Assembly: GCA_965657945.1 (NCBI GenBank)
Contig: CBFHPW010000012.1
Location: 2,109-66,108, forward strand
Source of the DNA: Flavobacteriales bacterium
GTDB taxonomy: Bacteria > Bacteroidota > Bacteroidia > Flavobacteriales_D > CAJJDF01
Length of the DNA: 64,000 nucleotides
Direction: 5' to 3'
Position 1 is the first letter of the stretch. The number at the start of each line of letters is the position of its first letter. Below are positions 1 through 64,000 of the stretch, piece by piece. The position numbers and the translations under genes were made by a program. The notes under the pieces are model-generated. The model worked only from the letters and a program-made list of their open reading frames with translations. It searched no databases and had not been told where the DNA came from.

Positions 1-2809
1 CAATTTGTGGCATTTTACCCTTCGTTGTTTTATTGGATAAAATAAATCTTTTAAGGGCGGCCCTGATTGATTTAGAACTAAATTTATAGTAATCATCATT
101 ATCATTTAAATCTATTATTATTCCAGAGCTTTCTGCTTTCAGTAAATTATGAATTAACTCGAGTCTATCCATTTTCCATAATTTACTCAGCAAATTAGCT
201 TCAAACTCCATCCCTATAAAAGCAGCACTGCCCAAGACTTTTAACACATCCTCTGAAAGTTTTGAAAATTTGGAATAATACAATTCTTCCATTCTATTTT
301 CTGCTGGCACTGTGTCCCAATCAATATCCGACTTCAGCGTTATCACTTTGTTGATTTCAACAAACATTTCTTTTTCGATCAAAAACTTTATTAACTCAAG
401 AATATACCTCGGATTCAAAGAACTCGTTTGGGTAATGAATTCTTCTATTTCGTCTATTGTTTTGGAAGAAATATGAATGCCGGTATTACTAGGTGATAAA
501 AATTTCTTCAGAAATCTTGCATTGATAATTTTGGCAATATGTAGCTCTTCGTCCATTTCTTTTTCCCATCTCTTGAATGAAAAAAGTTCAGTTTTTTTAG
601 AAATATTTTCAGCATGTTCTATTATCTCACCACACTTCTCATTATTTTTTTCAGACGTTGTGGTTATAAAAATGATTTTAGTGTCTCCATATTTTGAAAA
701 GTTTAATCTTGTAAATTGTTCCAATAATTCTTGGAATAAAATTTTTGTGTAATCATCTATCCAATGTAAATCTTCAATTATAATTAAGATATTTTTTCCA
801 TCTTGCTTCTTTGCTAAATTTAGAAGATGATTTGAAATTCCTTGGGAAATTTCATTCGTAGAAGCTCCATCAAATGAAGGCTCATTATTAGCCAGAGTGT
901 CAGCAATCCCATCCATTCCAACAACTCCCAGAATAGGACTAGCCTTATCAATAAGATCCAAGGCAGCTTTATTACCTTTATAAAAGATCCCCTCTCCTAT
1001 AAATTCTTCGAATGCCTCCTGAAAAGGTTCATAAGGAATCGTAGCTCCCTCTTGATCTTCATCACAATCACCATAAAAAGAATGATAACGAGTCTTATTA
1101 CTATCCATAAAATCTTTGAGGAAAGTAGTCTTTCCTATACCTGACTCTCCTTCAATGTGAAGATGAGTAACTCCTTTGGAACAAGATGTAATCTCATTTA
1201 TTGTATCTTGAAATTTCTCATTAAAATCGACTAAAATTGCTTTATTTGAATCGGTTAACTGAAAAGAAATAATCTTTTTTAGTTTAAGCAATTGTGTTTC
1301 GTCTTTCTCCATTTCTGAAAGGGCCACACTTGATATATTTTTCTTTTTTCTTAAAACAAGAAATGGAATAATTGCAGTAATTAAAGAAATACCTAATGCA
1401 AGATATGCCATTGGACTTGGTCTCAAAACACCTCCAATTTTTAACAACTCATGAAGTACTAAACCTAAAGGCAGGAAAAACAACACAGGAGTAATCAAAA
1501 AGATATAATTCTTATTTTTCTTATATCCCTTTGCCATCCAATAAGAACTGCCCAAGGAAACAAAGAAGGAGGCCAATACATAGGTTAGAATAAGACTGAG
1601 ATTTAGTTCCTCAGAAATATATACAAAACTCGCCTTGAGAAAAGGAAGAACTAAAGCAATTGAAGCTGAATAAAGAAAAAGAAAAATTAATGGAAAACTA
1701 TCTGAGAATCTTCGTTTTACGATCAATCCAACTAATACGAATAAAAGAACTGGTGTAATTACAATCAATTCGGTTAGAAGGTATGGCCAGAGCTTGACAA
1801 GCGGCTCTCCCATAAAGTCTAAACCTTGCGGTGCTATCAATGACAATCCAGTTAAAACTCCAAATGAGGAAGCAACCCCCAACACAAGCCCAATAGCTAA
1901 AGATAATACCAAATTCAAAATGGAACCTAATTGACCTAGTCTTCTTTTTAACACTATAAAAGTCATTATACCAAATAAAAGAGTAAACAGCAAAAACGGC
2001 AAAAAGTAAAGAAAAAAAGATCCTGTTTTTCCTTGCATGTTCACGCTAAACCCTTCAGAATAAGTATCTGAGATTTTAAGGTTTTTTACTAAATCAAAGA
2101 ATTCAAATTTAGCTCCAACATACGATACTTCATTTGAATTATCGTATTCCATTACACTTACCTTCCCAAGGTAAATGGTATTAAAAAAATCTCCTAATTT
2201 CCCTAAATCATCCGACCCCTCAATTTGACTTTTACCTAAAATTTGTGAGATTTCATAGTCAGAAATGACATACATTTTTGAATTGTTATTTAAAAACTGA
2301 ATTGAAACCTCCTTTAATGCTGAATCACCCTTTATATCAACAATGCAATATAGCAAGACATCTTTTAGCTCTTTTGATGGCTTATAAATACCTGATTCAA
2401 GAAGAGAATTTAAAGCTGATTCTGCAGCTATTTCTAAAGGTTCATCATAATATTCAAATTCTGAATATTGATTGGTTAAAAAAGGAATGAGCGGATAAAC
2501 TCCATTTACGTTATCCGCGGTAACTTCTATCAATTCCTCCAGCTGCTTTTCAAAAGAATTGATTGATCTGATGTATTCTATCTCACAGTTTTTTTGCAAA
2601 TTCGCAGAAATCAAAATTTTCTTTGCTGACTGCAAATGATCCAACGATAATTTGGCTTCGTGATAGCTGTTTTGTCGAACTCTAGAAAGCCAGTGTAAAC
2701 TATTTGCTCGGTTCAAATGGTAATCTACTTCAATATTTTTACAAGAATCGTTGCTCCAAGAAAAGACTATTTGACAAAAGAAATAGGTAAATAAGAATAT
2801 TTTTTTCAT
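1..2809 (-). CDS. Signal peptide + extracellular domain + 7 TM helices + STAND-type (AAA_16/MalT-like) P-loop ATPase; runs off the window edge (936 codons visible)
   Basis: Not in the ORF track; translated by hand. The frame is open from ATG 2809 (MKKIFLFTYFFCQIVFSWS) to base 1. Seven hydrophobic segments lie at 2017-1352. Walker A GESGIGKT is at 1150-1127 and Walker B LIIIEDLHWID at ~787-755. These are followed by NPRYILEL and LGSAAFIGMEFEANLL, typical of STAND helical/winged-helix regions. Confidence 0.85.
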   Translation of the reverse strand, partial: MKKIFLFTYFFCQIVFSWSNDSCKNIEVDYHLNRANSLHWLSRVRQNSYHEAKLSLDHLQSAKKILISANLQKNCEIEYIRSINSFEKQLEELIEVTADNVNGVYPLIPFLTNQYSEFEYYDEPLEIAAESALNSLLESGIYKPSKELKDVLLYCIVDIKGDSALKEVSIQFLNNNSKMYVISDYEISQILGKSQIEGSDDLGKLGDFFNTIYLGKVSVMEYDNSNEVSYVGAKFEFFDLVKNLKISDTYSEGFSVNMQGKTGSFFLYFLPFLLFTLLFGIMTFIVLKRRLGQLGSILNLVLSLAIGLVLGVASSFGVLTGLSLIAPQGLDFMGEPLVKLWPYLLTELIVITPVLLFVLVGLIVKRRFSDSFPLIFLFLYSASIALVLPFLKASFVYISEELNLSLILTYVLASFFVSLGSSYWMAKGYKKNKNYIFLITPVLFFLPLGLVLHELLKIGGVLRPSPMAYLALGISLITAIIPFLVLRKKKNISSVALSEMEKDETQLLKLKKIISFQLTDSNKAILVDFNEKFQDTINEITSCSKGVTHLHIEGESGIGKTTFLKDFMDSNKTRYHSFYGDCDEDQEGATIPYEPFQEAFEEFIGEGIFYKGNKAALDLIDKASPILGVVGMDGIADTLANNEPSFDGASTNEISQGISNHLLNLAKKQDGKNILIIIEDLHWIDDYTKILFQELLEQFTRLNFSKYGDTKIIFITTTSEKNNEKCGEIIEHAENISKKTELFSFKRWEKEMDEELHIAKIINARFLKKFLSPSNTGIHISSKTIDEIEEFITQTSSLNPRYILELIKFLIEKEMFVEINKVITLKSDIDWDTVPAENRMEELYYSKFSKLSEDVLKVLGSAAFIGMEFEANLLSKLWKMDRLELIHNLLKAESSGIIIDLNDNDDYYKFSSKSIRAALKRFILSNKTTKGKMPQI

Positions 2810-2867
2810 TTATTTTAACTGTAAAATTTAAACTAGATTTTTTGTATTGCTATCAGTAACAAACTCT

Positions 2868-2924
2868 TAATTAAGTCACAATATAATTAAATTTAAAAAA
2901 CTTAAATTGGATTTTCAGTGTTTT
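2868..2924 (+). repeat. 57-bp AT-rich element, copy 1 (inverted relative to 3707-3763)
   Basis: TAATTAAGTCACAATATAATTAAATTTAAAAAACTTAAATTGG... matches the reverse complement of 3707-3763 at 53/57 positions (hand alignment). Confidence 0.8.
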
Positions 2925-3002
2925 GGAAACAATAATTAGTTTGTAGGAAAGAAATAAAAAAATAAAAATGCTATATTGTGGTTGAGAAATAAATAAAGTT
3001 AA

Positions 3003-3371
3003 ATGGCTGAAGAAATAATTGTTGATGGTAGCAGATATGTAAAAAAAAACAATCAAGGATCTGATGATAATAGTTTAGGAGGAGGTTGTAGTTCGGTAGT
3101 ATATTTAATATTAGTATTAGGGGGCCTATTTATATACGGTGGATTTGATTATATTTCACGTTGGTTTGATGAAGAAAATGAATATCGAATTGGCGTAAAA
3201 ACTGCGAACTTTAGAGAGGAACCCACGAAAAACAGTAAAGTTTTAAAAAAATTAAGCAAAGGAGAATCCATTTTTATAATTGAAGATACCAACATCATTA
3301 ACGAGAATTGGGCAAAAGCTATTTCTGAGGAAGATACTGGCTGGATATACAAAACACTAATCTCAAAATAA
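3003..3371 (+). CDS. Single-TM protein with C-terminal bacterial SH3 domain
   Basis: TM segment VVYLILVLGGLFIYGGF, then ANFREEPTKNSKVLKKLSKGE...W...GWIYKTL (SH3_3-like pattern). Confidence 0.75.
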   Translation: MAEEIIVDGSRYVKKNNQGSDDNSLGGGCSSVVYLILVLGGLFIYGGFDYISRWFDEENEYRIGVKTANFREEPTKNSKVLKKLSKGESIFIIEDTNIINENWAKAISEEDTGWIYKTLISK

Positions 3372-3561
3372 TTCTTGACGACAGCTAAGTACTTTGGATA
3401 AAGTTAACATTTAAGTTATAGTTAGTTGAATATGAGTAGTAAAAAGTTCGTCTAACAGAATAATAATCTTAGTATAATTAACAACCTCGACTCTCCCATT
3501 TAATTTGGGTCTTTTAACCTATAAATCAAAAAGATTTCTTAAAGATTAAATCACCTTAAAT

Positions 3562-3703
3562 TTAAAAAGAAAACTCAATCTCTACCCTTCTGTTTTTTTC
3601 TCGGTTGTTCTCTGAATCATTTGTATAAATGGACTCAAGATCTCCTCTACCCTCATACCTTAAACTACTCTTTTTAATTCCATTTTGGATCAAATACTCA
3701 TAT
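3562..3703 (-). pseudogene. Inverted duplicate of the last 142 nt of the OmpA-domain gene (5174-5315)
   Basis: The reverse complement matches 5174-5315 at 138/142 nt, ending at the same TAA. It has no start codon or upstream coding part. Confidence 0.9.
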
Positions 3704-3706
3704 TTT

Positions 3707-3763
3707 AAAAAACTTAAAATTCAATTTAAGTTTTTTAAATTTAATTATTTTGTGACTTAATTA
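3707..3763 (-). repeat. 57-bp AT-rich element, copy 2
   Basis: Reverse complement of 2868-2924 (53/57). It sits 3 nt from the ompA-tail duplicate. Confidence 0.8.
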
Positions 3764-3900
3764 TCATTAGGTCTAATTGATTTAAACATCATGTTTATTT
3801 TTTCTTAAGATTTTAGAGGTTTGTTAACCAAAAAAAACATCAGTCATAAGCGATTAGTAAAATTTAATTATTTTTACATTGTTTCAAATAAAATCATAAC

Positions 3901-4326
3901 ATGAAAGGAAAAAAAAGGTCTCTTCTTTTTAGAGTAATTATTCCATTTGGAATCTTATTGGGATATTTAATTTATAAATTCAATTCAGAGCCAGATACCT
4001 CTTGGTTTCCGATAGCAATCATTTCAATAGTTGGAATTTACTTCGTTTATTGGTTAATTCAGTGGGCCGCTAAATGTCCCTCTTGTTTGTGTTGGTCAGC
4101 TGATGAGGTAACAGGAAAGAAATTAACAGATTATAGTGATTACGTCACACATGAAACAGAAACTACACGAGAAGAGAAGAGATTCGGTGACGATTTATTG
4201 GTAACAAAAAATTACCAAGTAACATCGTCAACAACCAAATACAAAGTTTCTCATAAGTGTAAATTTTGTAATCATCAATGGACAACAAATAAAACAGAGA
4301 GATCCACTAATAAAAGAAGGGTATAA
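3901..4326 (+). CDS. Two-TM membrane protein with a split zinc-ribbon (CxxC...CxxC)
   Basis: Two N-terminal hydrophobic helices, then CPSC and CKFC separated by a Thr/Glu-rich beta-type segment. Confidence 0.7.
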   Translation: MKGKKRSLLFRVIIPFGILLGYLIYKFNSEPDTSWFPIAIISIVGIYFVYWLIQWAAKCPSCLCWSADEVTGKKLTDYSDYVTHETETTREEKRFGDDLLVTKNYQVTSSTTKYKVSHKCKFCNHQWTTNKTERSTNKRRV

Positions 4327-4412
4327 TCAGATAAACGAGAATAGCTTTTTTAATTTGAATATTTGTTTTTTTAAAAAAACATTCTTTTCAGAGTATATTA
4401 ATTTGACATTAA

Positions 4413-5315
4413 ATGAATTTAAAAATAAAAACTACTATTGTATTAGCTTCAGTATTTTTATACAGTTGTGAATTCGAGAATTCCTCAAAAATTAATTCTT
4501 ATAGTATTGAGGATAAGAAAGAACAACTCCATATAAAAACGGATAGTTCAAACACAAATATTGTCTTAAGCCAAGGGCAAGAAAAACCTTCGAATTCCAT
4601 ACCAAAGGCAGAATGGGCTAATCCAGTTATGAATATTTATGGTACAAATTTGGGAGAATACATTAAGGCCTTATTTATTACCTATCAATTTGATGAAATT
4701 TTAAAATTTATTTATTACCCCAGTTGTTATGATGAAGAATCAATTAAGTATTATTTGTTAAATAGCAACTTTGGTTATGATATCAACTTGACTAATTTTA
4801 GATGGAAAAATGACTCTCTTTTTCAATTGTCATATAAGGCTATAAAAAACAACACAAGTTCTTTAGATATATTTCATGGAATGGTTGTTAATGACACGGC
4901 TAAACTTTTCTTTTATCCGAATAATTCAAATCCATTTAAATCCAATGGTATAGATGAATTTAATGAACTGTGTGATTTAAAAGTAAATTTGGAAAATATA
5001 AATTTTGATTTTAATAGTGCAAAGATTCAAAGTAATTCAATTAGTTCCTTGAAAGAAATATTAAAATATATAAGACAAAATAATGCAAATCAAATAATGA
5101 TTGTAGGTCACACATCCTCAGAAGGTTCAAAGTCCTTTAATATGGAATTAAGTAGATTAAGGGCTAAATCTGTATATGAGTATTTGATCGAAAATGGAAT
5201 TAAAAAGAGTAGTTTAAGGTATGAGGGTAGAGGAGATCTAGAGCCCATTTATACAAATGATTCAGAGAAAAACCGAGAAAAAAACAGAAGGGTAGAGATT
5301 GAGTTTTCTTTTTAA
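4413..5315 (+). CDS. Lipoprotein with C-terminal OmpA-like peptidoglycan-binding domain
   Basis: Lipobox LYSC; INFDFNSA, IVGHTSSEG, NMELSRLRAKSV and NRRVEIEF are OmpA_C motifs. Confidence 0.9.
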   Translation: MNLKIKTTIVLASVFLYSCEFENSSKINSYSIEDKKEQLHIKTDSSNTNIVLSQGQEKPSNSIPKAEWANPVMNIYGTNLGEYIKALFITYQFDEILKFIYYPSCYDEESIKYYLLNSNFGYDINLTNFRWKNDSLFQLSYKAIKNNTSSLDIFHGMVVNDTAKLFFYPNNSNPFKSNGIDEFNELCDLKVNLENINFDFNSAKIQSNSISSLKEILKYIRQNNANQIMIVGHTSSEGSKSFNMELSRLRAKSVYEYLIENGIKKSSLRYEGRGDLEPIYTNDSEKNREKNRRVEIEFSF

Positions 5316-5729
5316 TTTAAAAGTGTTTAAAACATAATCAATGTCCTAATATTAACAATTACAGATAGGTTATATTACCTGTTTTTTTAACACTTATTTA
5401 TCGTTGTGATCATTATTAATAAAATTTAAACGCTTAATTTTTCTTTTAACAAAGTGGAACTAGGATTAAATTAATTTTTTCTTATGACTAAATTATGTCA
5501 CATGGAATGTTGAGCATACGAAACTTTCAGTTTTTTGATTCTATTTTTGACGCAAACAGTAATTGTTTAACTAAATATCTGATTAATTACTTTCTTATGC
5601 CGAAAAACAGATGAATTAAATTATTTCTTCCTCAGCAGAATAAGAAACAATAAGAAACGAACATAGTTTCTCTGTTATTTTTCTAGTTTAAAGCAAAAAA
5701 ACTTAATTTTATTATGAAAAAATAAAGAC

Positions 5730-6887
5730 ATGAATAAAATATCACCCCACACTTTGGCTCTTGGTTTTGTTTACAACTACACTATAGAAGCAGATGAATA
5801 TATTTCTGATGAAGAAGTAAATACTCTGAAAGAATATAGATTATACAATAAGTATAATGTTGAAGGTTATGTAAATAATGATTTTAAGGGCGAAGAAGAA
5901 GATTTAAATATACGACTTGATCTTGCTTTTGAGATTATTAACGATAAGTTATCAAAGGCAGATCTTCAGGAACTGCTATATGAGATAACCAAACTTATCT
6001 TTGCAGATGGAGAGCTAGATGAGCTTGAAGAAACCGTGTTTGGGGCAATTTGTTCAAGAATAAATTTATCAAAAGAGGAACAAGAACAAGCTATGGGTAA
6101 ATATTCCGATGAGCTAAATGAGAAATTAAAATCTATAAAACAGGAAATGGCGGAACCAGATATGGAAATCTCTCAAGAGATACTGCAACATACTCAGGCT
6201 CTTGGTTTTGTTTACTTCTACACTGTAGCTGCAGACGGGGACATTTCTGATGAAGAAGTAAATACTCTGAAAGAATATAGATTATACAATAAGTATAATG
6301 TTGAAGGTTCTGTAAATGATGAATTTAAGGGCGAAGAAGAAGATTTAAATATACGATTTGATCTTGCTTTTGAGATTATTAACGATAAGTTATCAAAGGC
6401 AGATCTTCAGGAACTGCTATATGAGATAAACAAACTTATCTTTGCAGATGGAGAGCTAGATGAGCTTGAAGAAACCGTGTTTGGGGCAATTTGTTCAAGA
6501 ATAAATTTATCAAAAGAAGAACAAGAACAAGCTATGGGTAAATTTTCCGATGAGCTAAATGAGAAATCAAAATCTATAAAACAGGAAATGGCGGAACCAG
6601 ATATAGAAATCTCTCAAGAAATATCGAATGACTTGTCTGCTGAAAAAATTGCAGAGTACGAGGCCAAAATCATAGAATTAATTAGTTTAAAAAAAGTAAA
6701 AGACGCCATATTATATTGCGCTTCAAACTTTGGTTACTCCAAAGAAGAAGCTCAGAAAAAAGTAAGGGATTTAGCTGATAAAAATGGATTTAGTAGCGTT
6801 TATTCAAAGTATGAGAATAAAAATACATTCATAGGATTGGCGATTATAATTCTAATTATAATTCTTTTTTTTAAAGCATGCAATTAA
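5730..6887 (+). CDS. Tandem TerB-like domain protein with C-terminal helical domain and TM anchor
   Basis: Two 147-aa units with ADG(D)ISDEE...IFADGELDELE, a TerB-like pattern. The C-terminal KKVKDAILY...SKEEAQKKV resembles L7/L12-CTD-like domains. Terminal TM FIGLAIIILIIILFF. Confidence 0.7.
   Translation: MNKISPHTLALGFVYNYTIEADEYISDEEVNTLKEYRLYNKYNVEGYVNNDFKGEEEDLNIRLDLAFEIINDKLSKADLQELLYEITKLIFADGELDELEETVFGAICSRINLSKEEQEQAMGKYSDELNEKLKSIKQEMAEPDMEISQEILQHTQALGFVYFYTVAADGDISDEEVNTLKEYRLYNKYNVEGSVNDEFKGEEEDLNIRFDLAFEIINDKLSKADLQELLYEINKLIFADGELDELEETVFGAICSRINLSKEEQEQAMGKFSDELNEKSKSIKQEMAEPDIEISQEISNDLSAEKIAEYEAKIIELISLKKVKDAILYCASNFGYSKEEAQKKVRDLADKNGFSSVYSKYENKNTFIGLAIIILIIILFFKACN
5756..6619 (+). 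repeat. Intragenic tandem duplication, period 441 nt
   Basis: 5756-6178 vs 6197-6619 differ at about 19 of 423 nt (hand count). Confidence 0.95.
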
Positions 6888-7189
6888 AAACAGCACATGA
6901 GCTGGTAAAATATAAAACTACATTGTGCTTTGTTTTAATTGTGATAGGGTAAGCCATTTTCCCTTTTTGAAATATTTACAATGTCCACTTAGCCGATGAA
7001 ACCACGGATAAATTAATTCTTGCTCGAATCTCATTCGCGAATTGGATTTTTGGATTGAAAAGAGAAAAAATAATTTAATTTAAAATAGTTGATTTTTCAC
7101 TTTTAAGTTTGGCTCAAAAATGAGTTTGAGACGTTATTCTAATTGAATAAATAGAATGATTTCTAATACAACAAAAATATCTTTAACAC

Positions 7190-7630
7190 ATGTCAAAAGT
7201 CAAATCATTATTTAAACTAATTTTAGAGATTACAATTGTTTTATATGTCTTTATAGCTTTAAAACAAATGAGAAAGATTCAATGGCTTTATTATTTCTTC
7301 TTGTGGTTTTTCTCGCTTCTTGCCGCCTTGTTTCCGGCCTCCCTAATACACGTTTTAGTAGCTGGCTCGAATTCACTCGGTAACATTCTTTACTTGCCCT
7401 GGACTTTTTATTTATTGTACATTCCATTTACACTAGTCATATTCTGGATGGCAAACGGAATTGTAAACTCTGTTTTAATTGCAATAGGAGAAGAGGATAA
7501 AGCAGGAAAGAATACGAAACATGTAATAATTGGATTTCTTCTGGTTTTAATCACCCTACATTTAGCTACCGGAGGCATAAGCGAGATGAAAAGAAAAGAT
7601 GAGGCATACAAACGACAACTATCACGTTAA
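7190..7630 (+). CDS. Hypothetical multi-TM membrane protein
   Basis: 146-aa ORF with about four hydrophobic segments. Confidence 0.65.
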   Translation: MSKVKSLFKLILEITIVLYVFIALKQMRKIQWLYYFFLWFFSLLAALFPASLIHVLVAGSNSLGNILYLPWTFYLLYIPFTLVIFWMANGIVNSVLIAIGEEDKAGKNTKHVIIGFLLVLITLHLATGGISEMKRKDEAYKRQLSR

Positions 7631-7685
7631 ACGAAAAAAAATTAAATTAGATACTATGATTCCATCAATAATTCGTAAATAACAA

Positions 7686-8165
7686 ATGATCAACTCAACA
7701 AAACCATTAATTTATATTGACATGGATGGTGTATTGGCAGATTTAGCAGAAGGCGCAAAAATTAATCCACTAAACAAGGAAGGAGCATTCAATGACAAAC
7801 CAGATGAAATTCCTAATGTATTCAGAAATCTTCCTGAAATACCTAACGCCATATTATCAGTAAAAACACTACTAGAAAGTAATAAATATGACATTTTCAT
7901 TCTGACAACTGCACCATGGGATAATCCATCGGCATGGATAGATAAAAGATTGTGGATAGAAGAAAAATTTGGCGATTCTTTCAAGAAAAAATTAATAATC
8001 TCACATAGGAAGGACCTTCTTAATGGCGACTTTCTTATAGATGACAGAACAGCTAATGGCGCAGGTGAATTTCAAGGTGAACACCTTCATTTCGGATGGG
8101 ATTATGTAAATAAAAAATTTAATCAATTTAAAGATTGGAAATCCATTTTAGATAAACTTATTTAA
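7686..8165 (+). CDS. 5'(3')-deoxyribonucleotidase (NT5C-type HAD phosphatase)
   Basis: IYIDMDGVLAD (HAD motif I), LTTAPW, K..WIEEKFG, SHRKDLLNGDFLIDDR. Confidence 0.9.
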   Translation: MINSTKPLIYIDMDGVLADLAEGAKINPLNKEGAFNDKPDEIPNVFRNLPEIPNAILSVKTLLESNKYDIFILTTAPWDNPSAWIDKRLWIEEKFGDSFKKKLIISHRKDLLNGDFLIDDRTANGAGEFQGEHLHFGWDYVNKKFNQFKDWKSILDKLI

Positions 8166-8293
8166 TTAACCCATTAACTTTCATTTACCAAACTCACTAC
8201 TATCACTTTTAAATTAATGATGTATAATTTTAAAAATCAACTATTTAAAAAAAACACTTAAATTCAAGGTGCACAAATAAAACATTACTATCT

Positions 8294-8905
8294 ATGACCA
8301 CATATTCAAAGGTAATTATTCTTTTACATGGCTTTAATTCTGCACCAGGACGAAAATATGAACAAATTAAAAGCTATTTAACAGAATGTAATTTAAATGA
8401 TAAGTGCGAATTAATTGCACCAAAATTAAATGTTAATCCTAAGAGCGCAATTCAGGAAATTAACAACTTAATTATAACTAATAAGGACAAAACTGTATTT
8501 CTAATAGGAACATCACTGGGTGGTTTTTATGCCAACTATTTCAGGGCAAAATTCCAAGGAAACTTTCTTTATGTTCACAGCATTAATCCAAGTTGGACAC
8601 CCTCGAAATCTTTAAGGAAATATAAAAACAAAGAACTTTCCAATTTTAAAACTCATGAAGCCTACTTATTTAAAGATTCATACTTAACTCAATTAGAGAA
8701 ATTTGAAAACTTCATCACTTCTCACCTTGAAAGCCCATCGAAAGAGCACTATTCTATCCATTTGTCCCAATCAGATGATGTATTAAAATTCGAAACTATG
8801 TTGGAATTCCTGAAAAAGAAACAAATTAAATTTCAAAAAAAAGAATACGAATCGGACCATAGATTCGATAAAATAAAGGAAGTAATGAAGCTTCTATTAT
8901 TGTAA
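8294..8905 (+). CDS. YqiA/YcfP-like alpha/beta hydrolase (esterase)
   Basis: LHGFNS, nucleophile elbow GTSLGGFYA, INP, SDDVL and DHRF. Confidence 0.85.
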   Translation: MTTYSKVIILLHGFNSAPGRKYEQIKSYLTECNLNDKCELIAPKLNVNPKSAIQEINNLIITNKDKTVFLIGTSLGGFYANYFRAKFQGNFLYVHSINPSWTPSKSLRKYKNKELSNFKTHEAYLFKDSYLTQLEKFENFITSHLESPSKEHYSIHLSQSDDVLKFETMLEFLKKKQIKFQKKEYESDHRFDKIKEVMKLLLL

Positions 8906-8918
8906 TAATTAAGAATAA

Positions 8919-9098
8919 ATGAAAGTTTTTATAGTATTAAAAGAATATGACGAAACCGGCTTTTCCAAAGAAATTGATGTGTTTTCAAACTATAAAGATG
9001 CCGAAAAATTCAAGCGCCAAGTAGAGTTTGATTATTTTTATATTTCACACTTTAAACAAGCCGTAATAATTGAAGAAGAAGTTAAACAAACCGAATAG
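8919..9098 (+). CDS. 59-aa small protein (below ORF-track cutoff)
   Basis: MKVFIVLKEYDETGFSKEIDVFSNYKDAEKFKRQVEFDYFYISHFKQAVIIEEEVKQTE*. It fills the gap between two co-directional genes with 13- and 3-nt spacers. Confidence 0.65.
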   Translation: MKVFIVLKEYDETGFSKEIDVFSNYKDAEKFKRQVEFDYFYISHFKQAVIIEEEVKQTE

Positions 9099-9101
9099 AA
9101 G

Positions 9102-9542
9102 ATGGAGATATCGATGAAGCAAGTAAATCAAATTAAAATAAATAATTACTCGTTATTGAAGAGCCAATTAGCTATAAAATATGATGGTAAGTTAACTTTT
9201 ATTGCTTCCTCTAAGGGTGGTTTTGTAAGTAAATGCTATGTTCTTGAAAATGATAAAATCTACCAAATTGAAAACGTTATAACATTCGATAATAAGCCTC
9301 TCGAATCAAAAATTTTTTACAAATATGTAAGTAAATTTTCTGATGAACATATTGAGAATTCAAAATTGAGAAGCTATAGATATTACCTGTTGTTTGAAGA
9401 AGAACTATTCGAAGATAATCAGTATATATTATATTCCGGTGTTAGATTTGGTCCGAAAGCAGGCAGTGGAAAAATTCAAAATTGTTTTTATAAAAATAAG
9501 ACTCTTATTGTGGATCTAATTAGAACACAATGGATGGGTTAA
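9102..9542 (+). CDS. Hypothetical protein
   Basis: 146-aa ORF co-directional with its neighbours; no motif recognised. Confidence 0.6.
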   Translation: MEISMKQVNQIKINNYSLLKSQLAIKYDGKLTFIASSKGGFVSKCYVLENDKIYQIENVITFDNKPLESKIFYKYVSKFSDEHIENSKLRSYRYYLLFEEELFEDNQYILYSGVRFGPKAGSGKIQNCFYKNKTLIVDLIRTQWMG

Positions 9543-9697
9543 TTTTTGTTTTAATCCACTAACTATTCAAAGGTTTCTTTTAAATCATCTTTAACTTTAA
9601 TCAAATGATTCGATTTTTTTTAATGAATAAAAACAAGTTTTCATTAAATTCTAATGTTCAAATTGTATTTTTCAGTCAAATTTTATAATTTTAATGT

Positions 9698-9874
9698 ATG
9701 AGATGTAATGGGAAAATCAATGGAAAAGGTTGTGGCTCAAGATTATACAAGTGTCCTAAGTGTGCAACCACTGGCTGTAAAAACAAAAGTAACGGAGTTG
9801 AATGCTCCAACAGCATTAAAAAAGATTCTGGCGGGACTTGTAAAAATTGCGGCAGCCATGTAAAACCAATTTAA
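9698..9874 (+). CDS. 58-aa Cys-rich miniprotein (8 Cys; putative zinc finger)
   Basis: MRCNGKINGKGCGSRLYKCPKCATTGCKNKSNGVECSNSIKKDSGGTCKNCGSHVKPI*, translated by hand. It contains CPKC and CKNC and ends 10 nt before the next ATG. Confidence 0.7.
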   Translation: MRCNGKINGKGCGSRLYKCPKCATTGCKNKSNGVECSNSIKKDSGGTCKNCGSHVKPI

Positions 9875-9884
9875 CCAGTATTAA

Positions 9885-10508
9885 ATGGAAGAAATAAATA
9901 AATCTGAACTAGAAAGTGCTATTTCCAAATTATCGGAAATAGCTGATAAAATTGAAAATAATAGCTTTGAGGAGTTTTCTAATAAATTTGACTTTAGCTT
10001 TGTTGACTTTATAAAATCCTCCGACTTTACTTTGAGTAACGCTCATTTAGAGAAGATATTAGAAAAAGTAAGAACTGAAGGTTCAAATAATAATGGCAAC
10101 TCATTTAAAATTGCTGAAAAGAATATTTTTGATTTGAATACAAAGAACCAAAAAACACTCTTCAATCTGTCATTTTTACATCTTTCAGTTACCTTTAGAT
10201 ACACTGTTTTCAACACTCTTGACAATGAAGCGGAATGGGGGGATAATTACAGAGACTGGCTAAAACTTTTAGTTCAAATTTTTAACATTGAAGATTTAGA
10301 CGATTATCATAGGTTTATATATTTGGAGAATTCACATGATTTTGACTCTGAACTACTATCCTTTGAAATTTTAAAATTATTACCCTCAGAAGTTAAGAAT
10401 CTATATATTGATTTCATTGACGCATGGTTCAATGAAATAAAATTAGATGACGATATACAAGATACTGCTGATTTCTTAGTGAACTATTTAAGAGAAAAGC
10501 TAAATTAA
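9885..10508 (+). CDS. Hypothetical acidic protein
   Basis: 207-aa ORF; no motif recognised. Confidence 0.65.
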   Translation: MEEINKSELESAISKLSEIADKIENNSFEEFSNKFDFSFVDFIKSSDFTLSNAHLEKILEKVRTEGSNNNGNSFKIAEKNIFDLNTKNQKTLFNLSFLHLSVTFRYTVFNTLDNEAEWGDNYRDWLKLLVQIFNIEDLDDYHRFIYLENSHDFDSELLSFEILKLLPSEVKNLYIDFIDAWFNEIKLDDDIQDTADFLVNYLREKLN

Positions 10509-10597
10509 CAATTCCGATATTACTTTAAGAATCCAAAAAAAACAGCATTTAAATTAGGATTCTGTAATACAGATCAAGATAAAAAAATTTGAAATAA

Positions 10598-10999
10598 ATG
10601 ACAACAAGAGCAAATTGTTATAATACGGGAATCGCAAGTGAATATTTAATTATGTCACACTTATTTAGATTAGAAATTGAGTCATATCTTAGTTTAGGAA
10701 ATGAAAAGTCTATAGATATTAGAGCCTTTAAAAATGATGGGACTCCCATTTCTATTGATGTTAAATCCGTTAGAGGATATAGCTCCTTGGTTGTTAATAA
10801 TATTGAGTCAAAGATCGACCATTTTATTGTTTTCGTAATTTATAAAAATAAATTTTCAGACCTCACATCCTTACCTGATATATTTATCGTTCCAAGTACC
10901 AACCTTCCAAAAATCACATCTCAATGGAAAGATCAAAAACGAGTCATGAAGAGTAGTTTAATTGAATACCAGAATAAATGGAACAATTTAATTAGTTAG
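10598..10999 (+). CDS. PD-(D/E)xK superfamily nuclease (restriction-endonuclease-like)
   Basis: Helix with G..SE (NTGIASEYLI), then SIDI and IDVKS, giving the E...D...D/ExK core arrangement. Confidence 0.7.
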   Translation: MTTRANCYNTGIASEYLIMSHLFRLEIESYLSLGNEKSIDIRAFKNDGTPISIDVKSVRGYSSLVVNNIESKIDHFIVFVIYKNKFSDLTSLPDIFIVPSTNLPKITSQWKDQKRVMKSSLIEYQNKWNNLIS

Positions 11000-11076
11000 A
11001 TATTTATTTATTGAAATACATTTAAAATACTTCATTTCGAAATTCAAAAAAGCTCACAGACTACGTTACTGAAAAA

Positions 11077-11466
11077 ATGAAGAATGATTATCTAAATTTA
11101 GAGCAGCTTGCCTTTCGTGAAATAATTAACTGTTGGTAACGTTTAAAATTAATTTTAAACATCATAATTCTCCATTTGACTAAGTATAGTGCGAAGAATG
11201 GTGTTTTCATGAGTAGCCTACATAAGAATCGTCCCTTAATCTCCAATGCACTTCATTTAGGATTTAGTAAAATAAAAGTTGGAAAATTTTTACTCAAATT
11301 AATCCAGTCTGAGTATTCTGGTTCAGCTCCAGGCTTTTTTATTATATGACACGACCATTGAAAAGCAACGGATTCTAAAATAATTAAAGCTATTCATTTG
11401 GATTTATTTAAATCTGAAGTATGAGTTATAGATTTTCGAGAATCTCAAATACCTGATTGGATTTAA
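11077..11466 (+). pseudogene. Possible decayed gene: 130-codon frame with one TAA and three TGA, no frameshift needed
   Basis: From 11140 to 11463 the frame has no TAA/TAG, only TGA at 11347, 11359 and 11422. It reads ...GFFII(W)HDH(W)KATDSKIIKAIHLDLFKSEV(W)VIDFRESQIPDWI. Confidence 0.35.
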
Positions 11467-11471
11467 ATCAT

Positions 11472-12155
11472 TCAATCATCAAAATTGAAATCTGAGTCTT
11501 GTTGGGACATATTTTGCTCTAATTCAAAATGAAATGTATCCATTAATAATTTTAAATCAGACCATAACAACCTGTCTGACCTGCCAAATAACCAAGATGA
11601 TTCCAAATTATACAGATCTTCAATTTTTTGGGTTTTAATTTCACTTTTCATACCAAACCAGCTTGTTTTAACTTGAGTAATTTTGAAACCTCGAAATTTT
11701 ATATTATAACTGTTATCCTTTAAAACAATTCTATACAAGCATTCCAACCCCACATCTCTTTGTTCAGAAGTTAGGAGTAAAGTTCGAACTTGACTTATAC
11801 TAAGAGTAATCTGACCGATTAAAGTATCATTACCAGAACCACAAGGTTCTTTTATCTCATCAGCAATGCTCAATTCTGCATTGTGAAGCTTTAATTTATA
11901 AGTAAAACTGGCACTATTAAATAAATTACTTCGACCATTAATACAGAATTCAGATAAACTTCTTGTTAAATCAGACATTGTTTTTACCGATGTATAGTTT
12001 TCACAGAGTGTAATTGATTGAGACTTTATTTTTTTGCTGTTATATTCAAACTGAACTTTATCATTATGAATAGGTAATTTCCAATCTAAATTAAATTGCG
12101 AAAAACTATTGAGGAAAAGTCCAACGAAAAAAACTAACGGTATAAATTTATTTAT
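11472..12155 (-). CDS. Secreted hypothetical protein; true N-terminus appears to begin at ATA 12155 (ORF track starts at internal ATG 11978)
   Basis: The frame stays open 59 codons upstream of 11978 and encodes a signal-peptide-like (M)NKFIPLVFFVGLFLNSFSQ, preceded by TAAATC. Confidence 0.6.
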   Translation of the reverse strand: MNKFIPLVFFVGLFLNSFSQFNLDWKLPIHNDKVQFEYNSKKIKSQSITLCENYTSVKTMSDLTRSLSEFCINGRSNLFNSASFTYKLKLHNAELSIADEIKEPCGSGNDTLIGQITLSISQVRTLLLTSEQRDVGLECLYRIVLKDNSYNIKFRGFKITQVKTSWFGMKSEIKTQKIEDLYNLESSWLFGRSDRLLWSDLKLLMDTFHFELEQNMSQQDSDFNFDD

Positions 12156-12530
12156 GATTTAAATTTATAATAAACACTGTTCTAAGGTAATAAAAAAAAC
12201 GACATAAAAAATCTGATTTTAAATCCAATTTCAATAAAGATTAATTACTAAAATTTAAATAAAACGCAATATTTATTAATTGTACAAAATCAAAAAAACT
12301 AATAAAATATTAAAAAAAGAAAAGTCTCAAATTTAAAAATCACATAATAGATTAAACAATATTAAAACAACTTAAAACTCTTTCTTTTTAGGGATTATTT
12401 CGAATATAAAACTGATACAAGAAACAATAAATATGAGAGAAATTCAAAGCCTAATAAAGTCGCGAAAATTTCATATTTTTAAACATAATTATTATTAATT
12501 TTTATTTTTAAAAATAAAACATCTTATTGT

Positions 12531-12866
12531 ATGAAACGAATCATAATTGTAGCGTCCATAATATTTCTATCTATGCATGTGAAATCACAAAAAATTGTGG
12601 TTACCGAATATGCCAATCAAGCTGATTTGAAAGTATTTGTGGTAGGCTATGCCAATCAGGCTGACTTAAAAGTGTTTAAAGTTGAATATTCCAATCAAGC
12701 CAAAGGCAACGAGGGCCTTTGGCATTTTGTAAAATATAATAATCAAGCAGAAAAGAAAATCTATTTTGTTGATTATGTAAGCCAAAGTGATTTGAAAGTT
12801 TTTTTTGTAAACTATAAAAATCAAGCAGGCTGGAATAAGAAATCCAAACAACATTTAATGTATTAA
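12531..12866 (+). CDS. DUF6150-like secreted protein with short internal repeats
   Basis: Signal peptide, then repeated Y.NQADLKVF.V units and GNEGLWHFV. Confidence 0.75.
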   Translation: MKRIIIVASIIFLSMHVKSQKIVVTEYANQADLKVFVVGYANQADLKVFKVEYSNQAKGNEGLWHFVKYNNQAEKKIYFVDYVSQSDLKVFFVNYKNQAGWNKKSKQHLMY

Positions 12867-13231
12867 TAATCTCTCCGGGAGTTTCTTCTTTTCACTCTAT
12901 CTCTTATTTTTTCAACCGTCATTTCCGCAACACTCGGTCTCCCTTTTTTAATCCATTCTTCAATTTGTTTCCGAGAAAAGGTTAAGGGCTTTCCTGAAGT
13001 AACAACCGGTATTTCTCCTCTCGATACTTTGGTGTAAATAGTCTTCTCCTTATACCCTGTTATCTCAGCAACCTCTTGAAGGTAAATCATATCAGTTTCA
13101 TAATTCTCGAGTTCATTTGAATTTTCAATACTTTGGAGCTCGATAAACAAATCAAATACAATTTCTCGCAATATTTCTTTGAGCTCACCTACTGTAAGGG
13201 CAAAACTTGGTTTATTATCTTCTGTTGTCAT
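12863..13231 (-). CDS. Excisionase-like helix-turn-helix protein (HTH_17/MerR-like)
   Basis: IYLQEVAEITGYKEKTIYTKVSRGEIP...KPLTFSRKQIEEWI; located in an integrase module. Confidence 0.85.
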   Translation of the reverse strand: MTTEDNKPSFALTVGELKEILREIVFDLFIELQSIENSNELENYETDMIYLQEVAEITGYKEKTIYTKVSRGEIPVVTSGKPLTFSRKQIEEWIKKGRPSVAEMTVEKIRDRVKRRNSRRDY

Positions 13232-13429
13232 TATTTTTTTTTATTATAACTAAACAATGTGTCAGCTTTCTTTTACAAAAAAAGTCATTGTAACAGATCA
13301 AAAAGACAAAAAGGTACTCCGTTCGGAGTAATAGCGATATGGAAAAATTAAAACCCTTGTATACCAGTTATTTACAAGATAGCTAACTTGAAAAAGTTAG
13401 GAGTTCAATATTAATCCGGAGTTGAAAAA

Positions 13430-14578
13430 TCATGTTTTTGGACTATTTTCAATTGTTGATTTAAATTTTGTAACAATCTCAATAAGCTTTTCACATCTTT
13501 TGCTGTTTTTTCCTGACGCATCAGAAATTTTTTTGGCATGTGCTATATTTATAACTTCACCCTTATTGGGTTTATTCTTAACCGTTATTTTAAAACATAA
13601 CGTTCCTATTTGCCATTTTGCAGTTCCCGATATATGGTTACAAATATTGGCTGAATCGATTGCTTGAATAAATTTTCTCAACTCAAAATAAGTCCCAATC
13701 CAAATTAATTTATTTTCATTGGAAATAACAGCTGGTTGAAATAAACTAATAAAGGACTTGAAATTAGTTTCATGATGAAGAAAATCATCTTTTAATTGAT
13801 TAAAAATTTCAACAAAATTAACGAATCTAAAGTTTTTGGACTCGAATATAGACTGGTCTTGAAAATATTTTTGAATAAAGAATGTTTGATATTTTAAATT
13901 GATCTCGGAATTAACTCTTATTCCTTTTTTTACAAATTCATATTCACTTAAAAACAATTCACAATTCCATGTTAACGCTCCTTTTACAAAACTATCTTTC
14001 CTTTTGTTAAAATTATTGATCCAACTTTTTAATGTTAAGGTTAAGTTTTCGGAAAAAAAACCTTCTGAATATTGAATTAAAACAATGTCCAAAGATTTTA
14101 AATAACGATCAAAATCTGAATGATAAAGAAACTCCAAATTGAAATCAAGAAATTTTTCCAAAAACTTGTATCCATTCTCGAAGTGCTTTAACCTTCTCGC
14201 AAACCAAAATTCAAAATCTGATAGTAAGGGAGTAATAAAAATTGATTGTTCGTGGGAAAAAAAATCATTTTGATATGGAAAAAATCCCAGTTTAACGAGT
14301 TCAAAAAAACTCTTACATTGTCTGTATTGATTCATTTGAACAATAGAGTATGAATCCATAGTTTTATGGGACACAAAAGGCTCAATAGCTTTAAATTCTG
14401 AAGCAGAACCTTCCTTAGATTGATTCAAATAAGCTGTAATAACCAATTCTTCATATCGTTGCTTTAACATCTCTGTGGTTTCGAAGGAACTTTTTCCCTC
14501 TAAAAACTCTAATGCTTCAATTCTCCATATTTGACCTAAATCAATTCTGTAATATTCTAACTCATAGTTTACATCCAT
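13430..14578 (-). CDS. Hypothetical protein coupled to the integrase
   Basis: 382-aa ORF starting 1 nt after the integrase stop; no motif recognised. Confidence 0.7.
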   Translation of the reverse strand: MDVNYELEYYRIDLGQIWRIEALEFLEGKSSFETTEMLKQRYEELVITAYLNQSKEGSASEFKAIEPFVSHKTMDSYSIVQMNQYRQCKSFFELVKLGFFPYQNDFFSHEQSIFITPLLSDFEFWFARRLKHFENGYKFLEKFLDFNLEFLYHSDFDRYLKSLDIVLIQYSEGFFSENLTLTLKSWINNFNKRKDSFVKGALTWNCELFLSEYEFVKKGIRVNSEINLKYQTFFIQKYFQDQSIFESKNFRFVNFVEIFNQLKDDFLHHETNFKSFISLFQPAVISNENKLIWIGTYFELRKFIQAIDSANICNHISGTAKWQIGTLCFKITVKNKPNKGEVINIAHAKKISDASGKNSKRCEKLIEIVTKFKSTIENSPKT

Positions 14579-14579
14579 A

Positions 14580-15698
14580 TTATATATCTAAATTAGGGAT
14601 GGCATTAGAAGCATCAATTTTCTTTTGATCGATTATTTTGGCATACACTTGGGTGGTTTTTAACTCTCTATGCCCCAGTAATTTTGAAACTGTATAAATA
14701 TCTGTTCCATTTGTTAATTGAAGAGTGGCATAAGTGTGACGCCCACAATGAAAAGTTATTGTTTTTGTTATACCAGCTTTTAGGACCCACTGCTGAAGTT
14801 TCAAATTGTACCAAGCTGAATACTTGAGTCCTTTAAAAATTTGTTCTTCAGAATCACCTCTTTGGGATAATAAGGAATAAGACTGATTTGAAATCGGTAA
14901 AGTCTCAACTCCTTTTGTCTTTATTTGTCTAAATCGAATAAACCAATATTCCTTATCCTTGGAATAGATTAAATCTTTCCACTTTAGATTTTGAATATCC
15001 GACCATCTTAAACCAGTTAAACAACTAAATAAGAAGGCATCTTTTAAGATTTCAACTTCACATTCGGCCTTAACTAATTTTTGTAACTCCTCAAAAGTTA
15101 AAAATTCTCGTTGTACCTCACCAGGCTTAAAACCTTTTATTTGCTGTGCCGGATTTTTAAGGATATGTTCTTCCTGATGAGCTTGTCTCAATGATGCCTT
15201 AACTTTATTAAAATAGGAATGAAGAGTGTTTTGAGATAGCTTTTTATTACTCTTTGTACGTGCTTCATCCATCAAATAACTCTTAAAATTCTCGAGAAAA
15301 AGAACATCCACCTGATTAATGGGTAGATCATTCGGACAGAACTTCAATAAATGCTTCCAAACGCTGTCCCAATTCCCATAATTATTCTTACTGTTGTAAC
15401 GTTTATCCGCTAATTGTTTAAAATATTCAACAAACATGACATTAGACTTATCCTTTTTTGACAACTCCCCTAAAGAGTTATTCTTATATGCCAAATCAAT
15501 TAACTGTTTTGCTCTTATCCTTTCAGCTGCTTCAAGTGTTTCCCGATTACTCTTCTTTTGAGTTCCTTTTGGATTGTCATAAAGAAATAGATCTAGGGAA
15601 TGGGTTGTTCTTTTTTTTATTGCAGACGGGTTGTATATATCTAAATATAATTTAGCAATACCACGACTAGTTTTTCTCTTTCTAACAGTTATCGTCAT
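14580..15698 (-). CDS. Tyrosine recombinase / site-specific integrase (Bacteroidota arm-binding + SAM-like + catalytic domains)
   Basis: TGLRWSD (Arg I), KTK, TFHCGRHTYAT (HxxR), LLGHRELKTTQVYAK (His/Tyr). Likely start is MTITVRKRK at 15698; the ORF-track MLYLC extension overlaps the promoter box. Confidence 0.95.
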   Translation of the reverse strand: MTITVRKRKTSRGIAKLYLDIYNPSAIKKRTTHSLDLFLYDNPKGTQKKSNRETLEAAERIRAKQLIDLAYKNNSLGELSKKDKSNVMFVEYFKQLADKRYNSKNNYGNWDSVWKHLLKFCPNDLPINQVDVLFLENFKSYLMDEARTKSNKKLSQNTLHSYFNKVKASLRQAHQEEHILKNPAQQIKGFKPGEVQREFLTFEELQKLVKAECEVEILKDAFLFSCLTGLRWSDIQNLKWKDLIYSKDKEYWFIRFRQIKTKGVETLPISNQSYSLLSQRGDSEEQIFKGLKYSAWYNLKLQQWVLKAGITKTITFHCGRHTYATLQLTNGTDIYTVSKLLGHRELKTTQVYAKIIDQKKIDASNAIPNLDI

Positions 15699-15699
15699 T

Positions 15700-15797
15700 T
15701 TTGTGTTTTTTTGTGTCAAGAATAAATCTTGACACAAATATAACACAAAAACTATCTGAAAAACACAAATAACACAAAATTTTGTGTTATTTGTGTT
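15700..15797. repeat. Eight ACACAAA/TTTGTGT heptamers, including a 12-bp-stem inverted repeat (15710-15738) and a 36-bp perfect palindrome (15762-15797); putative integrase arm-type sites
   Basis: Heptamers at 15700, 15710, 15732, 15743, 15763, 15772, 15781 and 15790. Confidence 0.8.
15735..15742 (-). promoter_or_regulatory. Bacteroidota sigma70 -7 box (TATATTTG) for the integrase
   Basis: Matches TAnnTTTG, 36 nt upstream of ATG 15698. Confidence 0.6.
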
Positions 15798-15869
15798 ACA
15801 AAATATCTTTGTATAATTACAAGTAAATCAATTAGTTATGTATTATTTACTGCTGTATTTATAAACAGA

Positions 15870-17237
15870 TTACTTCCCAATACAAAACTTACTAAAAATA
15901 TTACCCAGCAACTCATCAGTAGAAATCTCACCAGTAATTTCTCCTAAAAAGTGTAGCGCTTGTCGTATGTCAATGGCTACCAAGTCACCCGGAACCCCCA
16001 TTTCGAGTGCACCCGTAACTTGAGTTATGGCCTCGTTGGCCTTGGTCAGGGCCTCGTAATGACGCACATTGGTTACCACAACTTGCTGCTCTTCCGCATT
16101 TTTTGAGTTGGTAATTTCAATGATTTTTTGAGTCAATTCTTCTAAATTATCTCCTTCAGATGCTGAAATTTGAATACAATCCAAGCCATTTAAAACAGAA
16201 TTATTCTCCAATAAATCCATCTTATTAGCCACCCAAATTACATCAATTGAGTCGCCTGTTAGTTGAGATTTTAAGACTTCAAACTCATTCTGTACCTTAT
16301 TCAAATCGTGCGAAGCGTCAAACAAATAGAGAATAATAGCCGATTTACCGGCTTTTTCAATTGCTCGTTGGATTCCTATTTTTTCAATTTCATTCTCTGT
16401 GTCGCGGATTCCTGCAGTATCAATAAATCGATATTTTATTCCCTCAATCACAATTTCGTCTTCCACAATATCACGAGTAGTTCCTGCAATATTGGATACA
16501 ATTGCTTTTTCTTCTTTCAAGAATTTATTCAGCAAAGTGGATTTACCCGAATTGGGAGCTCCGATAATGGAAATGGGTACTCCATTTTTAATCGCATTTC
16601 CAAAAGAAAATGAATCTATTAAGCTCGTTAACTTGGCCGAAATTCTGTCGAGCAGTTCATTCAGTTGGCTTCTGTCGGCAAATTCCACATCCTCTTCGCT
16701 AAAATCGAGCTCCAATTCAATGAGAGAAGCAAAATTTACCAATTCTTCTCTCAACAAATTTATTTCATCTGAAAATCCACCACGCATTTGTTGCATAGCA
16801 AGTTTGTGAGAAGCTTCGGTAGTCGAAGAAATCAAGTCCGAAATCGCCTCTGCTTGAGATAAATCAAACTTTCCGTTAGCAAAAGCACGCATGGAAAACT
16901 CACCGGGCTTGGCAAGTCTACAACTTTTGTTAAGTAATAATTTTAGTATTTCTTGTTGAATAAATACCGAACCATGGCATGCAATTTCTACCACATCTTC
17001 ACCAGTAAATGAAGCTGGATTCTTAAATACCGTCACAACCACTTCATCAAGGAGTTTTCCGTCATTTTTTATGGTACCAAAATGAGCCGTATGCGATTCG
17101 AGCGATTCTATTGATTTCGAAAACACAGTAGAAACAATGTCAAAAGCTCTGGCACCTGAAACACGAATCATAGCTATTGCACCCATTCCGTTAGCAGTTG
17201 ACAGTGCACAAATTGTATCGGTAGAATCTAAAATCAT
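15870..17237 (-). CDS. mnmE: tRNA uridine-5-carboxymethylaminomethyl(34) synthesis GTPase MnmE (TrmE)
   Basis: GAPNSGKSTLLN, GTTRD, DTAGIR, NKMD and C-terminal FSKFCIGK. Confidence 0.98.
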   Translation of the reverse strand: MILDSTDTICALSTANGMGAIAMIRVSGARAFDIVSTVFSKSIESLESHTAHFGTIKNDGKLLDEVVVTVFKNPASFTGEDVVEIACHGSVFIQQEILKLLLNKSCRLAKPGEFSMRAFANGKFDLSQAEAISDLISSTTEASHKLAMQQMRGGFSDEINLLREELVNFASLIELELDFSEEDVEFADRSQLNELLDRISAKLTSLIDSFSFGNAIKNGVPISIIGAPNSGKSTLLNKFLKEEKAIVSNIAGTTRDIVEDEIVIEGIKYRFIDTAGIRDTENEIEKIGIQRAIEKAGKSAIILYLFDASHDLNKVQNEFEVLKSQLTGDSIDVIWVANKMDLLENNSVLNGLDCIQISASEGDNLEELTQKIIEITNSKNAEEQQVVVTNVRHYEALTKANEAITQVTGALEMGVPGDLVAIDIRQALHFLGEITGEISTDELLGNIFSKFCIGK

Positions 17238-17241
17238 GTGA

Positions 17242-17249
17242 CAAAATTA
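17242..17249 (-). promoter_or_regulatory. -7 box (TAATTTTG) upstream of mnmE
   Basis: TAnnTTTG match 4 nt before the ATG; the leader would be very short or absent. Confidence 0.45.
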
Positions 17250-17433
17250 CGGTTTATTTTAATTAATCGAAGAGAATTTGTAAGGTGTTCTTTCACTCTT
17301 CTCTTCCCAAAGAAAGTGGGTTGGAATTGTATTGAAAAAATGGAGCTCTCGCAAATTTATATATGAAAGTCATTTTGATAGAAAAATGCAAAATATTAAA
17401 ACCCTAATTTTTGTAAAAGAAGGGATAAAAAAC

Positions 17434-17441
17434 TACTTTTG
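17434..17441 (+). promoter_or_regulatory. -7 box (TACTTTTG) upstream of sucD
   Basis: TAnnTTTG match 29 nt before the ATG. Confidence 0.6.
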
Positions 17442-17470
17442 AATATTCATAAAAAAACCAATCAAATACA

Positions 17471-18343
17471 ATGAGTATACTAGTAAACAAAGATTCTAAA
17501 ATAATTGTTCAGGGTTTCACAGGAAACGAAGGAACTTTCCATGCAGGTCAAATGATTGAATATGGGACGAATGTTGTAGGTGGAGTAACTCCAGGAAAAG
17601 GGGGGCAAAAACACCTTGACAAACCTGTATTTAATACGGTAGCTGATGCTGTTAAAGAAACTGGAGCGAATGTTTCAATCATTTTTGTACCACCAGCATT
17701 TGCTGCTGATGCAATAATGGAAGCTGCTGACTCCAATATTGGAGTAATCGTTTGTATTACAGAAGGTATTCCAACGAACGACATGGTAAAAGTAAAAGCT
17801 TACTTGTCTGACAAAGATTCTAGATTGATTGGACCAAACTGTCCTGGAATCATCACTGCAGATGAAGCTAAAATTGGAATTATGCCAGGATTTGTTTTCA
17901 AAAAAGGAAGAGTAGGGATTGTTTCTAAATCAGGAACATTGACTTACGAAGCAGCTGACCAAGTAGTAAAAGCTGGATTAGGAGTTTCTACGGCAATCGG
18001 TATTGGTGGAGATCCAATTATTGGAACAACTACTAAAGAAGCTGTTGAAATGTTTATGAATGACCCTGAAACTGATGCTATTGTGATGATTGGTGAGATT
18101 GGTGGAGACATGGAAGCAAATGCTGCAAGATGGGTAAAAGACAACAACAAAAAGCCTGTAATTGGATTTATTGCTGGACAAACTGCTCCTAAAGGAAGAA
18201 AAATGGGACACGCTGGAGCAATCGTAGGTGGAGCAGATGATACTGCACAAGCTAAAATGAAAATTATGGCAGAATGTGGAATTTCAGTTGCTAGTTCTCC
18301 TGCAGAAATTGGTAAAAAAGTGGCCGAAGCTCTTTCAAAATAA
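17471..18343 (+). CDS. sucD: Succinate--CoA ligase subunit alpha
   Basis: [28 protein letters not shown] and KMGHAGA (phospho-His). Confidence 0.98.
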
Positions 18344-18384
18344 ATGAATGTATTTTCTCTTTAGAGAAACAAATTGAAACAATA

Positions 18385-18417
18385 AAAAAAGCCTTGAAGT
18401 TCCTTCAGGGCTTTTTT
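18385..18417. terminator. Bidirectional intrinsic terminator between sucD and tRNA-Pro
   Basis: A6-GCCTTGAAG-ttc-CTTCAGGGC-T6. Confidence 0.85.
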
Positions 18418-18431
18418 ATTGTCCAATTTTG

Positions 18432-18506
18432 TCGGGATGAGAGGATTCGAACCTCCGATCTCTGGTCCCCCAGACCAGCACTTTAACCGGACTAAGCTAC
18501 ATCCCG
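18432..18506 (-). tRNA. tRNA-Pro(GGG)
   Basis: CGGGATG acceptor, anticodon arm CTGGT-CT GGG GG-ACCAG, T-loop GGTTCGAATCC; no encoded CCA. Confidence 0.97.
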
Positions 18507-18515
18507 AATCTATTT

Positions 18516-18905
18516 TTAATCTTCTAATATTTTTTCTAAGGTCTTTTCCATCTCTTTTTGAGTAAAACTTAATTTCGGTCTCGAAAAGTTAATGTCTTCC
18601 ACCTGATTTAAAGGAACTAAATGAATGTGTGCATGAGGAACTTCTAATCCAATCACAGCAACACCCATTCTTCTGCAAGGTATCGCCTTTTCCACTTGAA
18701 GTGCAACCTTTTTAGCAAATACTATCATTTCTGAGAGCATTTCATCTTTCATGTCAAAGACATAATCAATTTCAACTTTTGGAATAACCAAAGTATGACC
18801 CTTTGCAAGTGGATTTATATCCAAAAATGCCAAAAATCGATCATTCTCGGCAATTTTATAACAAGGAATTTCTCCTTCTATTATTTTGGTGAAAATTGTT
18901 GCCAT
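18516..18905 (-). CDS. HIT family protein
   Basis: TIFTKII, AFLDINPLAKGHTLVIPK and HAHIHLVP triad. Confidence 0.95.
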   Translation of the reverse strand: MATIFTKIIEGEIPCYKIAENDRFLAFLDINPLAKGHTLVIPKVEIDYVFDMKDEMLSEMIVFAKKVALQVEKAIPCRRMGVAVIGLEVPHAHIHLVPLNQVEDINFSRPKLSFTQKEMEKTLEKILED

Positions 18906-19378
18906 TACCTACTAATTTCCATGATTTCGAATTGAATAATTCCACCTGGAGTTTGTACATCCGCAATATCCCCAACCTTGTGCCCCAAAAGTCCTTTTCC
19001 AATAGGTGAGTCTACAGAAATCTTTTTGTCCTTTAAATTTGCTTCGTTTTCAGCTACCAGGGTGTATTGAACCTCCATTCCATTCTTTAAGTTTTTGATC
19101 TTCACTTTAGATAAAATCAATACCTTAGAAGTATCCATATCTGTATCGTCCAGAACTCTTGCAGTCGAGATAAGAGTCTTAAGCTGTGAAATTTTCATTT
19201 CCAATAATCCCTGCGCCTCTTTTGCTGCATCATACTCTGCATTTTCCGACAAGTCTCCTTTATCTCTAGCTTCAGCAATTTGCTGTGAAACCCGAGGCCT
19301 TTCAAAAGTTTCTAATTCGTGTAATTCATCCTTTAACTTTTTTAACCCTTCTTCCGTATAATAAGTAATATCCGACAT
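18905..19378 (-). CDS. greA: Transcription elongation factor GreA
   Basis: ARDKGDLSENAEYDAAKE and ISVDSPIGKGLLG. Likely start MSDITYY at 19378; the stop overlaps the HIT ATG by 1 nt. Confidence 0.97.
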   Translation of the reverse strand: MSDITYYTEEGLKKLKDELHELETFERPRVSQQIAEARDKGDLSENAEYDAAKEAQGLLEMKISQLKTLISTARVLDDTDMDTSKVLILSKVKIKNLKNGMEVQYTLVAENEANLKDKKISVDSPIGKGLLGHKVGDIADVQTPGGIIQFEIMEISR

Positions 19379-19409
19379 AATATCTTCTTTTTTGAAATTC
19401 TTATAACGC

Positions 19410-19437
19410 AAAAAAAGAGAATCTTTCGACTCTCTTT
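19410..19437 (-). terminator. Intrinsic terminator hairpin upstream of greA (minus-strand specific)
   Basis: Minus strand GAGAGUC-GAAA-GAUUCUC-U7; the G.U pair forms only on the minus strand. Confidence 0.7.
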
Positions 19438-19454
19438 CTCATTCTACGTATAAA

Positions 19455-19462
19455 CAAATATA
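19455..19462 (-). promoter_or_regulatory. -7 box (TATATTTG) upstream of the greA-leader hairpin
   Basis: Exact TAnnTTTG match, identical to the box upstream of tRNA-Phe. Confidence 0.6.
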
Positions 19463-19498
19463 CAAATTTTTATTTACTTAGAATAATCTTGTTCATTT

Positions 19499-20563
19499 CT
19501 ACTCATCCTCACTGTTACCCAACTGTAGCGTGACACCTACCGAGTGGATACCACCAAGTACTGGTGCGGTTCTATATGAATAGTCAACCCCTAAAGATGA
19601 TTCGTTTTTCCCGAAAGGAAAATCTAAGGATACTCCAGCTGTAGGACCTGATAGGGCTGATAACGTTTCTGAGTCAGAAAAAATTCCTTCCTCGTAAGCC
19701 AATCCAGCTCTTAGGATGATCATTATTTTCTTAGCGTTTAAGCTATACTCTCCTCCTACTCTAAACTGATCTCTTTGGAAGGAGTTAGAAGTGAAAGTAC
19801 CAGCTAATGTCAACTTATTGTTTTCATTTATTAAGAAATCATAAGCTGCTGCGATATTAATCAAAGAAGGCAACTCAAAATTAGCTGTTCTTTGTTCTGT
19901 CGTGGTAGAAATTTCTGTAAAAGGGTTCATGGTTTCAATTGAGAATCCATCACCTCTATATTTCATTGGTGGACCTACATTTTTCAATGCTAGTCCAATT
20001 TTAATTTGATCATTCTCACCGGTTACATACCTAACTCCTGCATCGAATGCTACCCCTGAAGCTCTTGCATTTGAGGATCCTTCATTCATAATTTTGATGT
20101 TTACTCCTCCAGTAATTGAAGCAGAAAATTCTCTTGCATAAGCTAAGTTCATTAAGAAACTTGAAGGAGAAAAGGTTCCCAATCCTCCCTCAGGTAGTTC
20201 CGTTGTTGTGACAGGAATATCACCATAATTAGTTGACATTATGCTAATTCCTAATACACTTGATTCACCCACACGCTGTGCCAAACCAAAAGTATTGATA
20301 TTGATATCGGTTGATTGCATCCAGATTGTGTTTGTAAAACTAATTTCCGTTTTTCCAGCAAGAGCTAATCCAGCTACGTTGAGTTGCATTGCCTCTAGTC
20401 CTTTGACGTGAGCTCCAGCAGCATTTCCCCATCCTGAAGTCCTTCCCCAAGGATTTATGAGCAATTGGGTAGCTCCAGCGGCACCAATTCGGTCCTCGTT
20501 TCCTGCAAAAGTGTTTACTGAAAACAGCGCTGCAATTGATAGTATTGTTAATTTAAGTTTCAT
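19499..20563 (-). CDS. PorV/PorQ-family outer-membrane beta-barrel (FadL-like)
   Basis: Signal peptide; AGATQLLINPWGRTSGWG N-terminus, alternating barrel strands and GVAFDAG. Confidence 0.8.
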   Translation of the reverse strand: MKLKLTILSIAALFSVNTFAGNEDRIGAAGATQLLINPWGRTSGWGNAAGAHVKGLEAMQLNVAGLALAGKTEISFTNTIWMQSTDININTFGLAQRVGESSVLGISIMSTNYGDIPVTTTELPEGGLGTFSPSSFLMNLAYAREFSASITGGVNIKIMNEGSSNARASGVAFDAGVRYVTGENDQIKIGLALKNVGPPMKYRGDGFSIETMNPFTEISTTTEQRTANFELPSLINIAAAYDFLINENNKLTLAGTFTSNSFQRDQFRVGGEYSLNAKKIMIILRAGLAYEEGIFSDSETLSALSGPTAGVSLDFPFGKNESSLGVDYSYRTAPVLGGIHSVGVTLQLGNSEDE

Positions 20564-20607
20564 AAGAGTATGTTTCTTTAAATAATTAATTTACAGTTGT
20601 GGTATCC

Positions 20608-23600
20608 TTAGAAATTAGTCAAATCTGGTGGTCTTAAAGCTCCAAACCACTTAATAACTTTCTCTCCTACTTCTGGTACGTCAACATGTATAATGTAGAC
20701 TCCACCAGCAATGGGCACACCGTTCACATTTTTCAAATCCCAATCTATTGAAGTCAATGGATCATCTTTTGTTAATGTTCTTACTAACGAACCGCCTACG
20801 TTGTAAATCCTAATTGTACATTTCTCAGGTAGATTCGTTATTTTAATTCTTGTGTCTAGCCTACTAGACTCGTAATTAGCGTAAGCATAATAAGGATTTG
20901 GCACCACATTAATTAAATCTAATGCAGATTGAGCCGTATCTAATACGCCTTTTCCAGTTGCCACAGAATTGGTGTTAAACTTGTATAGATTAAACCATTC
21001 ATTTTTACTAGCTGCTTCATTGTTAGCTGTGATGGATGATACAACGTTTACCACATTACCTCCAGTAGCATATCTTTCGTAATCAGTTTCCACTCTTACC
21101 TTTAGGATGGCATCTGTTGCAAGAAATGTTCTTCCTGGAATAGTCATTGGTATTCCTACCCACATACATGACCTCCAAAGTTGTCCTCTTTGTGAGGCAT
21201 TATTAATTTTATCCCACACTTTTTGACCGTTGTCATATTGGGTAATAGGATTAGCATCATTTGCCATAATGACTGGCTCTGTTACTATATCCTGATTTCT
21301 AAAGATATACAAGTAGTGTTTACCTCCAGCTACCCAGTTTCCTAATCCTTGAGAGAATGTAGAGGTTGGGTTGAACATCATGTCTCTTCCGTTATCTCCA
21401 GCCAACCAAGAGTCCTCACCGTAAGCAACATTCAATCTTTCTCCAGTTTCTAAATCAATCACATATCCTGGGAACCAACCCATTCCTGTTGCACTCACTA
21501 AATCACCTTCAGAACTTTTGTAGCCTGGATCACCAGCTTGCCTTCCTTCTTTATCAATAGAAGCTGCTTCTCTTGGCCGCAATTTGCTTGCACCACCCTC
21601 TGCTAAGGTTGTACTTTCTTGTGTTTCCAACACCACACATCTCGTCCATAAGTTTTTGTCTCTTGTATACACAACATCTACACTGTGTAACTCCAACATT
21701 CCGTTGAATGACTTGAGAGCACCAGTTGCTTCTCCCACTCCTCCAACGGGTGAATTGGGCACTGGCTGAGGTCCCATTAATCTGAAAGGTGCGAATGTTC
21801 CATTTGCAATTCCTTCAAACTGTTGCTGATCATCTAGTCCTTGGTAATCATTGTATGCTCCATCTGGAGTCGCTGGATCACTTATTTGTGTTCCACTCCT
21901 AATCCAATTGAATTCTGAATTTCCATCTTGGTCAGGCATTCCTGTTAACCAAGCCTTAGTTGGATCTGAGTATTCTAAACTCCAAGAGATCAAATTTGTA
22001 CTTGCCTCAGCCGCCCCTCCTGAACTTGCAGGATCAGTTTTTACCAAAACTGTTTGGTGATTGTATTGCTCAATATTTATTGAAAACCCTAGATCTGGGA
22101 ACAATTGTTCATATCCTAGTGCAATGCTTTCATCGGAAGTATAAACTTCGCCAGTACTCAGACTCGTTAATTCCCAAGTAGCTGAATCCATTCTATTGGA
22201 AGCATCTTTAATAAATCTTAATTCATATTCATCAGCAATTAAGTTTAATGGATCAATCACCTTAATGTCAACAGGACCTTTGCCTGCTTCGTAGGTTACT
22301 TCTTCCGCTCTGTTGTTTTTGGCAATATCTATTCTAGATTGGGCAGTCAAATCTAATTCTCTTCCTCCGTTACCCATTCCTTCTATTCGAGTAATTTCAA
22401 CTCCATCTCCGTAATTTGCATTTTGAACTGTTCCACCTGCTTCAGGAGAGGTGATATGAGGTATTCCTCCGTAAGCTGCAATTTCTCCTCCATCAAATCC
22501 TTTTCTTGAAGCGATATAAGGTTTTTGTTGACCATCTAACGCTAAAGCATTCGTAGGGTCATATTTCTTAAACTCATTGTATCCGTATGCAATAATTAAG
22601 AAATAATAGGTTTTGTGGTTTACTAATCGAGTATTTCCTTTTGCAAACAAATCTTCAGTTACCCTTAGTGAGTGTTTAATTCCCTCGTCAGCACCATTAG
22701 CCAGCAATTCAGGAACTCCCACTTCTAACACAGGGTCCACAGAATAGTTAATCAATTTGGTTATTCCATTTACAATATCAAACTGAGCAACTAATCTCGA
22801 CTTATCAATGTCATAAATATCTGAAGCCGACACTGAGTTATCTTTCAATTGGAAGATCTGGTAACCTTCAAAAGTATAGAAATTGTTTCTTCCGTTTACT
22901 CCTTTCAGACTATCTACCAATAAACTTGTATCGATAGTTGGATCTAATTTTGCATAATTTTCAATATCAGAACCATTGGCTTTTGGATCAATAGTAAGGA
23001 TTAATTCTTTGTCTAATTCTTGAATTGATAATTTAGGAGCATCTGGTCCTTCTAAAATTTCGAAGCAGTTATCAAACAAACTCTGCGCTTTATCATCTGC
23101 CTGAGTCAGTTTAGCAATTGCTGATAAGTTTCCGCTAGTACCTCTTCCGTACACCACCCCAACCGTAATATTGTTCAATGCACCTGGCTCCAAAATAAAA
23201 GGACCGGCTGATTGCAAGAATCTTCTATCACCTGCTGCGTTTCCAACTGATGATTCCGACCATGGCAATGCAGCTACAGACGTGTTTCCACCAGTTCCCC
23301 ATCCTTCTGGATCCGTATTACGACCAGTTGCCGGGTCACTTGGGAACATGAAATCACAATCAATACCTGAATTAGATGTACCAATGGGGGCTGGATAAGC
23401 ATTTCCACCGTATTGAAATTTCACTCCATCTTTCCATAAACCTCTCAAATAATTGTAGTGTTCAATTTGGTTATCTGGATCACTTTGATTACCTCCGGCA
23501 GAATTGTTATAGTATACAAATCTTCTCATCCCAAATCTTTCATTGTCTACCACAGAATCTCCATATCCAATTCCGTTTCCTGGTACTGCTTCTGTAAGAA

Positions 23601-24780
23601 AGTTAGAGGATCCGTTTACAAAGTATGGGTTTGCTAATCCGTCATTATCTTGGTAAGGACCTTCGAAAAAGTCAACACCAATTGCTGGAGGATTACTTCC
23701 GTAAGGAACGGCACCATTTGAACAATTGTCGTCTGTTGCATCTGCGTTATAGGCATAACCCAATCCTCTTCCCACATCACATCCTACGTAATCATCCTGT
23801 GCACAACCTAAATCTGTATCTACATTTTGTCCAAAATAAGTATCAAACAAAGTTTGTGTTGATCGGTTGATCAACTCGTAGTTATAAAAAGTCATGTCAT
23901 TAATTTCGTCATTTGTTGCAAACGAAAAGGCTTGACCTCTAATTTCCATTCCTATTGGCTCTCCACCTGACTCAGTATGAATATTACCTCTATCATTGAA
24001 AATCCACCAGATCGTAAAATCTCCAAACAAAGTGACCTGTCGACTTGTTCTACAATCTACCTCTTCTTCAATGTCATACCAAGGGTAATCACCATTTGCT
24101 ACATCGTAGGTTCCATCTCCATCATTGTCATAGAAAGGTGCAATGTAATAATCTTGGAACTTTGAAACATCTCCATGAGCTGGCCAATCGGTAATGCTTG
24201 AAGGAATAGAGTATCCTGGAAAGTCAACAGCTGCATCACAAGAAGGATCTTGTGAACACTGGTACCAAGCTCTAAATTGCTCAACTTCTTGTCGAGTTAT
24301 AACGAAAAATTTATCCCATTCAGCACAGACGTCAGCTGTTATGTCTGCAGGTCCAAAATCTCTTTTGTCTACTCCGTTTCCAGATCCTGGAACAGTAGTA
24401 AGTGGCCCTGGCCAATAATCATTTCCATCAGATCGGAAACGAATTGCTGCTAATTTCAATTGATTGGTTGCATCTACTCCACCCATCCAGAGCCCTCCTG
24501 CAAATATTGGAGAAGTTCCTGCATCTTTTGGTATAAGGTAAGAAGCCCTTCCTAAAGAACGGTTATACCACAACAATCCACTGTTTTCGATGTAAGCACT
24601 CGCGTTGTTAAAAGCCAGTGTTCTGTTTTGACTTGCTGGTGCACACGATGCGGCCCTAGTCGAAATTGAGCTACTATTTGTTTTAGTTGATGTTCCTACC
24701 CATTCTCTTGCCGCTCCCGACATAGAAAGTGTTAGTCCCACACCTAATAAAAAAAGGTTATATATGTTACTTCTTTTCAT
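20608..24780 (-). CDS. 1390-aa secreted protein with atypical T9SS-like C-terminal sorting domain; function unknown
   Basis: Signal peptide; Gly/Asp/Asn-rich beta sequence with DNDGDG-type Ca motifs. C-terminus INVVPNPY...IRIYNVGGSLVR...WDLKN..G.PIA.GVYI. Confidence 0.85.
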   Translation of the reverse strand: MKRSNIYNLFLLGVGLTLSMSGAAREWVGTSTKTNSSSISTRAASCAPASQNRTLAFNNASAYIENSGLLWYNRSLGRASYLIPKDAGTSPIFAGGLWMGGVDATNQLKLAAIRFRSDGNDYWPGPLTTVPGSGNGVDKRDFGPADITADVCAEWDKFFVITRQEVEQFRAWYQCSQDPSCDAAVDFPGYSIPSSITDWPAHGDVSKFQDYYIAPFYDNDGDGTYDVANGDYPWYDIEEEVDCRTSRQVTLFGDFTIWWIFNDRGNIHTESGGEPIGMEIRGQAFSFATNDEINDMTFYNYELINRSTQTLFDTYFGQNVDTDLGCAQDDYVGCDVGRGLGYAYNADATDDNCSNGAVPYGSNPPAIGVDFFEGPYQDNDGLANPYFVNGSSNFLTEAVPGNGIGYGDSVVDNERFGMRRFVYYNNSAGGNQSDPDNQIEHYNYLRGLWKDGVKFQYGGNAYPAPIGTSNSGIDCDFMFPSDPATGRNTDPEGWGTGGNTSVAALPWSESSVGNAAGDRRFLQSAGPFILEPGALNNITVGVVYGRGTSGNLSAIAKLTQADDKAQSLFDNCFEILEGPDAPKLSIQELDKELILTIDPKANGSDIENYAKLDPTIDTSLLVDSLKGVNGRNNFYTFEGYQIFQLKDNSVSASDIYDIDKSRLVAQFDIVNGITKLINYSVDPVLEVGVPELLANGADEGIKHSLRVTEDLFAKGNTRLVNHKTYYFLIIAYGYNEFKKYDPTNALALDGQQKPYIASRKGFDGGEIAAYGGIPHITSPEAGGTVQNANYGDGVEITRIEGMGNGGRELDLTAQSRIDIAKNNRAEEVTYEAGKGPVDIKVIDPLNLIADEYELRFIKDASNRMDSATWELTSLSTGEVYTSDESIALGYEQLFPDLGFSINIEQYNHQTVLVKTDPASSGGAAEASTNLISWSLEYSDPTKAWLTGMPDQDGNSEFNWIRSGTQISDPATPDGAYNDYQGLDDQQQFEGIANGTFAPFRLMGPQPVPNSPVGGVGEATGALKSFNGMLELHSVDVVYTRDKNLWTRCVVLETQESTTLAEGGASKLRPREAASIDKEGRQAGDPGYKSSEGDLVSATGMGWFPGYVIDLETGERLNVAYGEDSWLAGDNGRDMMFNPTSTFSQGLGNWVAGGKHYLYIFRNQDIVTEPVIMANDANPITQYDNGQKVWDKINNASQRGQLWRSCMWVGIPMTIPGRTFLATDAILKVRVETDYERYATGGNVVNVVSSITANNEAASKNEWFNLYKFNTNSVATGKGVLDTAQSALDLINVVPNPYYAYANYESSRLDTRIKITNLPEKCTIRIYNVGGSLVRTLTKDDPLTSIDWDLKNVNGVPIAGGVYIIHVDVPEVGEKVIKWFGALRPPDLTNF

Positions 24781-24791
24781 AGTTGTTATTT

Positions 24792-27700
24792 TTAAAAGTC
24801 AAGTTTTACTCCTAATCTAATTGTTCTTGGTAAAGAATAGTTGAAAGGATTATTCATTCTCAAAGCGTAGTATTCTCTAAATGATGCTTCATCAATTTGA
24901 GCTGCAATAATTGACTGGAATTGAGCTTCAGACAAGTATCCATCGTCATTCGCGTTACCAGTTGCTCTGTACACCCCTAAGATATTCTGAGTGTTTAATA
25001 AGTTATTAAATAACAAGTATACATTTAAAGCTGCTGTTTTTTGTTTCTTTGATCCCATTTTCAACATGAAGTTTCTATCAAGTTGAAGCGCCACTCTGAA
25101 TTGACTTGGGTTTCTAGAACCGTTTGGCGTTCCTGCTAATACTGGAGCAAGTTCTCCTGTTAAAGGTACTGCCGATTTTGCTGCAGAATATGGCGTTCCT
25201 GATGCAAAGTTTGCAGTAAAGTTAACTCCTGTGTTTTCTAGAATCTTTTTTCCTGCGATTACTGGTCCGTTATAATCTTTGTCTTCGCCATATCTGAAAT
25301 CCACTGTTGCATTCACTGCATGTCTTTGATCGTAGCTATATGGGAATATCGCTCTTAGGTTAGGCTGTCCCGAATTAATAAGAGCTAATGAGGAACCAGC
25401 AGAAGAACCTGTACCTTCAGCAAACTGAAGCGTATAGGAAACTTTCATCCATAGGTTTTTAGATTTTCTCTTGTCGTAAGTTAATGTTACCCCTTTTACC
25501 GTTCCAAAATCAAGGTTACCAAATGATCTATATGTTTTTGGGTAAGCCCCTGCTACATTGATAACCGTAATTTCATCTCTTTGCTCTCTGTAGAAACCTG
25601 CGATTTTCAACGAAGAAGATCTACTTAATACCTGTTGGAATCCAACCTCGTAATCAATCGTTCTTGTGGGTCTTAAATCAGGGTTGTTAATTGTGTTGGC
25701 CGAGATATTCTCAATATAAAGGTAATCCAGTGGATTACTTCTAATTCCTGTTGTTGGCCTTTGCGATAAAATATCGTAGTGAGCAAAAAACAAGGCATCT
25801 TCTGAAATCGGGAAAGAGAAAGATATTCTTGGCATCACAATAATTGAAGGCTGGTAATCTTGAAATGCATTAGAATTTACTTCATCAGTAGCAGAAACTC
25901 CATCTGCCAAATACGGAGCAATACCATTTGGTGATTCAATAGTTCTTGGATCAGTAATTTCAATTCCATCTGCGTTGTACCAGGTATTTCCGCTTCTGTA
26001 ACCGTTTATAGCTGTTGGTGCATTTACGTCATTCACATACACAACGAAATCATCGCCCATGTTTGCAGGGTGAGGACCTAAATCTCCTACCTCAGCTACT
26101 GTTTTAGCTGGCCTCAATAAGTATTTGTCTTTTAAAACTGGTTGATTTGCATCAAATCTATCTACTCTCAGTCCAACATTAAAAATGATGTCGTTGAAAG
26201 CAAATTTATCCATAATAAATCCAGCAAAATAAATTGGTTCAAATGCTGCTACAGGACGTGTAAAATTCCCAAACTCATCTTTTTGGGTAAAGAAATCATC
26301 TAAACTTGGGTTAGAGGAAAGTCTTTTTCCTGTGTGATCGAATCCAAAGTAACTCACAAAACTTTGGTCGAATCCACCATTTGTTAACTCATCTGCACTA
26401 AAGAAATCTACATTGAATTGAGAAGGATCTAGGGCATCCACTACAATAAAGTCTGATCCGTTTGGATCCAATCCCAATGAATTTCTTAAGTTGTAATCGA
26501 AGAATGATTGTGCATCAGAACTAATAAGTCTGTCGTAGGTTCTGTATAGGAATGTTCCTCTATACTCGTCTGTGTAGTTTTCTAAATCTAGCTCATTGAT
26601 ATGGCTATTTGCCAACAACCTCATCCTAGTCCACAAAGCATTTGGTGCGATACTATAAGATCTATCCGATCTTTGCTCATATTCAAAACCTACTGTAATT
26701 GCATGATCTCCCACATTGGCAGAACCCGAGGCTGTAACTCTGAATTGGCTAAAGTCTGAATAGCCATAACCACTTGGTTGTGCTCCTAAGTTCGTGAACA
26801 ATCCATACACAGATCTTGGCCCGTCTCCATTTCTAAGTGCTTGTCCCTGAAGAACTTGATCAATTGCTGTTACATTTCCTTCGTTAAAATCGTAGAATGA
26901 CTGAGTCACGGCAGCTAAATCTGAGTTGACATCTGAAGCTGTAAAATCCGCTCCAGTTTCTTGAAATCCATTGTGTATATAAGTGTTTGTCGCGGCATCA
27001 TAATCGTAGCTGTTTTCAAACTGCCTATCGAATTTTCCAACATACCCATAATCAAACAAGTTGTCTCCGTGCCTTGTATTTGTTGTCTTGCTCGAGCTTC
27101 TCGAGTAATCGACCATTACCGTGTAGTATGCATTCTTAATTTTTGATTGCATTTCGGAATCTTTACTTAAGTTGTTTTGAAATCTTTGAGTCATTTTTCC
27201 ATAAACACGCCATGTGCTAGAAGTGCTATTTGATAAGTTATCTGAATTGAGTAAAGAACTAGCAAAGCTGTATCCGTTTCCATTTGCCCAATCTAAAGTC
27301 CCTCCAAATGAAACATTCACGTTGGTTCCAGTATTCACATCAATTTTAGAGGAAATAGAGGCTCTTCGTTGCGCTACATTTTGTCTGAATTTGATTTTTT
27401 CAAAATCATCCATTGTCAAAAATTCTGTTTTGTAGTTAATTCCACTTCCTGCATTTCTAACTACTGGATTTGCCAAGATATCTTCTTTCACCTCGTCTTT
27501 TAATTGATATTGGTCTATAGCAAAAGGTCTTGTATCTACGATATGGCTCAAGTTTCCAGAAAGAAAAAACCCTAAAATTGGTTTTGTCTTTTTTCCGTTA
27601 CTATCTTTCTTCATCCAAAGAGGACCAGCAATACTTCCCTCCAACAGGTTATAACCGTAATTATCCAATCCGTAGGTGTTTTCTCCTAACTTATATCCAG

Positions 27701-28421
27701 AGGTAACATACTCTACTCCACCGAAGTAAAAACTAGAAGGACCTCTTGTTGTAATGGAAATAATTCCACCTGTAGCATCTCCATAACTTGCTGGCAGACC
27801 TCCGGTAATTACCGAAACCTCTTGAATAGCAGATTTTGGTAAATTGGAGGATCCTCTCACTTTTATTCCATCGATGTAATAATAGGTAGCTGCTGATCTT
27901 GCTCCTCTTACACTCGAAATAGACCCGTTCCCATCTGTTTGCACACCTCCCACTTGGGCTGCAATAGAACCAGCAGAACGTCCAGGCATTTTTGCTATCT
28001 CATCTTTTGTCATGGTTCCTCCCGAGGCACCTCCATCTTTATCAATCAAGGGAACCTCATAATCAACCACTGTAAATTCATCCAGTGTCACATCGCCAGA
28101 CTCCAAAGGCACGTTTTGAAAAGTAATCTTATCCCCTTTTATTAGCAGGTCATTCACTTGGAATTTTTTGTAACCTACGAAACTTACTTTAAGCGTATAA
28201 GTTCCTGCTTGTAATGAACTTATAGAAAAGTTACCATCCAAGTCGGAAGCAGCTCCAGCTTTTTGAGTTCCATTTTGCAACACTATTAAGTTTACGAACG
28301 GCAAGGTTTCTCCAGTAGACTTATCAGTAATCTGACCTTTTAATGTTCCTGTACCTGCTTGAGAAAACCCAGCGCTAACAGCAGCAATTGCAATAAATGT
28401 TAGAATAATTTTTTTAATCAT
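24792..28421 (-). CDS. TonB-dependent-receptor-like protein (carboxypeptidase-regulatory-like N-domain, plug, barrel)
   Basis: GTLKGQITDKSTGETLPFVN N-domain, plug GGLPASYGDATGGIISITTR, and terminal PRTIRLGVKLDF. Confidence 0.9.
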   Translation of the reverse strand: MIKKIILTFIAIAAVSAGFSQAGTGTLKGQITDKSTGETLPFVNLIVLQNGTQKAGAASDLDGNFSISSLQAGTYTLKVSFVGYKKFQVNDLLIKGDKITFQNVPLESGDVTLDEFTVVDYEVPLIDKDGGASGGTMTKDEIAKMPGRSAGSIAAQVGGVQTDGNGSISSVRGARSAATYYYIDGIKVRGSSNLPKSAIQEVSVITGGLPASYGDATGGIISITTRGPSSFYFGGVEYVTSGYKLGENTYGLDNYGYNLLEGSIAGPLWMKKDSNGKKTKPILGFFLSGNLSHIVDTRPFAIDQYQLKDEVKEDILANPVVRNAGSGINYKTEFLTMDDFEKIKFRQNVAQRRASISSKIDVNTGTNVNVSFGGTLDWANGNGYSFASSLLNSDNLSNSTSSTWRVYGKMTQRFQNNLSKDSEMQSKIKNAYYTVMVDYSRSSSKTTNTRHGDNLFDYGYVGKFDRQFENSYDYDAATNTYIHNGFQETGADFTASDVNSDLAAVTQSFYDFNEGNVTAIDQVLQGQALRNGDGPRSVYGLFTNLGAQPSGYGYSDFSQFRVTASGSANVGDHAITVGFEYEQRSDRSYSIAPNALWTRMRLLANSHINELDLENYTDEYRGTFLYRTYDRLISSDAQSFFDYNLRNSLGLDPNGSDFIVVDALDPSQFNVDFFSADELTNGGFDQSFVSYFGFDHTGKRLSSNPSLDDFFTQKDEFGNFTRPVAAFEPIYFAGFIMDKFAFNDIIFNVGLRVDRFDANQPVLKDKYLLRPAKTVAEVGDLGPHPANMGDDFVVYVNDVNAPTAINGYRSGNTWYNADGIEITDPRTIESPNGIAPYLADGVSATDEVNSNAFQDYQPSIIVMPRISFSFPISEDALFFAHYDILSQRPTTGIRSNPLDYLYIENISANTINNPDLRPTRTIDYEVGFQQVLSRSSSLKIAGFYREQRDEITVINVAGAYPKTYRSFGNLDFGTVKGVTLTYDKRKSKNLWMKVSYTLQFAEGTGSSAGSSLALINSGQPNLRAIFPYSYDQRHAVNATVDFRYGEDKDYNGPVIAGKKILENTGVNFTANFASGTPYSAAKSAVPLTGELAPVLAGTPNGSRNPSQFRVALQLDRNFMLKMGSKKQKTAALNVYLLFNNLLNTQNILGVYRATGNANDDGYLSEAQFQSIIAAQIDEASFREYYALRMNNPFNYSLPRTIRLGVKLDF

Positions 28422-28982
28422 GTTATTGATGTTTTGTTCTTAAATATGGATGAAAAACTTTCATTTCAATCTTTTTTTACTTGCTAGATAATAGTTACCT
28501 GAAAAGTAATAAGTCGTAAATATAAAATATTTTTAAGTTTTTTTAACATATAATTAAATCAAATGTATTTGTTAATTAATGAAAAGAAAAGTACTTCCTC
28601 CAAAAAAACAGGTAAAAATATACATCTCAATTATTTACTCTTTTAGTGCCACATTTATTTAACGGCCGTTTCTTTTCATCATCTGTTTGCTCAGCCAGTA
28701 AATAGGTGTAATTTTTTTGTGAAATGTTTCAACCCTATTCCTTCCATAAAAGGGATAAAACCATTCCTTTTCAACCTTTTGGGATGCCAACCACTTTTGA
28801 TTATTAAAAATCTGCCTCAAGACTAGTTCTATTTCAATTAACTTGCCTCAATTATCAGAAAAATTTTAGATCTGCAATGATCAACTCTAAGTTAAGGTGT
28901 ACTCTCGTGTTTTTCAAAAATGAATTTTTGCCAGTTTAACACAATTTTCGATTTATCAAGAAACAAACTGAATAAATAAGAT

Positions 28983-28990
28983 TAAATTTG
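28983..28990 (+). promoter_or_regulatory. -7 box (TAAATTTG) upstream of the 29045 gene
   Basis: TAnnTTTG match. Confidence 0.5.
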
Positions 28991-29044
28991 CTCTGTTAAC
29001 AATCTCAAGTTATGGCTCCAGCAGAGCGTCCGTTATCATTCTAA

Positions 29045-29815
29045 ATGAAAATCTTTATGACTAAAAATATCCTTCTTTTATTTATTCTTTTAAAAGGCAC
29101 CTTATCTGGTTATTCTCAGGCTAGCATCAAAGACTCTTCCATCTTATTGCCTAATTTAAAGCTAGGAATATCTGCAGGTTTCCCCTCCAAAGATTTAAAA
29201 AAGACTTTTGGCACTTCAGCTATTATTAATACAAAATTCGATGTCAAGTTTCGCTCTCAGTGGTTTGTAGGTGCTCAGTATAATTTTCTTTTTGGAAGAT
29301 CAGTAAAAGATTCTGCCATGTTAGATGAACTAATTACTGAAGGTGGTGGAATCATTAATGCAAATGGTGAATTTGGTACGTTCGAAATGCTCCAGAGAGG
29401 ACATCACGTAGGAATTCATGCCGGACGACTTTTTTCTGTGTTGGCTCCCAATCCCAACACTGGTTTTATTGTATCTGCAGGTTTAGGAATTTTTACCTAC
29501 AAAATTAATTTCAATAACATAAGCGGAGATTTAATTCAGCTAAATGGGGAATATAGCAAAGGATACGACCGATATACAGCTGGGCATTCTTTCACAGAAT
29601 TTATTGGCTATCAATACTTCAGCAACAACAGGCTTTTGAATTTTTATGCTGGGGTAGAATTTACTCAAGCTTTTACTAAAATAAGGAGAGGATATCAAGT
29701 CGATTTTGAACCAAACGATACTAGATTTGGCCCACGAATGGACAACCTATTTTCTATCCAGTTTGGATGGATGCTTCCTCTTTACAAAAGGCCTCCAAAA
29801 GAATTCTATTATTAA
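29045..29815 (+). CDS. Putative outer-membrane beta-barrel protein (start may be ATG 29057)
   Basis: Signal peptide, amphipathic strands, C-terminal IQFGWMLPLY...YY. Confidence 0.7.
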   Translation: MKIFMTKNILLLFILLKGTLSGYSQASIKDSSILLPNLKLGISAGFPSKDLKKTFGTSAIINTKFDVKFRSQWFVGAQYNFLFGRSVKDSAMLDELITEGGGIINANGEFGTFEMLQRGHHVGIHAGRLFSVLAPNPNTGFIVSAGLGIFTYKINFNNISGDLIQLNGEYSKGYDRYTAGHSFTEFIGYQYFSNNRLLNFYAGVEFTQAFTKIRRGYQVDFEPNDTRFGPRMDNLFSIQFGWMLPLYKRPPKEFYY

Positions 29816-30843
29816 GGACGGTAAAAACTCAATATTCTTTTTGCGTCATTTTTTTGAATCAAAAGTTCCTGCAGGGTGAGTTCATTCTCATTAAAATATT
29901 GCGCCACCATTTTGTACCCTATCCACTTACCTAATTCACCAGGCGATTCTTGGGGCAAGCCAGGTGTAAAAGACCCGGGATTGATGTAAGAGTTTATTTC
30001 TTGAATATTCTGCGAATACAACAGCTTGAACTCGATTAAGTTTTGATAAATAAACGGTTCATTTTTCTCGCTCCACTCCCATTCCTTTTGGGAAAAAGAA
30101 AACAATTGAGCTTCTGATTTTTCGGGAAACAAAGCTTTTAGCAACAGCATCATCTTGCCGTGATAAACGAGAGTAGTGAGAAAATCCTCTCTCGCTGCGT
30201 ACATCATTAAGTTCTCAAATTCCCCGGGCCGAGAGTGCTTTACGTAAACCCAGCTCTTCACAGCCTCGAGCACCAAATTCTCTGGATCCATGTCTTGTTT
30301 CAGGTATTGCGGAAAAAATTCGGGTGGAAGAAGTGAAACGACCTCTTCGTTTCTCCCCAAAAACATATCAAGTCCTATTCCTAATGTATCGTTGTAGGGA
30401 AATGTTTTGGCATTGAAACTTGAATAAAACGGAACCAAAACCGGTAGTGTTTCTTCAGGATAATAAAAATGATACCTCGCAAAAGCTTGATTTAACTCGT
30501 TTTCGTGCACCTCAAAATCAGAAAAGACCGATTTCATTCTTCCGTTTATCAATTGAATAATGGAATCTGTCAAAAATTTTTCTAGTCGATAATCTACCAT
30601 TGGATCTTGAGCGGAGCCTGCATTTATCATTTGACTTAAAAAAGATTCGTACAGAATACCATAATCTTTTAACCACTTCTTGTTCAGGTTTTTGAGGTCA
30701 TAAATATCTGCGTCCAGTAATTCGCGGTCGAACCTATGTAGCGTCAACTTCTCATCGAGAGGTTGCACCTCTCCCTCTAATTTAGATTTTGAGGTACAAG
30801 AAAACAAGACTATTCCCGCAAAAAAAACAAGTGCTATTCGCAT
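29812..30843 (-). CDS. gldB: Gliding motility lipoprotein GldB-like
   Basis: Lipobox LFSC, LHRFDRELL, IGLDMFLG, MxYHGK and SPGELGKWIGYKMV..Y. Confidence 0.8.
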   Translation of the reverse strand: MRIALVFFAGIVLFSCTSKSKLEGEVQPLDEKLTLHRFDRELLDADIYDLKNLNKKWLKDYGILYESFLSQMINAGSAQDPMVDYRLEKFLTDSIIQLINGRMKSVFSDFEVHENELNQAFARYHFYYPEETLPVLVPFYSSFNAKTFPYNDTLGIGLDMFLGRNEEVVSLLPPEFFPQYLKQDMDPENLVLEAVKSWVYVKHSRPGEFENLMMYAAREDFLTTLVYHGKMMLLLKALFPEKSEAQLFSFSQKEWEWSEKNEPFIYQNLIEFKLLYSQNIQEINSYINPGSFTPGLPQESPGELGKWIGYKMVAQYFNENELTLQELLIQKNDAKRILSFYRP

Positions 30844-30846
30844 AAC

Positions 30847-33543
30847 TTAGTAATAATTAAGATTGAAAAACTCTTCGTATTTCTTCACCGATTTAGACTT
30901 AAACAACAGCGAATAATTGAGAGGTGTGATAGTAAAGTAAGGGTACTTGGAGACAAACGGTTTCATTGCAGGGTTCACTTTATAGGCCACCATGTAACTG
31001 TTTGCATCGGATTTGTTTCCAAATTGCTTCACCAAAATAGTTTGGTATTGAGCATCCAAACCAACAGACGAAACTTTCAATCCTTTTTCGTCAAAGGAAG
31101 AACTATTGAAATTACTTAATGCTATTTTTAATTTATTAAGGTCTTCGGTTATCGGTACAATTACACAAAAGTAATGAGCTGATTTCTCGTCTTTCACAAA
31201 CACTACTTCTTTGTTATCTTCTTTCGCAATTCTTTCGTTTCTTAATTTACCAAGCGCTTTTTCGGCAATATCTCCCAATGGTGTGTTGGCACAATTATCT
31301 ACCAACCTTTGTAGAGTTGTATCTAGTTCTTCTTTTTTGTCAAGGTCGGACAGTACTTTGGCTTTCAAATAAAGTAATTGACACTCGTAAGGATTCGTTT
31401 CCTTTTGGCTCAACAAAGCATCTATTTTTGCCATACTTGGAAGGTAACTTTTTATCTCAACCAAATTATAAACTTCCTCGTAACTCTTTTGATAAAAATC
31501 TTTCCCTTCTTGTTGTTTGGACATATAGTCTGGGTCCAAAATGATTTTTGCCTCCTTAGATTTTGGGTAATTTTCTAGGATAAAATTTTTCACAGCAACC
31601 ACATCGTCTCGTTGATTTAGGTTTTGATAAATCACATACAATTGGTAGAGCGAAGGAGTAATTTTTGAATTCGGATGAAATCGTTTTTTATTGTCCTTAA
31701 AAGATTGTATTGCTTCACGTTCGTTACCCAGAATATTGGTATAAATTAAGCCCGAAAGATAGTTCGCATTTAGTATCGAAACGTTGGCTAATTTCACTTC
31801 CGACTCTTCCACAGGAACTTGTTTTAAAAACTCCTCTATTTCTTTGTCACTCACAACAGGAGAATTGTTTACATTCACAATTTCCTCTGAATTTGACTGA
31901 CTTTTATTCGATCTTCTCCAGTTATCCTCGAGTGAAATATTGCCCCAAACTGAATTAAATGACTTCAAACCACTTGCTTTTGTCTTGTCGTTGTAAATCC
32001 AGAAACTTCCCTTTTCGCCTAGTGCAGTAGTGGCAAGAACGGGGGCTGGTTCATTGCCTCCAAGGTTTAGATTTTTTACTCGTTCCTCCTCTATTTTTTT
32101 CACTTTTTCTTGGTACAAAATTTCTTCAATTCTGTCTCTCCTTTGCTTTTCATCCAAAGACCCTAATGCAAGCATACTATCTTTAAAAGCAATCGTATTG
32201 ATGTAGGTAACGAGACGTGTCAAACTTTCATTTCTCTCTTTTATCTCTTCAAAATCAGCATTTTTTGGATCTAATTCGAGTAATGTACTGTCGTAATACT
32301 TTTGAGCGAATACATATTCTTTATCATCGAAATAAACGTCTGCCAAACGTTTAAATGTTTTGGCTTTTTGTTTCTCGTTGGAAGGAGCAGAAGCAGCCGA
32401 TATTTCAAGATAAACAATCCCTTGACTTTTGTTGTACTCCTGTAATTCGATATCCGCCAACGCATAGTATATTTGGTCTCTGAATTCAATGTATTTTTCG
32501 TCTTTTGCCAAGTCTAGCAGCTCTTCTTTCAGCGCTCCTCTGTCTTTACTACTCGCAACTAAAGCCCTGTTTATTTTGGAATAAAAAACTAATTGGTAGG
32601 ACGAGCTTTTCTTAATCACATACGAATACTTTACCGAAGCTTGAGGTAGGTTGCCTAACTCTTGATTAAGTTGAGCCTGAATAAAGTGATATCTCACCCT
32701 TAGTTTCTTTGATTTTTCATAATGAATGGCACTATCTAATAATTCTATGGATTGTATAAAATCATTTCTTCTGAGGTAAAAATCTGCTTGAGTAGCAAAA
32801 TAATCAGCATTCATTTTTTCGGGAAACTCCACTAAAAAAGACCGCTCTTCTTTTACTTCCTCTCGCTTTTTAGTTCGTTTGATACTGGACCTACGGTTCG
32901 TCTTTTTCCTCCGTCTCTTTTTGTATTTCTTTCGCCTTTCTTTCGTCTTTTTTTGCTTAGTTTCTTTAATCTTTTTCGCCTGTTTTTCCACTTCAATTTC
33001 ATTGATGTATTTCAATGCTTCGGGAAAATCACCCAATTCAATATAGGTTTTGGCTAACCAAAGTTTAGCATAGTACTTCGACTTGTCTTTCGGATACATT
33101 TTTACAATGTACTTGAACTTTTCGATCGCCTCGTCATATTCTCGCTTATAGAAATAGCTAATCCCCATAACCAGCCAGTTCTCATCCATCCATTTCCCGT
33201 ATTCCTCTTTGGCGACTCTTCCCTTTTTTACATTGGGCATTGCATGCTTACCTATTACAGTAGAAGTTTTGTCAATGGCACGATTCATTTCAGGAAAAAA
33301 ACTCTTTGACTCCTCCTCGTTTGGATATCGGTTTACTGGAATAAGTAAAGTAAAATCTTCAGGAACGTTTTTTGAATAATCCTTGTGAGATACTTTTATT
33401 ATCTCTCTGGCATTAAAATAACCATTGTAATAGGCAGTTGTATTGTGATAAAACCTATTTAATCGCTTATCTTTCTCTGTGGAACAGCCTGCCAACAAGC
33501 TAAAAAAAAGAAGTGCAATAAAATGTGTAAAATGGATTTTCAT
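30847..33543 (-). CDS. sprE: T9SS TPR lipoprotein SprE/PorW-like
   Basis: Lipobox LAGC, RFYHNTTAYYNGYFNA, TPR helices, FRDQIYYALA and WGNISLEDNWRRS. Confidence 0.8.
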   Translation of the reverse strand: MKIHFTHFIALLFFSLLAGCSTEKDKRLNRFYHNTTAYYNGYFNAREIIKVSHKDYSKNVPEDFTLLIPVNRYPNEEESKSFFPEMNRAIDKTSTVIGKHAMPNVKKGRVAKEEYGKWMDENWLVMGISYFYKREYDEAIEKFKYIVKMYPKDKSKYYAKLWLAKTYIELGDFPEALKYINEIEVEKQAKKIKETKQKKTKERRKKYKKRRRKKTNRRSSIKRTKKREEVKEERSFLVEFPEKMNADYFATQADFYLRRNDFIQSIELLDSAIHYEKSKKLRVRYHFIQAQLNQELGNLPQASVKYSYVIKKSSSYQLVFYSKINRALVASSKDRGALKEELLDLAKDEKYIEFRDQIYYALADIELQEYNKSQGIVYLEISAASAPSNEKQKAKTFKRLADVYFDDKEYVFAQKYYDSTLLELDPKNADFEEIKERNESLTRLVTYINTIAFKDSMLALGSLDEKQRRDRIEEILYQEKVKKIEEERVKNLNLGGNEPAPVLATTALGEKGSFWIYNDKTKASGLKSFNSVWGNISLEDNWRRSNKSQSNSEEIVNVNNSPVVSDKEIEEFLKQVPVEESEVKLANVSILNANYLSGLIYTNILGNEREAIQSFKDNKKRFHPNSKITPSLYQLYVIYQNLNQRDDVVAVKNFILENYPKSKEAKIILDPDYMSKQQEGKDFYQKSYEEVYNLVEIKSYLPSMAKIDALLSQKETNPYECQLLYLKAKVLSDLDKKEELDTTLQRLVDNCANTPLGDIAEKALGKLRNERIAKEDNKEVVFVKDEKSAHYFCVIVPITEDLNKLKIALSNFNSSSFDEKGLKVSSVGLDAQYQTILVKQFGNKSDANSYMVAYKVNPAMKPFVSKYPYFTITPLNYSLLFKSKSVKKYEEFFNLNYY

Positions 33544-33680
33544 AAGTAAATAGCCCAGTTGAATTGTATGCTAGGCGATAAAAGTAAAAATTAATCAATA
33601 AACTGAGCCTATAACTAATAATAAATTAAAATATTTTATCTTTAAACCTTTATTCTTGCTAAGAAAATAAAAAAACACCT

Positions 33681-34508
33681 ATGAAAAATTGGTTCAGTAA
33701 ATTGAAAAAACACCTGAAAGAAAAAAATCGATTCATTATTCAGAATCCCATTTCCTTTCAGCAAAAATTTTCAATTACCTTAACCAAGCAACATACTATT
33801 TTGGTATTGCTTGGATGTACGTTAATTTTTGGTGGAATAACGTTTTCAATCATCTCCTTTACCTCTCTCAAAAACTTTGTTCCTGGATACCCAAGCAAAG
33901 GTTCTGAATTGTTCAAAATTGACAAAGAGAATCAGCTCAAATTAAATGAATTGACTCGAGAAAATGCACGTAGAGATTTGTGGATAAAAAACCTTCAATC
34001 CATCCTCTCAAATTCTGATTCTATTTCGATAAATACGTTGAATGAATCCCTCCAAACAGATTCTAATTCCGACTATAAATCCATCATTTTTGAGAGAACA
34101 AAACAAGACTCTTCATTGAGAAAAAAAATGAAGAATTTCGAGGTAACAGGTCGTTTTTCGATGGCAAAAACAATTCTTAAAGAAGCGCTGTTTTTTGAGA
34201 TGCCCTTAGAGAAAGAGCCCCAAGAGTTAGAAAGTGAAGGAATTATTAACTTACAATTTTCTTGTAGGAAGTTAGAACCTATAACCTCTGTAATGGATGG
34301 CACTATTGTTTCCTTTCAAGAAAACACGATTACACTTCAGCATGAACACGATATAGTGACAGTTATGTATGGAGTTGATGGTTCTAAAAATGTAATTGGA
34401 AAGTTTGTTGAAAGAGGATCGAAATTAGGCTCTTCCACTGATACAACACTACTTCTTCAAGTTTGGTACAAAGGAGAAAGCCTGCCTCTATCTGTAATCT
34501 CAAACTAG
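33681..34508 (+). CDS. M23/LytM-like membrane-anchored protein lacking catalytic motifs
   Basis: TM + coiled coil + PITSVMDGTIV...ITLQHEHDIVTVMYG...GKFVERGSKLG. HxxxD and HxH are absent. Confidence 0.65.
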   Translation: MKNWFSKLKKHLKEKNRFIIQNPISFQQKFSITLTKQHTILVLLGCTLIFGGITFSIISFTSLKNFVPGYPSKGSELFKIDKENQLKLNELTRENARRDLWIKNLQSILSNSDSISINTLNESLQTDSNSDYKSIIFERTKQDSSLRKKMKNFEVTGRFSMAKTILKEALFFEMPLEKEPQELESEGIINLQFSCRKLEPITSVMDGTIVSFQENTITLQHEHDIVTVMYGVDGSKNVIGKFVERGSKLGSSTDTTLLLQVWYKGESLPLSVISN

Positions 34509-35923
34509 TTTTTGTTGTTCATTAGTTCTTTAGAAAAATCAAATAATACCGCTTCATCAAAAGGTTTGGCCATCAGCTGAATCCCAAATGGCAGACCATT
34601 AGAATGAGATCCAAGCGGCAAGGAAATCGCTGGGTTTCCAGCAATATTAGCATGGACTGTAAAGATATCTTGCAGGTACATCGTAATTGGGTCCTTCACA
34701 TTTTCTCCAATCTTAAATGCAGTATCTGGAGTGGTAGGACCCAAAATAATGTCATATTTTTGAAATACTTCTTCTGTTTTTTGCTGAATTACCCGCCTTA
34801 CCTTCATGGCTTTTGTGTAATACGCATCGTAATAACCCGAGCTCAACACAAAGGTTCCTAACATTATCCTTCTTTTTACCTCTTCTCCAAACCCCTCAGT
34901 TCTAGATAAAACATAAGTTGAATCAATGTCTTTTGCATTTTCGCTTCTGTAACCGAAGTGAATTCCATCATAGCGAGAAAAATTTGAAGAAGCTTCTGCA
35001 GTGGTCAATACATAATAAGTTGGTACCATATAATCCAAATAAGGAAAATCAAACGTTTCTACCTCATGACCTTTAGCTTTGAGATCTTCGGCCAATGCCA
35101 ACACTTTCGCTTTGATTTCGGGGTTCAATCCTTCGCTTTTTATCACTTCCTTGGGAATTCCAATTCTTCGTTTTTTCTCACTACTTTGTTTCAAGTAATC
35201 ATTCACTTTCAAAGACGAAGACGTACTATCCATTTCGTCCTTTCCGGCCATAACTTGCGTGAGTAGAGCTGCATCCTCTACCGAGTGGGTAAACGGACCT
35301 ATTTGGTCAAATGACGAAGCGTATGCCAGTAATCCCCATCTAGAAACTCTTCCATAAGTAGGTTTCATTCCAACCACTCCGCAAAACGAAGCAGGCTGAC
35401 GAATAGAACCTCCCGTATCGGAACCTAAACTAGCCAAACATAACCCCGCAGCTACTGCCGCAGCAGAACCTCCCGAAGAACCTCCTGGCACTTTATCTTC
35501 TTGAATTGGGTTTAATACATTCCCCTTTGAGGAGTTCTCATTAGAACTTCCCATAGCAAACTCATCACAGTTCAGTCTTCCTATAATGATTGCATCTTCC
35601 TCCAACAATCGTTTTACAGCAGTAGCTGAATACAAGGATTCAAATCCTTCAAGAATTTTTGAGGAAGCCGACACTTTGTGTCCTTCGTAACAAATATTAT
35701 CTTTAATCCCTATCACAAAACCGGCAAGTTTACCTGCTGTTCCTGCCGTAATTTTCTCGTCCACTTCTTTCGCTTTTTTCAAAGCACTGGACTTAAATAC
35801 TTCAAGAAATGTATTTAATTTTTTTTTCTCTTCGATTCGTTCTATGTAATCCTTTACCACTTGAACACAGGTGGTGGATTTGCTCGTTAAATCTGCAAGA
35901 AGTTGAGGATAATTTTTATACAA
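34505..35923 (-). CDS. gatA: Asp-tRNA(Asn)/Glu-tRNA(Gln) amidotransferase subunit A
   Basis: IGIKDNI, PGGSSGGSAAAVAAG, GSDTGGSIRQPA and EVKRRIMLGTFVLS. Confidence 0.95.
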   Translation of the reverse strand: MYKNYPQLLADLTSKSTTCVQVVKDYIERIEEKKKLNTFLEVFKSSALKKAKEVDEKITAGTAGKLAGFVIGIKDNICYEGHKVSASSKILEGFESLYSATAVKRLLEEDAIIIGRLNCDEFAMGSSNENSSKGNVLNPIQEDKVPGGSSGGSAAAVAAGLCLASLGSDTGGSIRQPASFCGVVGMKPTYGRVSRWGLLAYASSFDQIGPFTHSVEDAALLTQVMAGKDEMDSTSSSLKVNDYLKQSSEKKRRIGIPKEVIKSEGLNPEIKAKVLALAEDLKAKGHEVETFDFPYLDYMVPTYYVLTTAEASSNFSRYDGIHFGYRSENAKDIDSTYVLSRTEGFGEEVKRRIMLGTFVLSSGYYDAYYTKAMKVRRVIQQKTEEVFQKYDIILGPTTPDTAFKIGENVKDPITMYLQDIFTVHANIAGNPAISLPLGSHSNGLPFGIQLMAKPFDEAVLFDFSKELMNNKN

Positions 35924-35936
35924 AACTAAGAGTGAT

Positions 35937-36140
35937 TTATTTGTCTTCTAATACGTTGTCTATTGAGTCCTTCTTTGAATCTGATTCTTCTCCTTTAGAA
36001 GCATCTTTAAATTCTTTGATTCCACTTCCCAGTCCTTTCATTAGTTCTGGAATTTTCTTTCCTCCAAACAACAAAAGTACAACTACTACGATAAGTACAA
36101 TTTGATAACCTCCGATGGCTAAAAACACGAATGAATTCAT
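35937..36140 (-). CDS. tatA: Twin-arginine translocase TatA/TatE
   Basis: [24 protein letters not shown]. Confidence 0.95.
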
Positions 36141-36189
36141 AATTTTTGATTAATCTATTTAGAACAAATGTAAGAATAAAGTGCATAAA

Positions 36190-36219
36190 AAAAGCGAAGT
36201 ATTCATAAACTTCGCTTTT
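36190..36219 (-). terminator. Intrinsic terminator after the TlpA gene
   Basis: AAAAGCGAAGT-N8-ACTTCGCTTTT inverted repeat with an A-run giving a U-tail on the minus strand. Confidence 0.75.
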
Positions 36220-36248
36220 CATTAGTTGAGAAAATAACCTCTCTTTCA

Positions 36249-36752
36249 TTATTTCGTCAATTCTTGAATCTTCTTGTATAATTTTTTCTCATCACCAGGT
36301 ACGTAATTGTTGTGTTCGTAGACAATCTTTCCACTACCATCTACCAAAAATGTATACGGCACATTGTTTACATTCATCGCTCTTTTTAAGTCTTGATTTG
36401 CATCTAAATACACTTCAAAGTCCCAAGCTTTTGAATCGACATATGGCTTTACTTTGTGCTTATTTCTGGCATCATCAATAGAGATAGCCACCACCTTTAC
36501 TCCTGTTTCATCTTGCCAATCTGGGTAAAGCTCCGAAATATTATTCAATTCTTTTTTACAAGGGCTACACCAAGTCGCCCAAAACGAAATCACCATTGGC
36601 TTTCCATCATTTGAAAGCTCCGATGTGTTAATCGTTTTACCTGTCAGTGTTTTAATGTTCACCGATGGAACTGTTTTTCCGTTGCCATTCGTAAAAGAAA
36701 ACGCCAATGTTCCAAGCGCTATCAAGATTGAAAATTTAATTGTTTTAGTCAT
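36249..36752 (-). CDS. TlpA/ResA-like thiol-disulfide oxidoreductase
   Basis: SFWATWCSPCKKEL; signal peptide. Confidence 0.9.
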   Translation of the reverse strand: MTKTIKFSILIALGTLAFSFTNGNGKTVPSVNIKTLTGKTINTSELSNDGKPMVISFWATWCSPCKKELNNISELYPDWQDETGVKVVAISIDDARNKHKVKPYVDSKAWDFEVYLDANQDLKRAMNVNNVPYTFLVDGSGKIVYEHNNYVPGDEKKLYKKIQELTK

Positions 36753-36853
36753 TTTGAACTTTTTTTTGTATTTTTACTCTTGGTGAAGATACAAATAACT
36801 GTGCCAAAAACTAGCTGGTTTCACCGATTAACATTTATATAACCGAAAATGAC

Positions 36854-37606
36854 ATGAAAAAAAATCTACTTGCACTCAGTCTAATCACTTCTTTTACAGT
36901 TTCTTATACTCAAATTGAGTTAAGAACGCACAACGGGGGGACTGCCTTAATCAACGAAACCAACATCAATGTAAATGCAGCTTTGGTAAACGACATGAAC
37001 CAAGATGTTCCTGTGGAAATTGATGTAAAGAGTCTTTACTCGACTACCAAAACATTAAGAGTCAAAAAAATTGAAAAAACTTCGACTGCGCCTTTGTCAG
37101 AAAACGCAATTTGTTGGGGGCTTTGTACAATTGGTGTGGTTTGGGGAACCCAACCAACTGTGATAAGTGATCCTTCTCCAATAAACGCAGGAGCTACGGT
37201 ACTATATTCAGGGCATTTATACCCAAAACTAGACCACGGAACTAGCGTATTTCGATATGTATTTTATGATGTGGCAAACACAAATGACAGTACTTGGGTT
37301 GATGTTACCTTTAATATCACTAACCCAAATATGGTAAGTATCAATGAGGTAAAAAAGGAAACGACTTTAGCCCTTTTTCCCAACCCAGCAACCACCGAAT
37401 TAAATATTAGGCTAAATTCGAATGAAAGCAACAAAAGTATTGAAATCATTGATCTTTTAGGCAAACAAGTTTTCACAAAAAACATCCCGAATGAATCTGC
37501 TAACTTTAAAATTAACACCGGAGATTTCAAACCGGGAATATATTTTGTTTCGGTAAAAGCTGGCAACAAAGCAGTACAGACTGAAAAAATCGTTATTACG
37601 AAATAA
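36854..37606 (+). CDS. T9SS type A sorting-domain protein
   Basis: Signal peptide; LFPNPAT...IDLLGKQV...KPGIYFV...KIVITK. Confidence 0.9.
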   Translation: MKKNLLALSLITSFTVSYTQIELRTHNGGTALINETNINVNAALVNDMNQDVPVEIDVKSLYSTTKTLRVKKIEKTSTAPLSENAICWGLCTIGVVWGTQPTVISDPSPINAGATVLYSGHLYPKLDHGTSVFRYVFYDVANTNDSTWVDVTFNITNPNMVSINEVKKETTLALFPNPATTELNIRLNSNESNKSIEIIDLLGKQVFTKNIPNESANFKINTGDFKPGIYFVSVKAGNKAVQTEKIVITK

Positions 37607-37624
37607 AAGCAAATAAAAATAAGC

Positions 37625-37658
37625 AAAAGAGGAGCTAAACTGGCTCCTCTTTTTTTTT
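37625..37658 (+). terminator. Intrinsic terminator
   Basis: AAAAGAGGAGC-N7-GCTCCTCTTTT followed by a T-run. Confidence 0.85.
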
Positions 37659-37733
37659 GAAATATAAACTGCAAGTAGTTGAAATACTTGATAAATCCTT
37701 ATATTTACCGCTTTCATAAAATTTATCAAATAA

Positions 37734-38321
37734 ATGATCACTTACCTGAACGGAAAATTAGTAGAAAAAAATCCGGCAAACGTTGTCCTTGAGTGCAACG
37801 GAATCGGATATTACGTTCACATATCTTTGCAAACATATTCCAAAATAGGGAATCAAGAAATCTGTAAAATTTACACCTACCTCTCTATAAAGGAAGATTC
37901 TCATACGCTTTACGGCTTTGCTGATATTCAAGAAAGAGAACTGTTTAAACAATTAATTTCGGTTTCTGGAGTTGGTACAAACACGGCAAGAATGATGCTT
38001 TCTTCTATGACTTCAAGTGAGTTGGTTTCTTCTATCGCCTCCAACAATGTAACCTCATTAACAAGCATAAAAGGAATAGGTGGGAAAACCGCTCAACGTA
38101 TCATATTAGACCTGAAAGATAAAATCTTGAAGACATCTGATACCCTAGATAATAAATCAGGATTAATGAACAATACTATTAAAAATGAAGCGTTATCTGC
38201 TCTTGTAGTTTTAGGATTTGATAAAAAAATGGCCGAATCTGCTTTAACGAAGATTTTGTTAAAAGAACCTACTATTACAAACGTTGAAGAATTAATTAAA
38301 AAAAGTTTGAAAACTTTCTAA
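37734..38321 (+). CDS. ruvA: Holliday junction branch migration protein RuvA
   Basis: MITYLNGKL, LISVSGVGT, IKGIGGKTAQRIILDLKDK and EALSALVVLGF. Confidence 0.97.
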   Translation: MITYLNGKLVEKNPANVVLECNGIGYYVHISLQTYSKIGNQEICKIYTYLSIKEDSHTLYGFADIQERELFKQLISVSGVGTNTARMMLSSMTSSELVSSIASNNVTSLTSIKGIGGKTAQRIILDLKDKILKTSDTLDNKSGLMNNTIKNEALSALVVLGFDKKMAESALTKILLKEPTITNVEELIKKSLKTF

Positions 38322-38328
38322 GAAATCT

Positions 38329-41300
38329 TTGAACCAACAAGCGAACATATCAATACGTGTAATTCTAATAATTGGATTGTCCTCTTTGTTTTTTGCAGGA
38401 TATTCTTTGAGGGAAGACGTCAATATTGGAAAGAAATACCTAGAAAATTCAAATAAACTATTAATTCCAATCGAAGTAGATTCGCCCGATATCGAACTTC
38501 AGTATCCCTATACAAACACCAATAACCAATTTCGTTCGAAATCCAGTATTCTAGGGTTAGAAGACCCGCTCAATATCAAACGAAAAATCAGATATAATTC
38601 CCAAACTGGGCGATATGAGTTCGTTACTACATTGGGCGATAGCAATAGTTTATACCTCCCGTCTACCATGTCGTTGGAAGAGTATAGAAAATACCAAGAA
38701 CAAAAAGCTCAAGAAGAGTATTGGAAAGAAAAAATTGCCGAAGATAACAGTACAAACACAGGTAGCTTTGTTCCAAAATTGGATAAAAAAAACAGAGAAT
38801 TTGGAGATATTTGCGAAGGTAAATTGATTGAAATAAACCCTCAAGGCTCAGCCGAATTGCGATTTGGATTGAATACAACAAGGACGGAAAATCCTGCTAT
38901 TCCAGTAAAGCAAAGACAACTGACTACTTTTGACTTTGATCAACAAATACAACTTAATGTTCAAGGGAGTATTTGTGATAAATTCAAATTAAATTTTAAT
39001 TATAATACGGAAGCTACCTTTGATTTTGAAAATCAAACCAAACTTGCTTACGAGGGTAACGAAGATCAAATTTTACAAAAAATCGAAGCGGGGAATGTTA
39101 CCTATCCCATTCAAAATAGTTTAATTCAAGGAAGTCAAAGTTTATTTGGACTTAGAACAGATCTAAAATTTGGAAAACTAAATATTTCTACGGTTGTTTC
39201 TCAAAACAGAGGAGAAAGAAAGGAAATCAATATTAAAAACGGAGCACAACAAAAAGAGTACGAGCTCCCTATCAACAATTACGAAGCGAATCGCCACTAT
39301 TTTTTAAACCATTACCACAGAGACAACTACGACAAAGCAATGGCTTCTTTGCCCAATGTTTCTTCTCAAGTAAGGATTACTAAGATTGAAGTTTGGGTTA
39401 CCAATAGAGTCAATGATTTTGACGATACAAGGAACATTGTCGCTTTCTCTGATTTAGGTGAAACGAAAGTCTTGGAAGGAAATCCTCAGGGGATCTCCAA
39501 TCCTAATGATGTTCCTTCAAACAACGCCAACGGATTATATGGATTCTTATCTCGAACTGCAGGAGCAAGAAATTTAAGTACCGTAACTTCTACTTTGAAT
39601 TCTGTTGTAGGTGCGCCAGGACCACTCGTACAAAGCAAACACTACGAAAAACTTGAAAACGCCAGATTACTAGCCGTTTCGGAATATAATTACAATTCTA
39701 TTCTCGGTTATATCTCATTGAATCAACCCTTGAATAATGACGAGATTCTAGGTGTGGCGTACCAATATACCTATCAAGGAAAAACATTTCAGGTAGGTGA
39801 ATTCTCCACTGACGGAATCAAAGGAAATGATGCCTTATTTGTAAAAATGCTAAAAGGAACAGTCAACTCACCGCAAAATAAAGTGTGGGACTTGATGATG
39901 AAAAACATCTATTCGATTGGTGCGTACCAGATAAATCAAGATAACTTTAAGCTAGATATTTGGTACAACAACCCAAAAACTGGGGTTGAAATCAACTACA
40001 TACCCCAACCTGGAGTAGATAATAAATTGGTCCTTCAACTTATTGGGTCGGATATTATCAATCAACAACAACAAGCGTATCCCGATGGAGTCTTTGATTT
40101 TATCCCTTTGCAATACATTGGTAATAAAGTAGATAATGGGGGAACAATCAACCCACAGAACGGACGAATTATTTTTAGTAAAGTAGAACCATTTGGTTCT
40201 TATCTAGAGCAACAACTTACCAATGCAGGGGTTTCTCCCGCAGTGGTGAATACAATTGCCTACAACGAATTGTATGACAGTACCCAAACTATTGCTCTCC
40301 AGTTCCCAGAGCTAAACCGATTCAAAATAAAGGGAACCTATGAATCAGCAAATAGCTCAGAAATATCATTAAACGCATTTAACATTCCTCAGGGATCTGT
40401 AACCGTAACTGCCGGAGGGGTTCGGTTAGTGGAAAACCAAGACTACACCGTTGATTACAATATCGGAAGAGTGAAAATATTAAATGATGGTGTATTGAAC
40501 TCGGGAACTCCCATTAAAATATCATTGGAGAGTAACTCGCTCTTTACCTCGATACAAAAAACAATGATTGGTACCCATTTTGATTACCAATTCAATAAAA
40601 ATTTCAACTTAGGTGCAACCATGCTCAGGTTATCAGAAAAACCGATGACGCAAAAAGTAAACATTGGGGATGAGCCTGTTCGAAACACCATGCTCGGAAT
40701 AAATGGTAATTTCCAGCAAGACGCGCCATTTTTAACCAAATTGGTAGATCGAATTCCTTTTATCAACACCAAAGAAAAATCAAGTATTACTGCATCGGTA
40801 GAAGCCGCCTACCTTATTCCAGGCCACAATCCAGCAATTGGAGATGAAGGGCAATCGTTTATCGATGATTTTGAAGGAAGCCAATCTGCGATTGATATCC
40901 GTTCCTTTAATACATGGGTAATTGCAAGTGTACCGCAAGGTCAACCCGATTTATTTCCAGAAGCAGATTTAATTAACAACCTGAACTATGGAAAAAACAG
41001 AGCGTTAATGAACTGGAATGTTTACGATCCTTCTGTTTTTTACGAAGAAAGAGGATTGGTTCCGGGTTACGTGGAGGCTGATGCAATTCAGCATAACCAC
41101 ACCATGAGACTTGTTCAGGAGAGTGAACTTTTCCCAAACAGAAGTATAGATCCTACGGCTGGTCAAATTGACCGAATTGCCATGTTTAACTTAGCCTTTT
41201 TCCCTTCAGAAAGAGGACCTTATAACTTTGATACTGATCCTTCTTCTATTTCGAGAGGACTAGCAAATAATGGTTTATTGAACGACCCAAGCTCAAGATG

Positions 41301-44300
41301 GGGTGGCATCATGAGGCAACTTCAAACGAATGATTTTGAAAATGCAAACATAGAATACATTCAATTCTGGATAATGGAACCTTTCAACTCGACAGGTGGT
41401 GGTGACAATGACGACTCGCCAAACTCGACAGGTGGTGAACTTTATATTAATTTAGGAAATGTTTCTGAGGACATATTGCGAGATGGAATCAAAACATTTG
41501 AAAATGGACTACCTACCGATGGTGTATTTGACCCTGCTACCCTTACCTCAACAGTTTGGGGAAGAGTTCCGACTGTTCAACAAATCATTACTGCCTTTGA
41601 CAATACCCCTGCAAGTAGAATATTCCAAGATGTTGGATTGGACGGACTTTCAAGTAGTCAAGAGCAAGCATTCTTTACTGATTACGTAAATTGGGTAAAC
41701 ACTTCTTCACTTTCACCAGCCGCAAAATCTGCTTTACTTAGCGACCCTGCGGGAGATGATTACACATTCTACCGTAATGATGTTTATGACAGCCAAACAG
41801 CAAATATTATTGCCCGATACAAGAGATTCAATGGACTGGAAGGAAACTCCGCAACTGACGAACAATCTCAGTCAATAAATGCCCAAGGATACCCAACTTC
41901 TAAAACTACCTTGCCAGATTTGGAAGACATCAATAGAGATAATAACTTGAATGAAACAGAAAGTTACTATCAATACAAAATTAACATGAAACCTGGTGAA
42001 ATGGAAGTGGGCAAGAACTATATCGTTGATAAAGTTGTACGAACGCACAAAGCATCAGGAAAACAAGTTACCTGGTACCAATATCGTGTACCTGTGCGTG
42101 AACCGAACAAAGTGATAAACGGAATTCAAGACTTTAGATCTATTCGTTTTATGAGAATATTCATGAAAAACTTCCAACAACCCGTTATACTTCGATTTGC
42201 CAGATTAGAACTATTGAGAGGGACTTGGAGAAGGTACGACAAAGATATAGTAGACGATGGAGAATATATACAATCCGATCCTTCGGGAACAATTTTTAAT
42301 ATCTCCGCTGTGAACATTGAAGAAAATTCTGAAAGAGATCCAATTAACTACACGATACCACCCAATTTTCAGAGAGAAATTAATCCCAACTCCGCTGTAC
42401 AGGCATATCTGAACGAGCAATCACTCGAGATGGAACTATGTGGACTGAAAGATGGTGTAGCCAAAGCCGCTTTCAGAAGTGTTGATTTTGATGTATTGAA
42501 CTACAAGAAAATCAAAATGTTTGTGCACGGTGAGCAACACACTATTACCAACGATCCTGTTCAAGATGATGATGTAACAATTTTTGTAAGAATTGGAACC
42601 GATTTTCAGTTCAACTATTACGAATATGAAATGCCTATAAAAATGACGGCATATGGTGCAGTATCGGAAGCTGATGTTTGGCCAGAAGCGAATAACCTAG
42701 AAATCATTTTACAAGACTTAAAAAACTTAAAAGTTGCCAGGAATAATTCGCTGGGAGTGAATGCCTCCATTCTCTCTATTTTTGAGCAAACTGTGCCGGG
42801 AAAAACGGATCACATCATAAAGGTTATTGGTAATCCAAACCTACGAGATCTTAAAACTATTATGATTGGGGTAAGAAACCCAAATAAAGACAAAGCGCAT
42901 CCTTGGCAACCAGATGATGGAAGAGAGAAGTGTGTAAAAGTATGGGTGAACGAACTGAGAATGGCTGATTTTGAAAACTCAGGTGGATGGGCTGCCCAGT
43001 CAAGAGTGCAAACAACCCTAGCTGATTTTGCCACTGTTTCTTTGGCAGGACAAATTAGTACACCAGGATTTGGTGGAATAGAACAAAGAGTAAGCGAACG
43101 ACAGAGGGAAACTATTCGCCAAGTGGATGCAGCAACCAGTATTCAATTGGGAAAGTTTTTTGGAAAAAATGTAGGGTTACAATTCCCTCTCTTCCTTGGA
43201 TTTTCGGAAGGAATAATTGATCCACAATTCGATCCTTTGAACCCCGACATTGAATTTGACCAATCTATTTCTGACGTATCAATAGAGGAGCAGCAGCAGC
43301 GAATCAAGGATGCAAGAGACATTACCGTTAGGCGAAGTATCAACTTTACAAACGTTCGTTTGTCACCTAAAAAACGTTCGACTAATATGTATCCATGGGA
43401 TTTGAAGAACTTTGGTTTTACTTATGCCTACAACGAACTTTACCGCAGAGATATTCAAACAGAATATAACACAAACAGAACTTACAACGGGGCGCTAAAC
43501 TATACTTACCAAACCAATCTGAAGCCCTTTACTCCGTTCAGGAATAGTAAATTGCTTAGGTCTTCGCAGTGGTTTAGAATTATTAGAGACATTAACATAA
43601 ACCCTCTGCCCAAACAACTAGCATTTACCACTAATATCGATAGGACTTACTCAGAAAGTAAAGCACGAGATATTACCGGAAATGCCTTAATTATTCCTCA
43701 ATTCTCCAAAACTTTTACTTGGGACAGAAACTACAACCTGAACTGGAATATCATGGAAGGTTTGAGGATAAATTACAACGCGAACAACCAAGGTCTCATT
43801 CGAGAACCTGGTGATTTAAAAGTTGATAAAACTCTTTATCCTGACGAATTTCAAATGAACCGCGACAGTGTCCTAAAAAGTTTCGGAAATTTCGGTGAAA
43901 ACAATCATTTTTTGCAATCGACCAATGTCACTTACACATGGCCATTTAAGAAAATACCTGTACTAAGTTTTGTGAATTTAACCACAAAATACCAAGCTAC
44001 TTACGACTGGCAAAGAGCGCCCTTGTCGCAAGATTCATTGGGAAATACAATCCAAAACTCAAGAAACATAGCATGGAACGGAAGTTTTAATATGAAAAAC
44101 TTGTACAATAAGGTGCCTTATTTTAAGAAAGTGAATCAAAAGTCACGTAATAACTCGCGTAGATCTGCTACAAAGAGAATAAAATCTGGAAAGCTCGAAA
44201 GCGATGACGGCAAGCAAGATGACAAGGATGACAAAGGGAAGAGAAAAGGAAAATCGAAAAAGAAAGACCCAAATGCCCTTACTTTTGGCGATGGATTGGC

Positions 44301-45687
44301 CAAAATATTGATGTCGTTGCAAAACGTGACTTTCAGTTACAGTACAATTGATGGGCAATTATTGCCGGGATACAAACCAAGATCGGAATATTTTGGAATG
44401 ACCAATGGGTTCACCACTCCTGGTATAGGGTTTGTATTTGGTGGAGAACAAGAAAGAGACTTTTTTGGAAGAGAAACTGGCAATGACTTCGCTGTAACTT
44501 CCGCTCAAAATGGCTGGCTGGTTGGGCCATCTAGCAGATTCATCAATACGCAAAGAACCACGAATCACAGCAAAAACTTTAACTCACGAGCTACATTTGA
44601 GCCATTTAAAGGAATTAGAGTAGAACTTACAGCAAACTACATTTATTCTGAAAACATGAATGAGAATTTCATTTGGGATGACTCTCTGGGAACTTATCAA
44701 AATTTTAATACAATGAGAGTTGGGAATTATAACTATTCGTTTAACTCCATACGAACTGCCTTTGTAAAAGACGACACTAACGGGAATTCCAAACTATTCA
44801 CCGATTTGCTCGAGAACAGAAAACAAGCCTCTGCCCTATTGAATTCGGAAAACCCTTATTCGAGCCAAGCTCTTGATGCAGATGGATTCTATGATGGTTA
44901 CGGTGCTTCCCAGCAAGAAGTTGTAATGGCTTCTTTTATTGCGGCCTATTCAGGAAAAAACTTAACCAAAAAGACGTTAAATCCGCTTAGCGCACTGCCC
45001 AATTTAAATTGGAGAGTAACGATTGATGGACTCAATAGAATGCCCGCTATTCGGAAACTTTTCCGAAGTATTGTCTTTTCGCATGCTTACAATTCCACAT
45101 TTACTGTGGCTTCTTTCAATACAGATTTGGAAGCAGTGGTAGACGAAAATGGCAATAGCCAAACCCGAGACGAAAGCGGAAATATAAGACCCGAACAACA
45201 AGTAATGGCCGTTGCTATTACTGAACAGTTTAATCCACTTTTTAAAGTTGACGCAACTTGGCAAAACAGCTTAATCACAAAATTTGAATACAGATCGAAC
45301 AGGAACATCTCACTGAGTTTGGCTAACAATCAAATTACCGAACTGAAAGGAACGGAAATTACAATTGGAACAGGATATCGTTTTCAGAATGTAAAATTTC
45401 CAATCAAAATAGGAAAGAAAACACCCATTAGCGACATCAATGCTCGTTTGGATGTATCGCTAAGAGACAACAAAACCATCATCCGAAAAATAGACCAGAA
45501 TCAGAATCAACTGACTGCGGGGCAACGTTACATTGCCATCAAAGGATCGGCCGATTATGTACTAAACAAACAATTTACTCTGCGATTCTATTACGATAGA
45601 GTAATGACAAATCCATACATCTCTACTTCCTTCCCTACGATGAATCAGAATGTTGGGTTTGCGATTCGAGTGAATTTATTTCAATAA
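38329..45687 (+). CDS. sprA: T9SS outer-membrane translocon SprA (Sov)
   Basis: 2452 aa following ruvA; INPQGSAEL, FDFDQQIQLNVQG, LNAFNIPQGSVTVTAGG, WVNELR and terminal barrel strand. Confidence 0.95.
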   Translation: MNQQANISIRVILIIGLSSLFFAGYSLREDVNIGKKYLENSNKLLIPIEVDSPDIELQYPYTNTNNQFRSKSSILGLEDPLNIKRKIRYNSQTGRYEFVTTLGDSNSLYLPSTMSLEEYRKYQEQKAQEEYWKEKIAEDNSTNTGSFVPKLDKKNREFGDICEGKLIEINPQGSAELRFGLNTTRTENPAIPVKQRQLTTFDFDQQIQLNVQGSICDKFKLNFNYNTEATFDFENQTKLAYEGNEDQILQKIEAGNVTYPIQNSLIQGSQSLFGLRTDLKFGKLNISTVVSQNRGERKEINIKNGAQQKEYELPINNYEANRHYFLNHYHRDNYDKAMASLPNVSSQVRITKIEVWVTNRVNDFDDTRNIVAFSDLGETKVLEGNPQGISNPNDVPSNNANGLYGFLSRTAGARNLSTVTSTLNSVVGAPGPLVQSKHYEKLENARLLAVSEYNYNSILGYISLNQPLNNDEILGVAYQYTYQGKTFQVGEFSTDGIKGNDALFVKMLKGTVNSPQNKVWDLMMKNIYSIGAYQINQDNFKLDIWYNNPKTGVEINYIPQPGVDNKLVLQLIGSDIINQQQQAYPDGVFDFIPLQYIGNKVDNGGTINPQNGRIIFSKVEPFGSYLEQQLTNAGVSPAVVNTIAYNELYDSTQTIALQFPELNRFKIKGTYESANSSEISLNAFNIPQGSVTVTAGGVRLVENQDYTVDYNIGRVKILNDGVLNSGTPIKISLESNSLFTSIQKTMIGTHFDYQFNKNFNLGATMLRLSEKPMTQKVNIGDEPVRNTMLGINGNFQQDAPFLTKLVDRIPFINTKEKSSITASVEAAYLIPGHNPAIGDEGQSFIDDFEGSQSAIDIRSFNTWVIASVPQGQPDLFPEADLINNLNYGKNRALMNWNVYDPSVFYEERGLVPGYVEADAIQHNHTMRLVQESELFPNRSIDPTAGQIDRIAMFNLAFFPSERGPYNFDTDPSSISRGLANNGLLNDPSSRWGGIMRQLQTNDFENANIEYIQFWIMEPFNSTGGGDNDDSPNSTGGELYINLGNVSEDILRDGIKTFENGLPTDGVFDPATLTSTVWGRVPTVQQIITAFDNTPASRIFQDVGLDGLSSSQEQAFFTDYVNWVNTSSLSPAAKSALLSDPAGDDYTFYRNDVYDSQTANIIARYKRFNGLEGNSATDEQSQSINAQGYPTSKTTLPDLEDINRDNNLNETESYYQYKINMKPGEMEVGKNYIVDKVVRTHKASGKQVTWYQYRVPVREPNKVINGIQDFRSIRFMRIFMKNFQQPVILRFARLELLRGTWRRYDKDIVDDGEYIQSDPSGTIFNISAVNIEENSERDPINYTIPPNFQREINPNSAVQAYLNEQSLEMELCGLKDGVAKAAFRSVDFDVLNYKKIKMFVHGEQHTITNDPVQDDDVTIFVRIGTDFQFNYYEYEMPIKMTAYGAVSEADVWPEANNLEIILQDLKNLKVARNNSLGVNASILSIFEQTVPGKTDHIIKVIGNPNLRDLKTIMIGVRNPNKDKAHPWQPDDGREKCVKVWVNELRMADFENSGGWAAQSRVQTTLADFATVSLAGQISTPGFGGIEQRVSERQRETIRQVDAATSIQLGKFFGKNVGLQFPLFLGFSEGIIDPQFDPLNPDIEFDQSISDVSIEEQQQRIKDARDITVRRSINFTNVRLSPKKRSTNMYPWDLKNFGFTYAYNELYRRDIQTEYNTNRTYNGALNYTYQTNLKPFTPFRNSKLLRSSQWFRIIRDININPLPKQLAFTTNIDRTYSESKARDITGNALIIPQFSKTFTWDRNYNLNWNIMEGLRINYNANNQGLIREPGDLKVDKTLYPDEFQMNRDSVLKSFGNFGENNHFLQSTNVTYTWPFKKIPVLSFVNLTTKYQATYDWQRAPLSQDSLGNTIQNSRNIAWNGSFNMKNLYNKVPYFKKVNQKSRNNSRRSATKRIKSGKLESDDGKQDDKDDKGKRKGKSKKKDPNALTFGDGLAKILMSLQNVTFSYSTIDGQLLPGYKPRSEYFGMTNGFTTPGIGFVFGGEQERDFFGRETGNDFAVTSAQNGWLVGPSSRFINTQRTTNHSKNFNSRATFEPFKGIRVELTANYIYSENMNENFIWDDSLGTYQNFNTMRVGNYNYSFNSIRTAFVKDDTNGNSKLFTDLLENRKQASALLNSENPYSSQALDADGFYDGYGASQQEVVMASFIAAYSGKNLTKKTLNPLSALPNLNWRVTIDGLNRMPAIRKLFRSIVFSHAYNSTFTVASFNTDLEAVVDENGNSQTRDESGNIRPEQQVMAVAITEQFNPLFKVDATWQNSLITKFEYRSNRNISLSLANNQITELKGTEITIGTGYRFQNVKFPIKIGKKTPISDINARLDVSLRDNKTIIRKIDQNQNQLTAGQRYIAIKGSADYVLNKQFTLRFYYDRVMTNPYISTSFPTMNQNVGFAIRVNLFQ

Positions 45688-45772
45688 AAAAAATCGATCT
45701 AGCTAAGAAATAATAGCGTATCTGTTCATTGATTTGAACACAGAATATCCCGAAATAAAACTTGATTAAATT

Positions 45773-45802
45773 AAAAAACCCCTCCTACTTTCGTGGAAGG
45801 GA
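45773..45802 (-). terminator. Probable terminator downstream of tRNA-Phe
   Basis: Minus strand CCCTTCCAC-GAAA-GTAGGAGGG followed by T6; imperfect stem. Confidence 0.6.
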
Positions 45803-45814
45803 TTTATTTGTTAG

Positions 45815-45887
45815 TGGCTCCTCCCGGATTCGAACCGGGGACACATGGATTTTCAGTCCATTGCTCTACCAACTGAGCTAAGGAACC
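45815..45887 (-). tRNA. tRNA-Phe(GAA)
   Basis: GGTTCCT acceptor, anticodon arm ATGGA-CT GAA AA-TCCAT, T-loop GGTTCGAATCC. Confidence 0.97.
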
Positions 45888-45901
45888 TCCTTAGCAGGGT
45901 G

Positions 45902-45909
45902 CAAATATA
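45902..45909 (-). promoter_or_regulatory. -7 box (TATATTTG) for tRNA-Phe
   Basis: TAnnTTTG 14 nt upstream of the tRNA 5' end. Confidence 0.75.
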
Positions 45910-45943
45910 TACTTTTTATAATAAATCAAAAAATTTTATTTCA

Positions 45944-47530
45944 TTAAACTTTCTTGTTTTTGAATCTCCTAACAAAAGTCAGTAAAATCAATAGCGGAGC
46001 GATGAATAATCCAATTCTAGCAAGGAAATCTCCTTGCTTCGCATAGAAGGTTACTCTCTCCATTTCTGGGACCTGCATCGATATGGCTGTGGTTTCTTCC
46101 CAATTAGTCTTTTTTATAATTTCACCTTTTGGATTTATAAAGCAAGAAATTCCTGTATTAGCCGATCGAGCAATCCACTTGCGATTCTCAATTGCTCTGA
46201 GCTGTGTATAAGCTAATAATTGCTTGTATCCTGGAGTGTCGTGCCACCAAGCATCATTTGTACTTACAGCAATTATTTTTGCGCCCTTTACACAAAACTG
46301 GCCTATGAACTCGCCATAAATTGATTCATAACAGATGGTAGGCGCAATTAATGTTCCGGATACATCAAAGTTTTTTGGGGACTTTTCTCTGCCCAATGTG
46401 CCACTTGTGCCGCCCAGGTCAAATAAAGTCTCTAATGGCTTTGTAATAAACTGAAATGGCAAAGTTTCTACACCCAATACTAATTTCATTTTGTGATACG
46501 TATCAATGGAAGTGGACGTATCAATGAGAAGTGTAGAATTATAAGCTTCCCAAAACCCTCCAGATTTTAGTTCCCGCGATGCAATTGAATGTTCTTCATC
46601 AAAAAAAGCATGTGTAGAAGCTCCAGTTATCACTTTGGCGTTGGGGTAGTCTTTCAAAAATTTTTTAATCCTTCTTATTTCATCCGAATAACTCATCATA
46701 CTCTCCTCTAACGAGGAACTCAGCGCAGTTTCTGGTGTCAATATCAGCTTTGTATTCTGAGTCATTACCTCTCTGGTAATCTGCATCATCTTATCCGCTT
46801 GTTCAATGGAAGAAAGGGCGCCATCAAACTTTTGATATGGATCTATATTTGGCTGGGAAAGCACTATTTCAAGTTTCTTATTGTGTTCACCTACTTGTAC
46901 AGATTGTTTAAGGAAAAATGAAATGGAAAGAGGCACGAAAACGATAATCGCTATCGCGACAAGGTAACTTCTTGCTGACTTAAATTGTTTGGTTTCCTTG
47001 AATTTTTTGTATCCAAAATACACCAGTAAATTTACCACCAGAATCCATAACGAACCGCCAGATACTCCCGTAAATTCATACCATTGAACCGTATCGGGCG
47101 CAGCCGCAAACACATTTCCGAAAGGAAGCCAAGGGTGGGAGAGAGGCCAATTATAGTCTAGCCATTCGAAAGCCAAGATATTGACTACAAAAGCAATATA
47201 ACCCTCTTTATTGCCAACATACTTTCGTGTAAGATGAAAAAACCAAAATGGGAATGCCACCAGCACTGCGCTGAAGAAAAAAGCCATGAGCGCTCCTGAA
47301 AGAGTTGCGTGATAAATCCACCAAGTTGTCACGATATTGAACACTGAAAACACGACAAATGCATGCACATATACTTTAGTTGCGGATAATTTGTTTTCTA
47401 ATATTTGATTTTCTAAAAAAAGAAAGGGAACAAGGGAAACAAAAATTAAAGGAAAGAAACCTGTAATTTCTACCCAGCTGAAACCAAGAAGCAAACCAGT
47501 TGAAACAGAAAGTAGAAATCGCTTTGCCAT
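45944..47530 (-). CDS. lnt: Apolipoprotein N-acyltransferase
   Basis: Multi-TM N-terminus; QPNIDPY and nitrilase triad PET (E), YHKMKLV (K), ICYES (C). Confidence 0.92.
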   Translation of the reverse strand: MAKRFLLSVSTGLLLGFSWVEITGFFPLIFVSLVPFLFLENQILENKLSATKVYVHAFVVFSVFNIVTTWWIYHATLSGALMAFFFSAVLVAFPFWFFHLTRKYVGNKEGYIAFVVNILAFEWLDYNWPLSHPWLPFGNVFAAAPDTVQWYEFTGVSGGSLWILVVNLLVYFGYKKFKETKQFKSARSYLVAIAIIVFVPLSISFFLKQSVQVGEHNKKLEIVLSQPNIDPYQKFDGALSSIEQADKMMQITREVMTQNTKLILTPETALSSSLEESMMSYSDEIRRIKKFLKDYPNAKVITGASTHAFFDEEHSIASRELKSGGFWEAYNSTLLIDTSTSIDTYHKMKLVLGVETLPFQFITKPLETLFDLGGTSGTLGREKSPKNFDVSGTLIAPTICYESIYGEFIGQFCVKGAKIIAVSTNDAWWHDTPGYKQLLAYTQLRAIENRKWIARSANTGISCFINPKGEIIKKTNWEETTAISMQVPEMERVTFYAKQGDFLARIGLFIAPLLILLTFVRRFKNKKV

Positions 47531-47531
47531 A

Positions 47532-50072
47532 TTAACGTTCTATATGATTTTTGAATCTGAGCAATAAGGATGGAAGTAAAACTAAGTTACACAACATAGC
47601 TACTAACAGGGTAATTGAAACCAAAATTCCTAATGCTTGGGTACCTCCATAACTTGAAGCAATGAAAATGGAAAAGCCAAAAAACAAAATAATGGAGGTG
47701 TAAAACATACTGACGCCCGTTTCGCGCAAGGCGTTGTACACTGCCACACCTATATCCTTGTTGTGTAATTTTAGCTCTTGCTTAAACTTGGCTAAAAAAT
47801 GGATTGCATCATCTACTGCAATACCCAGGGATATACTAAACACCAAAATAGTGGATGGTTTTAGGTCTACGCCAAAGTATCCCATGAGGCCGGCAGTAAA
47901 TAGGAGTGGGATAATATTGGAAATAATTGAAATTAATACAATCCAAAAAGAGCGGAAGAGGAAAGCCATCAGTAGCGCAATTCCGATAATCGCAAACATC
48001 AAACTAATGAGTAAGTTAATAATTAAATACTTGGTTCCTTTGGCAAATGGAACGGTAAATCCTGTCACTTGATTGCCTATATAAGTATAATCAATCGCTG
48101 CATTCAGCCCCTTCAAATCGGTTGATACGATTTCCTGGTAGTTCAGTCCATTCATATCGTACTCATCGTATTTATCGGAATTGATTTCTCTCAGATGAGC
48201 AAGGTAGGCAAACTCAACATAAGGAAATTCAGCCAATAACGAATCTAGGTAAGCCTCGCTTTCTTCTTTTTCAGTCGATTCAATTTTTGCCAATATCCTA
48301 GAGATTTCTTTTTTATCGGGGTTTAATATTTCATCAACTTCTGGTTTCACCTTCTCGATTAAGCTATCTAGTTTATCTACGCCCATGTCATAAATTTGCG
48401 AAGTAATTCTAGTTTTTGTACCCGAAGAATCCATAAACATATTGAGCGAAATTCCTACAGTTGTGATGGTATCTTCTTCTAGTTTTCTGGCTATTTTTCT
48501 CAAATACTTGGTCTCAGGAATTTGGTAATCGCTTGGTGCTCCTTTGTAAATTACGGATTGATTTACGAATTTAAGCGCATCTACAAGCGAGGTTGTTCGC
48601 GATACTACCGGATAGGATTCTAAATAGCGTTGAACACTATCTATTTTTTCTAGTACGTTTCTTCTAAATCGATTTCTTTTGTTCTTTACATCCAATACAA
48701 TCTCAAAAGGCATTGTTCCCGCCAAGTGATCTTGAAACATGACTAAATCCGTTTTCACTTTATCTCCATTTGGCAAATCATCTACCATTTTACCCGAAGG
48801 TTTCAAGAAAGTAATTCCATAAACACAAATGATCACAACAATTGCCGTAACCCTAAATACCAATTTCTTTTTGTGTCTCACGGTATGTCTCAAAATAGAT
48901 AGGAGCTTTCCTATCCAGTTCTTCTCTAGGTGCTTCATGTGCCTTTTTTTTGGCGGATTCAGGAAACTAAATAAGATAGGAATAAGAACAGTTGTAAGAA
49001 GAAACAGCAAAATGATACTAAAAAATGCAACAGAACCGAATTCGAACAACAACATGCTATTTGTAAAAATAAAAGTTCCAAAACCAAATGCAGTCGTAAC
49101 ATTCGTCAGAAAGGTGATGTGGCCAATTTTTTTAATTACATTTTTCAATGCATATTCTTTGTCCTGAGAGTCTAAATAAAGTTGCTGATATTTATTGATA
49201 AGGTATACACAATTGGGAATCCCAATTACGATAATTAGAGGAGGTAGCAACCCCATAATAACAGTAAGTTTATACCCATAAATCCCCACAATTCCCATTG
49301 TCCAAGTAACACCAATCAACACAATAAGTACTGAGATTGCAACCACCCTTACTGAACGAAAGAAGAAAAAGAGAACAAGGACTGTGGCAAGTAGTGAAAG
49401 CATCATGAACTTGGCTAACTCAGATCTAATTTTCAACATATTTGTTGCCCTAATAAACGGCAAACCGGTGTAATAAAATTCTCCTTGAAACTCATTTTCG
49501 AATTTCGATCCAATTGTTCTGATCTCCTCAACAAATCTGCCTCTCTCTTTGGAGTTAAAGAATTCTGAATTTACCATGAGCATCATGGCGTGAAAATTCT
49601 CTTTGTCATTAAAGACCGTTCCTTTGTAAAAAGGCAAAGTTCTGATTTTCTTCTTGATAACCTCTAATTCCGCCAGGCTTTCAATTTTATTGGGCGAAAT
49701 AGGAACTATGGCAAATGGGGCAGTGCTATCCAGCTTCTCAATCGTGTAAAAATTGGCTTCTGAAAAGGAAGAGTCTATCCCCTGAACTCGCGAAAGTTCA
49801 TTTCCTAATTCTTTCCATTTATTAAATTTCTCAACCGAATAAAATTCAGGATCTTGTACACCTATCAGAATATTAAACCCATCATTCCCAAACATCTCCT
49901 TAAACTCCTCGTAGGCAACATTGTCTGGATGGTCTTGGGGAAGCAGTTTGGGCATTTCATAATCGAGCTCTACTGTAGTGGCATAGTAACCAAAAAATGA
50001 AGTGATTATAGCTAAAACCAATAAGATTATTATTCTAAAATTTAGTATAAAATGTGCAAGTTTTTCTCCCAA
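47532..50072 (-). CDS. MMPL/RND-family transporter
   Basis: Duplicated TM bundles, IVIGIPNCVYLINKY and ISLGIAVDDAIHFL; TTG start. Confidence 0.9.
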   Translation of the reverse strand: MGEKLAHFILNFRIIILLVLAIITSFFGYYATTVELDYEMPKLLPQDHPDNVAYEEFKEMFGNDGFNILIGVQDPEFYSVEKFNKWKELGNELSRVQGIDSSFSEANFYTIEKLDSTAPFAIVPISPNKIESLAELEVIKKKIRTLPFYKGTVFNDKENFHAMMLMVNSEFFNSKERGRFVEEIRTIGSKFENEFQGEFYYTGLPFIRATNMLKIRSELAKFMMLSLLATVLVLFFFFRSVRVVAISVLIVLIGVTWTMGIVGIYGYKLTVIMGLLPPLIIVIGIPNCVYLINKYQQLYLDSQDKEYALKNVIKKIGHITFLTNVTTAFGFGTFIFTNSMLLFEFGSVAFFSIILLFLLTTVLIPILFSFLNPPKKRHMKHLEKNWIGKLLSILRHTVRHKKKLVFRVTAIVVIICVYGITFLKPSGKMVDDLPNGDKVKTDLVMFQDHLAGTMPFEIVLDVKNKRNRFRRNVLEKIDSVQRYLESYPVVSRTTSLVDALKFVNQSVIYKGAPSDYQIPETKYLRKIARKLEEDTITTVGISLNMFMDSSGTKTRITSQIYDMGVDKLDSLIEKVKPEVDEILNPDKKEISRILAKIESTEKEESEAYLDSLLAEFPYVEFAYLAHLREINSDKYDEYDMNGLNYQEIVSTDLKGLNAAIDYTYIGNQVTGFTVPFAKGTKYLIINLLISLMFAIIGIALLMAFLFRSFWIVLISIISNIIPLLFTAGLMGYFGVDLKPSTILVFSISLGIAVDDAIHFLAKFKQELKLHNKDIGVAVYNALRETGVSMFYTSIILFFGFSIFIASSYGGTQALGILVSITLLVAMLCNLVLLPSLLLRFKNHIER

Positions 50073-50152
50073 AATTCTTTTTTATAAAATTAATAAAAAA
50101 ATGGCTAACCTTTTACAAAGCTAGCCATTCCTTAACCGTTTCATAACCTGTA

Positions 50153-50938
50153 TTATTTCTTCAATAATTTTCCAATCATTTTTGTTACTTCTTCATTCAA
50201 CTCCTCCGCCATTTCAGCGTCTATTAAGATTCTTCCACTGTGCTCATCGTAAATGATTTTTTTTCTTGAAGCAATTTCAATTTGCCTTTGTGGTGGGATG
50301 CTGATAAATGATCCACCCGATGCACCTCTTTCCACAGGAACAACCGCTAATCCATTCTTTGCTCCTCCTCTTATTCTTTTGTAAGCTCTCAACAATCTTT
50401 CGTCAATCTTTTTTGCTTCTTTTTCAGATCTCTCTGTCAAAATAGCCTCCTCACTTTCTGTTTCAGAAATAATTTCATTCAGCTCTTTGTTCTTTTGGTC
50501 CAGTAAGTCTTGCTTCTCTTGAACTCTTGCTGTTGCCTCTTCTAGTACTTCTTTCTTACTTTCAGATTTGAATTTAAACTCTTTGATTTTCTTTTCGCAC
50601 AATTGAATCTCTAATTCTTGGAATTCAATTTCTTTCGAAAGCGAATCAAACTCTCTGTTATTTCTAACATTTCCCTGCTGCTCTTTGTATTTTTGAATAA
50701 TTTCATTCGCATCTACCATCATGTTCTTCCTGTCAGATACTTTGGTATCCAACTCAGAAATCTCAGCCTCAATGTTCTCTTTTCTTATAGTAAGTCCCTC
50801 TATTTCATCTTCCAAATCCTGAACTTCCAAAGGTAATTCACCTCTAATTGTTCTGATTTTATCAATATTCGAGTCGATTAATTGAAGTGTATAAATACCT
50901 CTTAATTTATCTTCAACTGTTTGAATTTTTTTTGCCAT
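50153..50938 (-). CDS. Coiled-coil C4-type zinc-ribbon family protein (DUF164-like), Cys ligands not evident
   Basis: LQLIDSNIDKIRTIRGELPLEV, long coiled coil, GLAVVPVERGASGGSF...HSGRILID. Likely start MAKKIQ 50938; the MYIC extension overlaps TACATTTG at 50974-50967. Confidence 0.85.
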   Translation of the reverse strand: MAKKIQTVEDKLRGIYTLQLIDSNIDKIRTIRGELPLEVQDLEDEIEGLTIRKENIEAEISELDTKVSDRKNMMVDANEIIQKYKEQQGNVRNNREFDSLSKEIEFQELEIQLCEKKIKEFKFKSESKKEVLEEATARVQEKQDLLDQKNKELNEIISETESEEAILTERSEKEAKKIDERLLRAYKRIRGGAKNGLAVVPVERGASGGSFISIPPQRQIEIASRKKIIYDEHSGRILIDAEMAEELNEEVTKMIGKLLKK

Positions 50939-51158
50939 ATCTTTTAACGTGATGTTTTTCGAACTGCAAATGTACACAATTCTTATTTATTAACAGAGAG
51001 AAAGCGGATTGATTTTGGGATTAATTAACGTATTTTCTATACATTCCTACACTCAGATATGGATAAAATTAAGAAACAAACGTTGGAATTTAACTATTTT
51101 AATCCTTACATTTACGGCTGTCGCGGTAATGAAACCAAGACTTTTTTAAAACAAAATA

Positions 51159-53219
51159 ATGATTATAAACAGATTACAAACAACTTTTGCTTTTATACTT
51201 GCGGCTGGTTTAGCTTTGTCTCAAGGAAGCGTAGATAGAGATAAATTTTGTGCTCATGACCACGATTTATACCAAAGAATTCAAACGGATTCAAAATTTG
51301 CAAGAGAAGTAGATTCTGTGGAACAAATTCAAAACGCCCATTTAGCTGCCTACAAAGAAAGCTCAAATAGGTCCGGAACAATTTACTACATTCCTGTTGT
51401 GTATCATATTCTGCACGAAGGAGGAGTCGAAAATATTTCTGATGCACAAATAAAAAGTGACTTAAACGATCTAAATGATTCTTACAGAAAAAGGAATGCA
51501 AATGTCAATGCAGTCAACCCTGCTTTTCAAGGTATTTCTGCCGATGTAGAAATAGAGTTTCGTTTAGCTCAAAAGAAAAATGACGGAACCTGCTTTAGCG
51601 GAATTACAAGAACTTACTCTTCTGCAACCAACACAGGTGGCAATGCGGCAGCCGATGCAGTAAAATTAGCGCACGGAGATTTTCCAGGAAACAAATACAT
51701 GAATATTTATATTGCCAAGGATATTGGAGGTGCGGCCGGTTATACATACCGACCTGGCCCTCCTTTTTATTCCGATATGAGAAATGGAATACATGTATTA
51801 CACACATACGTAGGAAACATAGGAACTTCTTCACAAACGGGATACAACACAACGCTTGCTCACGAAGCAGGACATTGGCTTAATTTAGCTCACCTTTGGG
51901 GAAATTCGAACAACCCTGGCCTAGCATCGAACTGCTCAGGAGATGATGGGATATCAGATACGCCAAATAGCATTGGCTGGACTTTTTGTAACACAGCAGG
52001 AGTTTCTTGCGGTACTCTTGACAACGTAGAAAACATTATGGAATACTCTTATTGCTCTAAAATGTTTACAAATGGACAAAGAACAAGAATGCGGGCGGCT
52101 GCAACCTCGGTAATTGGTGGAAGAAACAATTTGATAACGGCAGGAAATCATTCAGCAACAGGAATATTCGATGACATTATTTGTAGCGCTGACTTTGAAG
52201 CAGAAAATGAATCTGTTTGTCAAAATACACCTATCCAATTTTATGATAACTCTTACCACAATCCGACTAGCTGGTCATGGAGTTTCCCTGGTGGAACACC
52301 TTCTTCCTCTAATTTAGAAAACCCGGTTGTCACCTACAGTAGCCCTGGCAGACACAATGTTTCTTTAACAGTGACTAACGCTAGTGGAACTAAAACGGTT
52401 ACGAGAACTCAGTACATGAGAGTTTTACCAGCTTGGGGATTAGCGTTGCCCTATTCTGAGGGTTTTGAGGGAAGTGTCACTCAATTTGAGGATAGCTGGG
52501 AAACAATCGCTAATGATACGAATTCTTGGTCATTGAATTCAGCTAATTTTAGTGGTTCCAATAGTGCTATGCTAAGAAATTATTCAATCAGCGATGGATT
52601 AGAAAGTGAGATTATCAGCCCATCACTTAACTTGACCGGCAATACCGCTGTGAATATTTCGTTTAAATACGCGTACGCTAGAAAAACTAACTCGACCGGT
52701 GAGTCCGTTCAATTCTTGATTTCAAATAATTGTGGAGCCAGTTGGGTAATAGCGAGAGGATTAAACCCGACTGCTGCTTCTACCAACTCAGAGTTTTTTC
52801 CCGCTTCCAATCAATGGGGAAATCAAAACATTTCAATAAATAATTCATTTTTCACTTCGAATTTCAGGTTTAAGATAAAAGTAATTAACGGGAATGGTAA
52901 CAACTTTTTTATTGATGACATTAATATCAACAACACAGTAGGAATGGAAGAAATAGAGGGATTGACTAATCTTAGTCTCTATCCAAATCCGATGAACGAT
53001 CGAGCAACCATAGCGCTTAGTCTAAGTAAAGAAAGTAAAGTGAATGTTCAGTTATTAAATACATTAGGGCAAACTATTCAAAACATTTCGAACAAGGCAC
53101 CACTGAGCCAAGGTGAGCACACAATGGTGGTTGAAAAAGGTAATTTATCGCCTGGAGTTTATTTCTTATCGGTGGAGCTGGACGGAAATAGAAAAATAGA
53201 AAAACTCATCATTCAATAA
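51159..53219 (+). CDS. M43 (pappalysin/ulilysin-like) zinc metalloprotease with PKD domain and T9SS type A CTD
   Basis: IPVVYHIL, HEAGHWLNLAH, Met-turn ENIMEYS, FTNGQRTRM; PKD WSWSFPGG; LYPNPM...PGVYF...KLIIQ. Confidence 0.92.
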   Translation: MIINRLQTTFAFILAAGLALSQGSVDRDKFCAHDHDLYQRIQTDSKFAREVDSVEQIQNAHLAAYKESSNRSGTIYYIPVVYHILHEGGVENISDAQIKSDLNDLNDSYRKRNANVNAVNPAFQGISADVEIEFRLAQKKNDGTCFSGITRTYSSATNTGGNAAADAVKLAHGDFPGNKYMNIYIAKDIGGAAGYTYRPGPPFYSDMRNGIHVLHTYVGNIGTSSQTGYNTTLAHEAGHWLNLAHLWGNSNNPGLASNCSGDDGISDTPNSIGWTFCNTAGVSCGTLDNVENIMEYSYCSKMFTNGQRTRMRAAATSVIGGRNNLITAGNHSATGIFDDIICSADFEAENESVCQNTPIQFYDNSYHNPTSWSWSFPGGTPSSSNLENPVVTYSSPGRHNVSLTVTNASGTKTVTRTQYMRVLPAWGLALPYSEGFEGSVTQFEDSWETIANDTNSWSLNSANFSGSNSAMLRNYSISDGLESEIISPSLNLTGNTAVNISFKYAYARKTNSTGESVQFLISNNCGASWVIARGLNPTAASTNSEFFPASNQWGNQNISINNSFFTSNFRFKIKVINGNGNNFFIDDININNTVGMEEIEGLTNLSLYPNPMNDRATIALSLSKESKVNVQLLNTLGQTIQNISNKAPLSQGEHTMVVEKGNLSPGVYFLSVELDGNRKIEKLIIQ

Positions 53220-53236
53220 CCATTTTTTTAAGCAAC

Positions 53237-53269
53237 AAAAAAGCCGATTGGGTTCCAATCGGCTTTTTT
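53237..53269. terminator. Bidirectional intrinsic terminator
   Basis: A6-GCCGATTGG-gtt-CCAATCGGC-T6, a perfect stem. Confidence 0.92.
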
Positions 53270-53286
53270 ATTGTCTTGTAAGTTTA

Positions 53287-53469
53287 TTATGATTCAAATA
53301 CTTCTAGGATAACGTCTTTGTATAAATGACCGAACTGGGCCAAACACCATACTTTGAGAATCAAAGCATCCTTTGGTTTTAGCCATCTTTTGGCCTTTTG
53401 CAATTCTTTTTTAAATAAATACTTGTCGAAACTTATTTTACCTAGAACAGTTTTACAAAATTCTAACAT
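53287..53469 (-). CDS. Small hypothetical protein (60 aa)
   Basis: MLEFCKTVLGKISFDKYLFKKELQKAKRWL...; own intergenic slot ending at the terminator; resembles small proteins I recall from other Bacteroidota. Confidence 0.7.
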   Translation of the reverse strand: MLEFCKTVLGKISFDKYLFKKELQKAKRWLKPKDALILKVWCLAQFGHLYKDVILEVFES

Positions 53470-53576
53470 GACTTTATTTTTTTTTGATTACACTTAAAAT
53501 TACGTCTAAAAAAATAAAATATTGCTGCCATTTAACGAAAGTTATCAAATTTTAACAATTGAAAAAAACATCTTAA

Positions 53577-55088
53577 TTATCTCATCTTTACTAGACCTTG
53601 TTTCAGTCTGTTTAGTGTTTCTTCCTTCCCTAGGATCGCGGCAATTTGAAACATAGAAGGTCCCATTCCTTTCCCAGTTACGAGCACTCTGAAATTCGGC
53701 AACACAGCTCCCATCCCAAGTTCATTTTCCGAAAGATAAGTTTTGAATGCAGTCTCCACGTTTTCAGTCGAGAACTCTTGAATTTTATCAAATTTCTCAA
53801 TCATTGCTTCAATAATGGCAGGAGTTCCTTCTTTCCATTTTTTCTTGATGGTTTTTTCATCAAAAGTAGTTGGGGGTTGAAAATAAAAGTCATCTTCAGT
53901 CATGTCGGCTACAAATACAGCTCTTTCCTTCAACAGTTCTGTTACTTTTACCAAGTAGTCATCTTCCACTTTAAAACTTAGTATCGGTTTCAGCAGTACT
54001 GCCAATTCCTCATTGGATTTCATCCTCAAAAACTGTTCGTTGTACCACTTCGTTTTTACAGGGTCAAATTTTGCTCCTGATTTCCCTACTCTTTCCAATG
54101 AAAAAGCTTGAATCAACTCTTCCAAACTAAATAATTCTTGCTCAGTTCCCGGATTCCAACCCAAGAAAGCGAGCATATTAACAAATGCTTCTTTGAAATA
54201 TCCGTCTTCTCGATACCCAGCAGAAATTTCTCCACTAGCGGGATCTTTCCACTCAAGAGGAAACACTGGAAATCCTCCTTTCACGCCATCTCTTTTGCTT
54301 AATTTACCTTTTCCGTCTGGCTTTAATATAAGAGGTAAATGAGCAAACTTTGGCATGGTATCTTCCCAGCCAAGATACTTATATAACAAAACATGAAGTG
54401 GGGCACTTGGCAACCACTCTTCTCCTCTAATCACGTGCGTAATTTGCATCAAATGATCATCTACAATATTGGCTAAGTGGTAAGTTGGCAATCCATCAGA
54501 TTTGTACAGAACTTTATCATCCATGTTGGCCGTGTTTACAACTACCCATCCTCTAATTTCATCGTAAAATCGCACCTCTTCGTTTCTCGGTAATTTCATC
54601 CGAATAACATACGGTTCTCCACTTTCTATTCTTTGAGCTACTTCGTCTGCAGACAAACTTGTTGAGTTTTTCAAATATTGCCTCGTAATTGCATCATACG
54701 CGAAAGTTTTCCCTTCTTTTTGACTTCTTTCTCTCGCTTCGGTCAATTCTTCCGAAGTATCAAAAGCGTAATAAGCTTTGTCATTTTCCAGTAAGAAATC
54801 TGCATATTCTTTGTACAAATGCATTCTTTCACTTTGCTTGTAAGGTCCGTATTCTCCGCCTACACCTTGACCTTCATTGTGAGGGATTCCTGCCCACTTG
54901 AGCGACTCTATCACATACTCTTCGGCACCTTCTACAAATCTCTTTTGATCCGTATCTTCTATTCTCAAGATAAAATCACCTCCGTGTTTCTTGGCAAATA
55001 AATAATTGAACAACGCTGTTCTTACTCCTCCAATATGCAATGGCCCTGTTGGACTTGGCGCAAATCTTACTCTTACTTTTTCTGACAT
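53577..55088 (-). CDS. gltX: Glutamate--tRNA ligase
   Basis: RFAPSPTGPLHIGG (HIGH), LRIEDTD and KLSKRDG (KMSKS-like). Confidence 0.98.
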   Translation of the reverse strand: MSEKVRVRFAPSPTGPLHIGGVRTALFNYLFAKKHGGDFILRIEDTDQKRFVEGAEEYVIESLKWAGIPHNEGQGVGGEYGPYKQSERMHLYKEYADFLLENDKAYYAFDTSEELTEARERSQKEGKTFAYDAITRQYLKNSTSLSADEVAQRIESGEPYVIRMKLPRNEEVRFYDEIRGWVVVNTANMDDKVLYKSDGLPTYHLANIVDDHLMQITHVIRGEEWLPSAPLHVLLYKYLGWEDTMPKFAHLPLILKPDGKGKLSKRDGVKGGFPVFPLEWKDPASGEISAGYREDGYFKEAFVNMLAFLGWNPGTEQELFSLEELIQAFSLERVGKSGAKFDPVKTKWYNEQFLRMKSNEELAVLLKPILSFKVEDDYLVKVTELLKERAVFVADMTEDDFYFQPPTTFDEKTIKKKWKEGTPAIIEAMIEKFDKIQEFSTENVETAFKTYLSENELGMGAVLPNFRVLVTGKGMGPSMFQIAAILGKEETLNRLKQGLVKMR

Positions 55089-55259
55089 GTTTTTTGTCTT
55101 TTATAGGTTCCCAAGATGATTGGGATAAATTGATTTAAACTTTAATTTTCGTTCTTTCCTCGAAATATTTATGCAGCAGTACTTCTTTATAAAATTCCTC
55201 AAACTAATTCACTTTTCATTTTGTATTTCAACAAAAACGGCCTAATTATCTGTTCAAGC

Positions 55260-56321
55260 CTACTTCACACGACTCATTTTCATGGCTTTCAACATCCAAG
55301 TCGGCAAGCTTTTTTCTGGGTTTCTTTTCTTTAGATTGATGTACCACCCAATTTTTTTCATCAAAGGGACTTTATGGGTTTCTACAAACTCAATTAAAGC
55401 GCCATCAGGATCTTCGATATACGAAAATCTTCCAGCAGCTTCTCCCATATCAAACGAATTATCACTATCCACGGTAAATGGAAAACCAGCTAATTTACAA
55501 TCCTTCTTGAGCAGCTCCATTCGTTGTACATCAAAACACAAATGAATAAATCCCCAGTCACCCCAAAATCTGTTTTCAAATATCTTTCTTGGGTTCCCTC
55601 CAATTTCCTGAACCAATTCGATGGTTGTGGGGCCAAGTAACTTTGCAAAAGCTCCTACTCTCGGTTTCTTGTGCGACAATTGTACTCTTCTGAAGGTTTT
55701 ACCGCCAGAGGGTAAACCTTTGAAACATGAGAATTCGGCCGTTTCATCAAAATCGATTGTTTCATAGCCTAATACATCTCGGTATAATTTTAATGATTTT
55801 TCAATATCAGAAACTCCTAAGATTGCTCCAGCCACTCCACCAGTTTTTGCTGGATGTTTCGTGTCCACAAAAAATTCTTTTCCTTCTACTACATTAAAAA
55901 TATTTCCGTTGGGGTCTTTCACAAAAAAGTTTTCCTGCCCCACAGGGTTTTGGGTGATATCTCCCAAAATTTCTACGCCTTTTTTATTCAAGTAATTGAA
56001 CGTTGCTTTTACATCTCTTGATTTGATTTTACAGCTATAAATCCCTAAGTCACCTAACTGGATATCGAATTCGGCTTTCTCTGTGTTTCGACTGGTATAT
56101 TGCCAAATTTCGAAACCCCCTCCACTTTCCATACTCAGAGCAAGCGTAGCTGTTCTGCTCTGAACCTTGTCTCCAGTATACTTAGTCATTAAAGGAGCTT
56201 CAGCTGCCTCTTCAAACACTTTAATATCCATACCAAACATTTCACGGTACCAAGCAAACATTTTTTCTACGTCTGGTACTCCAATTCCCATCTGTTGAAT
56301 TCCACTGATAATTTTTTCCAT
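55260..56321 (-). CDS. VOC/glyoxalase family protein (tandem domains)
   Basis: IQQMGIGVPD, FFVKDPNGNIFN and FSYIEDPDGALIEFVE; TATCTTTG box at 56348-56341. Confidence 0.85.
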   Translation of the reverse strand: MEKIISGIQQMGIGVPDVEKMFAWYREMFGMDIKVFEEAAEAPLMTKYTGDKVQSRTATLALSMESGGGFEIWQYTSRNTEKAEFDIQLGDLGIYSCKIKSRDVKATFNYLNKKGVEILGDITQNPVGQENFFVKDPNGNIFNVVEGKEFFVDTKHPAKTGGVAGAILGVSDIEKSLKLYRDVLGYETIDFDETAEFSCFKGLPSGGKTFRRVQLSHKKPRVGAFAKLLGPTTIELVQEIGGNPRKIFENRFWGDWGFIHLCFDVQRMELLKKDCKLAGFPFTVDSDNSFDMGEAAGRFSYIEDPDGALIEFVETHKVPLMKKIGWYINLKKRNPEKSLPTWMLKAMKMSRVK

Positions 56322-56416
56322 AGTGCTTTGAATTTGGTGGCAAAGATAGTGTTTTGTCGAGGATAATACAATCCCATAAAAAAAGAAAATGCTTACCTTG
56401 TGGGTAGATTATTTCC

Positions 56417-57436
56417 ATGACACAACCACTCGTATCCATCCTTATTCCTTTTTTTAATGAAGAGGCATTTATCAAAAATGCTATTCAGTCTTGTTTGAAT
56501 CAGACCTATAAGAACATTGAGATTATTTTAGTAGATGATTTCTCTACAGATAGATCTGTCGAAATCATTCAGTCCTTTCATTCCAACAAAATCAAATTAG
56601 CAAAAGGGAACGAGAAGGGAGTTGGCTTTGCCCGCAACAAAGCGCTTGAATTAATGACTGGACACTATTGTGCTTTCCTGGATGCTGATGATCAATTAGC
56701 TCCGGAATTTGTGGAGGTATGTCTTCAAAAACTTATTGAGTTTAATTGTGACATTGCAGTTTTTGGCACCAAAGTATTTAATACGGAAGGTGAAGAAATC
56801 ACAAAAAAGAAAAATGAAAGTACTCAAATAATTTCTGGACCGGAAGCATTACTCACTATGTATTCCTATGAGATTATTCCGTCTGTTTGGGGAAAGCTTT
56901 TTTCTGTCAACTTACTAAGTAATCAAAAGTTTTCAGTTGGCTTTGTATTCGAGGACAAACCATTTATGGTGGAATTATTCTTAAAAACCAAACAGGTATT
57001 TGTGGGATCAAGCAACCTATACCTCCATTATGCAAATCCAAATTCGATCACGAGAAGCACTCTTACTGCGAAACGGATCTCCGATAGCACGACCTCCTTT
57101 TTCAAAGAATTAGAAACGCTTGTTTCGTCAAACCAAGATAGAGAAACTTTGCGCCTATCGTTTGTTTATCAACTCAACATCATGGTCGATATTTTTTTGA
57201 TGATTTGGATGGATAGAAAAGTTATTCCAAAAAGAGACATTTTTTCAATATTCCACAGAGATTTAGCTAAAATCAACAGAGAAGCCAGCAAACATTCCGT
57301 TGCGTTTTCCGTCAAAAGAAATCTACTTCTAAAGATCTTAACTGGTTCAAGAATCATTGGTGCCAGAATTCCTTTTCTTGTGCTAAAAAACTACTATCGA
57401 ACTCAATATAATTTCATCAAAAACATAAAGAAATAA
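56417..57436 (+). CDS. Glycosyltransferase family 2
   Basis: VSILIPFFN, ILVDDFSTD, ARNKAL, FLDADD and FEDKPF. Confidence 0.92.
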   Translation: MTQPLVSILIPFFNEEAFIKNAIQSCLNQTYKNIEIILVDDFSTDRSVEIIQSFHSNKIKLAKGNEKGVGFARNKALELMTGHYCAFLDADDQLAPEFVEVCLQKLIEFNCDIAVFGTKVFNTEGEEITKKKNESTQIISGPEALLTMYSYEIIPSVWGKLFSVNLLSNQKFSVGFVFEDKPFMVELFLKTKQVFVGSSNLYLHYANPNSITRSTLTAKRISDSTTSFFKELETLVSSNQDRETLRLSFVYQLNIMVDIFLMIWMDRKVIPKRDIFSIFHRDLAKINREASKHSVAFSVKRNLLLKILTGSRIIGARIPFLVLKNYYRTQYNFIKNIKK

Positions 57437-57467
57437 AAAAGGTGGACACTTTCGTGTCCACCTTTTT
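57435..57467. terminator. Bidirectional intrinsic terminator
   Basis: A6-GGTGGACAC-tttc-GTGTCCACC-T5. Confidence 0.9.
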
Positions 57468-57487
57468 AGATGATTTGTTTGGGTTAC

Positions 57488-57856
57488 TTAAAACGGTAAA
57501 TCGTCTCCTTCAAAGTCGCTTCCTGAATCAAACGGAGACTCAGAACTTGGCAATGGTGCGGCATTATCTGGCACTACATTTGCTCCTGGTGCTGCTCCTG
57601 CTCCCTTGTCTATTTTCCATGCATTTAGGTTTACAAAATACTTTCCGTTGTATTCATTTCCTCTTAGATTAAAGTGAACATTTACCTCATCGTTGACTTT
57701 AAAATTATCCAGCATTCCACACTTTTCTTTGTACACTTCAAATTTAATGTCTTGAGGATATTGTTCGGCAGTTGTAACTACTATCTCTCTTTTTTCAAAT
57801 CCACTTCCAAACGTTTGTTTGTCAAATATCACTTTTACTTTTCCTGCTAATTCCAT
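57488..57856 (-). CDS. DUF3127 family protein (OB-fold-like, acidic tail)
   Basis: MELAGKVK, FEKREIVVTT.EQYPQ, FNLRGNEYNGKYF and tail DDLPF; TACCTTTG box at 57894-57887. Confidence 0.88.
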   Translation of the reverse strand: MELAGKVKVIFDKQTFGSGFEKREIVVTTAEQYPQDIKFEVYKEKCGMLDNFKVNDEVNVHFNLRGNEYNGKYFVNLNAWKIDKGAGAAPGANVVPDNAAPLPSSESPFDSGSDFEGDDLPF

Positions 57857-58004
57857 TACTTATTTTTTATATTATTAAAGATTATGCAAAGGTATTAAAA
57901 TACACTAAATATTCTCTTCTTTGTTTTAGTTTCATTCAATTTACTCAATCAAATACTCATGAAAAGACCCCCAAAAGAAGGAAACAACAACTGTGTCGAG
58001 CCTA

Positions 58005-58898
58005 CTATTCATTAAAAGCCAACAGCGTCATCCAAGCTTCTTTTAACTTGTTTTCTTTTAATTCTTGTTTAGCTCTCTTGTGTAATTCTTCTTCTAGTTT
58101 TTCTTGTTCGTCTTCTAGCTCTACAAACAATTCGCTCAACTCAATTAACTTGTGGTCGTTTACGTCTGTTTCATTTGGCAGCTCTTCTATTCCTCCCAAC
58201 TTCCCTAAATCATTTCCTGTGAGAAATTTACTATTCCGGATATCTTCTGGAATCTCCTCATAGCCAATTCCAACAGTCATAATGGGTTTTTTAATTTCGA
58301 ACATAGAATCGGCATTCGCACGGCAATACCAGTTACCTCCCATTCGTGATACCAAATCAATTTTATGCTGGTCAATCGCTCCGTTTTCATCCAATACTGC
58401 TTCGTTGATATGAATTTTTGTCACTTCACAAATTACCAAATTCCCTGCTCCACCTTCTGTTCCTAGCTCGACTACTTCATTTACCTTACACTCAAATTGT
58501 ACTGGCGATTCTTTTACTCTAAAAGGCTTGACAGTTTCAGAGGCTATTGGCGTCAATCCAGATTTTACAAATTCATCTACATTGGCATCAAAAGGAGAAC
58601 TTGCTAAAGACATTTGCTCAACAATGCTATAATTTACAATATTGATAACCACCTCTGCTACTTCTTTCACATTGTCAAACGTGTTCTTGGTTGTATTCGT
58701 TCGTCCACTTCGGGCTGGTGAAAAAACCATTATAGGCGGATTGGCGGAAAACACATTGAAAAAACTAAACGGAGCCAAGTTTCTGTTTCCCTCTTTGTCG
58801 ATCGTACTCGCAAAAGCTATGGGACGAGGCCCTACTGCTCCCAACAAGTAATGATGTAATGTTGGAACAGGAATTTCTTTTGGATTAATTGTAAGCAT
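58005..58898 (-). CDS. Flavin reductase family protein (DIM6/NTAB)
   Basis: AVGPRPIAFAST, NLAPFSFFN, RVKESPVQFEC and SRMGGNWY. Confidence 0.9.
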   Translation of the reverse strand: MLTINPKEIPVPTLHHYLLGAVGPRPIAFASTIDKEGNRNLAPFSFFNVFSANPPIMVFSPARSGRTNTTKNTFDNVKEVAEVVINIVNYSIVEQMSLASSPFDANVDEFVKSGLTPIASETVKPFRVKESPVQFECKVNEVVELGTEGGAGNLVICEVTKIHINEAVLDENGAIDQHKIDLVSRMGGNWYCRANADSMFEIKKPIMTVGIGYEEIPEDIRNSKFLTGNDLGKLGGIEELPNETDVNDHKLIELSELFVELEDEQEKLEEELHKRAKQELKENKLKEAWMTLLAFNE

Positions 58899-59228
58899 AA
58901 TTTTAGTTTGTTTGTACGAAGATAAGAATGAAAGAAGATAATTTACTTTTTTAGAATATCAATTTATTAGTTGACTTCATCAAAATTCTAAATTGCAGTT
59001 TATAAAACTCTTGTTCATTTTTTTTCATTGATAAAAAATACTTCGACTCCTCCTAAAGTAAACCAAGCCAAAAAAATCTTGGCTTCATTTTACTCTGCAA
59101 TCTTAACTTGTATTTTTCGATTCAGTCAGTGATTTCCTTCTCAAACTCCGGAACTTCTTCCTTCATTAACGAAAATCTCAGGACAGATTGAGGTCAATAC
59201 CACTGTATTTGCATTTAAACTTAAAATT

Positions 59229-61187
59229 ATGTGTAATAGGTGCAAAAACTCTAGTATTTTTATGCTACCAATGAGCCAAACAATTCAAGACATATTAAAG
59301 CAGTATTGGGGATACGATTCTTTTCGTGATTCGCAAGAGGCGATTATCAATTCGGTGTTGGACGATAACAATACGTTGGCACTGTTGCCAACTGGCGGAG
59401 GAAAATCTATTTGCTACCAAGTTCCTGCACTTGTAAATGAGGGCATTTGCATTGTGGTTTCTCCTCTTATTGCCCTGATGAAAGATCAAGTTGAAAACTT
59501 ACAAAAGCGAGGAATTAAAGCTTTGGCTATTTTCTCGGGGATGAACAAAAGAGAAATAGATATCGCTTTGGATAATTGCGTGTATGGTAATTACAAATTC
59601 TTATATGTTTCACCAGAAAGGCTTCAGACAGAAATTTTTAAGGTGAGACTTGCCAAAATGAAAGTAAACTTAATTGCGGTAGATGAATCTCATTGTATTT
59701 CTCAGTGGGGTCATGACTTTAGGCCTGCTTACCAAAAAATAAAAGAAATTCGGGATATCATTGATCAATCTATTCCTTTTTTGGCTGTAACCGCCACAGC
59801 CAACACGCGAGTAATTCAAGATATTGCGACACAACTTTCGATAGAAACGGAGCACATAATTAAACAGAGCTTTGCGCGTGAAAACCTGGGATATCTAGTA
59901 TTGAAAGAAGAGAACAAAAAGCAACGACTTATTCAAATCATAAGAAAAACAGGTAAATGTGGAATTGTGTACGTTAATACCAGAAGAAAAACGAAAGAAA
60001 TTGCCGAGTACCTGCGGCAAAACAACATCAGTGCCGAATACTACCACGGTGGATTGTCACAAGAAGATAGAGACAAAAGGCAAGAAAACTGGATTCAAAA
60101 CAAAACTCAACTAATTGTAGCCACCAATGCCTTTGGGATGGGAATTGACAAACCAGATGTTCGGGTAGTGGTTCACATGGAACCACCTGCATCGCCAGAA
60201 GCTTATTTTCAAGAAGCAGGAAGAGGCGGCAGAGATGGAAAAAAATCCTTTGCAGTATTGCTTTACAAACCAAGCGACAAATCAACATTAGAGCGATTTC
60301 ACGAACTTGAATTTCCCGACACCTCACAAATAAAAAAAGTGTACAATGCACTTGGTAACTATTTTAGGTTAGCCATAGGAGGAGGCGAAAACTCAACTTA
60401 TGAATTTGATATCATTGATTTCTCAACTAAATTTAATTTTGAGGTAATCACAACTCATCATTGCCTATCTATTCTTGGGTTGGCTGGTTACATTCATTTA
60501 TCCGAAGCCATCACACGGCCAAACCGAGTGAAGTTTGAAGTAGGAAATAACGAATTGTACAACTACCAAATAAAACATGCCGAACACGAAGGGTTGATTC
60601 AACTATTGCTCAGAAAAAACGAAGGGATTTTTGACAATCTAACAGGAATAAATCTCACCAGCATAGGAGATTCACTCAAGAAAAGCGCCAAGGAAATTGA
60701 AGTGATTCTTCATAAACTTAACTCATTTGGGATTTTGGAGTTTCTACCAACCTCCAATCAGCCTGTGCTTACTTACACTGTTGACCGCATGCACGAGGAT
60801 CGATTGAAATTTGCGAAAGCCATATATCTCGACAGAAAAACCGTGAAAAAAGAACAGCTGGATTTTATGATTCGGTATTGCGAATCGGATACAATTTGCC
60901 GATCCAAACTATTACTTTCTTATTTCGATGAAACAGAATTTGTAGATTGCGGAACTTGCGATGTCTGTTTGTCAAGAAACAAAAAAGAACTAAGCAGTGA
61001 CCAGTTCTCATTAATAGAGCAAAAAATAAAGCAGCAAATAGACCAAAATCCTATGAGACTTTCTCAACTTGTTCAACTCCTACCCGATTTTAACCAAGAT
61101 GAAATCCTGCGTGTTATCCAATGGAAACTAGACGAGAACACACTGAATTACAACGATAAAAATGAGTTGTTTTTAATTCAGAAATAA
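59229..61187 (+). CDS. recQ: RecQ-family ATP-dependent DNA helicase (start probably ATG 59262 or 59271)
   Basis: LPTGGGKSICYQ, VDESHCISQWGHDFRPAY, ATNAFGMGIDK, QEAGRGGRDG and Zn motif CR...CGTCDVC. Confidence 0.93.
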   Translation: MCNRCKNSSIFMLPMSQTIQDILKQYWGYDSFRDSQEAIINSVLDDNNTLALLPTGGGKSICYQVPALVNEGICIVVSPLIALMKDQVENLQKRGIKALAIFSGMNKREIDIALDNCVYGNYKFLYVSPERLQTEIFKVRLAKMKVNLIAVDESHCISQWGHDFRPAYQKIKEIRDIIDQSIPFLAVTATANTRVIQDIATQLSIETEHIIKQSFARENLGYLVLKEENKKQRLIQIIRKTGKCGIVYVNTRRKTKEIAEYLRQNNISAEYYHGGLSQEDRDKRQENWIQNKTQLIVATNAFGMGIDKPDVRVVVHMEPPASPEAYFQEAGRGGRDGKKSFAVLLYKPSDKSTLERFHELEFPDTSQIKKVYNALGNYFRLAIGGGENSTYEFDIIDFSTKFNFEVITTHHCLSILGLAGYIHLSEAITRPNRVKFEVGNNELYNYQIKHAEHEGLIQLLLRKNEGIFDNLTGINLTSIGDSLKKSAKEIEVILHKLNSFGILEFLPTSNQPVLTYTVDRMHEDRLKFAKAIYLDRKTVKKEQLDFMIRYCESDTICRSKLLLSYFDETEFVDCGTCDVCLSRNKKELSSDQFSLIEQKIKQQIDQNPMRLSQLVQLLPDFNQDEILRVIQWKLDENTLNYNDKNELFLIQK

Positions 61188-61198
61188 CTTAGATTGAA

Positions 61199-61933
61199 TT
61201 AGGCAATTTGCTTCATAAAATCCGACAATCTTCTTCTTGCTATAGGAATGTTATCTCCATTGCTCATCACAGCAAAATTCCCCATTTGTCGAGACAATTC
61301 TTTTAAATGATTGTGCTTATTGATGATGTAAGATTTATGAACTCGATAAAATATATGAGAATTTACTTTTTCTTCGTATCGTTTTATTGTTTTACTGCTC
61401 AATATTTTAGACCCATCAGCTAGGTACAACTCGGTATAGTTCTCATCTGCCTTGAAATACAGAATATCTTTGTTTTCGATAAATATGTAACCGCTTCGAG
61501 TAGGAATAGATATCTTTTCGATTTCATCTTCCATCGTTACCTTCTCAGACTTTTGGATCAAATTATCGGCATAAGAAAATTTCATTGCTTTGTCTTGCGC
61601 CTTTTGTAGTTCCTCAATATCGATTGGCTTTTCGAGATAATCTATCGCATCTGCCTTAAAAGCTTTGAGAGCAAACTCCGAGTGTGCCGTGATAAATACT
61701 ACCGAAAAATCTCTGTCCTCAAATTCCTTTAACAACTCAAATCCATCTCCACCCGGCATGGCGATATCTAAAAACACCAAATCTGGGTCATACTGATTGA
61801 TCAGAATCTCACCTTGTTTTATATTCGCTGCCATTCCCACAATGTGCAAGTCTGGGCAGTATTGTTCTATTAACAATTGTAAGTTTTCTCTCGCATTGGG
61901 TTCGTCATCGATAATTATAGTAGTTAGTTTCAT
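61199..61933 (-). CDS. LytR/AlgR-family response regulator
   Basis: IIIDDE, VFLDIAMP, FITAH, DYLEKP and LytTR FYRVHKSYIIN. Confidence 0.93.
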   Translation of the reverse strand: MKLTTIIIDDEPNARENLQLLIEQYCPDLHIVGMAANIKQGEILINQYDPDLVFLDIAMPGGDGFELLKEFEDRDFSVVFITAHSEFALKAFKADAIDYLEKPIDIEELQKAQDKAMKFSYADNLIQKSEKVTMEDEIEKISIPTRSGYIFIENKDILYFKADENYTELYLADGSKILSSKTIKRYEEKVNSHIFYRVHKSYIINKHNHLKELSRQMGNFAVMSNGDNIPIARRRLSDFMKQIA

Positions 61934-62124
61934 GGCTAGGTTATTTTTGAATTCTTATATAATTTACAAGATTATTTTAGAATTCAAGGCAGCAAAATTT
62001 CATCTGTTACTTATTTTGAGTTATCGGTCACTTTGGTCTATTTATCCGTCTACAGACATTTCATTCATCGTCAACATCTAGCTGTTTTCAAAAAAATTAG
62101 TTTCTTTACAAAAAAGAAAAAAGC

Positions 62125-62586
62125 ATGTATTCAAAAGAAGAATCGAGATTGTTGAGAAAAGAGTTTTGGACCTCCTTTGGAGTATACATGAAAAAATACA
62201 ACAAAATTTACCAAGGAAAAATCAATTGGGTAAATTACAACACAAAGTGCAAGGATATTTACTTTCGATTGGACGTAAACAAAAAAAAGGCATCCTTTTC
62301 TTTTGACTTACAACATCGAGATGAGGGGTTGAGAGAATTGTTTTACGAGCAGTTTATGGAGTTAAAAGCGGTCATAACAGATAGTTTTGAAAACGAACTT
62401 ACTTGGCTACCTTTGCTCGAAACAGAGTTTGGGACCTCATCCAAAATATTTGCCGAGCTAGAGGGCGTTTCTGTTTTCAATAAGAACGACTGGCATGATG
62501 TATTTCCTTTCTTGGAAAAAAACATTGTAGCGGCTCACGATTTTTGGAATGAGTTTAGCGATATTTTTAAAAACTTGGAAGACTAG
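62125..62586 (+). CDS. DUF4268-like protein
   Basis: MYSKEE...KEFWTSFG, WVNYNTKCKDIYFRL and RELFYEQF.ELK. Confidence 0.75.
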   Translation: MYSKEESRLLRKEFWTSFGVYMKKYNKIYQGKINWVNYNTKCKDIYFRLDVNKKKASFSFDLQHRDEGLRELFYEQFMELKAVITDSFENELTWLPLLETEFGTSSKIFAELEGVSVFNKNDWHDVFPFLEKNIVAAHDFWNEFSDIFKNLED

Positions 62587-64000
62587 AAACTCCAAGCAAG
62601 ACCTAAACTCGGTAGTATTGGCAACTGATATACTTTCTCGGCTGTAACTCGATCTACATAAAATATATTCTCTCTGTTGTAAATATTGGTTACCCCAAAG
62701 TTCAATTCCAATTCAGAAGTCTTGAATTTTACAATTTTCTTGATGTTCACATCAAATCGGTGATAAGTAGGCAGTCTTCCTTCATTTAGACCCGCGTACA
62801 CGGCTGTTAATTCATTCGCATTTGCTTGAGTAATATCGGTTCCGGTACCATCGGTAAAGTCTATTTTTTGATAATATCCTTGAGTTTGTGTGAAGGGTAA
62901 TCCAGAACCAAAATTCCATCGAGCATTTAGCTGCCAGCTATCCTTTTTACCAAATTTATATGTTGCCAATAAGTTCACCGAATGCCTTCTATCAAAAACA
63001 GGAGCGTACGTTCGCACACCATCCCATCTGGTAACTTTTCCTAAAGAATAAACTCCCCACAAATACCACTTTTTGTTCGTGTATTTTGCCACAAAGTCTA
63101 CTCCATAAGCGTCTCCAGTTTCTACCACGTAATCTTTTTTTAAGATATCGGGAGCATCCACATCATCGTTTTCATCAAATATCTTGTTTCGGTTGATGTT
63201 GGTAAGCTGTATAAATCGCTTGTAATAACCTTCCACATTTAAACTAATATTTCTGGTAATATCAAACTCGGTTCCTACAATTAAGTGATTGGCTTTTTGT
63301 AAGGAGTGTGTTACGTCCCTTGTGTTGCCGTCTTCATCTGTGAATTGGTCTTGCAAATTATCTGGTCCAGACAAAAATCCGTAAAATAAGTTCACTACAT
63401 CTCTATCAGAATTGGCACTGATAAGGTTTTGAGAGTAAATTCCAGCTGCTAACTTAAGCCTCACATTTTCGCTCAAATTGTATTTCAGTCCCAATCTTGG
63501 CTCCGGAGAAAAAGTCTTGAGTGTTGCGTAATACTGCATCCTAAAGCTTGGCTCGATTACCAATAGTGGTTTTACAATTCGGTAAGAAATATAAGAACCA
63601 AGTTCTGTTGTGTTTTCATTCTGCTCAATTCTTCTGTTTGTGGAGTTTATGTAACTAAAATCCGTCCCAAATCCTGAAACCTCAATCCCATATTTAAGCT
63701 CATTTTCTTTGATGAAATATTTAAAATCAAAACCAAAATTGAAGCTGTTCACTCCACTCGTTCTCTCTTGTCCGTTTTCTTCCAGCAATCTTATTTTGTA
63801 ATCCGAAACCGAAAACTTTCCTTCAATCAATACTTTGGAAGTACCCGGAACTAGCAAGAAATTTGAACCTACTCCCCAACTATTCCAGCTAAGATCAGAG
63901 ATTGCTTGGTAGTTTACGTTGTCTTGAAAATTGAAACCAAATAGATTAAACTTACTCCCATTTCTACCCTTAAACGTTAGTTTTCCGTACAAATCGGTAA
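62583..64000 (-). CDS. TonB-dependent receptor, C-terminal barrel part (5' end outside window)
   Basis: Barrel strands, DRRHSVN, RLPTYHRFD, NIYNRENIFY and terminal W-S-F. The ORF-track start at 63992 is an internal TTG. Confidence 0.9.
   Translation of the reverse strand, partial: TDLYGKLTFKGRNGSKFNLFGFNFQDNVNYQAISDLSWNSWGVGSNFLLVPGTSKVLIEGKFSVSDYKIRLLEENGQERTSGVNSFNFGFDFKYFIKENELKYGIEVSGFGTDFSYINSTNRRIEQNENTTELGSYISYRIVKPLLVIEPSFRMQYYATLKTFSPEPRLGLKYNLSENVRLKLAAGIYSQNLISANSDRDVVNLFYGFLSGPDNLQDQFTDEDGNTRDVTHSLQKANHLIVGTEFDITRNISLNVEGYYKRFIQLTNINRNKIFDENDDVDAPDILKKDYVVETGDAYGVDFVAKYTNKKWYLWGVYSLGKVTRWDGVRTYAPVFDRRHSVNLLATYKFGKKDSWQLNARWNFGSGLPFTQTQGYYQKIDFTDGTGTDITQANANELTAVYAGLNEGRLPTYHRFDVNIKKIVKFKTSELELNFGVTNIYNRENIFYVDRVTAEKVYQLPILPSLGLAWSF

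What the first reader, a model, noticed from the sequence alone, without database searches (positions are those of the whole stretch)
1..2809. 7-TM receptor fused to a STAND (NLR-like) ATPase
Seen: this ORF is absent from the supplied track. It has a cleavable-looking signal peptide, ~245 aa of extracellular domain, and seven hydrophobic helices (aa ~265-486). Basic clusters follow helices 1, 3, 5 and 7 (KRR, KRR, KGYKKNK, RKKK), implying N-out/C-in topology. A P-loop domain follows, with GESGIGKT, IIIEDLHWID, NPRYILEL and SAAFIGMEF. Established: that motif set matches the AAA_16/MalT-type STAND NTPases, which are usually soluble switches. Bacterial STAND proteins (Avs, bNACHT) act in anti-phage sensing, and extracellular-domain + 7TM modules (7TMR-DISM) normally feed kinases or cyclases. 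Inference: this is an unusual transmembrane receptor coupling a periplasmic cue to an NLR-like switch, carried in a mobile island. The effector would lie beyond the window edge.
Basis: partly seen in the sequence, partly recalled or inferred. Interest (0 to 1): 0.8.

Follow-up and report, generated by a model that had tools for sequence, protein, structure and literature searches.

The report
Membrane-embedded NLR-like ATPase with barrel partner
The gene is real and encodes an undescribed kind of NLR-like (STAND) switch protein built into the inner membrane, with a conserved periplasmic domain and seven membrane helices. It is usually co-encoded with an outer-membrane barrel protein, so it may link the cytoplasm to the cell envelope in uncultured marine bacteria.

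Summary
Window 2809→1 (minus strand) is an uninterrupted 936-codon ORF, the first 69% of a 1361-aa protein. Its layout is signal peptide, 243-aa periplasmic domain, 7 TM helices (N-out/C-in), AAA_16 STAND ATPase.

Beyond the window edge lies a TPR-like helical solenoid, not an enzymatic effector. There is no detectable 7TMR-DISM, KAP, ABC or PADLOC relationship. The integrase island (3377-15869) is inserted next to the gene and does not carry it.

New findings:
- The ectodomain+7TM module defines a coherent, unnamed family: 144 clusters at 50% identity, nearly all full-length members 1285-1701 aa. All come from metagenomes or MAGs, and none from phages or plasmids.
- In about half of the lineages the gene abuts or overlaps a DUF481 outer-membrane β-barrel gene, upstream or downstream.
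- Another clade has an Ion_trans channel in that position. UPF0227 hydrolase and NT5C genes also recur nearby.

My favoured mechanism is inferred: a pre-inserted, nucleotide-gated oligomerisation switch that couples a cytoplasmic TPR sensor to envelope pores, probably for defence. The outside-in receptor model remains a serious rival. This is a new variant of a known kind.

The parts
2..2809 (-). First 936 codons (69%) of a 1361-aa 7TM-STAND protein. The remaining 425 codons lie beyond the left edge of the window.
   Evidence: Uninterrupted translation. The full-length protein P0001 is 100% identical over the window part. dN/dS is 0.05-0.19.
2753..2809 (-). Signal peptide, aa 1-19 (MKKIFLFTYFFCQIVFSWS | ND).
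   Evidence: n/h/c regions are read from the sequence. An N-terminal hydrophobic segment is conserved in the alignment-averaged hydropathy. No dedicated predictor was run.
2024..2752 (-). Periplasmic ectodomain, aa 20-262: a helical hairpin followed by an α/β unit. It is the most conserved part of the protein.
   Evidence: 38% of columns are invariant, against 14-15% in the 7TM and C-terminal regions. A35, W40, P106, D122, Y180 and D223 are conserved family-wide. AF2 gives H26-101 plus an α/β unit at 153-256. Foldseek hits are weak, to LpoB-C, GNA1162, PelC, CsgG and TolB-N (E 1e-3 to 1e-1). No Pfam family matches.
1346..2023 (-). Seven-TM domain, aa 263-488. TM1 1949-2005, TM2 1874-1930, TM3 1718-1774, TM4 1637-1693, TM5 1550-1606, TM6 1451-1507, TM7 1352-1408.
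   Evidence: Hydropathy and positive-inside bias. AF2 models seven TM helices. There is no 7TMR-DISM or other Pfam match. No charged residue inside the helices is conserved family-wide.
1190..1345 (-). Cytoplasmic helical linker, aa 489-540, joining TM7 to the ATPase.
   Evidence: AF2 models helices at 466-493 and 499-519.
650..1189 (-). AAA_16 P-loop nucleotide-binding domain, aa 541-720. Walker A GESGIGKTT lies at 1124-1150 and Walker B LIIIEDLHWID at 755-787. The FYGDCDE...PYEPF insert lies between them.
   Evidence: Pfam AAA_16 scores 46 bits, above the GA of 32.6. The motifs are invariant in the subfamily. The AF2 α/β core has pLDDT ~80.
2..649 (-). Post-NBD helical and putative winged-helix part of the NOD, aa 721-936. 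It includes the family-invariant F869 and F910 (YxFxSK motif).
   Evidence: Family-wide invariants. The best structural match of the cytoplasmic half is the solved STAND-TPR protein 6mfv (E 6e-7). The model has low confidence for aa ~841-934.
2868..2924 (-). Probable promoter/operator element, 59 nt upstream of the start codon. An inverted second copy lies at 3707-3763.
   Evidence: 57-nt inverted repeat, 93% complementary. The core is conserved 59 nt upstream of the orthologue in L011, although the sequence further upstream is unrelated. The function is inferred.
3003..3371 (+). Divergent neighbour: a small single-TM protein with a bacterial SH3 domain. It is conserved at this position only in the closest relative.
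   Evidence: Pfam SH3_3/SH3_4. It is syntenic with L007 9433-9804. It is not found in other family loci.
8294..8905 (+). UPF0227 (YqiA-type) α/β-hydrolase. This is a possible accessory gene, because the family recurs next to 7TM-STAND genes elsewhere.
   Evidence: Pfam E 1e-18. Homologues abut the STAND gene in L033/L035 and sit divergent upstream in L023/L026/L027. They are also present in L029 and L001, and absent from ~60 control AAA_16 loci. In the window it lies inside the segment that L007 lacks, so the link is weak here.
7686..8165 (+). NT5C-type 5'-nucleotidase, paired with UPF0227. This is a possible accessory gene.
   Evidence: Pfam E 8e-14. The same pair lies beside the STAND gene in L023/L026/L027 and L029.

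Best explanation
Shown. The gene encodes an inner-membrane STAND (NOD-type) NTPase of a coherent, undescribed family. A Sec signal peptide places a conserved ~245-aa domain in the periplasm. Seven TM helices and a helical linker connect it to a cytoplasmic AAA_16 nucleotide-binding oligomerisation domain with intact Walker A and B motifs. The protein ends in a ~425-aa TPR-like solenoid. In about half of the lineages the gene is translationally coupled to a DUF481 outer-membrane β-barrel gene. That includes every close relative except the P0004 type, and also the 92%-identical L011.

Inferred mechanism (inside-out). As in other effector-NOD-sensor STAND proteins, the C-terminal solenoid holds the NOD closed until it binds a cytoplasmic ligand. 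Nucleotide exchange then drives oligomerisation. This clusters or re-arranges the already membrane-inserted 7TM bundles and their periplasmic domains. Those in turn act on a partner pore: the DUF481 outer-membrane barrel here, or an inner-membrane Ion_trans channel in another clade. The result is a change in envelope permeability. The most likely biological role is an abortive-infection type defence or another conflict response.
For: Architecture.

Dedicated family: a profile of the ectodomain+7TM alone finds 144 representatives at E<=1e-3 among 1.84 billion. Nearly all full-length ones are 1285-1701 aa. 25 of 34 sampled members have AAA_16 and none has another output domain.

Layout: the order is N-terminal module, then NOD, then TPR. 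The nearest non-family NODs are wHTH(Trans_reg_C)-AAA_16 regulators, whose output domain is N-terminal. The top structural hit is the STAND-TPR protein 6mfv, and Avs3 is also hit.

Conservation: the N-terminal module is the best conserved part and the solenoid the least, as expected for a conserved effector and a variable sensor.

Partners are pore-type membrane proteins. The DUF481 barrel is adjacent in 10 distinct lineages, in both gene orders, often overlapping the STAND gene. It is absent from ~60 control loci. An Ion_trans channel overlaps the STAND stop codon in L023/L026. DUF481 is listed as a putative 12-strand OM porin family, TCDB 1.B.75 (PMC4827864). TM effectors on defence STANDs are a recognised class (PMC13581612).

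Conflict-like traits:
- patchy, rare distribution;
- an intragenic recombination mosaic;
- a site next to an integration hotspot;
- neighbours that include Avs2-like/NACHT/NPHP3_N STANDs, HEPN, TerB and mad genes.
Against: There is no experimental evidence of any kind, and the direction of signalling is inferred from domain order only.

- A signal peptide plus a 245-aa ectodomain that is the most conserved part, with conserved polar residues, is unusual for a mere membrane-disrupting effector. It is typical of receptors.
- The TM helices carry no family-wide conserved polar residues that would suggest a pore.
- The protein has no PADLOC hit. Known defence genes among neighbours are few and partly generic. 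There are no relatives on phages, plasmids or viral contigs.
- The solenoid shows no elevated dN/dS (0.11).
- The DUF481 partner is missing from the visible flanks of about half of the lineages.
- A divergent clade has degenerate Walker motifs.
- The window itself does not contain the partner gene. Its presence is extrapolated from L011, L007 and L003.
Confidence: 0.4

Rival explanations
1. Outside-in receptor. The periplasmic domain senses an envelope or outer-membrane cue, possibly through the DUF481 barrel, whose conserved mature N-terminus Q[VI]LNVDRE could dock on it much as in FecA-FecR signalling. The 7TM bundle transmits the change. The NOD then switches and oligomerises, and the TPR solenoid recruits cytoplasmic outputs such as the UPF0227 hydrolase or the ~1000-aa helical protein encoded downstream.
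For: - The order signal peptide, ectodomain, 7TM, cytoplasmic module is the grammar of bacterial 7TM receptors.
- The ectodomain is the most conserved region, with conserved polar residues R43, N47, E51, D122, E167, Q171, Y180 and D223.
- The barrel partner can only contact the ectodomain, and its mature N-terminus is its best conserved segment.
- Cytoplasmic serine hydrolases with an intact catalytic triad abut the gene in L033/L035.
- A helical protein follows in the same operon in L003/L007/L011/L005/L012.
- TPR domains commonly serve as scaffolds.
Against: - To my knowledge, no characterised STAND protein signals from an N-terminal sensor through the NOD to a C-terminal repeat domain.
- The protein has no recognisable output domain.
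- The candidate cytoplasmic outputs are not universally linked.
- An Ion_trans channel as partner is more natural as an output than as a co-receptor.
Confidence: 0.3
2. Housekeeping envelope scaffold or assembly factor. The protein is a membrane anchor whose periplasmic domain (LpoB/PelC/CsgG/TolB-N-like) organises or regulates an outer-membrane barrel and peptidoglycan-associated proteins. The ATPase/TPR part acts as a cytoplasmic regulator or assembly chaperone, not as an immune-type switch.
For: - The weak structural resemblance of the ectodomain is to periplasmic domains of lipoproteins that regulate or build envelope machines.
- Envelope proteins are frequent neighbours: SH3, OmpA-like and lipoproteins here and in L008, L026 and L095.
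- Purifying selection is strong throughout.
- The chromosomal position is conserved in two related genomes.
- Variants with degenerate Walker motifs persist.
Against: - The distribution is very patchy and rare. Only one of 185,579 species-representative genomes was found, although the search patterns were narrow.
- The gene shows an intragenic recombination mosaic.
- Partners vary between clades.
- The ectodomain model has low confidence and the Foldseek E-values are marginal.
Confidence: 0.15
3. The ORF is a chance reading frame, a pseudogene, or an artefactual fusion of two genes.
For: Two relatives (L091, L093) are interrupted exactly at the P-loop. L094 keeps only a 52-aa remnant of the barrel gene.
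Against: - The ORF has 936 uninterrupted codons in AT-rich DNA.
- More than 100 full-length relatives share the same architecture.
- dN/dS is 0.05-0.19 in every domain.
- The catalytic motifs are intact.
Confidence: 0.01

Closest known systems
AAA_16 / MalT-type STAND regulators (MalT, AfsR/SARP-like, wHTH-AAA_16 proteins, kinase/cyclase-AAA_16-TPR proteins)
   Same: - AAA_16 P-loop domain above the Pfam cutoff, with the 'EDxxWxD' Walker B and the 'G.C....PYxPF' insert.
- The NOD is followed by a TPR-like solenoid.
- The nearest non-family hits are Trans_reg_C-AAA_16 proteins, with a weak hit to TIGR03903.
   Different: - Those proteins are soluble and carry a DNA-binding or enzymatic output.
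- This one has a signal peptide, a periplasmic domain and 7 TM helices in the N-terminal position, and no recognisable output.
- Its NOD forms a separate clade: >=112 bits within the family against <=55 bits to the next hits.
Anti-phage STAND/NLR-like proteins (Avs, bNACHT), including those with transmembrane effectors
   Same: - Tripartite N-terminal module, NOD, C-terminal repeat sensor.
- Avs3 is among the structural hits.
- 'TM' is a listed effector class for defence STANDs (PMC13581612).
- Some family loci hold Avs2-like or NACHT proteins.
   Different: - No PADLOC model matches the protein.
- The N-terminal module is not a swappable effector. It is the conserved, family-defining part, with a large periplasmic domain.
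- There is a dedicated outer-membrane barrel partner.
- No phage or prophage association was found.
Bacterial 7TM receptors with extracellular domains (7TMR-DISM, 7TMR-HD)
   Same: The order is signal peptide, extracytoplasmic domain, seven TM helices, cytoplasmic module. The topology is N-out/C-in.
   Different: - There is no sequence match to PF07695, PF07696 or PF07698, even at E<=1.
- From my own knowledge, the known outputs are kinases, cyclases/GGDEF or phosphatases, not a STAND NTPase.
KAP family P-loop NTPases (membrane-embedded STAND relatives)
   Same: A P-loop NTPase of the STAND assemblage that is integral to the membrane.
   Different: From my own knowledge, KAP proteins have their TM helices inserted within the P-loop domain. 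Here all TM helices precede the NBD. KAP_NTPase matched only 1 of 34 members, at 5e-4.
CC-NLR resistosomes (e.g. plant ZAR1) and fungal HeLo-NLRs. This is a functional analogy only.
   Same: In the proposed logic, NOD oligomerisation brings N-terminal membrane-active parts together to alter membrane permeability.
   Different: Those N-terminal domains are soluble until activation, and no homology is detectable. Here the membrane domain is inserted co-translationally and extends into the periplasm.
Trans-envelope signalling pairs such as FecA-FecR. This is a functional analogy for the rival model.
   Same: An outer-membrane β-barrel is co-encoded with an inner-membrane protein that has a periplasmic domain and a cytoplasmic switch.
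   Different: DUF481 is a small putative 12-strand barrel, not a TonB-dependent transducer. There is no sigma/anti-sigma component and no homology.

Membership tests
STAND NTPases, AAA_16 (MalT-like) clade | P-loop NBD with Walker A GxxxxGK[ST] and an acidic Walker B, matching PF13191 above the gathering score | tested here: met
   AAA_16 scores 46.1 bits against a GA of 32.6. GESGIGKTT and IIIEDLHWID are invariant in the subfamily. 25 of 34 family members match AAA_16.
STAND NTPases, AAA_16 (MalT-like) clade | Helical domain and winged-helix domain directly after the NBD, completing the NOD | tested here: inconclusive
   The AF2 model shows helices and short β-hairpins after the NBD. The whole half best matches the STAND-TPR protein 6mfv (E 6e-7), ahead of ORC/Cdc6 and RFC. 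However, aa ~841-934, which hold the family-invariant F869, E893, D900 and F910, have pLDDT below 50.
STAND NTPases, AAA_16 (MalT-like) clade | C-terminal repeat (TPR-like) sensor/scaffold domain | tested here: met
   A confident all-α solenoid covers aa ~936-1361, pLDDT 80-94. TPR_12 is detected by Pfam in 6 of 34 relatives, but not in the window protein itself.
STAND NTPases, AAA_16 (MalT-like) clade | Ligand- and nucleotide-dependent oligomerisation | not testable with these tools
   This needs biochemistry (SEC-MALS or cryo-EM with and without ATP).
7TMR-DISM / 7TMR-HD receptors | Sequence membership in PF07695/PF07696 (or PF07698) | tested here: not met
   No such hit at E<=1 for the window protein, nor at 1e-3 in 34 relatives. 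No profile-profile test against these families was possible.
7TMR-DISM / 7TMR-HD receptors | Signal peptide + extracytoplasmic domain + 7 TM helices + cytoplasmic module | tested here: met
   This is a resemblance of architecture only.
KAP family NTPases | TM helices inserted inside the P-loop domain, and a PF07693 match | tested here: not met
   All TM helices lie at aa 263-488, before the NBD. PF07693 matched 1 of 34 members, at 5e-4, and not the window protein.
ABC ATPases | ABC_tran domain with the signature LSGGQ motif | tested here: not met
   No ABC family appears among the Pfam hits even at E<=1. No LSGGQ-like motif is present in the translation.
Known anti-phage STAND systems (Avs1-5, bNACHT and other PADLOC models) | Match to a defence-system HMM | tested here: not met
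   0 PADLOC families at E<=1.
Known anti-phage STAND systems (Avs1-5, bNACHT and other PADLOC models) | [quoted passage not shown] | tested here: inconclusive
   Among 131 neighbour proteins from 23 loci: Avs2-like x3, and mad1, mad8, SspH, Csa3 and LeoBC x1 each. There are also generic OmpA->ZorB and radical-SAM->pVip hits. NACHT/NPHP3_N and HEPN neighbours occur. No complete systems were verified and no proper background was computed.
DUF481 outer-membrane β-barrels (the partner gene, TCDB 1.B.75) | PF04338 match above the gathering score, a signal peptide, size ~277 aa | tested here: met
   Scores of 28.4, 23.5 and 25.3 bits against a GA of 21.1 in L003, L001 and L004. Length is 254-294 aa, with an N-terminal hydrophobic leader and a C-terminal aromatic in many members. 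The family description comes from PMC4827864. The partner lies outside the window, so its presence in this genome is extrapolated from L011.

The most novel reading that the evidence does not exclude
A 'trans-envelope resistosome'. In this reading an NLR-like NOD is permanently built into the inner membrane. On sensing a cytoplasmic (e.g. phage) ligand through its TPR solenoid, it oligomerises into a ring. The 7TM bundles and PelC/CsgG-like periplasmic domains of that ring dock onto and gate an outer-membrane DUF481 barrel, or an inner-membrane cation channel in sister clades. Immune-type sensing would thus be converted directly into permeabilisation across both membranes. This would be a new class of bacterial defence/conflict system and the first STAND protein shown to span the envelope.
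Probability: 0.25. Interest if true: 0.85.

Novelty: new variant of a known kind. Interest (0 to 1): 0.66.

Why it matters
STAND/NLR proteins are the central intracellular switches of innate immunity and regulation in all domains of life, and are regarded as soluble. This family would place such a switch in the membrane, with a large, conserved periplasmic domain and a dedicated outer-membrane partner. That raises a testable question: can an NLR-type oligomerisation switch transmit information, or force, across the bacterial envelope, and in which direction?

The family is widespread enough to study (144 clusters at 50% identity). It is entirely uncharacterised, confined to uncultured marine and sediment bacteria, and missed by Pfam (apart from AAA_16), NCBIfam and PADLOC. 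It also gives a first functional context for three families of unknown function: DUF481, UPF0227 and a ~1000-aa helical protein family.

Tried and rejected
1. 7TMR-DISM/7TMR-HD homology: no Pfam hit.
2. KAP or ABC identity: rejected.
3. Known defence system: no PADLOC hit.
4. Solved relatives by sequence: none, with the single protein or the family profile.
5. 'Effector beyond the window edge': the C-terminus is a TPR-like solenoid with no other domain.
6. 'Gene carried by the integrase island': comparison with L007 shows the island is inserted beside the gene.
7. Stand-alone ectodomain+7TM proteins. The ~550-aa hits P0031 and P0147 are fused genes broken by a stop or frameshift exactly at the P-loop.
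8. The downstream ~1000-aa protein as an NBD-less STAND winged-helix protein: hhalign probability 0.07, so rejected.
9. A divergent DUF481 barrel downstream in L023/L026: it is an Ion_trans channel instead.
10. Phage, plasmid or viral carriage: no hits.
11. Locus scans with the 34-sequence alignment failed because no stretch was conserved enough. A 12-sequence alignment worked.
12. The genome-contig scan used narrow subfamily patterns. '1 of 185,579 species' therefore understates the family's spread.
13. The 57-nt inverted repeat as an inverton. L011 keeps only the gene-proximal copy, so a promoter/operator element is more likely. This is unresolved.
14. Literature: no paper describing this architecture was found.


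Full report
**1. The observation**

The reverse strand of window 1-2809 translates into 936 codons without a stop and runs off the left edge. The DNA here is 28-32% G+C, so an open frame of this length cannot be chance.

A Kyte-Doolittle scan gives exactly seven hydrophobic segments: aa 269-287, 294-312, 346-364, 373-391, 402-420, 435-453 and 468-486. KRR, KRR, KGYKKNK and RKKK follow TM1, 3, 5 and 7. The N-terminus (MKK / IFLFTYFFCQIVF / SWS) has the form of a Sec signal peptide.

Hydropathy averaged over 12 diverse relatives shows the same pattern, one N-terminal and seven internal hydrophobic segments. Where seven helices are counted in individual proteins, K/R residues are strongly biased to the predicted cytoplasmic loops. 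AlphaFold2 also models seven TM helices. The topology is therefore N-out/C-in, with the ATPase in the cytoplasm. No dedicated topology or signal-peptide predictor was available.

**2. The whole protein**

The protein database holds the full-length product, P0001, at 1361 aa. The window therefore contains 69% of the gene. Pfam recognises only AAA_16 (aa 547-699; 46 bits against a cutoff of 32.6). Sub-threshold hits go to other P-loop/STAND families (AAA_22, NACHT). Nothing matches the ectodomain, the 7TM region or the last 425 residues. NCBIfam gives only a weak partial hit to the AAA_16 part of TIGR03903, and PADLOC gives nothing.

AlphaFold2 of the cytoplasmic half (pLDDT 74) shows three parts:
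- a P-loop α/β core;
- a helical/β-hairpin region of low confidence;
- a confident all-helical solenoid from about aa 936 to the end.

Its best structural match is the solved STAND-TPR protein 6mfv (E 6e-7). SAMD9, ORC/Cdc6, RFC and Avs3 follow. So what lies beyond the window edge is a TPR-like repeat domain, not an enzymatic effector.

The N-terminal half models less well (pLDDT 63). It shows a helical hairpin and a small α/β unit in the periplasm, then the seven helices. Foldseek gives only marginal hits (E 1e-3 to 1e-1, TM ~0.5), but they are consistent: all are periplasmic domains of envelope lipoproteins (LpoB-C, GNA1162, PelC, CsgG, TolB-N, FlgT). There is no significant 7TM match. I treat this as a lead only.

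**3. A coherent, undescribed family**

The word-indexed search found only five relatives, 43-85% identical and all 1354-1362 aa. An exhaustive profile search with the ectodomain+7TM half alone, against 1.84 billion representatives, found 144 proteins at E<=1e-3. Nearly all full-length ones are 1285-1701 aa.

Of 34 sampled members, 25 match AAA_16 and 6 match TPR_12. None has a kinase, cyclase, nuclease, TIR, HTH or other output domain. The N-terminal module is thus dedicated to this one architecture.

Two ~550-aa hits that looked like stand-alone modules are fused genes interrupted exactly at the P-loop.

Public sources name the proteins only 'hypothetical protein', or spuriously 'GTPase SAR1 family'. 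All are from metagenomes or MAGs, and one is from a Spirochaetaceae MAG. I found none in annotated plasmids, phages or IMG/VR contigs.

Two large surveys of prokaryotic STAND/conflict systems do not describe this architecture in their text, although one lists 'TM' as an effector class.

Searching with the cytoplasmic half alone shows the family's NOD is its own clade: at least 112 bits within the family. The next hits, at 55 bits or less, are ~615-aa wHTH(Trans_reg_C)-AAA_16 regulators.

**4. Conservation**

Among the six close homologues, the share of invariant columns by region is:

| Region | Invariant columns |
|---|---|
| Ectodomain | 38% |
| Post-NBD region | 35% |
| NBD | 32% |
| C-terminal solenoid | 15% |
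| 7TM region | 14% |

Family-wide, conserved positions cluster in three places:
- the ectodomain (A35, W40, R43, N47, E51, P106, D122, E167, Q171, Y180, D223);
- the first periplasmic loop (P327, W341);
- the NOD (GK[ST], FYGDCDE...PYEPF, D/E-D-x-x-W-x-D, F869, E893, D900, F910).

No charged residue inside the TM helices is conserved. A divergent long-form clade (P0035, P0050, P0054, P0075, P0104) has degenerate Walker A and B motifs. dN/dS is 0.05-0.19 in every domain, including the solenoid.

**5. Gene neighbourhood**

In all close homologues except the P0004 type, a 269-275-aa gene follows the STAND gene and overlaps its 3' end by ~55-60 nt. It passes Pfam's DUF481 cutoff. DUF481 is catalogued as a putative 12-strand outer-membrane porin family, TCDB 1.B.75 (PMC4827864).

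With an HMM of this partner I found it adjacent to family genes in 10 distinct lineages:
- downstream in L001, L003/L007, L004, L006, L011, L021 and L022;
- immediately upstream, abutting or overlapping, in L013, L033-L035 and L095;
- as a 52-aa remnant in L094.

It is absent from ~60 loci with generic AAA_16 proteins. Linkage that survives a change of gene order between proteins only 22-29% identical argues for a functional pair. The partner has a leader peptide, and most members have a strikingly conserved mature N-terminus, Q[VI]LNVDRE; two divergent members have QV-NTE there.

About ten other lineages lack the partner in the visible flanks. In one of them (L023/L026/L027) the gene overlapping the STAND stop codon is an Ion_trans cation channel, E 4e-37.

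Other recurrent neighbours:
- A cytoplasmic UPF0227 (YqiA-type) serine hydrolase with an intact catalytic signature. It abuts the STAND gene in L033/L035 and sits divergent upstream in L023/L026/L027. It is also present in L029, L001 and the window (8294-8905).
- An NT5C nucleotidase, often paired with the hydrolase.
- A ~900-1000-aa helical protein family with a conserved N-terminal ~330 aa. It lies 8-9 nt after the partner or the STAND gene in L003, L007, L011, L005 and L012, and occurs in tandem copies in L094 and L095. My guess that it is an NBD-less STAND fragment was not supported.
- Other STAND/TPR proteins: NACHT, NPHP3_N and Avs2-like.

The control loci come from different habitats. 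The UPF0227/NT5C enrichment may therefore partly reflect lineage.

**6. The 'mobile island'**

The window belongs to a T9SS-bearing Bacteroidota genome (PorV, PorW/SprE, Por_Secre_tail). The only species-representative genome with a relative is a Flavobacteriales MAG, L007. The search patterns for that scan were narrow.

Window and L007 are collinear through porV-greA-sucD-mnmE, and again through the SH3 gene plus the STAND gene. Between these blocks the window has 12.5 kb (3377-15869) where L007 has 1.8 kb. The extra segment carries a tyrosine integrase (14580-15746) next to mnmE, an excisionase-like gene, a TerB protein, an OmpA-like lipoprotein, NT5C and UPF0227.

So an integrative element, or hotspot cargo, sits beside the STAND gene, and the gene itself lies outside it. 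The gene's G+C (about 31-32%) is nevertheless below the 36-39% of the core genome.

The gene is a recombination mosaic. Compared with L011, nucleotide identity is:
- 97-100% from about gene nt 1880 to the window edge;
- 69-91% over the first ~1 kb (ectodomain and first TM helices);
- unrelated upstream of the gene.

**7. Mechanism**

Shown:
- an inner-membrane protein with a conserved periplasmic domain, seven TM helices, an apparently active AAA_16 NOD and a TPR-like solenoid;
- tight genetic coupling to an outer-membrane barrel in many lineages.

Inferred: how these parts communicate.

I favour an inside-out model, with confidence about 0.4, for these reasons:
- [module]-NOD-repeat is the canonical effector-NOD-sensor order.
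- The nearest NOD relatives carry their output N-terminally.
- The solenoid is the most variable part and the N-terminal module the most conserved.
- The tightly linked partners are pore-type membrane proteins, an OM barrel or an IM cation channel.

In this model, ligand binding at the solenoid would release the NOD. Nucleotide-driven oligomerisation would then cluster the pre-inserted 7TM/ectodomain units, which act on the partner pore and change envelope permeability. The patchy distribution, the mosaicism, the hotspot location and the STAND-rich neighbourhoods point to a conflict or defence role.

It lacks a recognisable output and a precedent among characterised STANDs. A housekeeping envelope scaffold (about 0.15) cannot be excluded.

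**8. Verdict**

The finding is a new variant of a known kind: a STAND NTPase with a new, dedicated periplasmic+7TM module and an outer-membrane partner. No function has been tested, and the direction of signalling, the ligand and the biological role are open.

Noticed in passing
window 3377-15869: A 12.5-kb segment that is absent from the syntenic Flavobacteriales MAG L007. It carries a tyrosine integrase (14580-15746) abutting mnmE, an excisionase-like HTH gene (12863-13231), a 382-aa unknown (13430-14578), a TerB protein, an OmpA-like lipoprotein, NT5C and UPF0227. It is probably an integrative element or hotspot cargo. No flanking att repeats were identified.
   Followed up: partly
window 2868-2924 and 3707-3763: A 57-nt inverted repeat (93% complementary) brackets the SH3 gene. 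One arm lies 59 nt upstream of the STAND start, the other 138 nt upstream of the + strand gene at 3901. The core is conserved upstream of the orthologue in L011. It is either a shared promoter/operator or an invertible (phase-variable) segment.
   Followed up: partly
window 3546-3703 and 5174-5331: A 158-nt inverted repeat (94% complementary). The left arm is a reverse-complement remnant of the 3' end of the OmpA-like gene (it translates to ...RYEGRGDLESIYTNDSENNREKNRRVEIEFSF*). The arms bracket gene 3901-4326 and most of 4413-5315. This is either a past inversion or duplication, or a shufflon-like arrangement.
   Followed up: partly
window 1-2809 compared with L011 6001-8810: An intragenic recombination mosaic. 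The 3' part of the window gene is 97-100% identical to L011. The first ~1 kb (ectodomain + TM1-3) is only 69-91% identical, and the upstream flank is unrelated.
   Followed up: yes
window 5730-6887: A protein with two TerB domains, created by a 300-nt internal tandem duplication (5748-6047 / 6189-6488, 94% identical). It has a C-terminal TM helix.
   Followed up: no
window 12531-12866: A small secreted protein built of ~13-aa repeats (YANQADLKVF...), encoded by 39-nt-period DNA repeats.
   Followed up: no
L026 5688-6431 (also L023 10157-10717): In one clade of the family, the gene overlapping the STAND stop codon is an Ion_trans cation channel (247 aa) instead of a DUF481 barrel. A lipoprotein, a DUF6844 protein and an LPP20-like lipoprotein follow it.
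   Followed up: partly
P0035, P0050, P0054, P0075, P0104 (long-form family members): A divergent 1500-1700-aa clade has lost the Walker A GK[ST] and the acidic Walker B, while keeping the ectodomain+7TM module. These are probably pseudo-ATPases.
   Followed up: partly
L091 904-3282; L093 6001-9898: Two family genes are interrupted exactly at the P-loop. In L091 there is a stop, and the 27 nt that would encode the missing P-loop residues lie in the gap. In L093 there is a frameshift just before the Walker A. These may be pseudogenes or assembly errors, and the coincidence of position is curious.
   Followed up: partly
L003 5066-8104; L007 14861-17629; L094 1289-9468; L095 14365-22842: A recurrent family of ~900-1000-aa helical proteins with a conserved ~330-aa N-terminal domain (MxxLDPTYLR...GKYxLYHERFR). 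There is no Pfam match. They are often in tandem copies and beside NBD-only NPHP3_N/AAA_16 proteins. The L003 copy has a large internal duplication.
   Followed up: partly
window 19499-33543 and 51159-53219: A cluster of type IX secretion genes (PorV-family, a PorZ-like 1390-aa protein, PorW/SprE) and a T9SS-sorted metalloprotease. These place the window in Bacteroidota.
   Followed up: partly
window 38329-45687: A very large ORF (2452 aa, + strand), which I did not examine.
   Followed up: no
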